Positions 1 through 64,000 of a stretch of DNA of 64,000 bases are shown here, in pieces. Numbering within the stretch: position 1 is the stretch's first letter; every line of letters starts with the position of its first letter. The notes beneath the pieces are model-generated. The model searched no databases, was not told the origin of the DNA, and saw only the letters and a list, made by a program, of their open reading frames with translations. The stretch is from Cenococcum geophilum (Eukaryota). The DNA lies in the NCBI GenBank assembly GCA_050273025.1, contig CP158635.1, forward strand, positions 7,192,001 through 7,256,000. The letters run 5' to 3'. Both the position numbers and the translations under genes were made by a program.

Positions 1-1903
1 GAACGCCTTATACTAGGACTTAAAATTACCTAAATCTAATAGCTTTAATAGGAAAATATAAACTAAGTATATAATAAAAATAATAAAAGAATATAAGGGT
101 CGCTAGAGACTTACTAGGGAAACGCTAGTTAAATATTTAGCTCCCTTATTATTAGTATATATATACTAGAAATATAAAAACTCCTTATTTAAAAAGGTAT
201 TATTATAAATAGCCTTATATATAACGTAAGGCTCTATAACTATAGACTCCGCCTAAAATAATACTATTGCTACGTATAGTAGGGACACACCTAATCCACA
301 TACGTAGTATAGGTATGCTGCGGCTACTATATAGGCCCCTATAATATAAGATACTACTTAAATTAAGACTAAATAAAATGCGTAAACTGCCACTAAAGCA
401 TATATAAGGCGTAGGAGAGAGAAGACTGTATTAAATACAGGAGACGGAAGGTAAGGGCTTAACAGCTACAGGAATAACTATATGCTAGGTTATATAAATA
501 AAAATAATAGGCGATAAGCTAGGGGGGCGTAGGTGCCTTTCTAGCGTTTCCTACCTTTAATACTAGGGGGCTAGGCTAGCTATCCTAAGCCTTAACGGGC
601 CAGAAGCGACGCCGCGCGATATTACTAGACTATATAGGGACATAAGGGTTATAGGGGACATAAGGGAGAGGACGCCCTATAGGAAGACCCTTATAAACAG
701 CTATAGCAAGCTTAAGACTAGGACAATTAAAAATTAGACTTAACGCGGTAAATATAATATTTATAGCCAACTCTTAAAGGGTATATAGCCAACTAGTAAA
801 AACAGGGGAAGAACTGAAAATAATAATAGATTTAGATATAGAAGCGCTAGTAGGAATATAAGATATAGGAATAGAAAGCTCTATATAAAATAAGTAGTAA
901 CTAGGGTGTAGATATAAAAGATAGAAGTTCTAAATATTCTAGAGAAAGTAGAAATAGAAGAAGTAAGGAATAAAAAAGAGGCGAAGGACCCTCACCGGGG
1001 GTCCGCTACCTATCTATTATATAGTATAACTATAGCAATACAAACCACTGTTTTGTAAGGCCCTTACTAGACAGCCTAAACCTAGAGAAATACTATATCC
1101 TTGCTATATAAGAGCCGTATTATAATACCTATATATAATTAACATACTGCCCTTAAGGATTCCAGCTCTTATATAAACTAAAAGCAGCTATACGCGTGTG
1201 CTTTATAATTAGCAAGGCTATTAGCCTATCCTTATAATTATAGTAGGCAGTTAACCTAGATATTAGTATAGATTATTAATATATATAACCCTAGGGTTAA
1301 AGGGGTCCTATAAATAGAGAATATTATATTAGTAATAAGCCTACTAGAAACCAAAGGCATAGAGTTTATCCTATTAGGAGATATAAACCTCTACTACCCG
1401 CAGTAGAGGGGTATCTATATTGCTGCTAAATAATAGGTAGAGTGCCTACTAAGAGCTATAGACACCTAGGGCCTTAAGCTAGCTACCCCCCTAGGAGTAA
1501 TTATATAGTAATAAGGCACCGCCAGAAGTATAATTAACCTTACATTTATAGACGAAGGCCTATATTAGAGACTTAAAAGGTATAACCCTAAAAAAGAATA
1601 GGTACTTATTTTAAATTATATCCCTATCTAAATATTAAGGCGTAACTAAATAGTAAAAGATATATAATAAGAAAGCTTAAGATAAACAGCTTCCTTAACA
1701 TAGTTAAATAACAACTTTAAGACTTAGAAGAAATCTACCCAATATTAAACGAGCGAGGCTTATTGGCTACCCCTAAGGAAATTGACTAAAGACTAAAAAG
1801 GATCTAGGCAGCAATTAAAAACGGGCTAGAAGAGCACTACCCGGTCTTAAAACTGGGCCCCTATACGCGATACGCATAGTCTATATAATGCGCGGTTCGC
1901 CAG

Positions 1904-2328
1904 TATAACGGAACCTTATAGCAAGAACTACGATAGGTTCGTCAATGGGCTAGGTGTGTAGGAAATGTAAGTACAAAAGTCAACAACATAATAACAACTG
2001 GTGGAGTGGTTGCCTAACAGATTAACTCTAATTATATTTTAAGAATCACTATAAGGAAGGAACTATCTAGGTAGGGACTAAGGGTCCTTAAATACACAAC
2101 CGTACTCCTAAGAAAGTTATTACTCTATCTACTCTATCTACTCTATTCGCTCTATAATAGATTTTATAGATTATATAGATTATATAGATTACATTATGTA
2201 ACTCTGCTTACTATTCCTTATTACATAGTTCTACGGGTTCTATCTTAGACCGTGCTTATATTAACTAACTAGCTTCTTCCGACTCCTCTCTAAGTAGTTA
2301 TAATATTGTACTTAAAGCGTCCGTAACA
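1904..2328 (-). repeat. 3' LTR of element A
   Basis: Direct repeat of 15826-16250, differing mostly by C>T/G>A; adjacent to the PPT. Confidence 0.95.
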
Positions 2329-2436
2329 CTATCTCCCTCCTCTCTATCTTCGTCCTCAAAGATACCTAGCATCTCCAGGTCGTTTACTAGAGGTATAATG
2401 TCCGTCTAATTAATTTGGTTAATATTGTTACTTATA

Positions 2437-3120
2437 ATACCTAAAGCACCTTCTTCTTCCTCTATAGCCCGTCGGTCTCATACTATTGCTATAATATTGT
2501 CTCTTAGTGAGATAATGCCATCTCCGTGTTCTCATTATGTGAAAGAGGGGCTGGTTTACGTTACGTTGGCAAGTCCTTTATCCTAGTAACTTTCCTCTTA
2601 TTCGGAGTACACTAAAGCGAATATTTAGTTATCCTATAACGTTCGCTCTATCTCTAATATTAAATATACGCGACCTATTACTCTTAATAGTCGTCTAGTT
2701 CCCTAATTAATTTATTTTAGGGTTTTATATTTAATCCAAGGCAGAAAAACTTAAGGGTAATCTTACCGTAGCGCTAGCGGAAGCCCATTGTCGATCCAAA
2801 GAATCTACTTGTGCCCTTAAGGCTTAGCAGTCTGCCTTTATAAAAGTTTAGTATCTTTAACGCGTTTATAAAAAGGTTCGCTCTAAGGAGTAGAAACTTA
2901 TAAAATAAGGTCTATAGGAACTAGGTAATAAAAGAACGGATTTTCTTCTAATAGAGAAGGAAATAGATCTAAGTAGTTCGGCAACTACTCTTCTTAGGTC
3001 CCCCTTAGGTAACTTATTCTTTGGCGATCCTTTTTTATTAATATTACCTAACCTAATCTCTTCTAATACTCCTATACCTTTCCTATAGCGTTCTTTAAAT
3101 TCTCTAGTAGCTCCTAGGTA
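2437..3120 (+). pseudogene. Antisense two-exon ORF inside element A: Zn2Cys6-like cluster followed by a coiled coil
   Basis: Frame from 2437 de-RIPs to MPKAPSSS..PSPCSHCVKEGLVC(x13)CSEC(x8)CDVRS. Intron 2666-2720 (RIPed GT donor, ctaat branch, tag acceptor) splits a TGG codon, and exon 2 stays in frame. Same structure in copies C and G. Confidence 0.75.
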
Positions 3121-4447
3121 GTCTTAGTGTAGCCTATCTATTTAACCTTATACTATTGTGGTGGGGTAAAATGGGCCACTACTTAGTGCCTTAGCATTTT
3201 CCTATATATATCGAGCCTTCGGCTTCTCTCCTTCTTCCTATTACAACCGACCGGGAATACATTCTTTCCTTTCTTCTTACTGACTGCTTTCCTACTGATT
3301 AATTACAACTAACTGACCAACCAACCGACCGACCGACAGACAAACAGCACTGTGACTTTCCTATCTAAGAGTGGTCGTACCCTCCCATATATTTTATGGC
3401 ATTCCATATAGGGATGACGGCAAGCTCTTTAGATTAGAAGTCTGGCATTTTACACACAACTATATACGCGTAGGAACATACCATAACTATAGAAGAACCG
3501 CTAGCTATAGAAGAACAACCAGCTGTAGAAGAACCGCTAGCTAGATAGACGAGACGAAAGCAGAGAACTAGGCAGTATCGGACAGTAAGGGGAACCAGGT
3601 AGTCCCTAAACAGAAAGACAGCGGAAAAGACAGATATTAGACTTAACGCATAGGCCAAAGAGTGGCAAAAAGGAGTGGCAAAGGTCTTAGAAAGTTACGT
3701 ATAAGGACGTTAAGCGAACTAGCAAGCCAATCAGACAGCTTTAACCGGCAGTTGGAGATACCCAATTTCTTCTACCTGCGCACGGATATGGCTAGAGCTT
3801 TATTAAAGATGCAGAGACAATAGGCAGCCAAGGGCCAATTAATTAGATGGAAATGAGATCTAAGGCATCTAGCAGCAGAGGAAGTTAGCGCTGCCCTTTA
3901 GGAACAGAAGAGAGAATACCAAGCAAGGTCGCAAGTACACGAGATCAGATCTGCCCTCGAAAGCTTCCTATTCTGGTTTAGCTTTATCTTTTTTTAAGTT
4001 ATCCAGATCGTGTTAGCGGCGGCTACAGAGGCGTTCCATGAAGAAGTAGATATAGGCAGAAGCGTAAGGCTTAGCAGCACCCTACCGCGTGGAGTAACGG
4101 TAGGCTAAAACAGACGGACGTATCAAGACCCGGCAGTAGTAGAAGATGGCGATTCTGTGCTCTCCCAGGAAGACCAACCTCCAGGCGTTAAGAAGCAGCT
4201 AGAAGGAATCGAAGCCTATACCTCTTTTGCTGAGTATAAACTAACACCAGGATAGCCGTCTAGGACACTATTACTTTAGGCGGCAATGCAAGCAGACCTA
4301 CTACAGCATTTACCCGTAATACCTAGGACCAATAACCCTCAGCAGATAAAGGACAAGAACCGTAAGGACCACCTACAAGCTCCCAAGGAAGCTCTAGATG
4401 CGTTACCCTATAACTAGCAGTTAACAGCTCGAGACAGGATCTACGTT

Positions 4448-5270
4448 ATGGTCTAGCCTATGCCAGCCCCAGGAACTGTTAGAACTCCGTACTTTATAGG
4501 ACAGGACGTGTTATAGTTTATCGAGCAGTATAAATGGCTATGCGTCCGACACTACGTAATAAGTAAGGAGAAGTACTAGGGCCTTCCGGAGTACTGCGAT
4601 TACTAGATAGGGATATAGATCCGAAGCTTGCCTAAGTTTATAGCTGGTAACTAGACGGAGCTTATAAGAAAGCTTAGGGCGGAATACTAAGGAAGTAACC
4701 AATTTCGACAAATGGAAACGGTAGAATTCTTGGAAGCCTATATATGGTAGTGTAGGGACAGTCCGCCAAGTAGCGTACGCGAGTACTATAGGCAGTTTAT
4801 ACTAATCTCCTAAAGGGTTACGCAGGCAGGCAATCTAGGGAACGCTTAGCAAGGGTACTAGTTTGTAAAAGGACTTCCGCTTAAATATTAAAGGCATACT
4901 ATGGCCAAAACGGGAGCTAATCTAGATAGACGAGAGTCCTTTAACTTCTATTAGTTATAGAGAGCTATAGAGAATAGGCTTAGTTTATATAAGGGCGCGG
5001 ATCGTCTATTAAAAATGGACCCCGAGGAGCAGAGCCTTCGTTAGCTGGTTGAGCAGTTCTATAATTAGCAGCCAGTTATAGGCAAAGATACTACCCTTTA
5101 ACCACCTACGATCTTTTAGCCAAATAAGATAGCTGACGCCTGTTAAGCCAGCCAGGAAACGGACCTAGTTGGACTAGGTGTACACGGAGGAGCCCTAATA
5201 CAGTAGCATTCACCCGCTATAGATTAAGCTATAGTTCAAAGCCTAGCATAAGGATATGGCCTGGCACTAG
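4448..5270 (+). pseudogene. gag-like ORF remnant of element B (boundaries approximate)
   Basis: De-RIPed MPAPGTVGTPYF.GQDVSQFIEQYEWLC...LPEYC...WTELVRKLRAEY resembles fungal Ty3 capsid N-termini. Stops are TAA/TAG, consistent with RIP. Confidence 0.6.
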
Positions 5271-8200
5271 GATACGAAAACTGGCAGAATAGCACCCGAC
5301 CTCTGTAAGACTCTTGATATTCGCAGGACTTCCGATATCCGCAGGACTTTTAATATCCGCAAGATTCTACTGCCTTTAGACGACCGCAGCGGGACGTACG
5401 GGGTTAGCAGGATGGCACGCGATCTGGCCCGGGCCGATGGACCTATTTTAGATGCGGAGGAAGTTACCGTTTTACCGAGCACAAATGTTAAGGCTTAAAG
5501 GATCTTATTTAGTAAGGATTTGTATATCTGTCTAATTAAGGAAGACTGGTAGCTGGGATACGCGATTAACCTGGACCTGAACTACCGTGGCTCGGCAATG
5601 AGGGACGATTAAAAAACATTAAGAACTGGCTTTGTATATATTAAGGAGCAGACCTAGATAGACTGAAGAAAGAATAGACATAGTAGCGGGCCTTCCATAA
5701 TAGAGTAGCGCTAAAGATTAGTGATAAGAAAAGTATAAACTAGGGGGACTACTATTAGAATCGCCTAACCCTTAAAGACAGCCGCGTAACTAGGACAGCT
5801 ATTAAGCTATAGGAGAGTAATATATGACTAGAAGACTACATGCAGATTAGGTCATAGCCTATAGAGAAGGCAGCTAAAGCTAGAGAGGACTACTATTAGA
5901 ATCGCCTAACCCTTAGAGACGGTTATTAGAGACGGTTATTAGAGGTAGACGCTTAAAGTAAACTCTATAGTAGGTATAGAATGTTTAACTAAGGGACAGT
6001 TAAGTTCTAAGGTAGGGGAGGGGATGTAGGTAACGGCCGTATAAAAGATTTCTATTTATTTGCTTATTTACTATATTTCCTAAAGCTCCGTTTTTATTTA
6101 CTTTCTTAATCGCGACGCGTTAAGACGACCTGCCGCAAAAATATTAGTTTAGCTTACCGTCTATTGCCGAGCTAATAGCGATTTTTTATCCCGGGGACGG
6201 AAAATCCTAATTAGTCCATTTAGCAATAGAGCCGGCAGAACTCTATACTGCCCCTAAAATTCAATAATACGCCAGCTGCATAATAAGAACGGCACTAAGA
6301 GCCTTAATTAATTGCATGGATATAGAGCTAATTATATAATATAGAGCCAGACATAGAGCTAGACGCAAAGCCTTAATTAAATAACTGCACGGATGCCTTA
6401 ATCAATCGAGCAACCGTACTAAAGCCACGACTGGTCAAAGAATTAAATCAAGCCAAAGCCTTGATATCAGCACGTCGCCGTCACTGCATTAAATCAGTTA
6501 AATGTTGTTAAATTAGAGCCTTCGACTGGGCCGACTTTGTTCCTTATTTAAATAACAGCTAATCGCAGCTCTGCCCTGCTACCCGAATTTAGTACTATAC
6601 CGGCTATATAACAAGAACAAACACCGCGGTAAGGAAGGGACCTATATATAAGAACAGCAGTATGATATTGGAAATAAGCACCGTGGAACCGTAAAGCAGT
6701 ATATAAAGAGGCACTAACAAAGATACTCTGCGAGAGATTGTATATAAGGCGCAGCTGACTACGTTAAGCTTAAACCATCCTTATGCGACTAAAGACAGAA
6801 CTAAGCCATATCTGGCCAAGCTAGTAAAGAACTTTATTAAGGATTATAAGGGGAACAGGAATTGGACGTATAGGAACCGATGCTTTTTCCTTAGAGATTA
6901 TCTTAATAAAAGGACTGTATTATAGACGTAAGGGCAAGGGATATATAACGGAGGTAGTTACAACAGCTGAGAAGCTGTTATTAGATGACAAAGAGACTGG
7001 AAGCAGAAGATAGTCCCTAAAAGGCTCTTAAGCCAGAAGAAGATCAAGGATATGTAAGTATACTGCCAGCAGCGGGATTAAAGAAGCAGCCATAAAAGCT
7101 TAAGGATATAGCGAAGAAGCCAAGAGCAAGGATAATTTAAAAAAGGAAGAAAGCAGCTGTTAAGGACGTCCTATAAAAGCGCTAGGCCTATTATAGTGGT
7201 TTAGAGGAAGCTACTGTTAGTGCTTATAAAGAAGAAAGTCTTAGGACAGGCCTCTGGATTAGACGTCTGGTGGACACTAAGAGCCTTAATTAACTACGGA
7301 TGCAGAGCCCTAATTAATTAACTATATGGATACAAAGCTTTGACAAAACGACTACACAGCCAGGGTCTTAATTAATTATCCGCAGATGCAGAGCCTACGG
7401 ATGTAGAACCTAGGTTATACGTGTAGCAGAAGATGCCTTAAGTTAAGCCAGAGCCTCAGTTAAATCCTAATTAGTTAAACGCTGCCTCTATAGTTAAGTT
7501 GTTAAATTAGAGCCTTCGGTCGGGCCGACCTAATACCCTATTTAAACGTTAGTTAATTGTATGTTGTCACAGTCAAATCGAATTAGTCACCGTCGCCGTC
7601 AGACGTCTTCAATTAGCAGTTAAAGATTCTACAATAGTAGACAGACAGGCACTAGGCCTAACTAGGAAATTAGTATACAGCTGACACAACGTTAGAAGCA
7701 GAGCTAATTAATATCTTAGAGCCTTTGCGGGAGCTTCTTCCCTTAACTATCCCCCCTTTATTAATTAATTACTGCCCGTCTTAACGCCCACGGATTAGTT
7801 AACCAGAACGATCTTTCCTGTAGATATAGATACGGAGCTTTATACGGAGTCTTACACGGAGTTATATATAGACCCTATGGATATAGAATATATAGGTGCA
7901 GAGCGTTAATTGGACAACAGTATGGCAGCTTAACTGGACGCCTATAGATGCGAAGCCTTAATTGAACGGCAGATGCGGAACCTTAACATCGGACATCTAT
8001 ACGGAAGCTTTAATTAACTGTCTATAAATGTAAAGCCCTAGTTATATATGCAGCAGAAGACACCTTAAGTTAAGCCAGGGCCTCGTTAGATCTTAATTAG
8101 TTAAACACCGTCTCCGTATTTAAGTTAGGATAGTTAGAGCCTTCGGCCGGGCTGACTTTTTACCTTAATCGAACGACCGAACGATTAGTTGCAGCACATT

Positions 8201-8809
8201 GTCGCCGACTAATTAGACAGTCTTTGTCCGACAGTTAAAGTAGGCATATAGGCACCCACGCAGACACGGACGTAGACTATGCAATGCAGAACTACTAATA
8301 TACAGCCAGATGCATAGTTAGCCGCATAGTTAGATGCAGAGCTATGCGGACGTAAAGCTTAGTAATATAGGGCCTGATGCAAAGCCACGGATAGAGCCTT
8401 AATTAAGAGCCGTATATGATGCAGACCAATGCAGAGCTAGGTACAAAGCCTTAATATTAAACGACCAGCCGAACTACTAAGTCGGGCCGTAGTCTCTGCC
8501 GTTTTAATTAACTGCCCTGCCGCCACCGCTACTGCTACTACTATTCCGTCCGGCTATTTTGTCCCTACTGTCTTAACCAACTGCTGTCTCTACCGACTGC
8601 TGTCTCTACCGTCCTAGATTTGTACCGCTGCTAGGTCTATTTACTGCTGGATCTGCTAGGTCTATTATGCCGTTCTATACTACTATTCCAACTGATCTAT
8701 TCTACTGCTGCCAACTAGCTGTTCTACCGCTGCCACTACTGCCATTGCTATTCCAACTGTTCCGTTCTATTGTTTTAATTGTTCTCCTACTACCGTTCTT
8801 ACTAACTAC

Positions 8810-8915
8810 TACTGGCTAACTGCTACCGACTAACTGCTACCGACTGACTGCTACTAACTAACTGCTACCGACTAACTACTACCGACTAACTGCTACCGAC
8901 TAACTGCCGCTACCG
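8810..8915. repeat. 14-bp tandem repeat (actaactgctaccg)n in element B
   Basis: About 7 directly visible copies. Confidence 0.9.
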
Positions 8916-9315
8916 AGATTTCTGCTACTAAAAGTTCTGCTGCTAGATGTCCTACTGCTTACTATATAGACTAAGTTTTTCTACCGACTGTTCTATTACT
9001 AATCGCTCTACCATTAACCATTTTGCTTTGTCTTACTGCGCTAACTATTTACTTTTTACCATTACTACTACCGTTACTGCTGCTACTACTGCTACTACTG
9101 CTACTGCTATTGTTATTTCTGGTTTACAGCTATTTTGGTTACCGCTAGTAGGAAGGACACTGTAGGATAGTTCTATAGGAGGGCTGAGGATGAGGTTACC
9201 TATGTTCTTTTAGGGATATGCTTTCCTTTTTCTATTCTGCTTTTGCTATTCTTTTATTTAGCTATTCTTCTATAGTATAGAATATTAGGGGACAACGTTC
9301 TTGGTGGGGGAGGTA

Positions 9316-9548
9316 TGTGGTGGGGTAAAATGGGCCACTACTTAGTGCCTTGGCATTTTCCTGTATATATTAAGCCTTCGGCTTCTCTCCTTCTTCCTAT
9401 TACGACCGACCGGGAATATATTCTTTCCTTTCTTCTTACTGACTGCTTTCCTACTGATTGATTACGACTGACTGACCGACCGACCGACCGACCGACAGAC
9501 AGACAGCACTGTGACTTTCCTATCTGAGAGTGGTCGTACCCTCCCACA
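9316..9548 (+). repeat. 3' LTR of element B
   Basis: Direct repeat of 3157-3389. Confidence 0.95.
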
Positions 9549-12500
9549 CTATATCTCGTCGTCAATATTCTTATAATTAACAATCTTTAATACTTACTAT
9601 TTGTCTTCTTCTTATCCTCTATACATGTCTGCTTTATAGACTGGTGGCTTAATATTCCTATATACTAGCTCTAGTATTACAATATGCTGTATAGGGTAGA
9701 TCTTTATTTTGGCTAGTAGGTTTAACTTAAATATAACTGGTAAAATCCTCTATATAATTTTAAAAGGTCCTAGTCTAACGTAGTCTAATTTCTTGCTTAG
9801 TTGTTAACTCTTAAAATTTTTATATAGTAGCTATATTTTATCTCCCTCCTTAAGATCTAGTCCCTTAGATCTCTTAGTATTATAGTACTTTTTCATTCTC
9901 TCTTATACCTTCTTTACTGATTCTATAAGGTCTGCATAAAGATTTATTAATGTCTTTATTCTCTCTTTAGCTATACTACTTATTTTCTTCACTTACTATA
10001 GTAACAACGATATTCTTAGCTCGTATCCGTAATTTGCCTTAAATAGTAATATACCTATTCCTTCTTAAGGTATTATATTATATGCAAACTATATAACTAG
10101 TAATAGTAATACTTAATTATTCTATGCATGATTGATATAATACCTTAGATACTACTTTAGTATCTAATTTAATCTTTCCGTTTAACCGTCTATCTATAGA
10201 TAGTATACGGTAGAAGTTGCTGCTTAAACTCCTTACTTCGCTAAGAACACTTCCTAGAATACTATTATAAATCTTAAATCTCTATCCGATATAATCTTGC
10301 TTAGTGCTCTATGTCTTATAAATACTTCTTTAACGTAGATTCTAGCGACATCTTTCGCTAAGATTTCTTCTATGTATGCTATAAAGTATCCCCACTTTAT
10401 AAGCTTATCTACTATTACTAAGATTACGTTATAATCTTATCTAGTAATAGGATCTTTTAATTTTAGCAACTTAATAATAAAGTCCTATAATATGACCTCC
10501 TATAGTCTCTCTGGTATTTTAATAAGTTGTAGCCCTCTATATAGCTTATACCTTGTTGGTTTATTCCTTTAGCAATCTAGATATTCCTTTATAACCTTTT
10601 TAGCTATCCTCTAGATTCTATTAATAACGTACTCCTCCTAGAGTCTCGACACTAAGCCCGTAGCTCTATTATGTCCTTAAATTAGTCCCCTATAGAAGTC
10701 CTCTACAAACTACTCTGCTATACTTTTTAGGATGTACTTCGCTTCTCAATTTTCGTATATATCTGTCTATAGATCTTCTAGCTATGCTTTTAGAATTCTT
10801 TATACCTAAAAGCTTTCTAGTATCTTATAGATTTTCTCTAGTTTATTATCTTTTCAAGTTACTATAATTTTCGGATGATTATACCTAATTAATCTATCTA
10901 TATCTTTTTGCAATAAAGCCCCTAATGGCTTTTCCTTATTTTATAGTTTAGCTTTATAGCTTAGAGCGTCTACCCACGTATTATCTATACCTTTAGTATA
11001 CTAAATCTTAAAATAGTATTCCGTAAGTATCTCTGCCTATCTAACCTGTCTTTAGTTAAGTTCCTTTATTATTAGGAATCCTATTAGGTTCTTATAATCC
11101 GTTTTAACTATAAATAGTTTCTCTATACCTTATAAAAATGCTCTCTATTTCTTTAATACTGTAACTATACCTAACAACTCTTTATTATAGATGTCATAGT
11201 TTAACTCCGGTGGTGTCATCTTTTAACTATAGTATACTACTAGGTACTATCTATCTTAATGCCTTTATATAAAGCACGCCCCTAGTATATAGTCTAATGT
11301 ATTTATTTCTATAACCGTCTCTAGTCCTAGTTAATAGATCTTAAGAACTGGCTCCTAGGTAAACAACTTTTTAACTTTCTTAAAGAGTTCTCTTTACTCT
11401 TCCCCCTATGCCTATAGTTCTTCTTTCTTTATTAACCGCGTAAATAGCTTAATGTCCTTTAACCATTACGCTATAAACCTTCTATAGTAATTGCAAAACC
11501 CTAGGAACAATCTTAACTATATAACGTTCTCTAGTTCCTACTAATTTACTATAGCCTTGATCTTTTTTAGATCTATACTAAGTTGGCCTAGTTTAATAAT
11601 AAATCCTACAAAATTGGTCTTTCTGGTAAAGAACTCGCATTTCTTAATTACTACTAGCATCTATTCTTCTTATAGTCTCTTTAAGACCCATTTAACGTGT
11701 TCCCTATATTCTTCCTCAGTTATTAAGTAGATAATGATATTGTTAAGATATACTATAATAAATTTATCTAAGTGTTCTCCTAATATATTATTAATACGCT
11801 TCTAGAACGTTACTAGTGCGTTTATAAGCCCGAATTGTATAACTAATAGTTTATATAGTCCTTTTTTTAACCTAAAGGCTGCCTTTTATTCGTCGCCTTC
11901 CTTGATCCTAATCTAATAGTACGCCCATCTCAGATCTATCTTTATGAAGATTTGCGCATTGCCTATCCTATCTTAAATTTCGCTAATTAAGGGTAAAGGA
12001 TACCTATCCTTCCTAGTAATGCTGTTTAACTATCTATAGTCAATATATAGCCTTAGTTTGCCATTCTTCTTTAGTACAAATAGTACTAGATAACCCGCTG
12101 ATAACTATAATAGTCTAATATATCCCTTTTATAGATTTTCCTAGATAAACTCTTTTAGCGCTCTACCCTCTTCTTTAGTAAGCTTATAGATTAGAAAGAA
12201 CCTTAGACTTATTCCTAGTTCTAACTCTATTTTATAGTCCTATGCTATATATTTTAACAGCTTTTCACTTTCCGGTGACTATAGTTTCTTACTATACTTA
12301 TAGTATCTCTTTAGTACATAGCTTAGTCCTTTTTCTATTTCTTTATAGGTTACTCCTACTTAGTACTATACTAACTTGGCTTATTATTATATCTTACGGC
12401 GTTAAGTATCCCTAATATTAACCTAACCTGTAATCTAATTAATTCTTAGATTATATTCCTGTAACCAAGGTATGCCTAATACTGCCTTATCCTGTCCTAA

Positions 12501-15500
12501 TAGTAGGATATTAAAAGACATCTTAATTTGTCTTCCTTTAATAGTTATCTAAATAGGTCCTATTTTAAGATTAATAATCCCTCCTCTATAGGTTATTAGA
12601 TCTCCTAAAATTATAACTAATAGGTAAAATTACTCCTTTTATCTATAAGGTAGCCCTATTCTCTTAACTACTATTAATAAGATATAGTTTCGCGTTACTC
12701 TACTATCTATTAGCGCTTTAAACTGCTAATCTTGCTAATTAATCCATAAATTTAGGTATCGTCCTTAAATTCCTTTAAGGGTCTAAAGCTCTACTACTAG
12801 CTCCCTCTAGTCCTATAGGCCTCTACTTTTCCTAACTATTAGCTGCTTAATCTTAGTGCACTTAGCTTACTCTTTAGCTAATACCTAGTTCGCTTTTTAT
12901 CTTTTATATACCATAAACACATATTTTCTAGGCATTCCTACCACTATCGTCTATCTAAGCATTCTTCTGTAAGGAATCTTCCTAGTTAAAGTACTAAACT
13001 TCCTTCCTTTTGGATTTCTATTAGATGCCATCTATATATATATTTGGCATTTCTGTACTATTACTCGTCTATTATCCGGTATATCCTTATAGGGTATTTC
13101 TAATCCTTTTCTTTTAGATTCTTATATATTTTGTATATATCGTCCACGTACGTAATCTATAATATCGTATAGTATACTAAGTACTTTAGGTTAACTCTTA
13201 GCTCGTCTTTATCCCTAAGTTTAAACCTTTATTATATTAATCTAAACGTTGCAACTTTATTTGTAGGTATTAAAATACGTCTCTTACTTCTCTAGTCCTC
13301 TAAACGTTCCTTTAGATTCTTTAATATTATAATTAAGGCTCCTTTAATATGCGTTATAGCCTTCTTTATAATCGGGTAGTCTTAGATAACTTTTTTATCC
13401 AACCATATATAGAAATCTTCCCACTTATTATTGTGCCTTTGCCTATACTACTTTTAATATAGCTACTAGAGTATATACGGTCTGTCTATAAAAAAGTATC
13501 TTTTTATTACTATATTGTAACAGCCCTTTATATATTATTCCTTGAACCTAGTTAAAATCCCTAAATCCTCTTTATCTTCTAGTTTGGTAAGCCACTTGGC
13601 TCTTAATATACCTACTCTTAGCCTATTAGTGATTCTTTATACTAGTGCTCTATCCTTTATATATCCTAATATACTAGATCTCTTATCTAGTTTCTATTCT
13701 TACTATATAATAATTCTTTACCTAAACTCTTTTATAGTTTCTTTTAGTTTACGCCTTACGCTCTAATCCTTAAAGTCGTCTTGCTTCTTAATCCTAATAT
13801 TAACTTTTTAATCTTTAGTCCGAATACTTTATTTAACTAGTAAATCCTCTAGGTTTATATATTTATCTCCTAGTCTGATTGCTATTTATGCTGTAGGTTC
13901 TCTAATCTATAAAGAAGCCCCTTACCTCTTATCTGTGGGTGTCCTAATTTATACTCTAAATTCTTAACCCCTTAGGTTCTTTAATCCCGAGCTTGCTTCT
14001 AACTTAAGCTTAGCTCTAGCCTTAGTCTAACTAGGCTTACTTAGTGTCCTTATCTCATCTTAAGAGTCCTAGATCTCACTTATCTCATCTTAAGAATCTT
14101 ATGCCGTTAGGAATTCTTATCCCGAGCTTATTTGTATATCTTTAAACTAAGCTGCTACTCTACTCTATTGGTTTCTGTCCGTTATAGGTCCTTAAGCTTA
14201 CCTTATCTTATCTTAAGAATCTTAGTTATCTCTTATCTCGCTATAAGAATCTTAAGCCTTTGGCCTTTTACCTTTATTAAGTGCCGAAGTAGTTTACTAT
14301 TTTACTTCTCTTATGTCTTATAAAGCGATAGACATTGTATCTAGTGGGGTTTTGATCCCTACTAATGTTCCCTATTCTGTAGTAGAATTATCCTCTACCT
14401 CTAGTATAATATCTCTAAGGTCTACTCGCTCCTAGTAAGCGGCCCTTATTGCCTTATTGTTACAAAATATTTCGCCTAGGTTAAATTTATCGTCCTTAAT
14501 GTCTAATCTGTGAACTAGTTTATTAGTTCCTCTATATCCTATAGGTACTAGCTCTTATAGCTAATAGCTTACGCCGTACTTAGCGTCCTTATAAATTTAG
14601 TATATGTTATTATAACAAAATATAAAACTTCTAATTAAACACTTTTTTATTCCTCGTAGTATATTGTCGTCCCTTTATACGTATATATTGTCTGCTAGTC
14701 TTGTGCCTTTTACTATATAGTAACTCTACCCACTTCTATAGTTTTTAACGTAATAACCCTGTTTTCCGCAATTTATATAAGCTCCTTCTTTAAACCATTT
14801 CTCTTATTATAGAGTCCGCCTAAATATCTTCTACTATTAAAATCCCTAATTTGGCCTCTACTTTTTGGACCTTTAATTACTTAATCCTTATCCTCTAGGT
14901 TTCTATAGTTTGCTCTATTTCTTATAGGCTTCTTTAGTACTACTTAGGTCTATTAGCTCTGCGCTATACCATAATTTCTAACTTAGCTTTTATTATTGCG
15001 TACTCTGCGCCTTATATAACTATAGAACTCTATCCTAGCCTCTTTTAGCCTGTTCCCTTTAATAGATCTAATTATTAATCTTAATCGCCTAATTTATTAG
15101 TTCCCTTAGGGTATCCGTATCTTCTATTAGGATAATTACGTCCTAAACTTTAGCCTTAAGTCCCTGTTTATACTATGCTATAAGCGCCCTATTATTCCAC
15201 TCTACTTATATTGCTAGTGTCTGGAACTATATTGTATACTTAATTACTAAAGTTTATTACATAAGGTTCTGGAGTTTTTTTTTTGCTATAGTTATTTCTT
15301 CCGGGTCTTTAAACATCTATATTAGTCGTTTTGTAAATCCTTCCTAACTTAAGAACATAAATCGCACGTCTTAGTTAGTAGTTATTATTCCGTTTGCCTA
15401 TATCTCTATAAGGTAAGGTTTAAACCACTTAAGTGCTTTTCCTAATAAGAATAGTTCTGTATAGGCTATCCAATCTACGGGTATAGGTAACTTTACTCCC

Positions 15501-15825
15501 TCCTATAAGACCTTAAAATGCATCTGTATAAGGAATCCTTTAAGCTTTAACCTTTCTCCTATAAATCTCTCAATTAATAGTAGCTTAATCTTTGCTGCTC
15601 CTATCCCATTAAGTCTTTCTTCTAACACTATATTGTTAGCTATTAGCTAGTCAACTATTTCTTATAGCTGTCCGACCGTCACAGGTTGCTATAAGTTAGT
15701 ATCCGCCATACTAGTGTTACCTCCTATCCCTAAAGTAGTTGCTACCGTTAATGGCGTCGTGGTGGCTGCTTTTGGTGGCATGTTGTTCGACTTCTTATAT
15801 TAATACCGTAACTAGGTAGTGATTG

Positions 15826-16250
15826 TGTAACGGAACCTTGTAGTAAGAACTACGATGGGTTCGTTAATAGGCTAGGTGTATAGGAAATGTAAGTATAAAA
15901 GTTAATAACGTAATAACAACTGGTGGAGTGGTTGCCTAACAGATTAACTTTAATTATATTCTGAGAATCACTACAAGGAAGGAACTATCTAGGTAGGGAC
16001 TAAGGGTCCTTAAATACACAACCGTACTCCTAAGAAAGTTGTTGCTCTATCTGCTCTATCTGCTCTATTCGCTCTGCGATAGATCTTATAGATTATATAG
16101 ATTATACAGATTATATCACGTGACTCTGCTTACCATTCCTTATCATATGGTTCCACGGGTTCCATCCTGGACCGTGCTTATATTAACCAACTAGCTTCTT
16201 CCGACTCCTCTCCAAGTAGTCGTAACATTGTACTTAAAGCGTCCGTAACA
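15826..16250 (-). repeat. 5' LTR of element A
   Basis: tgtaacggaacc...gtccgtaaca; less RIPed than its partner LTR. Confidence 0.95.
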
Positions 16251-19200
16251 GCCAGCTAATAATAAGTAAGAAGAAAATATATAAGTAGCTATAATCCTAA
16301 AGATAAGAGATAATATAAAGACATAAGAAACTAGCTAAAGAATACCCTAAAAAAAGAAGCAAAGAATAGCTGGAGACGGTTTATAAATAAGTATACTACT
16401 AACCTAAGCCTCCCCTATAATAAAGGTCTTTAAAGGATAGCGAAATAGGCAAAGAGAAAGGCGGGACGTCTAGTAGAAGACCTACACCTTCTCCCCTTAC
16501 AAAGACTAGGTAAATCACTAGCTATAAATAACAATAATAAGAAGGCAAAGATCCTTACAGAAAGATTTTTCCCTTAACTAGCTTTAGTAAACCTTAGTAA
16601 TATTATAGGCGAAGCACCGGTGGCTTGCCTAAGGGTTAATAGCGATATAATAACTAAAGAAATGGCCAGAACTATTAGCCGCCTTTTAAATAATATAGCA
16701 CTAGGACTAGATAGGATTCTAAATAAAGCCCTAAAGGCCTTCGGACCACTAATAGCACCTTAGCTTGCGGATATAGCTAGAGTATACTTTATAATAGGCT
16801 ACTACCTAAGACTTAGAAGAGCTATAACAACGTTTATTTTACGTAAAGAAGGTAAAGCAGACTACTTATTTCTAGGGAGCTACCGCCCTATTGCCTTAAA
16901 AAATACCCTTAGTAAGATCTTAAAAAGGGTAATAGCGGACCGTATAGCAGATATAGCTAAGGAACACGCCCTACTACTATAAAGCTAAATAGGGGTAAGA
17001 AAGAACCGCTCAACACTATTAGCACTTACGTTACTCGCTGCCACTATTAAATCTGCATAGGCGATGCGAAGGGACTTTATAGTATTAATACTTAGCCTAG
17101 ATATTAGTGGCGCCTACAATAATGTACCCTACGAGCGTCTCCTATATATCCTTAGGGCAAAAGGCTTCCTAGAATAGATTATATAATTTATTTAAGGGTT
17201 TATAGGTTAAAAAGAAACATTATTAGTCTTTAGCGGATACTAAAGCCCCTTTATTATAGTTGCAACAGAAATACTATAAGGATTACCCCTCTCGCCTATA
17301 CTCTTCCTTTTCTTTATAAGCAACCTGCTTAACTCCTTTAAGGAAGGGGCGACCTAGAGGATAGGCTTCGTTAATAATATAAACCTAATTATATACGGAC
17401 TAATAGCCGTAGAGAATTGCAGAACACTAGAGAAAGCTTATAACACCTATATAAAATAGGCAAGATAATATAAAGTCTAATTCTTACCAGAGAAATACCA
17501 GCTAATCTATTTTATAAGAAAACGCAACCAATCTATAGACCTTTAGTATATAATTCGCATCTAAGGCTTTAGGGGTTAACTAGTTTAGAGCCTAAGAGTA
17601 TTAGGAGTATAGGTAAACAGTAAGCTCTAGTAGAGCGTATATACGATATAAGCGGCCTATAAGGGCTAAGTATAGTACATTATATTATCTAGGATCGTTA
17701 ATTTTATATAGGGTCTATGCTTCTAGAGGTCACGCCTATTATATATAGTAGTTGTCCGGCCAACTATAACGTATAGGTCTAGTATCTAGGCCATTAGAGA
17801 ATCTAAAAAAGGCCCCCCTAAATCGCTCCTTAAACCACTCTAAAAGGTCTAAATAGCTTACCTTTAAAGTATAACAGGCGGATATAAGCGAACGGCCACA
17901 GTACTGCTTAAGAAGGAAGCTAATATTCCCCCCCTATAACTATATATTAAAGCCGCTGTAATATAAAGGGCGTAAAAGGAATGTAACTCTAATGTTATAA
18001 AGTATATTAAGACACGCCTAAATAAACTATAGAGGGACCCTAAGGCGCCTTGTAGGAGAATAAACTAATAACCCTAAAGTAGGGAAGATATATTAGAGAA
18101 ACAGGTAAAGAAAGCAAAAGAAGAATAGTGCTGCTTTAGGGCCCAGGCCCATATAGAGGAGGAAGGGAAACGCGTAAGAGGCCAGTAAAGATAATAGTAA
18201 GAGAGAGAAAGGAGCTAAAGTAGAGTATAAAAAAACGCTAGGAAACTATCTACTATAATATAATACTGGCTAGACTAACGCTGGAGAGGTATATAGGAGT
18301 TAAAGGTATAGAGGCTAACTAAGGCAAGAGGAACCTAAGCCGTAGTATAATTAACGCTATAGGGGGTAAACACTTTAGGGCTCTGAGAAGGCCTAATAAA
18401 GGCAGAAAATATAATAGCAACACTTTTAAGAACGGGAATAATAGGTCTAAAAGACTAGCTCTACTGGGTAAGCGTTTTAGTAGATAGCCTAAGATATAAA
18501 TATAGCTGGCTAAGACAGACACCAAAACACGTAATACTGTTATACCTTTTACGTACTAACTAAGAAGTAATGCTCTTAGTAGCTAGTATAGAGAACTATA
18601 AGACACTGCTCTTAATATAAAAAGGCCTTAAGGCGGTTACCCAGTAGCTTATTAGCTAAAATGTACTAAACCAGTTCCGGGTTATAAAGGAAATAGTAAT
18701 AAAGGGTAGGGGGGTAAGCAATAGGCACTCCTTAATAACTCTATAGTAATAGAGTAAAGTTTATAATACTAGCGCGTCCATAGGCTTGTTACGGCAGCAG
18801 TAGTTCCTAAAAAGGTTAAAAAGTAAGGTAGTAGGAGCACTATAGGTAACTCGCAGGCGCCTTATAGGCGCCTTATAGGCGAGTCCTAAAAGGCAGGGAA
18901 ATAGATTACAGGGTTTTCTTAAATAGAGCTTTCTCCCTATATGTATATAAGGAGTAGTCCGCGTAGGCCTAATAGGGATCTGAATCGGACGTTAAGCAAT
19001 GAATTATTATTATAGCCGTTTAATTTTAGTATTAGCTGCTATAAGCTCTACCTAGGGGGTTAAAATATTAATTATTTCTTCATCTAAAGCATTTGCGGGT
19101 CCTATAGCTGCTTTACCTACTACTATATTTTAGGGCATAGTAGTAGGGGTATTAGGTAATTCTAAGTAATTTCTTTAGGGGTTCTAGTCTATATGTATCT

Positions 19201-19343
19201 TATAGGTCCTTTACTTAGAGTTCTGTCCTTTTCCTTTTAGTCCTATCCTTAGGGTTCTATTCTACGTCCTTGTCCTATTTATAGTCTTATAAATATCTTT
19301 AAGTTCCTTTTTAGGAAGAAAGAGTAGTCGGAGCTTTAGATAA

Positions 19344-19629
19344 TATTAGTGACTTAGTTAATCAAGGCATAAGCATAGTAAGAAGGATATGTGCGGGCCT
19401 ATATAATTGGATTGTCTATAAATAAGGATCTAAAGTTAAAGAAAAGGAAAGGAAAAGAGAAGTAGTAACGTAAGAAGTTATATACAATCCCCTAATTATA
19501 TAAGGGTTACATAAGCTCCGCGTCTATTATAACGTCTATTATAATGGCCGCGGTCCTCTAGTTACGTAACCGCAAAGTTTTACTAAGTTCTGCTACTAAG
19601 TTCTACTGTTTTCTGCCAGTGCTATAACA
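19344..19629. mobile_element. LTR related to those at 39849-40060 and 40066-46660; probably the end of an element into which the LINE inserted
   Basis: t(g>a)ttag(c>t)gacttagtt...gtgctataaca is the reverse complement of the 40066 LTR. Flanks gataa/cgcgc do not form a TSD, so 19014-19343 may be internal sequence. Confidence 0.7.
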
Positions 19630-20534
19630 CGCGCCTTATTTATAGAGAGCTTCCTTTTAGGGCGTAATAATATCCCTTTACTATAGCACTACTATTAAGC
19701 TCTTACTACTTATAAAACTTATATTAGGGTCTTATTAGAGCCTAAGAACTTTATTATAATATTAGGAAGTTATTATTAGCCTTGTGTCTACTATAGTATA
19801 TAAATTTATATAAGGTTGCCATGCGGGTCACTACCTTTAATTAAGGCGATTACTAATTCTAGCTAGTATAAAACGACCTATATATTCTATATAATATCTA
19901 GGAAGTAATTTACTTATATTAATTAAGTAAGTCTAAGCCTATAGCTATGCGGAGTTTTAGTAAGTAGGCTAACCTTAGCCCTATAGCCTTATATTCTAAC
20001 TTAACTTTAGCTATATATCTAGTCAACCAACTCTTTAAAAACGGCTATAGAATTCGCTACCTTATAAGGGTGTGGCCGGAGCTAGTCGGCCGCCCTCCCT
20101 ACTTATAGTAACGACGTCTAGTACCGGATTACTTTAATTACTGTTATATATAATTTATAACAATACTTATATAGCTAGCCCGCTTGTATTTATACTAGTT
20201 ATATAATTAATACCAAAATTCTAGTCCTGTTTTAGACGCTATAGCTATTCCTAAATATAATATACCTAATTTTAATATAACCCTTTCTATTAAACGGTAT
20301 AGGCTAGCCTATTTAGTTTAAAAGAGCTAGTAATAGTTACCTATTAGGGGTATTAAAGCTTACCTATTACCTATACTTAAGGAGTATAAGAACTAGTAAT
20401 TTTGTACTAGTAAAGGAGAAAACTCTATATTGTTCTAATTAAGGGTTACTAAAGCTTAGCCTAGGAGCGTTAATATTTATACTCTTATATTATAACTTAT
20501 AAGAAAACTATCGACTTATAAACTAATAATAAAT

Positions 20535-21276
20535 TTATATAAGCTTTTTGGTATCGCTCTCCTTCAATATATAGCGTGCTTTAACTTCCTTAACTCTAAG
20601 TCTTTTATACTCCTTCGATATATAATATACTTTAACTTCCCTAACTCTAAGTCCTTTATACTCTTGTGGTTTTTCTTAGATAACTAGTATATAGTAAGTC
20701 TTCTAGGGGTCTTCTTTTCAGTCTTAACGTATCCTAATGATAATATAATGCCTAAACTTAATTTTAGTTACTATATTAAACTATAAAGACCCTACTCTTC
20801 CTAGATTAGCAAAAATGGTATACTTTTATCCTATTTTACAATTTTCAAACTACCTAATTTTTATAACTAATGCCTCTCGGTTAGTGTTAAACCGAAGATC
20901 TTTATAGCCTAGAACTATAATACTTAAATTTAATATAAAATCGATTCCTCTATTATATGTTATCTAAGACTAGAATAGTACTATTTAACCTTTATAAACA
21001 ATTAAAACTATCTTTTCCTTATTAGACCGCTTCTATAGAAGGAGCCTAGGAAAGAAATAGTTAAATACTTTATATCTTCCTTTAGTACCTAGGGTACTTT
21101 CTATATGCTTAACCAAGCTAAAGATTGCAGTATCCCTATTGGATTTATAGGAAAGACTATATTTTAAATACTTCTTAAAAAGGAATTGGATAAAGTTAAC
21201 CGTGCAATCGTACCTTAAGATTATAAGTCGTCTAGGAAAATTAGAATTAAGAGCGAAATATTGCCTTCTTAGTGGA
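20535..21276 (-). pseudogene. Last exon of a RIPed HET-domain (TOL-like) gene
   Basis: 247 codons with only RIP-type stops. De-RIPed ..FLFEKYSKCGLSY.SDR...RLLLWKR...VPSWSWMAYDGGIDF...YERLGVGEVEARYISK. Acceptor AG at 21278-21277, stop at 20537-20535. Confidence 0.88.
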
Positions 21277-23995
21277 CTAGGATATATAATTATAGTATTA
21301 GAATAAACTACTTTATAATTATTAGGCCATAGAGACGTATTAGCCGTAACTAGCTTGGCGCAGGCGAGGCGCAGGCGAGGCGCCTATAAAACATAGTCGC
21401 CCCATATTAGAGAATAGCAGAATTTAGTTCTATAGTTCTACTTTATTAAGAACTAGATACCTATTGCATTCCGCTACTATTGTTATGTTACTATATACCC
21501 TAAGGACCTTGGCGTCCTAACAGTACTAAATTCTTATCCCTTTTTAGGGGTAGTGGCCTAACAACACAGTGGTTTGCAAAGGCTACGACTATATAGCAGT
21601 AACCCTCTGTCGAGAAGACGACCTATATTTATTAACTATATCGCAGCCTATTGACCTAATGGCGAGACGCAGGCGTACTAGCGTAGTGCGTACTACTAAG
21701 TCTGGGAATTAGCCTTAGGATAATATAGGCGAACCTATATTGTTCTAGATAGAACTAGAAGCTATAGGCGAAGGGGATATATAGGAAGAAATATAACGGC
21801 TAGAGAACGAGAAGCTACAACTCCTAGAGTAAAGAAAACTACACTTGCTTAGGGAAGAGGTAGAAGTGCTAAGACGGCGTTAACGCGGCGAGGTAATGTC
21901 GACTCCCGTTCTTGACCTATCTCTATAACCTTAAATAATCCTATTAAAGTACTTAGGGGGTAGCCTAATGCATTTAAGCCTTAAGCGGAGGGCTACTAAT
22001 ATATTAGGCGCCCTGTTAAAACAGGCCGTTAAAATAAAGAAGATTGCTTTGTATTATGGCAAGTCTATATAAGAGCACTAAGACTTCCGTAATAGCTTAA
22101 AGCTAGCGTTCTACCTAGAGCGCGACGGCTTTATGGATAAGGATACTAAAGTTGCGTTTACTATATAATATATAAAGGGGACCAACTAAACCCTTTGGCT
22201 ATAGTATAAAGATAACTATCTAGATACGTAGTTTACCTAGGAAGAGCTTATAGAATTCCTACTTAATTAGATTAAAAGTCCTATTAATTAAGAACTCTAT
22301 ATAGCCCTAACCTATGCGAGGGCAATATAGCGAACTAATTAACTAGTAAATAAGTTTACTACTTACCTAACCTCCTTAGAAGTGTAAATTAATCCTCCTT
22401 ATAATATAAAGTATTTAATAATATATCTGTTCGTAAAGCTGCGGCTAGAGCTACGGGTTACTATTACTAACTATTAAGAATTCCCTTAAACTTAAGACCA
22501 GCTAGTTTCCCTAGCTGCCCTATTAAAGGAAAACTAGAAGAGCGCAAGCGCCCTATAGGGTAGAAGTAATAGGCATACCGCGAACTCAAATATAAAAACC
22601 ACCTAGTTAGGTAATTTAGGGAAAGCGGACTCTAAAACTACCGCCGGCAACTTAATGGTAGGGTAAAGTAATACTGCCGAGGGTTTAACTTAGCCTAAAG
22701 GAAACTGCTTAAGGTGTGGGTAGCTAGGATATTAATAGCGATAATATAAAGAGCTATAACGGAATTAACTACCGCTAAGCAGTGTAAACGCTACCTCTAT
22801 ATTAGGAAAAGATAAGCGCCCTTAGACCTCCTTATAGCTATAGGGTGTAAGCTCCTACTAGATTATAAGGAAGCTATTACTGTCTTAGGTAAAGTCCTTT
22901 TTAAGTAGATCTGGAAGGAGACCTTAGTAATACTTAATATTGGTGCCGAAGTAAATATAATTAACCAGCGATTTACAATAGAGTGTAACTTTAAGACACT
23001 AGATATAGAATTACCTACCTACTTCTGGTTAAATAAAACTTAGGTATATTACTATAAAGCCTATAAGGTACTATTATAAATAAAGGACAGCTGGGGCAGG
23101 ATTAGGGAAGTAACCCTTATCTGCTATAGAATGGCTGATATATCTCCCCCTGTTACCCTAGGTATACTAGGGTTAAAAAAGGCCTAACTTCTTATTAACT
23201 GCGAGGCGAAGGCGTAGCGATAGAAGCTAGACGGCCCGTCCCTATTACTATAAACCCCTAAGGGTTTTACGGAGTCTCTCTAGAGGAAACCTAGGGTCTT
23301 TGCCCTAGTGATTACTGGATTAATACCTAGTAAATAAGACGACGGTAGCTTACTAGTCCTTCCCCCATAGTTAAAAAAAGCTAGCGATGTCTTCTTATAT
23401 AAGGAAGCAGGAAAGCTACCCTAACACTATTAAGGCGACTATGCTATTGACCTAAAAGAGGGATAGAAGGTCCTATATAGACTGCTTTATAACCTCTTAG
23501 TTAAGGAGCTAGAGGTACTAAGGGAGTACTTAGACGACGCCTTAGCTAAAGGCTGGATCTAATTAAGTACTAATCCCGTAGGGGTACCTGTCCTATTTAT
23601 ACCTAAAAAAGATAGGAAGTTGCGGCTCTGTGTAGACTATAGAGGCCTTAATAAGGTGATAATTAAGAATTGTCTCGCACTACTATTAATTAGTAAGACC
23701 TTAGACCGCTTAGTAGGTTTTAAAATCTTTACTAAGTTGGACCTAACAAATGTGTACTACCGCCATTATATCCGTCGGGGCGATAAGTAAAAGACGGCGT
23801 TCCGTACGCGTTACGGCCATTTTAAGTATTGGGTTTTACCTTTTAGGTTAACTAATAGACTAGTAACCTTTTAGGGCTACATTAATCAAGCCTTATTAGG
23901 ACTAGTAGACGTCTTCTATATAGTCTACCTTAATAATATTCTAATTTTCTCGGAAAATCTAGAGGAATACTGGCGCTACGTACTAGAAGTGCTAT

Positions 23996-24188
23996 TGTAA
24001 CGGCTCGAACCAACGAACAAATGTCTTGACGTAGACTTGAACAAATGCTTCTAAGACGAAGCGAACGAATGCTGTATTACGAAGATATCAAGGTGAGGAG
24101 CAAGAGAAGGTGGTGAGGCGACGTCTATATACACATGCCAAGTCTTAAGCGAACCCCTGACTAGGTGACGCGCCCCAGCGCCGTCACA
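23996..24188. mobile_element. 193-bp solo LTR inserted in the RT of element E
   Basis: tgtaacgg...ccgtcaca termini; TSD gctat at 23991-23995 and 24189-24193. Confidence 0.92.
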
Positions 24189-27100
24189 GCTATATAGGTT
24201 ACGGTAATATTAACTATATATAAACCTTAAGAAGTGCAGGTTTAGTATATAAGAGGTTAAGTTCCTAGAATATATTATTAGTCTTAAAGGCGTAGCGATA
24301 GATCCTAACCGGGTAGAAGCTATTACTAAGTAGAAGAGCCCTTAATCCTATAGGGATGTCTAGGTTTTTTCAGGTTTTGCTAACTTCTATTACCGGTTTA
24401 TTTATAAGTACTCTACTATTGTAAAGCCTATTACTAATCTCCTTAAGGGAGTAAAGAACGGCCGTAAAGCTAGGCCTTTTAGTTAGCTAGAAGAGGCGGA
24501 GCAGGCAATACGCTAGCTCTATAACGCCTTTATAACGGCGCCGCTCCTACAATACTATACACCAGGCTTACTAACCAGGTTAGAGACTAATACATCCATA
24601 TAAGGCCTAGCGGCAATTATATTACAGCTGTTTAAAGACGGCCTTTGGTATCTAATAGCCTTTTAGTCTAGGAAGCTTTTGCTAGTAGAGCGCAATTATA
24701 AGACCTATAATTAGGAGCTACTAGCTATTATAAAGGCTTTTAAGCATTAGAGATACTATATTAAGGGGCTATTAAGCCGCCTAGAAGTGCTTATAGATTA
24801 TGATAATCTAAAGGGTTTTATAAAGGTAAAAGCCCTTAATGGACGGTAAGCCAGATAGGCTATAGCATTAGCTGCCTATAACTTTGTAATTAAGTATAGG
24901 GTAGGAAAAACAAACCCCACAAACGCGCCGTTAAGGCGACCCCTAGGCGTAGAGGGTCCACTAGAAGAAGATATTATACTACTACTGCTCTAAAGGACTT
25001 TAGGAATATAGGATTACTAACCTAAAGTAAAAGTCCTATTAGGTGTATAAGAAAGCGAGCCTTCTATAGAGGTGTTGTTTTTATAGCTATAAGCTAGTAA
25101 CCCGATGGCAGTACACCTGGGCTATATAGTATTACGGTTTAACTAGGTAACCTATATATATACTATTAAGCAGCGTATAACGAGGACCTAAGTTAGAGAA
25201 GCTAGTACTTAAGAGAGTGCTTATAAGTCTAGTACGGAAACAGTTGTTAAGCTTATTAAAGGACTTTAGACTAAAGATAACTTTGTACTGCAAAAGCGTA
25301 ATAACAGCGTAGATACGGCAAGACGCTGTTAACGCGCCCGCTCGAAGCTAGTATGGCAGTTTAATTCCGCTAGACTACTTTATTACCGCGGGAGGTTATA
25401 TATACCCCTAAACCTAGCAGTTTATATAAAGCTCCTATAAATCCACTACGATAATACCCTAGCTGGCCACTTTAGTAAGAAAAAGACTTTAGATTTACTC
25501 TCGCGTAAGTACTACTAGCCTAGTATAAATGCGGACGTTATAAACTATATCTCTACCTACGATATATACTAACGTATATATACGCCTTAATATCGCCCTT
25601 ATAGTAAGCTTTAAGCGCTGCCTTACCCGGAATAGCCGTGGCAGGAAATTACGATAGACTTTATTATAGGCCTACCGTCTAGTAAACGAGGCGATAAGGT
25701 ATATAACGCAATATATATAATAGTCGACCGCTATACTAAGATGGCCTTATATCTACTTATAGTAAAAACTATTACTATAACCGAACTTGCGGATCTCTTC
25801 CTTAATAAAGTAGTACGTCGTTTTGGAGCCCCTAGGGGGATTATATTTAATTACGGTAGTATCTTTACTAGTAAGTTTTAGTCGAAGCTATACTTTACTG
25901 CAAAGATAAAACGTAGGCTAAGTACGGCCTTTTACCTATAAATAGACGGGTAAATAGAACGCTAAAACTAAACCTTAGAGTATTACCTCTATATATTCTG
26001 TAACGAAAAGCAAAGCAACTAGGTAGGCCTCTTATTACTAGCCAAATTCGCCTATAATAATGCTAAACATAGTATAACGGGTATAAGCCCGTTCTATGCC
26101 TACTATAAGTTTTACTTATATTTAAAATATAAGGTTAAGGCGGATAATAGTAGTTCTATTTCAGCCGCCTCTAAGAGGATTAAAAGGATATCCCTTAAAC
26201 GCGAAGCGCTAATAAAACGCTAGAAATACACTACCGAGGTATAGGCGAAATACTATAATCGTTATTACTAACTATAGGCATATAAAGTAGGGGATTTAGT
26301 CTTGCTATTAACTAAGAACCTTAAACTAAAAAGGCTAAGTAAGAAACTTATAGCACGCTTTATTGGACCTTTTAATATAGCCAAACTAGTTAAAAAGTAA
26401 GTATACTAACTATATCTACCTATGTCTTACTATATCTACCTAGTGTTCTATATTAGCTTACTAGAGCTATATAAATAACATAAGGGCACTACTAGAGACC
26501 CTTTACCAGGGCCTATTAAGCTAGACGATTAAAAGGACCAAGAGGACTAATATAAGGTAGAAGAAGTATATAGAAGGAAGGGATGTAACTAAACCCTATA
26601 GTACCTAGTTAAGTAAAAAAGCTAGCTAAAAGAGTATAACAAATAGGTCCTAATAAAGGATATTAATAAGGACGCAAAGGAGATATATAATAGTTACTTT
26701 ACCCTAAGGGGTAAACGGAAAAGGTAGTAGGTAGGAGAATAAAAAACTTTTAATTATAACTAGGATTATACCCTACTAGTAGGGTAATAACGGAACGACG
26801 GTAGAGCAATAGTAGTACGCCGATAGAAATATAGATACTCTACAGCTCTATTAAATCCTCCCTTTCCTCCCCTCCTTCCTCTTCCTCCTCCTCCTCTCCC
26901 TCCTTATCTTTCTCCTCCCCCTTCTCTTTATCCTCTTTACCCTTATCCTCCTCCTTATCCCTTACAATAGGAGGCATATTAGCCTATAAGTACTATTAGT
27001 ATACGCTACACCGGTGAAATACCTGCGTTATAACACGTACTAAAGCATATATTACGTTAAGAATCCCTTTAAGGGTATAATGGATGGCCTATAATTCCTG

Positions 27101-30100
27101 CACTTAAAGTAGGGGAAAGTCTTTACCCTTTAGGCGCTGGCGGAGACCGTGCTTAGCGCTAGTCAGCACTAAGGCCTTAATATTCTTTATAAAGGACTTC
27201 TAGGCAGCAGTAACGCAAGCATTATGTTATAGACGTTTTAAGTACAATGTTACGACTACTTGGAGAGGAGTCGGAAGAAGCTAGTTAGTTAATTTAAGCA
27301 CGGTCTAGGATGGAGCCGATAGAACTATATGACGAGGAATGATAGCCAAGGTTATATAATGTGCTACGTGTTAAACGAAAGGAATGGGAGGAACTTACGT
27401 ACCTTATATATAAGACATATATTACGTATAAGAAGGATTTTATAGAAGTACAGTTATATATTTAAGGACCCTTAGTCCCTACCTAGATAGTTCCTTCCTT
27501 ATAGTAATTCTTAGAATATAATTAGAGTTAATCTATTAGGCAACCACTCTACTAGTTATTATTTCGTTGTTAACTTCTATACTTATATTACCTATATACC
27601 TAGCCTAATAATAGGACCCATCGTAGTTCTTGCTATAAGGTTCCGTTATATAATTACTACCTAATTACGGTATTAAATATAGAAAGTTAAATAATATGCC
27701 ACTAAAAGCAGCTACTATAACGCTATTAACGGCGGCAACTACTTTAAGGTTAGGTAACAACACTAGTATAGCAAACACTAACTTATAGTAACCTATAACG
27801 GTTAAACAGCTATAAGAGATAGTTAACTAGCTAACAGAAAATAATATAATGTTAAAAAACAGGCTTAATGGGATTAGAGCGGTAAAGATTAAATTACTAT
27901 TAATTAAAAGGTACTTAGGCGAAAAATCTAAGCTTAAGGGATTTCTTATATAAATATATTTTAAGGTTATATAGGAAGGGGCAAAACTACTAACACTTAT
28001 AGATTGAATAGCCTACGCAGGACTATTTCTATTAGGAAGAGCACTTAAATAGTTTAAGCCTTACCTTATAGAGATATAGGCAAACGGAATAACAACCACC
28101 AATTAGGAGGTGTAATTTATATTCTTAAGTTAGGAAGGGTTCGCAGAGCGACTTACGTAAGTGTTTAAAGACCTAGAGGCAGCAACTATAGCGGAAAGAA
28201 AACTCCAGAATATTATGTAATAAACCTTAGCAATTAAGTACATAATATAGTTTTAGATGTTAATAATATAAGTTAAGTAGAATAATAAGGCGCTTATAGC
28301 ATAGTATAAATAAGGACTTAAGGCTAAAGTCTAGAACGCGATTATCCTAATAGAAGATGTGGAAACCCTACAGGAACTAATAGATTAAGCGATTAAGATT
28401 AATAATTAGATCTATTAAAGGGAATAGGCTAAGAGAGGTTAGGATAAAGTTCTATAGTTATATAAGGCGTAGAGTACGTAATAACTAAAACTAAGTTAAA
28501 AACTATAGTATGGCGTAAAGCTAATAGACCTAAGCGGTACTAAAGAATCTAGAAAATGGAGTAAGAAATTATAGAAACCTAAAGGATAAGGATTAAGTAA
28601 TTAGAGGTCTAAGAAGCAAAGGCTAAATTAGAGATCTTAGTAGCAGAAGATATTTAGGCGGACTCTATAACAAGAAAAATAGTTTAGAGAGGGAGCTTAT
28701 ATAAATTACGGAAAATAAGGTCACTTTGTAAGGGATTATAAAGATAGTTAGAAGTACTATGCAATGAAGGGAACTAGACTAATAGTAGACAATATATATG
28801 TATAGAGGGATAATAATGTGCTATAAGGAACAAAAGAGTGTTTAATTAAAAGTTTTGCGTTTTGTTATAATAACGTATACTAAATTTATAAGGACGCTAA
28901 GTATAATGTAAGCTATTAGCTATAGAAGCTATACTTGGCGGAGTATAAAGGGACTAATAAACTAGTTTATAGATCGGATATTAAGGATAATGACTTTAAT
29001 ATAGGCGAAATATTTTATAATAATAAGGTAATAAAGGCGGCTTACTAAAAGCATATAGACCTTAGAGATGTTATATAAGAGATAGAGAATAATTCTACTA
29101 AAGAATAGGGAACATTAGTAGGGATTAAGACCCCATTAGATACGATGTCTATCGCTTTACAAGACGTAAGAGAAGTAGGATAGTAAACCACTTTAGTACT
29201 TAATAAAGGCAAAAGGCTACAGGCTTAAGATTCTTAAGATAAGATAAGAGACGACTAAGATTCTTAAGACGAGATAAGATAAGCTTAAGGACCTATAACG
29301 GACAATAACCGATGGAGTAGAGTAATGGCTTAGTTTAGTAATATATAAATAAGCTTAGGACGAAGTTTTCTAAAGGCATAAGATAAGTAAGATAAGATAA
29401 GTAAGATTTAAGACTTTTAAGATAAGATAAGAACACTAAGTAAGCCTAGTTAGACTAAGGCTAAAGTAAAGCTTAAGTTAGAAGTAAGCTTAGGATTAAA
29501 AAATCTAAGGGATTAAGAATTCGGAGTACGAATAAAGATACCTATAAGTAAAAAATAAGGGATTAGAGAATCCGCGATATAAATAGTAATTAGACTAGGA
29601 GATAAATATATAGACCTAGAGGATTTACTAGGGGAATATAGTGTTTAGCCTAAAGATCGAAAAGTTAATACTAAGATTAAGAAGTAGGAAAACTTTAAGA
29701 ATCTATCTATAAGACGTAAACTAAAAGAAACTATAGAAGAGTTTAGGTAAAGAATTATCGTATAGCAAGAATAGAAACTAGATAAGAGATCTAGCACGTT
29801 AGGACGTATAAAGGATAGAGCACTAGTACAAAGAATTACTAATAGGCCTAGGGTAGGTATACTAAGAGCTAAGTGGCTTACTAAACTAGAAAATAAAGAG
29901 GATCTAGGGATCCCTACTAGGTTTAAAGAACGACATATAAAGGGCTATTATAACGTAGTAATAAGAAGATACTTCCTTATGGATAAGCCGTATATACTCT
30001 AACAGCTGTATTAAAAGTGGTATAGATAGAGACATAACGATAAGTGGGAAGATTTCTATATATAGTTAGATAAAAGAGTTATTTAAGACCACCTAATTAT

Positions 30101-30373
30101 AGAAAAGGCTATAACTTATATTAAAGGAGCCTTAATTATAATATTAAAGGATCTAGAGGAACGATTAGAGGACTAGAGAAGCAAAAGGCGTATTTTAGTA
30201 CCTGCGAATAAAGTTATAACGTTTAGATTAGTATAGCAGAGGTTTAAACTTAAGGATAAAGATAAGTTAAGAGTTAACCTAAAGCACCTAGTATACTATA
30301 CGCTATTATAAATTATATGCGTAGACGATATATATAAGATATATAAGAATCTAAAGGAAAAGAATTGGAAATA

Positions 30374-31980
30374 AACCTGTAAAAAAGACAATAAAACCAA
30401 CGACTACTACGGATAGTATGCATAATATACCTCTCTCTTCCCTTTCTCCGGAGGAACATCTATGCGAGGCTTTAAGAAGCCTAATCCAGGCCTATAGAGG
30501 GCTAGAAGGAGAAGAGTAAGAAGAACAAGTTGGACAGCTAGTAGACTATACACAAAATATCCTAATAGGAAAAAACCCCTTTGCAAAAGAAGAAGAAGAA
30601 GAAGAGGCAAAAGAGGTCCTAGAAGGACTAGTAGAAGAAGTAAGAGCTCTCTGTAAGGAGGTAGCTTCTACCAAAAATACTTACGCAGAGAGACTGAAGA
30701 AGGACCTCCCTTCTTCTTCGTCCTCCCTACCCTCCTCATTATCACCACCACTACCTTCTGCCCCTTCTCCTTCTAGTAGGGGTTCTACTTCTACTAGAAG
30801 TAAGAAAAAGCAGCTATAAGAAAGGAAGCTAGTCTTAATTATAGACGAAAAGGACTAACCTCTAGATACCTTCTCTACACGAAATAAAGTCAATTAACTA
30901 TTTGCATCAAAACTGCAAGTAAAAAAGCCAGTTTTAGCGTCTATAGCTAGAACTAAAGGAAAACAAAATATTCTCCTTACGACTACAGAAGAGTATAATG
31001 CAGATTTCCTAGTTAAATATAAGGAGATCTTACATAACTGCTTTACCTTTTAAAGAGAACAAAAACTAGAACCATGGGTTCAAATTATAGCCCATAGGGT
31101 TCCTACCTTACCTTTCTTAGGAGAAGGAGGCTCTAAGCTTCTAAAAGAAGAAATTGAGACTTTTAATCCTATAAGGATACAAGGACTACCTAGATGGATC
31201 TCATCTAGTGTAAAAAGACACGATCTATAGACCAGATTTGGCTCTATAGTTTTTACTATAGAGAACGAAGAAAAAAGACAAGAAATCCTTAAGCAAAAAG
31301 AGATATTAATTGCAGGTACAGCTACTAAGGTAGTAAAATACCTCGAAGTCTCTCCTACTACGCAGTGTAATAGCTGCTAAAAATTTGGCCATATAGGAGA
31401 CAGATGCTCTACTAGGGCCTGTAGATATTGTGCGGCTGCATATCTATCTAAAGACCACTGCTGTCCTACTTGCTTAATAAGCGGCAGGCCTTGCAAGCAT
31501 ACCACCCCTCTTTGCATTAATTGTAAAGAAAAACACTTTGCTAATAGTAGAGACTGTGAGAATCTTAGAGCAGCTAAACTAGTACATAGTACTAGCGTAG
31601 AAGACTCTATGGAAGAATAAAATTAATAGGAGTCTAGAAGGAGGTAACTCCTACTAGGCTCTTAGGTTAAAAGATAGTAGAGAGTAAAAGGATAGAAATA
31701 AATTGCAAAAGGACAGGGATAAGGGTTAGGATTTCTTATAGTTTTTCTTACCATTTTCTCATTCCCTAGTAGTTATAGTATCTTAGTATTTTTACTAGGA
31801 AACTATAAACTCCTAATTTAGGAGTTTATAAACTACTAGGACATAGCTACTAGTACATATTAAGCTGCCTAGAAAGGATTTATGTATATAGAACTATAGC
31901 GCCATAGCCCAGAGGCTGTATGCGCAGTATTGTACGTAGTATAATACAACGGATATTAAAAAAATAAAAAAATAAAAAAA
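30374..31980 (+). mobile_element. ORF1-only non-LTR element with A-rich tail, nested in C
   Basis: TSD of at least 13 bp (agaattggaaata at 30361-30373 and 31981-31993). A-rich tail at ~31959-31980. Single gag-like ORF and no ORF2. Confidence 0.88.
30418..31620 (+). pseudogene. LINE ORF1 (gag-like) with three zinc knuckles; a few RIP stops
   Basis: 401-codon frame. C-terminal CNSC(Q)KFGH.GDRC, CRYCAAA(H)LSKDHC and CINCKEKHFANSRDC. Confidence 0.85.
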
Positions 31981-34900
31981 AGAATTGGAAATACCCTATA
32001 AGGATATATTGGGCGCTAGATAAGTAATAGTATAGAAATGCTAAGTATATATATAGCTAGCATCTAGCAGAAATTTAAGAGTTAGGAGACTTAATACTTT
32101 AACTAGAAAGATTTCTTACGGAAGAATACTTAGATAGATAATAGTAGTGGGAATGCCTAAAGAATACGTATCTATAGTATATTAAGGACAAAAAGCGAAC
32201 TAGGTATTGGCTAAAGAACGAGCTAAGTATATAGAGATTAAGTAGCTAATAGTTAGGAAAAGTAGAGGCCTATGGGATTAAAGGGAGCTAGTGGTAGAGC
32301 CTTAGACCCTTAAAGGAATTTAAGAATAATACCTAAATTTATAAGTTAAGTAGTAAGATTAACGGTTTAAAGCGCTAATAAATAGTAGAGTAACGCGAAA
32401 CCATATCTTACTAATAGCAGTTAAAAGGATAGGATTACCTTATAGGCAGAAGGAGCAATCTTACCTATTAGTTACGATTTTAGGAGATCTAATAGCCTAT
32501 AGAGGAGGGATTATTAATCTTAAAATAGGACCTATTTAGATAACCATTAAAGGAAGATAAATTAAGACATCTTTTAATATCCTACTATTAGGACGGGATA
32601 AGGCAGTACTAGGGATATCTTAGTTATAGAAATACAATCTAAGGATCGAATAGATTATAGGTTAGGTTAATATTAGAGATACTTAACGCCGTAGAATGTA
32701 ATAGTAAACTAAGTTAGTATAGTACTAAGTTGGAGCAATATATAAAGAGACTAAGTAAGGCTTAAGTTATATACTAAAGAGATACTATAAGTATAGTAAA
32801 AAACTATAGTTATCGGAAAGTAAGAAGCTGTTAAATTATACAGCATAGGACTATAAGATAGAATTAAAACTGGGAATAAGTCTAAAGTTCTTTCCAATCT
32901 ATAAGCTTACTAAAGAAGAGGATAGAGTATTAAAAGAGTTTATCTAAGAAAACTTATAAAAGGGATATATTAGACCATCGCAGTTATTAGCGGGTTATCT
33001 AGTACTATTTGTACTAAAGAAGAATAGTAAGCTAAGGCTATATATTGACTATAGATAGTTAAACAGCATTACTAGAAAGGATAGGTATTCTTTACCCTTA
33101 ATTAGCGAGATCTAAGATAGGATAGGTAATGCGCAAATCTTTATAAAGATAGATTTAAGATAGGTATACCATTAGATTAGAATTAAGGAAGGCGACAAAT
33201 GGAAGGCAGCCTTTAAATTAAAGGAAGGACTATATAAACTATTAGTTATATAATTCGGGCTTATAAACGCACTAGTAACGTTCTAGAAGCGTATTAATAA
33301 TATATTAGGAGAATACTTAGATGAATTTATTATAGTATACTTTAACGATATTATTATCTACTTAATAACTAAGGAAAAACATGGGGAATACATTAAATAG
33401 GTCTTAAAGAGACTATAAGAAAAACAAATGCTAGTAGCAATTAAGAAATGCGAGTTCTTTATAAGGAAGACCGATTTTATTGGATTTATTATTAAACTAG
33501 GCCAACTTAGTATAGATCTAAAGAAGATTAAGGCTATAGTAAATTGGTAAGAACTAGAGAACGTTACGTAGTTAAGATTATTTTTAGGGGTTTGTAATTA
33601 CTGTAAAAGGTTTATAGCGTAATGGTTAAAAGATATTAAGCCATTTACGCGGTTAATAAAGAAAGAAGAACTATAGGTATAAGGAAAAGAGCAATAGGAG
33701 TTATTTAAAAAAGTTAGAGAATTATTTACCCAGGAGCCAGTTCTTAAAATCTATTAACTAAGACTAGAAATGGTTGTAGAAATAAATGCATTAGATTATA
33801 TACTAGGGGCGTGCTTTATATAAAAACACCAAGATAGATAGCACCTAGTGGCATACTATAGTTAAAAGATAACACTACTAGAGTTAAACTATAACATCTA
33901 TAATAAGGAGTTGTTAGGTATAGTTATAGCATTAAAAAAATAGAAAGCATTTTTGTAAGGTACAGAGAAGCCATTTATAGTTAAGATAAATTATAAGAAC
34001 CTAATAGGATTTTTAACGACGAAGGAACTTAACCAAAGATAGGTTAAATGGGTAGAGATACTTATAGAATACTATTTCGAAATTTAGTATACTAAGGGTA
34101 TAGATAATACGTAAGCAGACGCTCTAAGTTGGAAGGCTAAACTATAAAATAATAAAAAGCTATTAGGGGCTTTACTGCGAAAAGATATAGACGGACTAAT
34201 TAGATATAATTATCTAAAAATTATAGTAACTTAAGAAGAACTAGATAGAGTTTATAAGATACTAGAGAGCTTTTAGGTATAAAGAATTCTAAAAGCATAA
34301 CTAGAAGATCTATAGATGGATATATACAAAAATCAAGAAGTAAAGTATATCCTAAGAAGCATAGTAGAGTAATTCGTAGAAGAGTTTTATAAGGGATTAA
34401 CTTAAGGACACAATGGAGCTACGGGCTTAGTATTAAGACTTTAAGAAGAATATATTATTAATAGAATCTGGAATATTATAAGAAAAGTTATAAAGAAGTG
34501 TTTAGATTGCTAAAGAAATAAACTAATAAGGTATAAGCTATATAGAGGGCTACAACCTATTAAAACACTAGAAAGACTATAAGAGGTTATATTATAGGAC
34601 TTTATTATTAAGTTACTAAAGTTAAAAGATCCTATTACCAGATAAGATTATAACGTAATCTTAGTAATAGTGGACAAGCTTATAAAGTGGGGATACTTTA
34701 TAGCATGTATAGAAGAAATATTAGTAGAAGATATTGCTAGAATCTATGTTAAAGAAGTATTTATAAGGCACGGAGCACTAAGTAAAATTATATTAGATAG
34801 AGATCTAAGATTCATAGCAGCATTTTAGGAAGTATTCTTAGCAGAATAAGGAGTTTAAGCAGTAACTTTTACCGCATATTATTTATAGATAAACGGTTAA

Positions 34901-37309
34901 ACGGAAAGATTAAATTAGACGCTAGAGCAGTATCTAAGGCATTATATTAATCATATATAGAACAATTAGGTATTACTATTACCAGTTATATAGTTTGCAT
35001 ACAATATAACACCTTAAGAAGGAATAGGTATATTACTATTTAAAGCAAATTACGGATATAAGCTAAGAATATTATTATTACTACGGCAAGCAAAGAAAAT
35101 AAGTAGTATAGCGAAAGAAAGAATAAAGACGTTAATAAATCTTTATATAGACCTTATAGAATTAGTAAAGAAAGTATAAAAGAGAATAAAAAGGTACTAT
35201 AATGCTAAGAGATCTAAGGGACTAGATCTTAAAGAGGGAGATAAAGTATAGCTACTATATAAAAATTTTAAGAGTTAACGACTAAGCAAGAAGTTAGACT
35301 ATGTTAGGCTAGGACCTTTTAAAATTATATAAAGAATTTTACTAGTTATATTTAAGTTAAACCTACTAGCTAAAATAAGAATCTACCCTATATAGCATAT
35401 TATAATGCTAGAGCTAGTATACGGGAATATTAAGCTACTGGTTTATAAAGCAGACATGTATAAAGGATAGGAAGAAGACAAATAGTAAGTTTTAAAGATC
35501 GTTAGTTATAAGGACGTTGATAATAAAATATAGTATAAAGTAAGGTAGATAGGCTATAATGAGACTACCTAGGAACTACTGGAAAATTTAAAGAATGCTA
35601 TAAGAAAGGTATAGGAGTATTGGAAGAGATTAGGTTAGGCAGTATTAATAAAAAAGGATCGCTAAAGAATAAGTTACCTAAGGGGGACCTAAGAAGAGTA
35701 GTTGCCGAACTACTTAGATCTATTTCCTTCCCTATTAGAAGAGAATCCGTTCTTTTATTACTAAGTTCCTATAAACCTTATTCTATAAGTTTCTACTTCT
35801 TAAAATAAACCTTTTTATAAACCTTCTTAAGACGAAGCAACTAAGTAGACGCCGTAATGCGAGTATTTAGGGCCTTTTGTTCCGCATTATAAGAACGTTC
35901 TAATTTAGTAAGGGCTTAAGACAGTTTACTATCTAGCCGCGCAGTAGTAGATTAAATATAAGACCCTAAGACAAATTAATTAGGGAACTAGATGACTATT
36001 AAAAGTAATAGGTCGCGTATATTTAGTATTAGAGGTAGAGCGAACGTTATAGGACGAATAAATATTTGCTTTAGTGCACTCTAAGTAAAAGGACAGTTAT
36101 TGCGAAGATAGGTTTGCTAACGCAATATAAACTAACCCCTCTTTTAAATAGTAAGAATACGGAGATAGTATAATCTTACTAAAAGATAATATTGCAGCAA
36201 TAGTGCGAGCACGACGTTAGGCGTGTAAAGAAGAAATTACTTTAGGTATAATAAGTAACGATATTAACTAAATTAATTAGACGGACATTATACCTCTAGT
36301 AAACGACTTAGAGATATTTTAAATCTTTAAGGACGAAGATAAAGAGGAGGGAGATAGTGTTACGGACGCTTTAAGTACAATATTATAACTATTTAGAGAG
36401 AAGTCGGAAGAAGCTAGTTAGTTAATTTAAGTACGGTTTAGAATAGAGCTAATAGAACTATATAACGAGGAATAATAGCTAAGGTTATATATTATACTAC
36501 GTGTTAAACGAGAGAAATGGGAGGAACTTACGTACCTTACGTATAAGACGTATATTACGTATAAGAAGGATTTTATAGGAGTACGGTTGTGTATTTAAGG
36601 ACCCTTAGTCCCTACCTAGATAGTTCCTTCCTTATAGTAATTCTTAGAATATAATTAGAGTTAATCTATTGGGCAACTACTCCACTAGTTATTATTTCGT
36701 TGTTAACTTCTATACTTGCATTACCTATATACCTAGCCTAATAATAGGACCCATTGTAGTTCTTACTATAAGGTTCCGTTACACATTAAGGTTAGCCGTA
36801 TCCCCGCTAGTAACCCGCTAGCGCTTAGCCCTATTAATAAGGATAAGTAGCTTATTTAGGCGGCTATAGAAGGCCTTAGGGACCTAGTCTATTAGCCATT
36901 AAAACCTAAACTAACGCACTTAGACTTACTAGTTGATATAACTTATTTAGTTATTAGTAGTACCCGTAATTGTAGTTAGCCTACTTGCCGTAGGTGGCCT
37001 GCCTAGTAGTGGCTATACGTTTAGCGTAGCGGAGGTAAATTAGTTTAAGTAAGGCTAGGGAAGCACCTTGCGAACGACAAGGAAGCTTTAACGGCGTTTA
37101 GTAGGGTTAGTGACAGCTATAAGCTAGTATAAAGAATACTTATGGAAGGTTTACTAGTAGGTAGACCGACAGCTTAGCGCTTGCGATTTATAGTTAATTA
37201 GAAATCGTAAAGAAGGCAAGTTATAGGCTAAATAAATTAAAATGGAATTGGAAGGGAAATCTAATGTTCTACCTAGGTAGGAACTTCTACCTTTATAGAT
37301 CTCTATAAG

Positions 37310-37410
37310 GTCCTATTATTATATTATCCTATTATTATATTGTCCTATTATTATATTGTCCTATTATTATATTGTCCTATTATTATATTGTCCTATTATT
37401 ACATTATCTA
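37310..37410. repeat. 16-bp tandem repeat (cctattattatattgt)n in the 3' region of E
   Basis: About 6 visible copies. Confidence 0.9.
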
Positions 37411-37747
37411 ATTTACTTAAATTTATTAAAAACTTTTTATTTAGAGAAGGGCAATAATAGCACTCCTATTGTATAATAGCGTCGGCTAAGGACAGCCGTT
37501 TAAGAAGGGGGGGGTAATTGTTAGGCTATAGAGACGCACTGGCCGTAACCGGCTTAGCGTAGGCGAGGCGCAGGCGAGGCGCCTACAAAACGTAGTTGCC
37601 CCGCATTAGAGAACAGTAGAATTTAGTTCTATAGTTCTACTTTATTAAGAACCAGATACCTATTGCATTCCGCTACTATTGTTACGTTATTACATGCCCT
37701 AAGGACCTTGGCGTCCTAACAATAATGACCTTTAACTATAGCCTTAC

Positions 37748-38890
37748 TATTTAAGCCTTATGAAGTTTTTGTAACGTATGCCTTTCCTACACTCCTAATA
37801 TGTTAGTTCTATAGAAAAATGGATAGTTTGGTGGGATAGCACCCTTTCTTATAGTACCCAAGCTCTCTTATTAAGAGGCCCTTTATCTATATCTTTATTA
37901 TAGTTATATATATTATTATAGATATAAACCTCTTTACGGGAGCTACTTTAGATCTAAAAATACTAAGGACTTAAGTTCTGCTTAAGGAAGCTATCTCTCC
38001 AATTAGGCGCCGAACTTATGGTAATAGTATAGTAGGTAGAGGTAAAGACCTCTTCTATATACCCAGCTTCCCTTTTCTAATCCTCCTTATTTCCTTAAAT
38101 TATATAAAGAGAATTAATCTAAAGGTACCCTTTACTAAGTTCTTAAGTCACTTAAACCGCATCTTAAAATGTCTTTAGTAGATTATTATAGCTAAATCCC
38201 TCCTTTACTCAATTATAGTAGTTTTCTAAAGTAGTGCAGAACAGCTTCTTCTTCTTATCCGTTGGGTTATCCTAGTAGTGCGAGAGTATAATATAGTCCT
38301 CTCTACTACCTTGCTCCTAAAGTTTTAATTTATTAGGATTTAGGCCTCTAATAAATATAACCCTTATTAGCCAGTATTGCCCTTACCGGTTACATTTGTA
38401 ACTTTAATTACACTTTTAAAGCCATTTATATAGTAACTAGAAGTGTAGAGTACTACTAGTAGGGGAGTAATTAATTGTTTGTAAAATAGGTCTAGTTTTA
38501 GCATTATTACTGCTGTCTATTAAAGGTTCTTTTATTAATATAAAGTAGTAAGTGATATTTATATTACTAAAGGAGGGGGTAGACAAACCTAGATCTATAA
38601 TAAGGCGAAGGATACGTGGACCGCCTTTAGTAATTTTTAGCGCCGAACTATTCCTAACTATAATAGTAAAGGACTATATTATAGAGAAGCTTATAAAGAG
38701 TATAATTATTTGCTAGATTATATAATTTAGAGGTATTAACAGAGCCGTTAGAAGAGAGTAGCTAAGTGTAGTCTAAATATAATTAAGCCGAGACGGGATT
38801 CCTAGAGGGTATATTCTAGGGCTATTTGCTAAAAAATTCTATAGTAAAGTTACCGTTAATATAATAGGTCTAAGATGCCTAAGTAAAGAC
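37748..38890 (-). pseudogene. HET-domain-encoding exons (38890-38589 and 38528-37748) of the RIPed HET gene
   Basis: De-RIPed LLREWL..CD..H.C...WPTRVI, DYVALSHCW, LPKTFQDAV.VT.ELG..YLWIDSLCIIQ, W..EA..ME.VF..AYCTIA, GPLNKRAWVLQERVLS, YWEC. Intron 38588-38529 and donor gtaagg at 37747. One frameshift near 38660. Confidence 0.92.
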
Positions 38891-38935
38891 CTAAGTTAAT
38901 ATAATACCTAATAAAACTAAAATATTAAAATATAG

Positions 38936-39533
38936 ACTTACTTCCTATATCAATAAATATACTATAGTTAGTAGTTATCCCATCTAATCTATCTTAAAGA
39001 GGTTAACTTATATTCTATACTACCAAATATACTATAGTTAGTAGTTATCCTATCCTATCCATTTTAAAGAGGTTAAATTACTTCCTATACTACTAAATAC
39101 ACTACAGTTAGCAGTTATTCTATCTTATCTATTTTAAAGAGGTTAACTTACTTCCTATACCACTAAATATACTATAGTTAGCAGTTATCCTATCTAATCT
39201 ATCTTAAAGAGGTTAACTTTTATTCTATACTACCAAATATACTATAGTTAGTAGTTATCCTATCTTATTTATCTTAAAGAGGTTAACTTATAAGCTATAC
39301 CACCAAATATACTATAGTTAGTAGCTATCCTATCTTATCTATCTTAAAGAGGTTAACTTATTTCCTATACTACTAAGCATACTATAGTTAGCAGTTATCC
39401 TATCTTATCCATCTTAAAGAGGTTAACTTATATCTTATGCCACTAAACGCACTATAGTTAGCAGTTATCCTATCTTATCTATCTTAAAGAGGTTATTTTA
39501 TATACTATACTACTAAATATACTATAGTTAGCA
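38936..39533 (-). repeat. 70-bp tandem array (~8.5 periods); each unit carries splice-donor, branch and acceptor motifs on the minus strand
   Basis: Exact 70-bp period (ggtta at 39001, 39071 ... 39491). Minus-strand unit reads gtaagt...gctaac-tatag/tgtag followed by 20 nt. Confidence 0.93.
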
Positions 39534-39848
39534 AATACTATTCTTTCCTAAATAGTATTATCTACCTCCTAAATTTTAAAATTACTATTAAAGGATTAGC
39601 CTTATAAGGCCAAATTATATATATATATACTACGTCTCTATTAGATTAATATATTTTACTTTTCCGTTTAAGCCTTACTATAAAATTATAGTAAATCCAC
39701 GCCATTTTAAAGATTTGGTGTTAATTACACTATAGGATAACTTCGCGGTTAGGGATAGTTTAGATTTATAATATAGGGTAAGGCTTAACTAAAAGTAACG
39801 CTACTAGAACTTAATATTGTGTTACCCCCTAAGTAAGATACCCCTAGG

Positions 39849-40060
39849 TATTAGACTTAGTTAGTTAAGGCATAAGTACCGCAAAAGGTTAGGCGCAAGC
39901 CTATATAATTAGTAGTTTATTAATAAGGATCTAAAGCTAAAGAAAGGAAAGGAAAAGATAAGTAGCGCCGCTTAAAGTTATATATAATTTTCTAGTCACG
40001 TAACTAAAACCGTCTGCTAAGTTCTGCCGCAATCTGCCGTTTTCTACCAGCGCCGTAATA
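39849..40060. mobile_element. Solo LTR
   Basis: Similar to 19344-19629; flanked by ctagg and ctaag. Confidence 0.8.
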
Positions 40061-40065
40061 CTAAG

Positions 40066-43000
40066 TGTTACGGCACTAGTAGAAAACGGCAGAACTTAGT
40101 GGCAGAACTTGGTAGAACTTCGCGGTTACGTAACTAGAGGACCGTATAAAAGAACCCTACGTCGACCGGCGCTACTCTTCTCCTCCTTTTCTTTCCCTAG
40201 CTTTAGATTCTAGTTTATAGACAACCTAATCATATAGACTTACGCGATCCCCTTTCTATGCTAATGTCTTGATTAACTAAGTCGCTGTCATAGGACGTGG
40301 GGCAGTGGCTACAAAGCGTATGTATTCGAGGAGTCTATAAGACGTTGCGCGATCGATCGTAAGGGTCGAGGGCGTAAGGAGGTGATATACCTACGCGTAG
40401 CTGACATAAGCTATACGTAAGGTGTATGTGAGAGCACGGGGCTCTCCTATAGAGGCCCCTGCGGTGGGGTTCCGTGATATTACCCCCCCTTTTATAGAGG
40501 CGGAGCTCCGGCGACGCTGTGGTTACTATATATATGTAGAAGAGACACTTAAGGTATAGAAAAGAAGAAAAGGGGGGTATTACTAAAGGCTTAAAATAAC
40601 GTTATGTGATAGGGCTTGGCATCTAAGAATCCGACTAATTAGATAACTTTAACCGCCGGTTGAAGTTCCTGGACATTTTAATAATATTCCGGTTACGTGA
40701 TTGCACTTTACTATAATTTGACGGCAATCTAATGGCAATTTACCCTTACATGGTAATGTATAACGGTTTAACTCTATAAGGGCTCCTATAGAGGATTAGG
40801 TATAAAGTTTCTGCTTAGGCCCGGTTTCTATAGGTTTGCGTAGTAAAAGTCGCTAATTAGATCCTTTGCATTTTTAAAGTCTTCCTATAGTTGCTATTCT
40901 GGCTAATCTATGTTGAATCCTATATATATAGCTCTGTAGTAGAGCCGTCGTCCTCTGCCTTTGCCAAAGTATTTAGAGTTAATAATTCGTTTAACGGTCC
41001 ACTCCTTATGGTTCTCGTCTTTGTTCTTATCTCGGATTAGTACTAGTAGGGGTTTAGGCTGTATCTGCCCTAATAAGGGGTTGGGCTAATAGAGGTATAG
41101 TAGCTATGGGTAAAATACGGGCTATATCCCGCGGGTGGCTAGGGTAGGCGGGAGTTCTAGCTTATATGCGGCTCCCCTGTTAATAACTCGTTTAATTAGA
41201 TAGGGGCTAAGGTTTTTATAATTAAGTGACTTTATAGGCCTCTATGTAGAGATATTATGTGTATCTAGCTATACCTAGTCGCCAACACATATCTCCGGTG
41301 GTGGCGTTCTATAATAGTTAGCGAAGTAGGCCTGCTTTGCTTAAGCCCAGGCCATTTCTCCCTTACAGTAGTTAAGTAGATTTTTTATATAGTCTGTATA
41401 CTGGTCGGTAAGTAGTATTTTAAGGCGTTTTATATATAGTAGTTTCTTATTAATAGGTTCTGGTGGCTCTATACCAGATTAGGGGTAATAACCCTTATTC
41501 GCGAAGAACGGGGTAAGTCCTGTAGTGGTTAAGACGTAGTTATTTACTGCGAATTTACCTAGTAGGAGGTGATTTACCTAGTTATCTTGACTATAGGCGA
41601 CTACCTATTATAGGTATGCTTTTATACTGGCATTAGCATTTTCCGATTACCCAGTAGTTTTATAGTAAAAGGATGTAAATATCTTAACGGAGATGCCAAG
41701 GCGTTGGCAAATTTGTCTCTATACATTAGAGTTAAATTATATGCCTTAGTCGGACGTAATTAAGTTCGGTAGCCTATATAGTTAGTAAACTTTGCGAAGG
41801 AAGGCGTTAGTAATATTGCTGACGGCTACGCCTTTGGTTAGGACGTAGTGGCGCTCTTTTATAAGTCGGTATATTATTATAAGGATGTTCTTATAGGTAC
41901 GGCCATATCGTTTATAGGGTAGTAGGTTAATAACGAAATCTATAGCGATATCTGCCTATTGTTGTATAGGTACTAGTAGAGGGTATAGTAGTCCTTGGTA
42001 CTTTGTATTAAAGGCCTTAGCGCGCTTATAACCGTAGTAGGCGCCTATAAAGCGTTTAACTAAGTCTATTATTTTTGGCTAGAAGTAGTATCGGCTAAGA
42101 AGCTCGTAGGTTCCTTCTTTACCTAGGTGGCCGCTTAATTAGAGGTTGTGGGCCATTTGGATTAGTTGCCGTTATAGATTTTCTAAGTTAGGGATAAATA
42201 GGTGGCCTTTATAATAGAGCCTGTTCTCTTTTACTTCTAAGGCTGCTATATTAATTTGGCCTAAGCTTTAGAGGTTATTAGGCAGCGTATAGGCGCTGGC
42301 GGTCTTTACGGCAATAAGTTAATATAGTAATAGGTTGACAGAGGCGTTATATGCCGTAGTAATAAGCTCGTTAATTTTGGGAGGTAACTCTAGTTCTATA
42401 GTATAAAGCTGGGGTATAGTTGGCTCTATTATAGGTAGTATGCCTAGGGCCAAATTTTGTACTTTTAGGATTGTCTGTTGTTGGAACTGATTATAGGGGT
42501 TATCTTTGGACTAAGGAAGGTTTTGCGAGCGGCGTATTAGGTTATTAGGTTTAGTACCTTATACTTCTAGTCTATATATAATTTTAAAGTTAAAACTAGA
42601 GAGGAACTTATTCTAACGTGCTTAGCGTTAGTTTAGCTACTTTGTGGTTATAAAGTACTTAAGATTATAATGGTCTGTAAGGACTTTAGTTGGCTAGTTA
42701 GGCTCTGCTAAGGAGAGTTCTAGTTAGAATTCTTTAAACACTTATATAATTGCAAGGAGTTCTTTATTATAGATCTCGTAGTTATACTCTTATAGTATAA
42801 GCTTAGATGAGTAAAATGCGACTAGGTAAAGGAGACCGTTATTACCTATTTAGGAGAGGACGCCTGCGTTAACGTGGTCTAAGGAGTTGGTTTTAAGGTA
42901 GAGTTATCGTCCTGGTATAAAGTAAGCTAGGATAGGTGCTTTAGTAAAGGCATTTTTAAGGTCTTAGAACGCCTTCTCGCATTTAAGCGTTTAGGTAAAG

Positions 43001-46000
43001 TGTAGGTACGTTTTTCTTCCTTTTATAGAAAGGCCCTTCGTTCGCATTATTGCTGTAAGTAGTGCTACTACGCCTAAGAAGTTGTATATAAATTTTTAAT
43101 AGAAGTTGGCGAAACTAAGGAAGGCTTATACGTCCTTAATGCAGTTAGGGGCTTACTATTTGGTAATTATACGTACCTTCTTGGGGTCTATATAGATACC
43201 CTTAATAATAATAATTAGTCTAAGGTATTTTACTTCTATAACTAAGAATTTGTATTTCTTTAAATTAATATAAAGTCCTACGTCCCTAAGGCGCTGTAGG
43301 ACCTTTTAAATATGTTTAGTATACTTAAAGGGGTTATTACTATAAATAAGTATATCGTCCAGGTACGTAGAGCAGAAGTTATTAAGGTAGTCCTATAAGG
43401 CGTTATTAATATAGCTTTAGAAGGTACCTGGGCCGTTATATACGCTAAAGGGTATAACGGTATATTTAAATTAGCCGAAGCGCGATGCGAATGCGGTTTT
43501 CCATTTATTACCTTCCCGTATTTAGAGATAGTTAAAGGCGGCGATGATATTGAGCTTAGTATAGATTTTAGCTTAACTAAGCCGCTTAAGGGTCTTACGT
43601 ATAAGCGGTACTGGGTATTAGTTTTTAATCGTAATAGCGTTAAATCCTCTATAGTTAACGCAGAATTAAATACCTCCTTTTGGCTTCTTAGTAAGAAGGA
43701 TAGGGGTAGCTACTAGTAATATGCTGGGACGAATAAATCCTTTGTTAAGGTGCTCGTCGATATACTTTTTTATAATTAAAAGCTCGTCTTTTAATATTAG
43801 GTAGGGTCTCTTATAAGGTAGCATTTTTCCTTATTTAATGTTAATAGTATAGTCATTATATTGATATAGGGGGAGTGTATTTACGCTCTTTTATAAGCAT
43901 ATATTAGTAAAGTTATAGTACCTTTTAGGGAGGAGCTTACGGAGTTCTTTGTTGGTAAGTCCTTTTTTAAGCTTTATAAACTTCTTAAAGTCTAAAGGTG
44001 AAAGTCCATAGAGTTCTATAGGGGCGTTGTCTTTTAAAAGGTTGACTATGTCTATCCTATTGCTATAGAGGACATGGTCCTGTTCTTTATTAAGCTTATA
44101 TAGTTATAATTAGGAAGCTATAGTAACGGTCTAGCCTTTCTTATATGCTATATAGTAGAAGGCCGGGGCACTTATATAGTGGTAGTTAGTTATAGGTAGG
44201 GTAATAAGGGGTTCCTTAGGTTAATATCCTGGGGAGTAAATAGAGGCGGCTAGGCTATGCCCTAGGCAAGTCTCTCTGCAGTATTTAGAGTTAAAGGTTA
44301 CTTCTCTCTTCTTCTAGTTAATAGTAGGGTTGTATTATTTAAGCTAGTTTATTTTAAGGATAATAGGGTAGTTAGCAAGTAGTATTATATAGGCCTAAAG
44401 TTCTTTCTAGTGCCTATTTATATTTAGGTGGAGTTATACTATATAGGTAATCTTCTATACGGTATAATTACTGTTAGTAAGTTATAGGGCGCGGGCTTTA
44501 GTAAGGGGTAAAGTAGGTAGGTTATAAGTACGCACGAATTAGGTATTTATAAATTTATTAGTAGCTTTATAATTAATTATAGAACGGCTTTTATATTATT
44601 TTTTGGCAGTAGTTCCTATTATAGGTAAAACTATTTATTTCCGTCTATTTATCTTTATAAAGTTATCTATTAAGCAAGCTAATATATAGATCCCTCTATT
44701 ATTAGGGCGTCCTAACCTATAACTTAGGGTTAGAACTTGGCGTTTTCCATTTCCGTATCTAACTCTACTGTTATTACTATGTCTTTGTCTTATACGGTAG
44801 TAGCGCGTAGCGACGTATTTAGTGTTTAGGGTATTAGGTTAGGTATTAGGCGGCGGCTACTAAACCTAGCTATTAGGCAGTTTAGGTTATTGCAATAACA
44901 GCCTTCTTAATAGTATTTATAGCAGCGTCCTAGTTTTTAGAGTAGCTCGCGCTCTCTATTTAGGAGTTTCTGTGGGAAGGTTAGTATAGAGAAATCGATA
45001 TTAGTTCTAGTAGTACTTAAGGTAGTAGGCATTAGTGGCTTAGTATGTATAGGTTTAGTAGGCCCAGGGGGCTTCTATAAAGAGGTCTTTAGGTAAAAAT
45101 TAGTAGTAGTAATCTAATTTAGTTGTTATTTAATCTTCTGTAGAGCTGCTACTATATTATAAACATTATTATAGTTATAGCTGGCGGCTGCGTAACTAAG
45201 GCGATAAGTAACTTTTTTAAGGAGGTCCTTTTAGTCTTTAGTATTATCTTAGGCGAGGGCTCTAGTATATTCCTAGAATTTAATATAGAATTCGTTAAAT
45301 AATTTGGTAGTGCTTATCTTTAGGGCACGTAGTTTAGCTCGGTTAGTGGCTAGTAGGTCGTAGTCGCGGTATATTAGGTTAAGATTATTAAGGACTTCTT
45401 AGTGGAACTGCCACTTCTAGGGGCTACTAGTCTCCTATTAGGCGAAGAGTCTGTTAAATAGTGTACCCTTTATTCGCCCGATAATATAGCCGATCTTAGT
45501 GTCTTCCGTAGGAAAAAGGTAGGCGCTCTAAGTTAGTTTCTCGCGGATTTATATCTTCTAGTGGCTATATTCCTTGTGGTCTCCCTAGAAGACTAGGGGA
45601 TTAGGGTAGCGTATATTAGACCCTGCGGTGGCAGTTTGGGTCCGATTATTATAGCTTTTATTATTACTGCTTTAGTAGGGGTTCCTATTAGGTAAAGCTA
45701 CTTAGCGCTAGCCCTTTATTAAGCGTTAAGTAGGTAAAGTTGCTAGGGGCGTAGAGACTTGGGTGGCGTTATATATAGTAGAGAGGTGTCTAGCGTTATT
45801 ACGAATATGCTTATTAAGCTAAGATTATAAGTATTTAATTATGCCTTCTCTTTTAGTGACTGTAGCAATTAGTGCAATCTTAGCCTTCTTTAACTGTTAG
45901 ACTTCGCGTTTAGATACGCGGAGGTTATCTTTAGTTTCTTAATGTATATTATTGGCGAGCGCCTTATAAGCTTATAGGTCTTAGATAATATCGCGATCTT

Positions 46001-46660
46001 AGGTAGTATGCATCTTAGCTTATATAAGCTTTAGGTAATAGTTCTATAGAAGGCGGTAGTATTTATTAGGGTCTCGTGCTACCATTTTTATAAACATCTC
46101 AGCGTCTTATATTTTAATTTTAATGGGTAGTAGCCCTTCCGTTTGCTTGTCCGTGGTTATATAGTTAATAAAAGATAAGATATTATTAGTGTCCGTCTCC
46201 TTAGGGGTTAAGGCTAGGGCTAATAAATTGAATTCTCCTGGAATTGATTGGCGTTGTAGGTTAGGTGTAGGTATTGGATTGTTCTTTAGGTTTAATATAG
46301 TAGCTAGTAAGGGATATTATCTTACTATTATAGGTTCCTTAAAAGTATAAAGTGAGGTAATTTATAGATACGCTGCTTTTAGCAGCGCCTGCAGTATTAT
46401 AAAGATATAGAATTAGTTATAGGCTAAGCGTCGGTAGTAAAAAAGGCGCAACGTAATGTTATGGGACGTGGGGTAGTGGCTATAAAGCGTATGTATTCGA
46501 GGAGTCTACAAGACGTTGCGCGATCGATCGTAAGGGTCAAGGGCGTAAGGAGGTGATATACCTACGCGTAGCTGACATAAGCTGTACGCGAGGTATACGC
46601 GAGAGCACGGGGCTCTCCTATAGAGGCCCCTGCGGTAGGGTTCCGTGACAGTCGCTAACA
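40066..46660. mobile_element. Solo LTR in opposite orientation (40066-40285 plus 46656-46660), split by element D
   Basis: tgttacggcac...aagtcgc[D]gtcgctaaca; TSD ctaag at 40061-40065 and 46661-46665. Confidence 0.85.
40286..46650 (-). mobile_element. Ty3/gypsy chromovirus D, full length, RIPed
   Basis: 194-bp LTRs at 40286-40479 and 46457-46650. TSD gtcgc. PPT at ~40483-40494. Intact YLDD codons at ~43355-43366. RNase H, integrase and chromodomain (~40830-41000) on the minus strand. Confidence 0.95.
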
Positions 46661-46908
46661 CTAAGTAAGATAATTTTTAATACGTTTTTTTAATTTTAAT
46701 ATAAAGCAAGTATGCTTTAAAAATAGCTCCTAAGAATTTTAAAAAAAAATTTAATAGGATAAATTTTTATTAAAGATTTTTAGTCTTTTTAATTTAGTGT
46801 AAAGATTATAGTATATTAAGTAGATCCTTATCACTAATAAAATAGGTTTTTTTAATTTTTTTTTAATTATAGTAAAATCTTACTTAGCTTAACGTTAGCT
46901 TAACTCTA

Positions 46909-47801
46909 TAGGTAAAACTCCTTAGTACAATACTGGGTATATAACGATACTATTAGTATTACGATCTACACGCCCTAATTAAGCCTTTTTTGGTGTAATT
47001 AACGATAATCTAACTTTTGACGATATTGTTAGGTGCCTCTACTAAAATCGGTATAACCAGTTTTAATTTATTAGATTTGGCCTTACCTTACCACAAGTTT
47101 AGCTATTAACTTTCATTAAAATCTGTTAAATTAAACCTTAGATCTTACTCTGTATACTTAATTATAAGTAGTCTTGAAATTTTAAGAGGCTACGTCGTTA
47201 TAGATTCTCTAACTTTGAACGCTAGAAAATACACGCCCACTACTAAAAACACTCCAGTCTACTACAATTGGAAGTTGCTTGCCTAGCAGCAACTTCCTCT
47301 TTTGAAAAATTAATTAATCCTCGATATTAGAAATACTAAGCAATAAATTTAAGCAGCTTAATCTAGCTAAATTGCCTCGCGGGAAAGGCTTACGAGAGTA
47401 CGTAGTAGAGCTCTACGCTGGACCTAATCGCGATGCGGAAATAGATAAGGAGGACGCCCAATAACCTTAAATTAAGCTCAATGAGGCGCTAGAGGCCTTA
47501 CGAACCCTTTAACTGTATAAGGAATAGCAGGAATCTGGTGATAGAGAGGTTATTATAACTCTGTTAAGGCATAATCATCGAATTTAAGACCGACGGCTTT
47601 AAAACACCAAGCAAGTGGCGATTATCTCTTTCTTTGGTAGAGCTAGTCGCCCAATTACGGCTTCGCGCATGTAGATACACAATATATACTATAATTTGGA
47701 TTTTTGGTGTATTTTACACACAAAACCTAAATACAACGATACCATTAGTATTACGATACTCTCGGCTGCAGAAGCCATATCGTACTAAGGAGTTTTGCTT
47801 G
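46909..47801 (+). mobile_element. Internally deleted pogo/CENP-B-type Tc1-mariner DNA transposon
   Basis: 24-bp TIRs (taggtaaaactccttagtacaata / tatcgtactaaggagttttgcttg), TA at both ends, subterminal direct repeats (acgatac.attagtattacgat). Transposase-like C-terminal remnant (DAETDEED..IKLNEALEALRTL.LYEEQQE); no DDE core. Confidence 0.82.
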
Positions 47802-48039
47802 TACTTAGCTTTGCACTACTACTACTTATACTACAATTAGCCCTAATTATACTTTGCTTAGGCTTAGCAATAATTAAAATCTTAGTGCCTTAGGCCGCTT
47901 ATACTTCGCTTATACTTCGCTTATGCTTTACTCCGCTTTAGTACGGGTCCTAATTCTAGTCCCCTTAACTACTTACTCTCTTCTACCTAAACAACGGTAA
48001 CTTTACGCGAGCATATATAATTATATCCTTTAAAGGATC

Positions 48040-48205
48040 TAACTTTAAGACCTACCTCCTTTTTAGTTTCCTATTTGTACTAATATACTTTAGCAGTTTA
48101 TATTAAAGTTTTTAGGGGTTACTATCCCTCTTACTACGCTTACTAAGAAGAAAGAGAAGAAGAAGGACTTTATTCTTACTAAAGAAGTAAAAGACGCTTT
48201 TAAGA
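48040..48205 (+). mobile_element. Degenerate Ty3 pol fragment (RT-RNase H connection)
   Basis: Reads approximately ..F.GV..PLTTLTKK..DF.LTKE.KDAF. Confidence 0.5.
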
Positions 48206-49915
48206 TCTAAGATTTACTATAAAGAAGAGAAACTATTTATAGAGACCGTATGTCCTTAAATATATAACTTCTCCCTATAGTAAAGGTTCAGTACGTTAGA
48301 ACGTTAGTATATTAATATATTACGTTCCTACGTTCCTACGTTTTTATGTTTTAAACTTATAACGTAACTTGCCATATAACTTAGCTACCCCTTATTCTAT
48401 AGCTTAATTAGTTCTAGTATCTCCTATATTATCTTAACTAACCTATTTATATCTCTTTTTAGTAGTCGCACTACTGCCAATATAAGGTCCATAACACTAT
48501 CCCCCTTCTCTTTATCTTTATCCTTAAAAATATCTCCTATCTCTAAGTCGTCTATTATAGGTATAGTATTCCTATTTTTAATTTAATAACCTTTATTATT
48601 TCTAATGCCTCCTATTAGATCTTTTGCATCTAACTATTATAACTAGCTAGTAATATTTATTCTTTCCCTTAGTAAAGTTATACTGTCTTATTCTTATTAC
48701 GCGGAGAAGAAGTTAATATATATTACAATTATAGCTCTATCTAGTTACTAACCTTCTTTCTATACTAAATATACGCGGGCGAACATGCGGTTGTCTTATA
48801 ATGTTTAATCTATCTCTAACGCTAAGTATATACGTCTTATTATTCTTTATAACTGTTTAGTTTCTTATCTAATTTATTATAGGGTCGCGCGTATTAATAG
48901 CGGCTAAAAAACTAGAGAGTAAGCTGGCTAAGGCCCTTGCTAAAGTTTAGCGTTATTCTAATAAGGTGTCTTAGGCTCTAAAAGCTTAACTAGATGCTTA
49001 TGCTCGCCTAGGCCGTCTAGTAAAAGTGCGTAAAAAGGTACGCTTAAAGAAGTTGCGTTTAGTAGAGTAGGGTCTATTTAAATTTAAGGCTAAGGAGGCT
49101 AGAAAGGGTTTTAGTTAAGAAAAGGTCGAAACAACTAATATACCAATAGTAGATCCTTTAGATAATTTAGCTTATTTATTACCTTTAACTAATCCTTTTA
49201 TCTTTAGCTCCTTCTTAATATTACCTAACCCGTTTTCTTTTAATACTCCTATATCTTTTTTATAGCGTTTTTTTAAATTTTATAGTAGTTTCTAGGTAGT
49301 CTTATTATAGCCTATCCACTTAACCTTATACTATATTTTATTATTAATATCCTTATAACTTATAATTTTTAAAACTTACTATTTGTCTTCTTTTTACCCT
49401 CTATATATATCTACTTTATAAACTAGTAGCTTAATATTCCTGTATACTGGCTCTAGTATTACAATATGCTATATAAGGTAAATCTTTATTCTAGCTAGTA
49501 GGTTTAATTTAAATATAACTAGTAAAATCCTTTATATAATTTAAAAGGTCCTAGTCTAATATAGTCTAACTTCTTACTTAATTGTTAACTCTTAAAATTT
49601 TTATATAGTAGCCATATTTTGCCCCCCTCTTTAAGATCTAGTCCCTTAGATCTCTTAGCGTTATAGTACCTTTATATTTTTTCTTATACCTTTTTTGCTA
49701 ATTCTATAAGGTCTATATAAAGATTTATTAGTATTTTTAATTCTTCTTTAGCTATACTACTCATTTTCTTTACTTATTATAGTAATAGCGATATCCTTAG
49801 CTTATATCTGTAATTTGCTTTAAATAGTAATATGCCTATTTTTTCTTATAGTGTTGCATTATATATAAACCATATAACTAGTAATAACAATACCTAATTA
49901 TTCTGTGCATAATTA

Positions 49916-51192
49916 TTATTATTATTGATTCTTGTTTAACGTCTAATGCGGTCCCAATTAAGGTCCATGCAGACTACTGCCGTGATATAGATACAAAAAC
50001 CTCCAAGGCGAACGTGAGTGGTAATACAGAGTGTACCCCTCCAGGTAGCACGCCCGTACTACATCAACGGGAGGAAAAATACCTTTTAGGTCGCTGCTCT
50101 GAGACCCCCGTACGGGGGTGTCCTAATTACCTATCTTGCCCTGTCTGCCGCTCGTACCATGCTTCCTGATATTAAGTTAAATTGCCGCATAATTTTGTGT
50201 GCCTGCCCCTTGCTCCCTTAATTGCCCTATATATATATATGTGTATACGCCTAGGTCCTTCTGCTTGCAGCATAATTTCCACCCTAAAGGAGCCAGCGGG
50301 ACGAATGTAACTAGGTGTCTTATCCTAGGGCCCCAACCTAGGTCCCCTACATCCTTATTCTCCTGCATCTTAGCTAGGTTTTAAGACGTAGAGGGAGACA
50401 AAATACCGCGTGGGTAAGTCCAGGCTGTCGGGTAAGGTGGGGAATGAGAGGCTTATCACAGACTTCCCGAGGCGTATGCGTTCGGCCGCCGTGCCGTATG
50501 CGTTCGGCAACTGTATGCGTTTGGTCCGTATGCGTTCGGTCATGCACCGTTGCGCTTGGTCGCAGCCGTATGCGTTCGGTCCGTATGCGTTCGGTCGCCG
50601 TATGCGTTCGGCTACAGCGCCGTACGTATTTGGTCGCCGTGCTATGTAGGTTTTGCCGTATATATAGTTGTATGCCGTACGGGAGGGAGTAAAGGGGGGA
50701 CGCCGTTTTAAAAGCCGTGCTTTAGGTGTACCAGAACTTATACGAAGACGTAGTAGTACTCGTAGGCCTCTACTGGGGCTTACCCTCCCAGCAGAAGCTT
50801 CTTCGCACTACCACGTCGCAGCGCCGGCGCTGCGCAGCCGTACGCACGTCTCTGCGTTTGCTCTAGTAGTCTATTAGCACGATCCAGATAGGACGCCAAT
50901 AGCTGCATACTAGGTTCCCGGGCTCCACCGCGTGGAGGTACAGAGGCCGATTTTATGGAGTCGTCTTCTTAACTGTTATATGGGTCTTGGCGCCAAGACC
51001 CGTGAAAACTCTGCTGTTCTGACGGCGTTAAGGGTTGAGTATTCGAAGGCGCCCTCTAGCCACGACGTAACGCCGCTGCATCAGTAACAGACGAGATCCT
51101 CACTCTTAGCTTGACCGTGCGGACAAGATGAGACGGAAAGGAACCCCCATAGGAAAGTATGGGTCGGATCTCGATTTTGGTGTTCCTTTTTC
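49916..51192 (-). mobile_element. 1.3-kb non-coding SINE-like / non-autonomous non-LTR insertion in the integrase of G
   Basis: 14-bp TSD tctgtgcataatta at 49902-49915 and 51193-51206. (AAT)n tail on the minus strand. 3' end resembles the LINE end at ~18954-19013. Confidence 0.85.
50470..50670. repeat. Degenerate tandem repeat with core ccgtatgcgttcgg
   Basis: About 9-10 visible cores inside the SINE-like element. Confidence 0.88.
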
Positions 51193-54100
51193 TCTGTGCA
51201 TAATTAATATAATATCTTAGATACCATTCTAGTATTTAATTTAATCTTTTTATCTAACCGTCCGTTTATAGGTAATATACTATTAATATTACTACGCGAA
51301 CCCCTTATTCCGCTAAAAATACCTCTTAAAATACTACTATAAATCTTAAATCTCTATCTAATATAATTTTACTTAGTACTCTATGTCTTATAAACACTTC
51401 TTTAATATAAATTCTAGCGATATCTTTTACTAATATTTCTTCTATGCATACTATAAAGTAGCCCTATTTAGTTAACTTGTTTACTATTATTAAGATTATG
51501 TTATACTTCTATCCGGTAATAGGATCTCTTAACTTTAGTAACTTAATAATAAAGTCCTATAATATAACCTCCTATAGTCCTCCCAGTACCTTAATAGGTT
51601 ATAGCCCCCCATATAGTTTATACCTTATTAGTTTATTCCTCTAGCAATTTAAATATTCCTTTATTACTTTTCTAGCTATACCCTAGATTCCATTAATAAT
51701 ATATTCTTTTTAAAGTCTTAACACTAAGCCTATTACTCCGTTATGTCCTTAAATTATTCCCTTATAGAAATCTTCTATAAAGTGTTTTGCTATACTTTTT
51801 AGGATATACTTAGCCTCTTAGTTTTCGTATATATTTATTTATAGGTCTTTTAATTACGCTTTTAGAATTCTTTATACCTAAAAGCTTTTTAATATCTTGT
51901 AAACTCTTTCTAGTTCTTTATCTTCTTAGGTTGCTGCTAGCTTAGGGCAATTATATCTAATTAATCTATCCTTATCTCTATGTAGTATTACTCCTAATAG
52001 TTTTCTATTACTTTATAGTTTAGCTTTTCTACTAAATATATCTGCTCTTATATTTCTAGTTCCTTTAGTATATTAAATTTTAAAATAGTATTTTATAAGT
52101 ATTTCTACCTATCTAACTTATCTATAATTAAGTTTTTTTATTATTAAAAACCCTATTAGGTTCTTATAATCCGTCTTAACTATAAATAGTTTCTCTACGC
52201 CTTATAAGAATGCTCTTTATTTCTTAAGTACTATAACTATACCTAGCAACTCTTTATTATAGACGTTATAGTTTAACTCTAGTGGTATTATCTTCCGACT
52301 ATAATATACCACTAAATGCTATATACTTTCGTACTTTTATAGCAGATATACTTCTAGTGCAAAGTTTTATTTATTTATTTCCACAACCGTATCTAACCCT
52401 AGTTAGTAGATTTTAAGAATTGGTTCTTAAGTAAATAACTCCTTAAGTTTCTTAAACAACTTTCTTTACTTGTCTCCCTATACCTATAATTTCTCCTTTT
52501 TAGTAAGCCTAGTAAATAGTTTAATATTCTTTAACTATTGTGCTATAAACCTTCTATAGTAGTTATAAACCCCTAAAAATAATCTTAACTGCGTTATATT
52601 CTCTAGTTCTTAATAACTTACTATAGCTTTAATCTTCTTTAAGTCCATACTAATATAACCTAATTTAATAATAAATTTAACGAAATCGGTCTTCCTTATA
52701 AAGAATTTGCATTTCCTAATTACTACTAGCATCTGTTTTTCTTATAGTCTCTTTAAGACCTATTTAACGTATTTTGTATATTCTTCCTTAGTTATTAAAT
52801 AGATAATAATGTTGTTAAGGTATACTATAATAAACTTATTAAGGTGTTCTCCTAATATACTATTAATTCGTTTCTAAAACGTTGCTAATATATTTATTAA
52901 CCTAAATTATATAACTAATGGCTTATATAGTCCTTCTCTTAACCTAAAGGCTGCTTTTTATTTATTACCTTCTTTAATCCTAATCTAGTAGTATGCCTAT
53001 CTTAGATCTATCTTTATAAAGATTTGTACGTTACCTATCTAATCCTAAATTTCGCTAATTAAGGGTAAAGGATACCTATCCTTTTAAGTAATACTATTTA
53101 ACTGTCTATAGTTAATGTATAGTTTAAGTTTTCCGTTCTTCTTTAGTATAAATAATACTGGATATTTTACTAATAACTATAATAGTCTAATATATCCCTT
53201 TTATAAGTTCTCTTAAATGAATTTCTTAAGTGCTCTTAACTCCTCTTGCGTAAGCTTATAGGTTAGAAAAAACCTTAAACTTATTCCTAGTTTTAACTCT
53301 ATCTTATAGTCCCATGCTATATAATCTACTAGTTTCTTACTTTCTAATAACTATAGCTTTTTGCTATACTTATAATATCTCTTTAGTATATAACTTAAGC
53401 CTTACTTAGTCTCTTTATATATTACTTTAACTTAGTACTATACTATCTTAGTTTATTGCCGCATTTTACGTTATTAAGTATCTCTAATATTAACCTAGCC
53501 CGTAATCTAATCAATCCTTAGGTTATACTCCTATAACTAAGGCATTCCTAATATTACTTTATCCCGTCCTAATAGTAGGATATTAAAAGACATCTTAATC
53601 TATCTTCCTTTAATAGTTATCTAAATAGGTCCTATTTTAAGGTTAATAATCCCTCCTCTATAGGTTATTAGGTCTCTTAAAATTATAATTAATAGGTAAG
53701 CTATTACTTCTGCCTATAAGGTAGTCCTATTTTTTTTAACTATTACTAGTAAGATATGGTTCCTTATTACTCCACTATCTATTAGTGCTTTAAACTGTTA
53801 ATCTTACTACTTAACTCGTAAATTTAGGTGTTGTTCTTAAATTTCTTTAAGGGTCTAAGGCTCTACTACTAGCTCTCCCTAGTCCTATAGGCCTCTACTT
53901 TTCCTAACTATTAGCTGTTTAATCCTTATATACTTAGCTCGCTCTTTAGCTAATACCTAGTTTATTTCTTATCCTCTATATACTATAGATAAGTATTCTC
54001 TAGGAATTCCCACCACTATTATCTATCTAAGTATTTTTCTATAAGGAATTTTTCTAGTTAAAGTATTAAGTTTCCTAACTCCTAAACTTCTACTAGATGC

Positions 54101-57100
54101 CATCCGTATATATATTTAGCATTTCTATACTATTACTTATCTAGCGCCTAATATATTCTTACTAAGTATTTCTAGTTTTTTTATTATTATAGATTTTTGT
54201 GTATTTTGTACATGTTGTCTATATATGCAATCTATAATAGCGTATAGTGTGCTAGGTGCTTTAGGTTAACTTTTAACTTATCTTTATCTTTAAGTTTAAA
54301 CCTCTATTGTGTTAATCTAAACGTTATAACTTTATTTACAGGTACTAAGATACGTCTTTCGCTTCTCTAGTCCTCTAATTATTCCTTTAGATCTTTTAAC
54401 GTTATAATTAAGGCTTCCTTAATGTGACTTATTGCTTTTTTCGTAATAGGGTAGTCCTAAATAACTTTTTCGTCTAATTATATATAGAAATCTTCCTACT
54501 TGTTATTATATCGTTACCTATACTACTTTTAGTATAGCTACTAGAGTATATACGGTTTGTCCGTAAGGAAGTATCTTCTTATTACTATATTGTAACAGCC
54601 CTTTATATATCATTTTTTAAACCTAGTAGGGATTCCTAGATTCTCTTTATCTTCCAGTTTAGTAAGTTACTTAGCTCTTAGTATACCTACCCTAAGCCTA
54701 TTAGTAATTCTTTATATAGGTACTCTGTCCCTTATACGGCCTAGTATACTAGTCCTTTAGTCTAGTTCCCGTTCTTACTATATAATAATCCTTTCTCTAA
54801 ACTCCGTTATAGTTTCTTTTAGTTTTTGCCTTATAAGTAAATCCTTTAAGTCTTCTTATTTCTTAATCTTAGTTTATTTAATAGTCCTTATTTATATCTA
54901 GAAATCTTAGTCCTATAGAATTCTTAATTCTAAGCTTACTTCTTTTTTAAGCTTAGCTCTAGCCTTAGTCTAACTAAGCTTTTATAGGGTTCTCATCTTA
55001 TTTTAAGAGTCTTAAATTTTACTTATCTTATCTTAAGAGTCTTATACCTCTAAGAAACTCTGTCCTAAGCTTATTTGTATATTACTAAACTAAGCCGTTG
55101 CTCTACTCTATTAGTTGTTGTCCATTATAGGTCCTTAAGCTTACCTTATTTTATCTTAAAAATCTTAGTTATCTCTTATCTTGTCTTAAAAATCTTAAGC
55201 CTTTAGCCTTTTGCCTTTATTAAGTGTCGAAGTAGTTTACTATCCTACTTCTCTTGCGTCTTATAAAGCGATAGATATTATATCTAGTAGGGTCTTAATC
55301 CCTACTAATATTCCCTATTCTATAGTAGAATTATTCTTTACCTTTTTTATAATATCTTTAAGATCTATATACTCCTAATAAGCTGCCCTTATTACCTTAT
55401 TATTACTAAATATTTCGCCTATATTAAATTTATCGTCCCCAATGTCTAATCTGCAAGATAGTTTATTAGTTCCTTTAAACTTTAATAACTTTAGCTCTTA
55501 TAGCTAATAGCTTACGCTATACTTAGCGTCTTTATAAATTTGGTATGCGTTATTATAATAAAACGTAAAACTTTAGATTAAATATTCTTTTGTTCCTTAT
55601 AGTATACTATTATCCCTTTATATATATATATCTTCTACTAATCTTATTCCTTTTACTACGTAGTAACTCTACCTACTTCTATAGTCTCTAATAAAATAAC
55701 CCTATTTTCCGCAATTTATATTAGCTCCTTCTTTAAACTATTTTTCTTACTATAGAGTCCGCCTAAGCGTCTTCTATTATTAAGATCCCTAGCTCGGCCC
55801 CCACTTCTTAAACCCCCAATTACTTAATCCCCATCCCCTAGGTTTCTATAGTTATTTATTTTATTTCTTATTTTCTTTAGTACCGCTTAGGTCTATTAGC
55901 TCCGCGCTATACTATAGTTTCTAACTTTAACTTTATTATTACGTACCCTACGCCTTATATAACTATAGAACTCTATCCTAACCCTTCTTAGTTTGCTCTC
56001 TTTAGTAGATCCTATTATTAATCTTAATTACTTAATTAATTAAATCCCTAAAAGTATCCGCATCTTTTATTAGGATAATTACGTTCTAGACTTTCGCTTT
56101 AAGTCCTTACTTATACTATACTATAAGCGCTTTATTATTCTATTTAACTTATATTACTAATGTTTAAAACTATATTATATACTTAATTGCTAAAATTCTT
56201 TATACTAGGTTTTAAAGCTTTCTTTTTACTATAGTAGTTGCCTCTAGGTCTCTAAATATCTATATTAATCGTTTTATAAACCCGCTCTAACTTAAAAATA
56301 TATACCGTACCTCCTGGTTAGTAGTTATTATACTATATTCTTATACCTCCGTAAGGTAAGATTTAAACCACTTAAGTGCTCTTCCTGTTAATAATAATCC
56401 TATATAAGTAACTTAATCCATAGGCGTTCCTAGTTTAACTCCTTCCTAAGTAACCTTAAAGTGCATTTACGTAAGAAATCCTTTAAGTTTTAACTTCTCT
56501 CCTAAGAATTGTTTAATTAAGCGTAAATTAACCTTAGCTGCTCCAATCCCATTAATCCTTTCTTTAAATATTTTATTATTGTCTGTTAATTAATTAACTA
56601 TTTTTTATAGCTATCCGACAGTAACTAGTTATAAGTTAGTATCTACTATACTAGTATTATTACCTAATCCTAAGGTAGTTGCCGCTGTGGACGCCGTTAT
56701 AGCTACTGCTTTTAGTGGTATATTATTTAACTTCTTTTACTATAACTTTAGTAGTAAATATATAACAAAGCCTTATAGAAAATGCTACGGTAGACTTATT
56801 AATAGGCTGGGTATATAGGTATAGAATAGTTAATAACATAAATATAACTAGTAGAGTAGTTGCCTAATAGATTAACTCTAATTATATTCTAAGATTTACT
56901 ATAAAGAAGAGAAACTATCTATAGAGACCGTACGTCCTTAAATATATAACTCCTCCCTATAGTAAAGGTTCAGTACGTTGGAACGTTAGTATGTTAGTAT
57001 ATCGCGCTCCCACGTTCCCACGTTCTTACGTTCCGAACTTGTAACGTAACTTACTATATAACTTAGCTACCCCTTATCCTATAGCTTAATTAGTTCCAGC

Positions 57101-57810
57101 GTCTCCTATACTATCTTAACCAACCCATTTATATCTCTTTTTAGTAGTCGCACTACTGCTAATATAAGGTCCGTAATATTAAGCTAGAAATGCTAGAGAA
57201 ATATACTAATATATTTGGTTAAGGACCTAACCAAAACCCTCCTAGAAAAGTACCGGCCTATAATTAATATAGTAGTAGTATATAGACGGCTTATAAGCTA
57301 AGTAGGTCTACCCCTTTAGGTAACTTAACCTAAATACTAATTTAAGACCTGAGCTTTATAGGGAAACTCGTACTAGCTACTAATACTAATATTACCTCTA
57401 TAGCTAGAGCTTTCTTAAGCCTAAGTTTAGAAAGTTAGGAGCCTTATACTAATTTCCTTTAAGAAGAATATTAGGAATCTATTATAAGACTTTTAAAAGC
57501 TATATAGGAAGAAGCTATTAATAAATATATCAGAACCCTTTAGGGGTAAATCTAGATCTAGTAGGGTTTAATCTAGGCTAAATTAATTCTTTTATAACTT
57601 AGTTAAAGCTAAGAGCTTGTTAGGGATTACCTGGTATTTATTTAATAAGGTATAAAAGATATAGAGAGGTATTTATATAATAAACGGAAAAGGGATATAG
57701 ACTAACTAGTTAAGGCCTCTAGTAGTTTAGAACTCCGCTATAGACCTAACGCCTAATATTTAGATAATTAGGTTTATAAGGTAAATAACTTCTTTAAGAT
57801 ATTAATAATA

Positions 57811-59373
57811 ACGTTTTACACAAGCGAGCGCCGCATACGACCGAGCGCCGCACCCCACCAAGCTTTAACCACTTCGTAAGCTAATAGCAACCTACCACTA
57901 CTAGCTATCGCTACAATAATTAACTAGTAGATAGCTAGCCTAATCCTTAGCTTGTTTACACGTTCTTAAATTATGCCTAGTCTCCCTACAGCGTCTACAT
58001 CGCCTAGGCTGCAGCGCAACAGCTACTTTACGCATATTATCCTGGTGCGTTTCCCCCTCTCCCTGCTTACTAACCTTAGCCTAAGCTATTAGCTCCGAGC
58101 CCTCTGCCTTTATAAGGGTGCCTCGCTTCTATATACGCTTTTTTTTTAACACTTCTTATGCTATATTGCGGCCTTATTAGCCTTCTATAGGCCAGCAACC
58201 TATAAGCGCAGCAGTACAGCCGAATACATTATCTGCTTAGCACCCCTAGCTAGCTAATCTAGCAATTTTAGAATTAAGCTAGGTAAGCTATTCTAGTAAT
58301 TTTAAATTCAACTATATAGTAGAGCTGTTTAACTACCTAGCTTAGTAATATTACTAGGTGTTTTAGGTTCCTATAGAGTAACCTCTATAGGTAGTATAGA
58401 TATTTAAAGCCTAATATTAAGCTTTAAGAGTACAGCCGCTAGATTAAATAGAATTAGGCCTATACCTTAAAAGCCTGCGCGGATATTACCCTTAGTAATT
58501 AATTACTAATAGGCTGCCTTAAACGCTAGTAGGAATTTAAGCTTTATAATATAAAAGATATAGCTATAAATAAGGCTATTAACCTACTATCTATACGCGT
58601 GCTTAAGAGGCGCAAAGCAGCCTATATCTAGCGGCTGTAGTAAATACGACGCGTATACTGGCATACAAAGTATAAGGATATTCGTCTCCTTACAGAGCTG
58701 TTGAAATTTAAGAGATTAATAGCTCTTATAGCCGTTAATTACTAGTAGATAATATACGCCTATAGTATAATCCTTCGTGTACTTATTAAAGTGCTATAGC
58801 TATTTAATACCCAGCTAATTAGTTATCTAGCTATTCTTACTTAGCGCTATAGCCCATTCTGGTAATATATTGTCGCCTTTATACTAGGTAAAGAGGCGGT
58901 ATTTTCTAGCAAATATAATAAATAGTGGAATTGGCCAGCCCTAAGCGTTTATATCCTAAATTACTATAATCTATTCTCTATTACCTAGCTATATAGCCTT
59001 AGGCTAGCTACGTCGCTTAGAGCCTATAATAACTTTAGCAGTTAATATAACACCTATTTAGAATCTAGTCTTATTAAAATTATATAAGTCTTTGTTAATA
59101 ATGCCATGCTTTGCCTTAAAATTATATATAAGGTTAAACTAAGACTAAATAACCCTAGGATCCTTATATAGAGCTTACTAATAGTTATATTTTTAATTAT
59201 ATTCTATTTTAACATCTAGTGTTTATTATATAAAGCTAGCTAGCTAGTTAATGCCAACCTAGCTAGTAGAGCCTACAGATTACGCAGCGAGTAGTTAATT
59301 AGCTATCTCTCTTACGTGGATAAGCTTAGGCGCGAATCTTTATAAATCCAGGTTAAAAATATACTAAACAATT
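57811..59373 (-). mobile_element. Fot1/pogo-like DDE transposon, 5'-truncated and RIPed
   Basis: End TA|acgt at 57809-57814. De-RIPed NFDETGF ~59070, DGH.SH ~58730, LCMPAHASHLLQPLDVGCFAPLK ~58605-58670, and C-terminal RCRRC.ETGHN.RTC ~57960-58000. Confidence 0.9.
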
Positions 59374-59769
59374 TACCTCAGCGAGCTCAGACCAAGAAAT
59401 CGATTGTGCGGATATAGGAATATCCGCACCGTCCGCTAAGCTGATTTAGGACGGCAATCGTTTTCGTGGTCTAAGAGACTTTGGCGAGATTTGTAGGAAA
59501 ACCTAAACACGGTTTTATATAAGAAGACCTTATTAACTTTAACAAAATTAATCTACCCTCCCACAATACCTATCGACATAAAAATTACACCAAATTATAA
59601 AGAAAAGCCTACTCTATAAGTTATGAGATCTTTAGCTCCTTATACGCGCGCGACGTTAAGAGGAATTCGTCGTCGTAGAGGCCCCAATTCTACCTCTGCA
59701 CCACCGAGCCGCTCAGTAAACACCAACGCTGAACGCTTACGCTCACGCCCACGCCGCCAGCCCTCTGCG

Positions 59770-60410
59770 TAGAGCTGTGGAGCTTTGCGAGAGCTCTGCG
59801 GAACGAAGCTTAGGGGGAGACCTGCACGGAGCTCTGCACGGAGCTCTACTAAAGCTCTGCAAAAGCTTTGCACGAAGCTCCGCTTGAAGCTCTGCTCGAA
59901 GCTCTGCTCGAAGCTCGAAGCTCTGCACGAAGCTCTGCATGGAACTCTACACGAAGCTCTACTAAAGCTCTACTAAAGCTCTACACAAGGCTCTGCACGA
60001 AGCTCTGCAAAAGCTCTGCACGAAGCTCTGCACGAAGCTCTGCACGAAGCTCTGTAAAGGCTCTGCTCGAAGCTCTGCTCGAAACCCTATATAGAGCTCT
60101 AAAGCTCTACTAACACGCAGCACTAATATACTAGGAAGGTTCTACAATTGCCCGTACGAACGCCCGTCTCTACAAACGTCTCTGCAATCGATCGCCCGTA
60201 CGAACGTCTGCACGTCTGCACATCTACACGTCTGCGCGTCTGCACATTTACACGTCTGCACGCCTGCACGTGGCTCTGCATAAGGCTCTGCACAAAGCTC
60301 TGCACGAAGCTCTGCACGAAGCTCTGCATAAAGCTCTGCATAAAGCTCTACTAGAATCTGTATAAAGCTCTACTAAGGCTTTACACGAGGCTCTGCACAA
60401 GGCTCTGCCT
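59770..60410. repeat. Minisatellite block: (gaagctctgcac)n 12-mers flanking (acgtctgc)n 8-mers
   Basis: 12-mers at ~59770-60110 and ~60270-60410; 8-mers at ~60170-60270. Confidence 0.9.
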
Positions 60411-61469
60411 AAAGCTTACCCCTAGTAGTCGTAGAGGCACTCCGGGCCAAGGGAGGATATTTTTAAGAAAGGACCTAACTATAGCACTTACTAGGTGTTG
60501 CAATAGCTTTAGGTAGTAGATATCTACATATCTATATAGTTTTATTAATATTAGCAGACTATTTAATAAGATATAATACGTGCTTAGGCTTTTAATAACG
60601 CGTTTTTATAAGGTAAGGATGTGGATAGGGAGTCCAATAATAGAACAATAGGGTATATTGTATAAGTAGAGACAAATCCTTAAGGGAGAAGGAGGAGTCT
60701 GAGGTGCGAGGTAAGGGGTTTCCATAGGCACGTATAGCGTATATGCCTTATAGGCAAGTCGCCTACGGGTCGCCTGTACCTCATAGCTATATAGCTATCT
60801 ACTTAGGTTTTACCTAATAATGCCCCCCCCTTTAAAAAGGGTCGTCCCTGATCCTTTATATACTTAGGCCTTAATAAAACCCTATAAAAACCTTTAGAAG
60901 GAAAAAATTGGAAGGGAAAGAGCGTCCTAATTTTGCGCATAGAGAGACAGGTGGTATACTTGCGCGGCGCAAAGATGTTAAGGAACTTCAACCGCCGGTC
61001 GAAGTTGTCTAATTGGTTAGATTTGGCTTACTAAGACTTCCCTGCATTTTACCGAGCCAATAGCGATTTTGCATGCCCGGTATGGAAAATCCTGATTGGT
61101 CCATTTAATAGGTAGAGCCAGTAGCTCAATACTGTCGCCCGAATTTGGTAGACAAGAAATATTCTAAAAGCTCGCTTATGTAGGCAGGTCGCTAGTACCT
61201 CGTGGGTAGGTCGTAGGTTACTTACATACAGCCAGATTTATAGACGGTGAGGCTGTATACCTATTAAACCCGCCGCTGACCCTTGCTTTAGCCTTATGAT
61301 ATACCGGCGTAGCGCCGTATATACTTTGCGGGTAGGTTATAGGTTACTTATATGCAGCCAGATTAGGATAGTAAGGCTATATGCCCGTTAAATCCGCCGC
61401 TGACCCTTGCTTTAGCCTTACGCGTTATCTGCATAGCATATACGTGGAATAGTGTATAAGTTGTCTATA

Positions 61470-61822
61470 CAGGTCACTACCAGTAGGTCACTAGCAGGTT
61501 ATAGACCCCGGTTAAAGGACCCCGGTTACGGACGGGTATAAAACAATATAAGTCGTTAGTATAGGTCACTACCAGTAGGTTACTAGCAGGTCGTAGACCC
61601 TGGTTAAAGGACCCTAGTTATAGACGGGTATAAGATAATATAAGTCGTCGGTATAGGTCACTACTAGCAGGTCACTAGTAGGTTGTAGACCCTGGTTAAA
61701 GGACCTCGGTTACGGACGGACCTATCCGGTATAAGTCGTCGGTGTAGGTTACTACTAGCAGGTTACTAGCGGGTCGTAGACCCCGGTTAAAGGACCCTGG
61801 TTTTAGACGGACCTATTACCTA
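61470..61822. repeat. ~92-bp tandem repeat, 4 copies, plus a dispersed copy at ~62747-62850
   Basis: aggtcactac units start at 61471, 61563, 61655 and 61746. Confidence 0.9.
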
Positions 61823-62362
61823 ACGTATAAACAGTCTATAAAGGTGGTATTTACGGAGGTCCTTGGTAAGGCTAGACCTTATTATGCCTTAGGAGTCCTT
61901 AAGTGTTGCCGGTAAGAGCTCGCCCCTAGGTAGTCACGTGTGGAGCGTATAAAAGCGTCCCTTATACTCTATAGATGGACCAGTGACTTAGGGGTGTTCT
62001 ATAAGCCGTTTCGGCTACAGTAGCTACTACTACTATTGCTGTGGCACGAGACTCTGCGCGAAGTCAGTGCCAGCGAGGTAGCTCGCAGGGTTGTCGCGGG
62101 GGACCGTTGCCTGGGCCAAGGGTCTAGCGCCATTAGGTTGGTTAAAGTCTTAATGAGAATAGTAGGACACTCTAGTCCGCCGGCGCTAGGTTGTTAGTGT
62201 AGTAGCACTAGGACCGCCTATAAGGTCCATAACCCGCAACTTTTGTATGGCGTTAAGGGTTGATTTGGCACCTATTATCGTATTAAGCACGTAGGCGGAC
62301 TTCGCCCTAGGGCATATCTATCGCAACATGTACTACAATGCGTTCCTTTTCTCCCTATATAG

Positions 62363-62690
62363 CGTCGGGTCGCGATACGCCTATGTAAGGTGTGTGTTTA
62401 GGGGTATGCGGTATCCGAATCTAACGTCGGGTCGCGATGTCCTGCGCACGATATGCGTTTAGGGTATGCGGTATCCTAGTCTTAGCATCTGACGTCGGGT
62501 CGCGATGTCCTGCGCACGATGCGTTTAGGGTATATAGTATCCTAGTCTCGTTCTCTAACATCGGGTCGCGATGTCCTGCGCATAATATGCGTTTAGGGTA
62601 TGCGGTATCCTAGTCTTGGCATCTAACGTTAGGTTGTGATATCCTGCGCACAATATGCGTTTAGGGTATGCGTTATCCTAGTCTCATATA
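62363..62690. repeat. ~62-68-bp tandem repeat, 5 copies
   Basis: Unit cgtcgggtcgcgatgtcctgcgcacgatatgcgtttagggtatgcggtatcctagtc. Confidence 0.9.
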
Positions 62691-62862
62691 GTATCTGGCA
62701 CACTTGCTAGATACTCTGCGTAGAACAATATATAAGCTATTAGTACAGGTTACTACCAGCAGGTCACCAGCGGGTTACTAGCAGGTCATAGACCCCGGTC
62801 AAAGGACCCCGGTTGAAGGACCTCGGTCACGGACGGACCTGCTACCTGACAGTTAGGCATTA

Positions 62863-63995
62863 TTTATAGCGGTTTACCGCCAGTGTTCTTTGCGGTTACT
62901 GCCTGCGTTCTTCTTGCGATGCGTAGGCGTATCGCCAGCGTCTGGGGGGTCCTCTAAGCTATTTGGCTGTTAAGTAGTCTCCCCTGGAGCTTAGTTGGGA
63001 AAGCGTCGCCTTCCTAGGGTTCCGTCCTCTAAACCTAACCCTGCGGAGCCTATGCTACGACCGCGCTTTAAACGCGAGGATCTGCCGCTGCCGGCTGCGC
63101 GGTCTTCCGCGAGCTTTATAGTGTGGAGCAGTTGCTCTATACGGCGGATTTCTGCGAAGAGGTCTTTAGCGGTTCTCACCCGTATAGCGAAGTTCTGGCG
63201 GAAGAGCTCTGCTTATAGGTAGGTTGGGAGGCGTAAGAACTAAAAGTCTACCTCTTAATTAGGGTTAACAAAAGGGGTGTACGAGAAGAGGTCCTCTAAG
63301 CTACGTATACGGGCTAAGAAGGTATCGAACTTCTGGTTCTCCTTTATTACAGTTATATAGTACGTAGTAGCATTTTTAAAGCGTCTTACTGTAGGGTTCT
63401 TAATCTGGTCTTGGACTATAGTCTTAAGTTCGTCCTATAATAGAGGACCTTTATCTTTGGCGCCTAGGCGGCGATACACCAGTTAGGCGACTGTCTTTTC
63501 TTTTGTAAGACCTTCAATGGCCCAGCGCGTACGTCGCTCGCAGTTATAGTTAGCGTTGTAGATCTCGAATCGATTTTTAATTGCAGCAATCCACCGGTCG
63601 AACTTCTGTTAAGTAGTGCCACTAATGTTAGGTGGTGACTTCTTAACCAGGGCGTTAAGATTCGTTCGTTGTATACGTTTAATACGCGACTCGTGCTCGT
63701 CACTAGAGAGGCGACGGGAGGGCTTTATCGAATCAATAATGCTCCGTAAGTTGGCTATTTTATTAGCCAGCTCATCTAGCTCCTTTAGGTCAGTAGTATT
63801 TGGTGGGACGCTAGTAACCTTACTAAGCTCCTGTTAAGCCCAGGTATATAAGTCGAACTAGTCTCTAGCGTTTGTAGATATCTGATTGTCTTGGGATTCG
63901 GAAGGTCGCGTAGATTCTGCTAATGTACTTCTAGCACTAGATCCTGAGGCGTTCTGCAGTCGTGTCGCCAGCGTATCGCCGTCGAGTGTAGGCAT
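62863..63995 (-). pseudogene. gag-like ORF of element H
   Basis: ATG at 63995. De-RIPed KFDRWIAAIENRFE...LSWDELKTMVQDQIKNP...MKENQKFD.FLAR.RSLE resembles a retrotransposon capsid. 3' boundary approximate. Confidence 0.7.
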
Positions 63996-64000
63996 CGATC

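What the first reader, a model, noticed from the sequence alone, without database searches (positions are those of the whole stretch)
2437..3120. Family-A Ty3 elements carry a spliced antisense Zn2Cys6-like plus coiled-coil gene
Seen: between the 3' LTR and the end of pol, on the opposite strand, is a frame with C-x2-C-x6-C-x13-C-x2-C-x8-C. Most Cys codons are RIPed TGY>TAY, but C1 is intact in A and C5 in copy C. A 55-nt intron splits a Trp codon and a heptad-like exon follows. The layout and intron position recur in C (~36250-35570, minus) and in the diverged G (~48605-49290). Known: the GAL4-type spacing is C-x2-C-x6-C-x5-12-C-x2-C-x6-8-C, and an antisense gene (brtn) is described in Botrytis Boty-like elements. 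Inference: an element-encoded DNA-binding regulator, whose intron survives retrotransposition because it is antisense.
Basis: partly seen in the sequence, partly recalled or inferred. Interest (0 to 1): 0.72.

Follow-up and report, generated by a model that had tools for sequence, protein, structure and literature searches.

The report
Spliced antisense gene in fungal retrotransposon
A fungal jumping-gene family carries, written backwards behind its polymerase gene, a real spliced gene for a small protein that looks like a miniature GAL4-type gene regulator; the three copies here are mutated beyond use, backwards extra genes at this spot are already known, and what they do is still open.

Summary
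Confirmed, with corrections. Three RIP-damaged Ty3 (chromodomain-type) elements carry an antisense gene between the 3' LTR and pol. The genome holds many more copies: all 40 scored of 3142 candidates matched. Intact relatives keep six Cys (C-x2-C-x6-C-x13-C-x2-C-x8-C) and read through the split Trp. A copy elsewhere in this genome is spliced at the 55-nt GT..AG intron in 3 of 4 RNA runs laid. RIP-free transversions pile up at third codon positions, so the protein was under purifying selection. Additions: a second 54-nt intron that removes the first start codon (spliced in 2 runs, retained in 1); the frame ends at 3088, not 3120; its tail overlaps pol's chromodomain. The cluster resembles Zn2Cys6 (best solved-structure hit LEU3, E 0.004; 14 of 14 weak Foldseek hits) but misses the Pfam cut-off and does not conserve GAL4's CGG-reading lysines. 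Most likely an element-encoded transcription regulator; binding is untested. The layout is known (Botrytis brtn, plant aORFs); homology to Brtn was not testable. This scan noted the same kind of gene 41 times in at least 6 genomes.

The parts
1903..2328 (-). 3' LTR of Ty3 element A; the antisense transcript probably starts near its inner end
   Evidence: 90% match to 15825-16250; in copy L053 an RNA record starts 30 nt inside the LTR
2329..2344 (-). purine-rich tract next to the 3' LTR (likely PPT), inside the leader of the antisense gene
   Evidence: sequence
2393..2446 (+). upstream 54-nt intron (GTA..AAG) that contains the first start position; spliced or retained
   Evidence: matching joint in copy L053 in runs X6 and X12, retained in X1; GT donor in 59 of 60 copies
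2437..2665 (+). coding exon of the long form: basic N-terminus and helix, second Met at 2515, six-Cys cluster 2527-2637 (five of six Cys codons read Tyr in this copy; internal stops)
   Evidence: intact homologues P0001, P0003, L061
2666..2720 (+). 55-nt intron splitting a Trp codon; donor reads AT in this copy
   Evidence: joint 1723>1779 GT..AG in copy L053 in 3 of 4 runs; GT donor and CTGAC branch site in L061
2721..3088 (+). last coding exon: long helix (coiled-coil-like), acidic Ser/Pro linker, tail overlapping pol; stop 3086-3088
   Evidence: helix 77-151 in the P0001 model; natural proteins end here; third-position excess
3050..3156 (-). C-terminal part of the pol chromodomain, overlapped by the antisense tail and 3' UTR
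   Evidence: Chromo E 0.0039 and SH3_Tf2-1 E 3e-9 in the same frame of copy L053; frame in A printed
3157..9548 (.). another LTR element nested in A, splitting the chromodomain
   Evidence: 231-bp LTR pair 3157-3387 / 9316-9546
10236..15796 (-). RIP-broken gag and pol of element A
   Evidence: tblastn with intact L061 gag and pol: 88 and 63 stops
15825..16250 (-). 5' LTR of element A
35598..36249 (-). same gene in element C (intron 36020-35966); C5 intact
48605..49265 (+). same gene in diverged element G (intron 48828-48882); all six Cys positions read Tyr

Best explanation
This is the fossil of a genuine accessory gene of a fungal chromodomain-type Ty3 family. A promoter in or beside the 3' LTR drives an antisense mRNA of about 0.8 kb (after splicing) that ends within the chromodomain region of pol. 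The 55-nt intron is spliced; a 54-nt upstream intron is spliced or retained, giving a short protein that begins at the cysteine cluster (172 aa in the A type) or a long one with an extra basic helix (198 aa). Because the introns face away from the genomic RNA, reverse transcription copies them intact. The protein is built like a miniature GAL4-type factor: basic N-terminus, divergent six-Cys binuclear zinc cluster, long pairing helix, acidic tail. Most likely it binds DNA as a dimer and controls the element's own transcription through the LTR (activation more likely than repression, given the acidic tail). Shown: gene, splicing in a sister copy, selection, cluster motif. Inferred: zinc binding, dimer, DNA binding, target, direction of control. 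The copies in this window are dead.
For: Natural proteins read through the splice point: P0001, P0003, P0031, P0035. RNA-run contigs identical to genome copy L053 skip the 55-nt intron in X1, X6, X12 and the 54-nt intron in X6, X12; they stop at L053 2225-2229, and the pol end beyond has no depth in X1 and X12. Transversion-variable columns among 11 subfamily representatives at codon positions 1/2/3: cluster 10/4/22 (p 0.0006), N-terminus 10/6/18 (p 0.014), helix 21/21/56 (p 1e-6), against 8/5/8 in the intron; position-2 to four-fold rate 0.17, 0.26, 0.38; all exon length differences are multiples of 3. An un-RIPed element with open gag and pol carries the intact exon (L061). A family at 20-35% identity keeps the six Cys, the N-terminal helix, the long helix and an acidic tail. 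Its profile hits LEU3 first (E 0.004), then PUT3, HAP1, LAC9 at E 0.14-0.6. All 14 Foldseek matches of the P0001 model are Zn2Cys6 proteins (E 0.7-9.4); the exon model overlays the LAC9 cluster over 33 of 33 residues at 1.8 A (Z 2.0). UniRef names member P0168 a Zn(2)-C6 fungal-type domain protein.
Against: No member reaches the Zn_clus cut-off: 5 of 22 proteins scanned hit it at all, best 16.5 of 21 bits. No fold hit is significant, and 12 unrelated chains rank above LAC9. The two residues that match GAL4's CGG-reading lysines (positions recalled) are basic in only 9 of 22 members each, and the second is Gly in 8. The RNA comes from a sister copy that is itself broken (2 stops, both Met codons read ATA), from runs picked because they hold it, kept as contigs that show no strand; the one raw-read run laid (about 12% read) had nothing on the gene. 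The linker (14/15/10) and tail (4/4/8) show no significant third-position signal, and the representatives are related, so the p values are optimistic. The genomic context of the distant family members was not seen.
Confidence: 0.55

Rival explanations
1. Same real gene and zinc cluster, but the protein works against silencing or at another step: it binds the element's chromatin or a host partner to keep copies unmethylated, or helps nuclear import or integration, and is no transcription activator.
For: The DNA-reading positions of GAL4 are not conserved. Half of the protein is one long helix. PMC7264820 (text parts 1 and 2 of 3 read) suggests nuclear, accessory-protein roles for antisense ORFs of plant elements.
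Against: The order cluster, pairing helix, acidic tail is the GAL4 plan, and the Zn2Cys6 proteins hit here are solved mostly as DNA complexes.
Confidence: 0.27
2. The antisense RNA is the working part (pairing with the genomic RNA to tune silencing); the protein is a passenger captured from a host transcription-factor gene.
For: The transcript is complementary to the genomic RNA over its whole length, and a copy that cannot make the protein is still transcribed and spliced. PMC7264820 raises this route.
Against: Protein-level selection in three regions and frame-keeping indels; six Cys kept across members only 20-35% identical.
Confidence: 0.1
3. The antisense frame is the shadow of a sense-strand coding frame (a long tail of pol or a third ORF).
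For: A sense frame is open across exon 1 into the LTR for at least 164 codons in L061 and 177 in L053, in register with pol in L053, and shares third positions with exon 1. The true stop of pol could not be placed.
Against: In exon 2 the variation falls on second positions of that sense frame; in exon 1 the antisense second position is the most conserved; the intron shows no periodicity. Splicing signals are on the antisense strand. The sense peptide hits no Pfam family.
Confidence: 0.04

Closest known systems
[quoted passage not shown] 2011, not held; known here through passages in PMC7264820, PMC8365987, PMC4227169, PMC5987419)
   Same: Extra antisense gene between pol and the 3' LTR of a fungal Ty3 element with a chromodomain. 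One Monilinia transcript resembles both truncated Pol and BRTN (PMC5987419 passage), which suggests the same closeness to the pol end.
   Different: No passage read gives Brtn a cysteine cluster or a function. No protein named Brtn came up or the look-ups, so homology is untested. That brtn is spliced is recalled, not read.
GAL4-type Zn2Cys6 transcription factors (PF00172; GAL4, LAC9, LEU3, HAP1, PUT3, Pho7)
   Same: Six Cys in two C-x2-C pairs with x6 first loop, followed by a long helix and an acidic tail; top sequence-profile and Foldseek hits.
   Different: Below the Pfam cut-off, x13 middle loop in this clade, CGG-reading lysines not conserved, extra N-terminal helix, only about 200 aa, and encoded by a retrotransposon.
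Plant antisense aORFs (maize Grande gene23, rice RIRE2, Silene Retand, PvRetro13) and retroviral antisense genes such as HTLV-1 HBZ
   Same: Antisense gene between pol and 3' LTR with its own promoter; Grande GENE23 is nuclear; HTLV has an antisense promoter in the 3' LTR (PMC7264820). That HBZ is a spliced bZIP regulator is recalled.
   Different: Different hosts and unrelated proteins; none is described there as a zinc cluster.
DUF3716 (PF12511), found in proteins of the Zymoseptoria class II transposon REP9
   Same: Cys-rich fungal domain carried by a mobile element (PMC8232023 passages); weak hits to P0022 and P0139 (E 0.009, 0.005).
   Different: Hits are below the cut-off (16.4 and 17.2 of 22 bits); REP9 is a DNA transposon.

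Membership tests
Ty3/Gypsy LTR retrotransposon, chromodomain type | Two direct LTRs around gag and pol | tested here: met
   LTR pairs for A and C, partial for G; gag and pol matches
Ty3/Gypsy LTR retrotransposon, chromodomain type | pol order protease, RT, RNase H, integrase; Ty3 capsid | tested here: met
   Pfam on intact relative L061; window copies match its pol at 58-62% over 879 aa
Ty3/Gypsy LTR retrotransposon, chromodomain type | Chromodomain at the end of integrase | tested here: inconclusive
   Chromo E 0.0039 (17.5 of 25.1 bits) in broken copy L053; no Chromo hit in L034 or window copy C
Zn2Cys6 (PF00172) | Six Cys as C-x2-C-x6-C-xn-C-x2-C-x6-8-C | tested here: met
   P0001, P0003, P0022, L061: x6, x13, x8; not in the window's own broken copies
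   13 in this clade; 8-12 in distant members
Zn2Cys6 (PF00172) | Pfam gathering score of 21 bits | tested here: not met
   5 of 22 natural proteins hit, best 16.5 bits; 0 of 5 broken exon read-throughs
Zn2Cys6 (PF00172) | Basic residues in the first loop that read CGG (positions recalled from GAL4) | tested here: not met
   Basic in 9 of 22 at each position; Gly in 8 of 22 at the second; 2 of 22 fit the recalled PROSITE-like pattern
Zn2Cys6 (PF00172) | Binuclear cluster fold | tested here: inconclusive
   14 of 14 Foldseek hits are Zn2Cys6 but E >= 0.7; 10 of 14 rows shown for the exon model; LAC9 33 residues, 1.8 A, Z 2.0
Zn2Cys6 (PF00172) | Dimerising coiled coil after the cluster | tested here: inconclusive
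   Helix 77-151, pLDDT > 93, generic coiled-coil matches at Z 7-7.5; no dimer model obtained
Zn2Cys6 (PF00172) | Zinc binding and sequence-specific DNA binding | not testable with these tools
   needs bench work
brtn-type antisense gene | Antisense ORF between pol and 3' LTR, transcribed on its own | tested here: met
brtn-type antisense gene | Sequence homology to Brtn | not testable with these tools
   paper not held; no named Brtn protein returned

The most novel reading that the evidence does not exclude
Fungal chromodomain-type Ty3 elements widely encode their own miniature GAL4-type transcription factor on the antisense strand, unrecognised so far as a zinc-cluster family, with an alternatively spliced leader intron that switches between a long form with a basic helix and a short form without it. 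This would be a fungal counterpart of retroviral regulators such as HBZ or Tas, acting on the short tandem repeats in the LTR.
Probability: 0.35. Interest if true: 0.75.

Novelty: new variant of a known kind. Interest (0 to 1): 0.52.

Why it matters
Antisense extra genes behind pol are known in plant elements and in Botrytis Boty, but their function is unknown (PMC7264820). Here the protein has a recognisable plan, intact natural relatives, RNA-level splice evidence and a selection signal, so a concrete test exists: does it bind the LTR and change its activity? If so, simple LTR retrotransposons of fungi carry retrovirus-like self-regulators taken from the main fungal transcription-factor class. 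It also warns annotators that many small 'Zn(2)-C6' hypothetical proteins may be transposon genes. The eight literature searches run (open-access library only) found no description of a zinc-cluster antisense gene in a fungal Ty3 element; the brtn paper itself could not be read.

Tried and rejected
No de-RIPed consensus was built; codon states were counted per copy and natural intact relatives used instead. Pfam on broken exon read-throughs: nothing useful. 'Stop in every copy' as a test of a natural stop failed, because RIP fixes stops even at the chromodomain Trp; the end at 3088 therefore rests on natural proteins. Viral-contig scans with P0001 and P0099: no loci. The rest of the L061 contig was not available, so exon 2 and the pol stop of an intact element were not seen; L061 is permuted (gene beyond the LTR upstream of gag), probably a collapsed LTR, tandem or circle. 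The wide fold search with the whole model returned only generic coiled coils. ESM Atlas: Ascomycota clusters at 0.84-0.91, one auto-named Zn(2)-C6; leads only. No homodimer prediction was obtained, so dimerisation has no verdict. LTR repeat blocks did not track protein subfamily by eye. L052 was dropped from the selection test and counts because its downstream part did not align; L038 duplicates L031; a first run with a coordinate slip was redone. Supplements of PMC8365987 held as text had no brtn mention; its figure S1 could not be seen and may bear on the Brtn comparison.

Full report
Setting. The window is repeat DNA with strong RIP signatures throughout, from a 178-Mb genome in 7 contigs; the host was not identified beyond a RIP-competent fungus. 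Element A lies on the minus strand: LTRs at 1903-2328 and 15825-16250, gag 15796-12800 and pol 12866-10236 by tblastn with an intact relative, and another LTR element nested at 3157-9548. C (plus) and G (minus) are related elements.

Observation. The + strand frame from 2437 has six Cys/Tyr positions spaced x2-x6-x13-x2-x8, a 55-nt intron (2666-2720) in a Trp codon and a helical exon; C and G repeat it. All 40 scored of 3142 candidates matched the stretch in the genome. Across 60 copies (58 fetched loci, one of which is A, plus C and G; L052 and the duplicate L038 left out) each position is Cys in 16-50 copies and otherwise Tyr, bar one stop; one copy (L053) has all six; none has an open spliced frame. 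Half of the loci were chosen for likeness to an intact protein, which inflates the Cys counts. The donor is AT in A, C and G and GT in 5 of 60.

Intact relatives. A profile of 16 broken exons found 25 proteins among 8000 scored. P0001 and P0003 have all six Cys and read straight through the split Trp, as do P0031 and P0035. Of 4 metagenome loci, L061 is un-RIPed, with open gag and pol bearing Ty3 capsid, protease, RT, RNase H and integrase domains, the intact antisense exon, a GT donor and a CTGAC branch site; the contig ends at base 54 of the intron and the order is permuted through the LTR. A full-library search gave 172 proteins at E <= 0.001, of which 150 were listed, including full-length members of 156-237 aa at 20-35% identity that keep the cluster, the helix before it, the long helix and an acidic tail. 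Two carry organism names, Circinaria calcarea and Aulographum hederae. Their genomic context was not seen.

RNA. For copy L053, 24 runs were listed and 4 laid. Contigs with 0 or 1 differing letters skip 55 nt (GT..AG) in X1, X6 and X12 and skip 54 nt upstream (GT..AG) in X6 and X12; X1 retains that upstream intron. Records span L053 1357 or 1422 to 2225-2229. The pol end beyond has no depth in X1 and X12 and one diverged 151-nt piece in X6; X1 also has an unspliced piece from another copy. The raw-read run X21, about 12% read, has nothing on the gene. The runs were selected as holders and contigs show no strand, so orientation rests on GT..AG. The upstream intron maps to window 2393-2446 and contains the first start position, so splicing it leaves the second Met (2515) as start. 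P0003 shows the like jump against L061. L053 itself is broken, so this proves the transcript structure, not a protein.

Selection. To avoid RIP, only transversions were counted, among 11 subfamily representatives. Variable columns at positions 1/2/3 were 10/6/18 (N-terminus), 10/4/22 (cluster) and 21/21/56 (helix), against 8/5/8 in the intron; position-2 over four-fold rates were 0.26, 0.17 and 0.38. The linker (14/15/10) and tail (4/4/8) gave no significant signal. Exon length changes were multiples of 3 in 10 of 10 comparisons. Representatives are related, so p values are optimistic. A sense frame shares third positions with exon 1, but the position-1/2 pattern and exon 2 favour the antisense protein.

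3' end. Sixteen natural proteins end at the tail matching 3085, so the stop is 3086-3088. The opposite strand there is the end of pol: SH3_Tf2-1 (E 3e-9) and Chromo (E 0.0039, below cut-off) in L053. The tail is therefore probably conserved because of pol. Pol's own stop could not be placed, since RIP fixes stops in all copies even at conserved Trp codons; two internal codons of the antisense frame are likewise stops in all 32 A-type copies.

What the protein is. The P0001 model (pLDDT 91.8) has a helix at 13-27, two short helices in the cluster and one helix at 77-151. The family profile hits LEU3 best among solved sequences (E 0.004), with PUT3, HAP1 and LAC9 at E 0.14-0.6 among 19 hits up to E 1. 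All 14 Foldseek matches are Zn2Cys6 proteins, none significant; the exon-only model gives 10 of 14 rows and overlays LAC9 over 33 residues at 1.8 A, Z 2.0, below 12 unrelated chains. Pfam Zn_clus is hit by 5 of 22 proteins, never at cut-off, and GAL4's CGG-reading lysines (recalled) are not conserved. So it works like a divergent Zn2Cys6 protein but is not filed as a PF00172 member.

Mechanism. Best reading (0.55): an element-encoded transcription regulator acting on the LTR, made from a 3'-LTR antisense promoter in two splice forms, with introns preserved because the genomic RNA runs the other way. Rivals: anti-silencing or another accessory role (0.27), RNA-only function (0.10), shadow frame (0.04). 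Zinc, dimer and DNA binding are inferred.

Known and new. Antisense genes at this position are known in plant elements and in Botrytis and Sclerotinia Boty (PMC7264820, parts 1-2 of 3 read; passages of PMC8365987, PMC4227169, PMC5987419; PMC8232023 passages for DUF3716). The brtn paper was not held and homology is untested. Eight searches (listings seen) found no report of a zinc-cluster antisense gene in a fungal Ty3 element. This scan has 41 notes of the kind in at least 6 genomes and 108 matching notes in this genome; they are unchecked and not counted as support. Verdict: real gene, dead here, new variant of a known kind, interest 0.52.

Noticed in passing
L053:1387-2235 (G000:C7, about 816190-817040): This copy's antisense gene is locally less RIP-damaged (GC 0.45, 2 stops) than its own gag and pol (54 and 42 stops) and than other copies (5 or more stops). 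It is transcribed and spliced in field RNA runs with no sequence difference, yet it cannot encode the protein.
   Followed up: partly
window 2100-2220 and the matching LTR part of other copies; L061:5825-5886: The LTR holds two blocks of 8-10-bp tandem repeats beside a TATA-like box, at nearly fixed distance from the LTR end, with units swapped between subfamilies; candidate regulatory sites, no CGG triplet pattern noticed.
   Followed up: partly
L061:5917-6411 minus; L053 about 1799-1268 minus; window about 2300-2740 minus: A sense-strand frame is open across the antisense exon into the LTR and ends in an acidic stretch over the purine tract; it is in register with pol in L053. Probably a shadow frame, but the leader it covers is unusually conserved.
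   Followed up: partly
window 3157-9548: A different LTR element with 231-bp LTRs is nested in the chromodomain of element A, a few bases past where the antisense RNA ends in the sister copy.
   Followed up: no
L061:2570-5575 minus: The intact relative has a 1001-codon gag frame with a long extension after the zinc knuckle that ends in a Cys/His-rich stretch.
   Followed up: no
window 38936-39533, 59822-60419, 61455-61816, 62357-62685: Tandem repeat arrays seen in the self-comparison.
   Followed up: no
window 23404-25878 plus and 42523-43983 minus: More distant RT/RNase H/integrase remnants (31-39% to L061 pol), from other retroelement families.
   Followed up: no

Follow-up and report, generated by a model that had tools for sequence, protein, structure and literature searches.

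A 70-bp array of intron-shaped units with a variable triplet at the 5′ end of HET-domain genes: a possible one-codon micro-exon array

The array and the HET pseudogene in the window

The stretch of DNA analysed here (the window) comprises 64,000 nt of Cenococcum geophilum contig CP158635.1 and consists of AT-rich, RIP-type sequence with several copies of Gypsy-type LTR elements. Tandem Repeats Finder identified a single strong array at 38936-39533, with a period of 70, 8.5 copies, 86% matches, 0 indels and a score of 853, in agreement with the array that an initial annotation of the sequence had placed there. Self-BLAST indicated that the interval 36787-40286 is single-copy inside the window, 37515-37724 excepted. 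When the minus strand was read in the register of the initial annotation, nine 20-nt segments, from 38942-38961 up to 39502-39521, were all present, and the 50 nt after each of them were found, as had been described, to start with a [G/A]TAAGT-like sequence and to end with GCTAAC or ACTAAC followed by T[A/G]TAG. The donors of the window array are mostly RIP-mutated (ATAAGT, AAAAGT, ATAAAA), and the earlier count of three GT donors in nine was reproduced (GTAAGT at 39151 and 38941, GTAATT at 39081). The claim that transversions pile up in the last codon before GTAAGT also held in the window, where, among eight full units, the minor class was represented by 1, 1 and 4 units in the last three columns versus at most 2 in any other column.

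In the register used below, a 67-nt intron-shaped part alternates with a 3-nt spacer (Table 1). Along the minus strand, the nine window spacers read TAT (39504-02), GAT (39434-32), GAA (39364-62), CTT (39294-92), AAT (39224-22), GAA (39154-52), GAA (39084-82), AAT (39014-12) and GAA (38944-42). The last copy had been described as running into a different intron of 51 nt. A different intron-like stretch does begin at 38941, but its length is 63 nt (38941-38879) instead: the TAG that closes the 51-nt version has a second in-frame TAG behind it, in the un-RIPed related locus L008 described below as well, and the main-exon frame opens only after this second one.

Table 1. Features on and around the array, in window coordinates
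Feature	Positions	Strand	Basis
Relic of a short first coding exon (candidate), ATG plus 8 codons, MAWIYYNFI, then a phase-0 GTAAGG donor	39679..39705	-	alignment with L008 3769-3819, L001 and L006
Unique intron-like stretch GTAAGG ... TTTAG, 110 nt, with TATATATAA/GGCCTTATAAGGC element	39569..39678	-	conserved in window, L008, L001 and L006
First 3-nt spacer GAG, between TTTAG and GTAGAT	39566..39568	-	TAG-GAG-GTAGAT identical in window, L008 and L001; L006 TAG-GAG-GTATAT
Intron-like stretch, 61 nt; 5′ half unique (GTAGAT..), 3′ half array-type (..GCTAAC..GTATAG)	39505..39565	-	
Array proper: eight 67-nt intron-shaped units alternating with nine 3-nt spacers	38942..39504	-	Tandem Repeats Finder, unit tables, transversions per column
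Last unique intron-like stretch, 63 nt, GTAAGTCTAT ... ATTAAC TTAG GTCTTTACTTAG	38879..38941	-	conserved in all five loci
HET pseudogene main exon, 5′ part: N-terminal Cys-rich region plus HET domain (~38295-37845)	37750..38878	-	Pfam, phmmer, tblastn
High-copy repeat, direct partner of 21316-21525	37515..37724	+	self-BLAST, 89.5% over 210 nt
HET pseudogene 3′ half; matches ~280-end of P0154, ~321-581 of P0153 and ~361-618 of P0167	20538..21350	-	tblastn

The array lies on the strand of a HET gene and in its 5′ part, as had been claimed, with a PF06985 match downstream on the same strand. The match (E 3.7e-7, 31 bits versus a cut-off of 22.5) covers profile positions 1-146 of 146 and was obtained in one of the three frames scanned, with stops read as X. 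A phmmer search against 1.84 billion representatives returned 12862 matches at E<=0.001, the best with 55% identity and an E value of 4e-85. An intact open reading frame of the HET gene is absent from the window: using the L008 protein as the tblastn query, the main exon was found to carry 22 stops and to fall into two frames joining near 38657, and the 3′ half is displaced. A related contig from DNA run X5 has 26 extra bases exactly at 38657. The frameshift reported for the downstream exon is therefore real, and the window copy is both RIP-degraded and frameshifted, as the initial annotation had stated. The pseudogene is split by ~16 kb of nested LTR-retrotransposon copies, bounded by the direct repeats at 37515-37724 and 21316-21525; depth over the first repeat was 60000-87000 versus ~100 in the flanks, and in the source-like run both repeats are over-represented by a factor of several hundred. 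Three lesions, each fatal, mark the HET gene of the window: RIP stops, the loss of 26 nt and 16 kb of inserted retrotransposon. This copy is a relic, and its main interest is the gene family that it reveals.

Related loci, unit anatomy and the variable triplet

Relatives were sought by scanning metagenome contigs with a 21-nt degenerate motif derived from the unit, which yielded nine loci; four of them (L002, L003, L007 and L009) proved to be unrelated single matches and were discarded. The 70-nt unit occurs in the five others (L001, L004, L005, L006 and L008), which lie on four contigs, L005 and L006 sharing one. The arrays contain 8.5 copies in the window, 20.2 in L008, 22.6 in L001, 2 in L004 and ~84 in L005/L006 (81 recognisable units, with three gaps implying ~84), numbers that are approximate because metagenome assemblies can mis-assemble arrays, and the loci may be alleles or paralogues. 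A HET homologue lies directly downstream of the array at all five related loci as well as in the window, so that one test proposed with the initial annotation, whether the 70-mer occurs genome-wide unlinked to HET genes, came out in its favour. Homology to the window extends over ~300 nt upstream of the arrays and over the whole downstream flank, except that the upstream flank of L004 is replaced. The main exon of L008 is open: its 363 codons, which run to the contig end, contain 0 stops. By contrast, tblastn indicated 26 stops in the HET part of L001 and 22 in that of L006, and the L004 copy is truncated. Run X5, from a second organism, yielded contigs covering both array flanks at ~89% identity, the differences being transitions. 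Collectively, the association between array and HET gene is conserved and multi-copy and its copy number is highly variable; with head-to-tail units within 10-100 bp and copy numbers that vary between loci, the array is a minisatellite (VNTR).

The consensus unit of L008 consists of GTAAGT, 33 nt, GCTAAC, 22 G+T-rich nt whose first AG is a TAG, and then 3 nt. Filamentous ascomycete U2-type introns start with GTRNGT, carry a CTRAC branch site, end at the first downstream AG in the form YAG, and measure ~45-100 nt. By these sequence criteria, the first 67 nt of the L008 consensus constitute a putative U2-type intron. The signals are well preserved in L008, with GTAAGT at 19/21 donors, TAG at 21/21 acceptors and CTAAC at 16/19 branch sites. 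When 70-nt consensus sequences were shuffled, a canonical intron parse on either strand was obtained in only 52-68 of 100000 shuffles (52 for L008, 23 of which leave a remainder divisible by 3), and the intron-like arrangement is therefore not due to chance. The spacer measures 3 nt at 137 of the 138 junctions, the remaining junction being ambiguous because it belongs to one of two -1 units, and indels of -9, -9, -4, -3, -1, -1, +3 and +10 fall inside the 67-nt part. Recursive splice sites, with abutting YAG-GTRAGT, were not found, since the two signals stand 3 nt apart at the same 137 junctions.

Other classes of element were also considered. No match to Rfam 15 at E<=1 was obtained over L008 3600-5600, the RNA fold stability of the array is not unusual (z-score +0.61), and no ORF of at least 90 aa crosses the L008 array on either strand, which together argue that the array is neither a structured RNA nor a plain coding repeat. 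A C/D-box snoRNA in each unit was rejected, since box-like motifs, as judged by eye, stand only ~15 nt apart and no Rfam match was found. A MITE or target-site-duplication origin was likewise rejected because the unit has no terminal inverted repeats, and the triplet differences between units led us to reject rolling-circle copying of an excised intron as well.

Repeated insertion of a mobile element, introner-like or derived from a transposon, as the origin of the 67-nt unit, with the triplets as target-site remnants, also seems very improbable. Introner-like elements occur in Dothideomycetes, and in run X1, a source-like run, the array reached 9-40x the depth of the single-copy flanks, hence the unit is multi-copy in the genome. 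However, the HET part is itself over-represented 5-11x, and paralogous HET loci can account for the depth. The related loci found in the metagenome scan are all strict head-to-tail arrays adjoining HET homologues, rather than single introns in other genes, the four further matches being unrelated; terminal inverted repeats are lacking; and target-site duplications would give equal flanking triplets, not different ones.

Variation among the units is concentrated in the spacer. Minor-class transversions were counted in its three columns in 36, 36 and 27 of the 74 units of L006, in 7, 5 and 6 of the 20 units of L001 and in 7, 5 and 7 of the 19 units of L008, whereas none of the other 67 columns has more than 2 in L006, L001 or the window; L008 shows single transversion counts in several other columns, which derive from its truncated last unit. 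The L006 array alone holds 20 triplet types. The 67-nt part differs at fixed positions between L008-type and L006-type arrays. Transversions confined to the triplet, together with these fixed differences, indicate that the intron-shaped parts are homogenised within arrays and that the triplets are not.

The composition of the triplets and the state of the donors were also examined. Among 138 triplets, TAA and TGA are both absent, against 7.05 expected from the column frequencies, and zero was reached in 3 of 20000 column shuffles, although this test is weaker than the shuffle suggests because the units are mutual copies and only ~25-30 triplet types are independent. TAG occurs nine times, always in L001 or L006; RIP stops are about as frequent in the main exons of these two loci, and TGG to TAG is the favoured RIP change. 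The 21 triplets of L008 include no stop. Where the donor G1 stands in a RIP-prone TpG context, it is mutated in 0/8 units of L008, 5/5 of L001, 11/15 of L006 and 5/5 of the window, a suggestive contrast that hints at selection on the donors of the intact gene, with the proviso that it involves only eight L008 units and that L008 is less RIP-mutated overall.

These comparisons bear directly on the initial annotation, which had read the array as 50-nt introns and 20-nt micro-exons that might be included in a mutually exclusive manner or serve as a frame switch set by copy number. In that reading's favour, ..CTAAC T[A/G]TAG stands at unit positions 41-50 in 8/8 units of the window, 14/20 of L001 and 48/74 of L006, a 50-nt intron is the parse obtained for the L006 majority consensus, and un-RIPed loose ends in run X20 show ..CCGTAG there too. 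However, position 49, the A of the proposed acceptor, is a G in 11/19 units of L008, 5/20 of L001 and 22/74 of L006, that is, in every larger array. Nearly all G>A differences among units follow a T, which is the RIP signature; since RIP turns only G into A, the G present at position 49 points to an ancestral TGG, and the proposed acceptor is largely RIP-made. This acceptor would also lie only ~6 nt past the branch A. Furthermore, the 20-nt segment holds an invariant ..GT[G/A]TAG, so that its phase-0 junction to the main exon reads GTG TAG GAA, an in-frame stop, and serial joining meets the invariant TAG within three units, whatever the frame. The de-RIPed consensus '..catgggaa', with its translation xRLVAWE, requires this TAG to have come from TGG, but the middle position of the TAG is a G in 0/121 full-length (70-nt) units. 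The variable positions, moreover, are only the last 3 of the 20.

The 20-nt exon is thus already contradicted by sequence comparison, and we regard it as scarcely tenable. With it fall both the mutually exclusive cassette, which is at odds with the invariant in-frame TAG and with a length of 20 that is not a multiple of 3, and the copy-number frame switch; a putative in-frame 3-nt exon takes their place.

Gene start and the readings of the array

The main ORF of L008 opens at 5470 (ASWTCRIDDD..), directly after ..ACTTAG with ASWTCRIDDDFAAEFF.., and contains no ATG until ~residue 118. Homology of this exon to P0152, P0167, P0187 and P0198 extends as far as the W at residue 3; in these four proteins the Met sits 2-20 residues before the aligned W. 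The lack of an early ATG in the L008 main exon and a Met just before the W in its homologues imply that the start codon must lie in an upstream exon, and gene models of this HET subfamily whose start is placed at the main exon probably lack their 5′ part.

A candidate for this exon is a short ORF ~180 nt upstream of the first unit, which is present in all four loci with a homologous upstream flank (the window, L008, L001 and L006). In L008, its ATG follows an in-frame TGA, has A at -3 and G at +4, and opens 17 codons (MAFPDEQTVPWIHYNFI) that end at a phase-0 GTAGGG donor. Across the four loci the donors read GTAGGG, GTAAGG or GTAGGT, all in phase 0. Relative to L008, the gaps in this mini-exon are in frame, 24 nt in the window and 9 nt in L006, and L001 shows nothing but RIP changes; beyond the donor, by contrast, a gap of 4 nt occurs. 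From the mini-exon to the main exon, the sequence can be read as a chain of canonical introns with 3-nt pieces between them, all in phase 0.

The protein databases were searched with the L008 main exon. The predicted spliced N-terminus was absent among the 120 listed of the 1333 matches at E<=0.001. L008 residues 1-90 had one match among near-length proteins and one among shorter proteins (P0262, with an unrelated N-terminus), counts that do not imply absence. As a separate observation made by eye outside the alignment, P0238 starts with MPGW.

As a satellite located upstream, either non-transcribed or promoter-proximal, the array could have travelled with the HET subfamily by gene duplication, a reading that we consider unlikely and in which the ATG mini-exon would be coincidental and the genes would start elsewhere or all be pseudogenes. 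Such a satellite would suit the TATA-like element (TATATATAA plus GGCCTTATAAGGC) between the mini-exon and the array, the dead or truncated state of four of the five HET copies, and the repeat-rich, RIP-mutated region, but it does not explain the perfect intron shape or the phase-0 fit at both ends. The in-frame gaps of the mini-exon also speak against it, as do the 363 open codons of L008, which lack an ATG over their first part and whose homology runs right up to the acceptor.

The reading that we favour, tentatively and from sequence comparison, is that the array consists of introns in variable number with one-codon micro-exons between them, and that it lies within the transcribed region of the genes of a HET subfamily. 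Each unit would comprise a complete short spliceosomal intron of 67 nt (GTAAGT, a CTAAC or CTGAC branch site and TAG as the first AG) and three bases. The array would follow a small first exon that carries the ATG and precede the large main exon, with every junction in phase 0; each 67-nt part would be removed as an intron, and the three bases would be kept in the mRNA as a one-codon micro-exon. We infer the first exon, the splicing and the translation of the triplets from this arrangement. Array length would then set the length of a variable peptide just before the conserved HET N-terminus and the triplets would set its sequence, while skipping any unit would preserve the frame. Unequal exchange may homogenise the units within an array and leave the triplets diverse. 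In the window, RIP has destroyed six of the nine donors and created false AGs, which the initial annotation took as acceptors.

A plain VNTR within a long first intron or 5′ leader is a serious though somewhat less probable alternative. Here the array would have arisen by tandem duplication of an intron segment and would be removed wholesale or stepwise with no contribution to the protein, and the triplet would be a mutational hotspot at the unit junction. Its location, with the ATG mini-exon on one side and the main exon on the other, suits this alternative equally well. The predicted array peptides (e.g. RRWEDDRLVERLRLERLRDRE in L008) are not conserved and range from 2 to ~84 residues, and 3-nt exon arrays have no precedent in the literature searched. 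In the possibly-RNA run X20, array-like contigs make up few of 16 pieces, are of low depth and retain the intron-like part, being either unspliced or DNA. Raw RNA run X19 (~12% of the run) gave 15 reads, almost all on flanking high-copy repeats with about one on the array, which decides nothing. Spliced reads were found in neither run, and a look-up of 37400-40300 among RNA runs gave no match.

A purely intronic array, however, offers no cause for several observations: transversions are restricted to 3 of 70 columns, a single array has 20 triplet types, the spacer stays at 3 nt although indels occur elsewhere in the unit, and TAA and TGA are lacking. Each unit is, in addition, a complete canonical intron by its sequence, and an intron-defining fungal spliceosome is expected to recognise such introns. 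The intron to be removed would measure 1.7-6 kb, and introns of this size are exceptional in ascomycetes.

The one-codon micro-exons face difficulties of their own. Adjacent spliceosomes would clash, and splicing would have to be sequential. A RIP-made AG lies ~6 nt after the branch A in 7/19 units of L008; if used, this proximal AG would give 20-nt exons with a stop, and even L008 may be non-functional. With these points weighed, we put forward, with more reserve than the array reading itself, that this HET subfamily may encode part of its N-terminus by an expandable array of one-codon micro-exons with uniform 67-nt introns, which could provide many in-frame N-terminal variants per gene, since donors and acceptors would preserve the frame however they are paired. 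Unequal exchange would alter the codon number, and the codons would diversify between introns that remain alike. The repeats would also attract RIP, which, by removing donors and making false acceptors as in the window, would be a built-in route to gene death.

Significance and comparison with known systems

If the triplets are spliced and translated, dozens of consecutive 3-nt exons would constitute an unprecedented gene architecture. Such an array would be a new route by which a non-self-recognition gene varies both the length and the sequence of a segment, beside the shuffling of WD repeats in Podospora; it would probe how small an exon can be and in what order an intron-defining spliceosome removes introns, and it would show introns in the course of multiplication by tandem duplication. 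Should the array be purely intronic, a minisatellite whose dozens of units have transversions only at one 3-nt spot still needs a site-specific mutational or selective cause, and the array is a clear case of RIP making and destroying splice signals. Arrayed 3-nt exons, intron-shaped minisatellites and repeats 5′ of HET genes are not described in the parts of the literature that our search reached. We know of no run of 20-84 consecutive 3-nt exons.

Single 3-nt micro-exons have been described in Drosophila homothorax (PMC7392893), cytohesin-1 (PMC6314551), MAP4K5 (PMC8632122) and plants (PMC8831610). Like the putative exons proposed here, they consist of one codon with canonical splice sites on both sides and are in frame; unlike the present array, the cases found in the literature searched are solitary and conserved, lie between long introns and are not arrayed or hypervariable. 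In recursive (ratchet) splicing and in fungal complex introns or stwintrons (PMC6224609, PMC7138796, PMC9024468), 3′ and 5′ splice signals are likewise juxtaposed in a long intervening sequence and stepwise removal is possible. However, recursive sites form a zero-length exon (AG-GT) and stwintrons are nested, whereas here the signals are exactly 3 nt apart in serial units. Intron gain by tandem genomic duplication (PMC4974935, PMC2891723) is similar in that duplicated splice signals yield new intron copies with the frame kept, but the events described are single and restore the original mRNA, whereas tens of copies are present here, each of which would add one codon.

The WD-repeat arrays of the Podospora anserina genes hnwd, het-d and het-e, as well as het-r, are highly polymorphic in repeat number, undergo concerted evolution and generate new variants by rearrangement (PMC2873952). 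The likeness lies in HET-domain genes of cell death and allorecognition that carry homogenised, copy-variable tandem repeats and diversify inside the gene; the difference is that the Podospora unit is a C-terminal WD40 repeat of ordinary coding type without introns, whereas here it is a 5′ intron-shaped sequence plus 3 nt. Since 70 nt is not a multiple of 3, only splicing could make the present unit coding. In EBNA-LP of EBV, encoded by IR1 (the BamHI-W repeat), every unit holds exon and intron and copy number sets protein length, which is the arrangement proposed here, although the viral IR1 units are kilobases long and have two exons of normal size, unlike 70-nt units with a putative 3-nt exon. 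Of these systems, Podospora hnwd is the closest in logic and EBNA-LP the closest in architecture.

Interruption and frameshift of the HET pseudogene

The RIP-degraded HET pseudogene lies in two parts, its C-terminal half being located at 20538-21350 on the minus strand and separated by 16 kb from the N-terminal one. The intervening stretch is filled by nested copies of Gypsy-type LTR elements, and is flanked by 210-nt direct repeats (37515-37724 and 21316-21525), which were several hundred-fold over-represented in the source-like sequencing run. Compared with a related contig from X5, a DNA run of a second organism, the frameshift in the main exon at window position ~38657 was found to correspond to 26 missing bases.

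RIP in arrays of the 70-nt unit, and relatives of the unit

At L008, a metagenome locus carrying an array of the same 70-nt unit upstream of a HET homologue, many TpG>TpA changes of the RIP type were observed within the array (3964-5389), and the adjoining HET frame (5470-6558) contained no stops in 363 codons. It seems that a tandem array within a gene can by itself be a target of RIP. Separately, contigs of X20, a possibly-RNA run, contained un-RIPed relatives of the unit that are of the type found at L006, a second such metagenome locus, with loose ends at window positions 39331, 39364, and 39430; in one of these contigs the spacer preceding GTAAGT was apparently 6 nt rather than 3 nt, by which a multiple of three is kept.

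Origin of the mini-exon

The candidate ATG-bearing first exon upstream of the array may have arisen long ago by duplication of the original start of the gene. By eye only, the end of its peptide, ..PWIHYNFI (L008 3769-3819), bears a loose likeness to the main-exon start, ..SWTCRIDDDF (L008 5476-5508), and also to the N-termini of homologues, such as NWDYIIDNTF in the database HET homologue P0167.

Other tandem repeats and composition

Related 12-nt satellites are present in both the window (59822-60416, CTGCACGAAGCT-like) and L008 (1429-1699, GCTCTGCTCGAA), the latter being open for >100 codons in several frames. Further repeats and a compositional island are listed below.

Additional repeat and composition features of the window
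Feature	Position	Details	Setting
Minisatellite	61455-61802	period 92, 3.8 copies	GC-richer stretch at window end
Minisatellite	62419-62685	period 68, 4.0 copies	GC-richer stretch at window end
16-nt repeat	37310-37405	6 copies, 96% matches, perfect in appearance	adjoins high-copy LTR-like repeat
Isolated GC-rich island	50001-51000	53% GC	within AT-rich RIP-type DNA
15-20-nt tandem repeats	50494-50611		inside the GC-rich island
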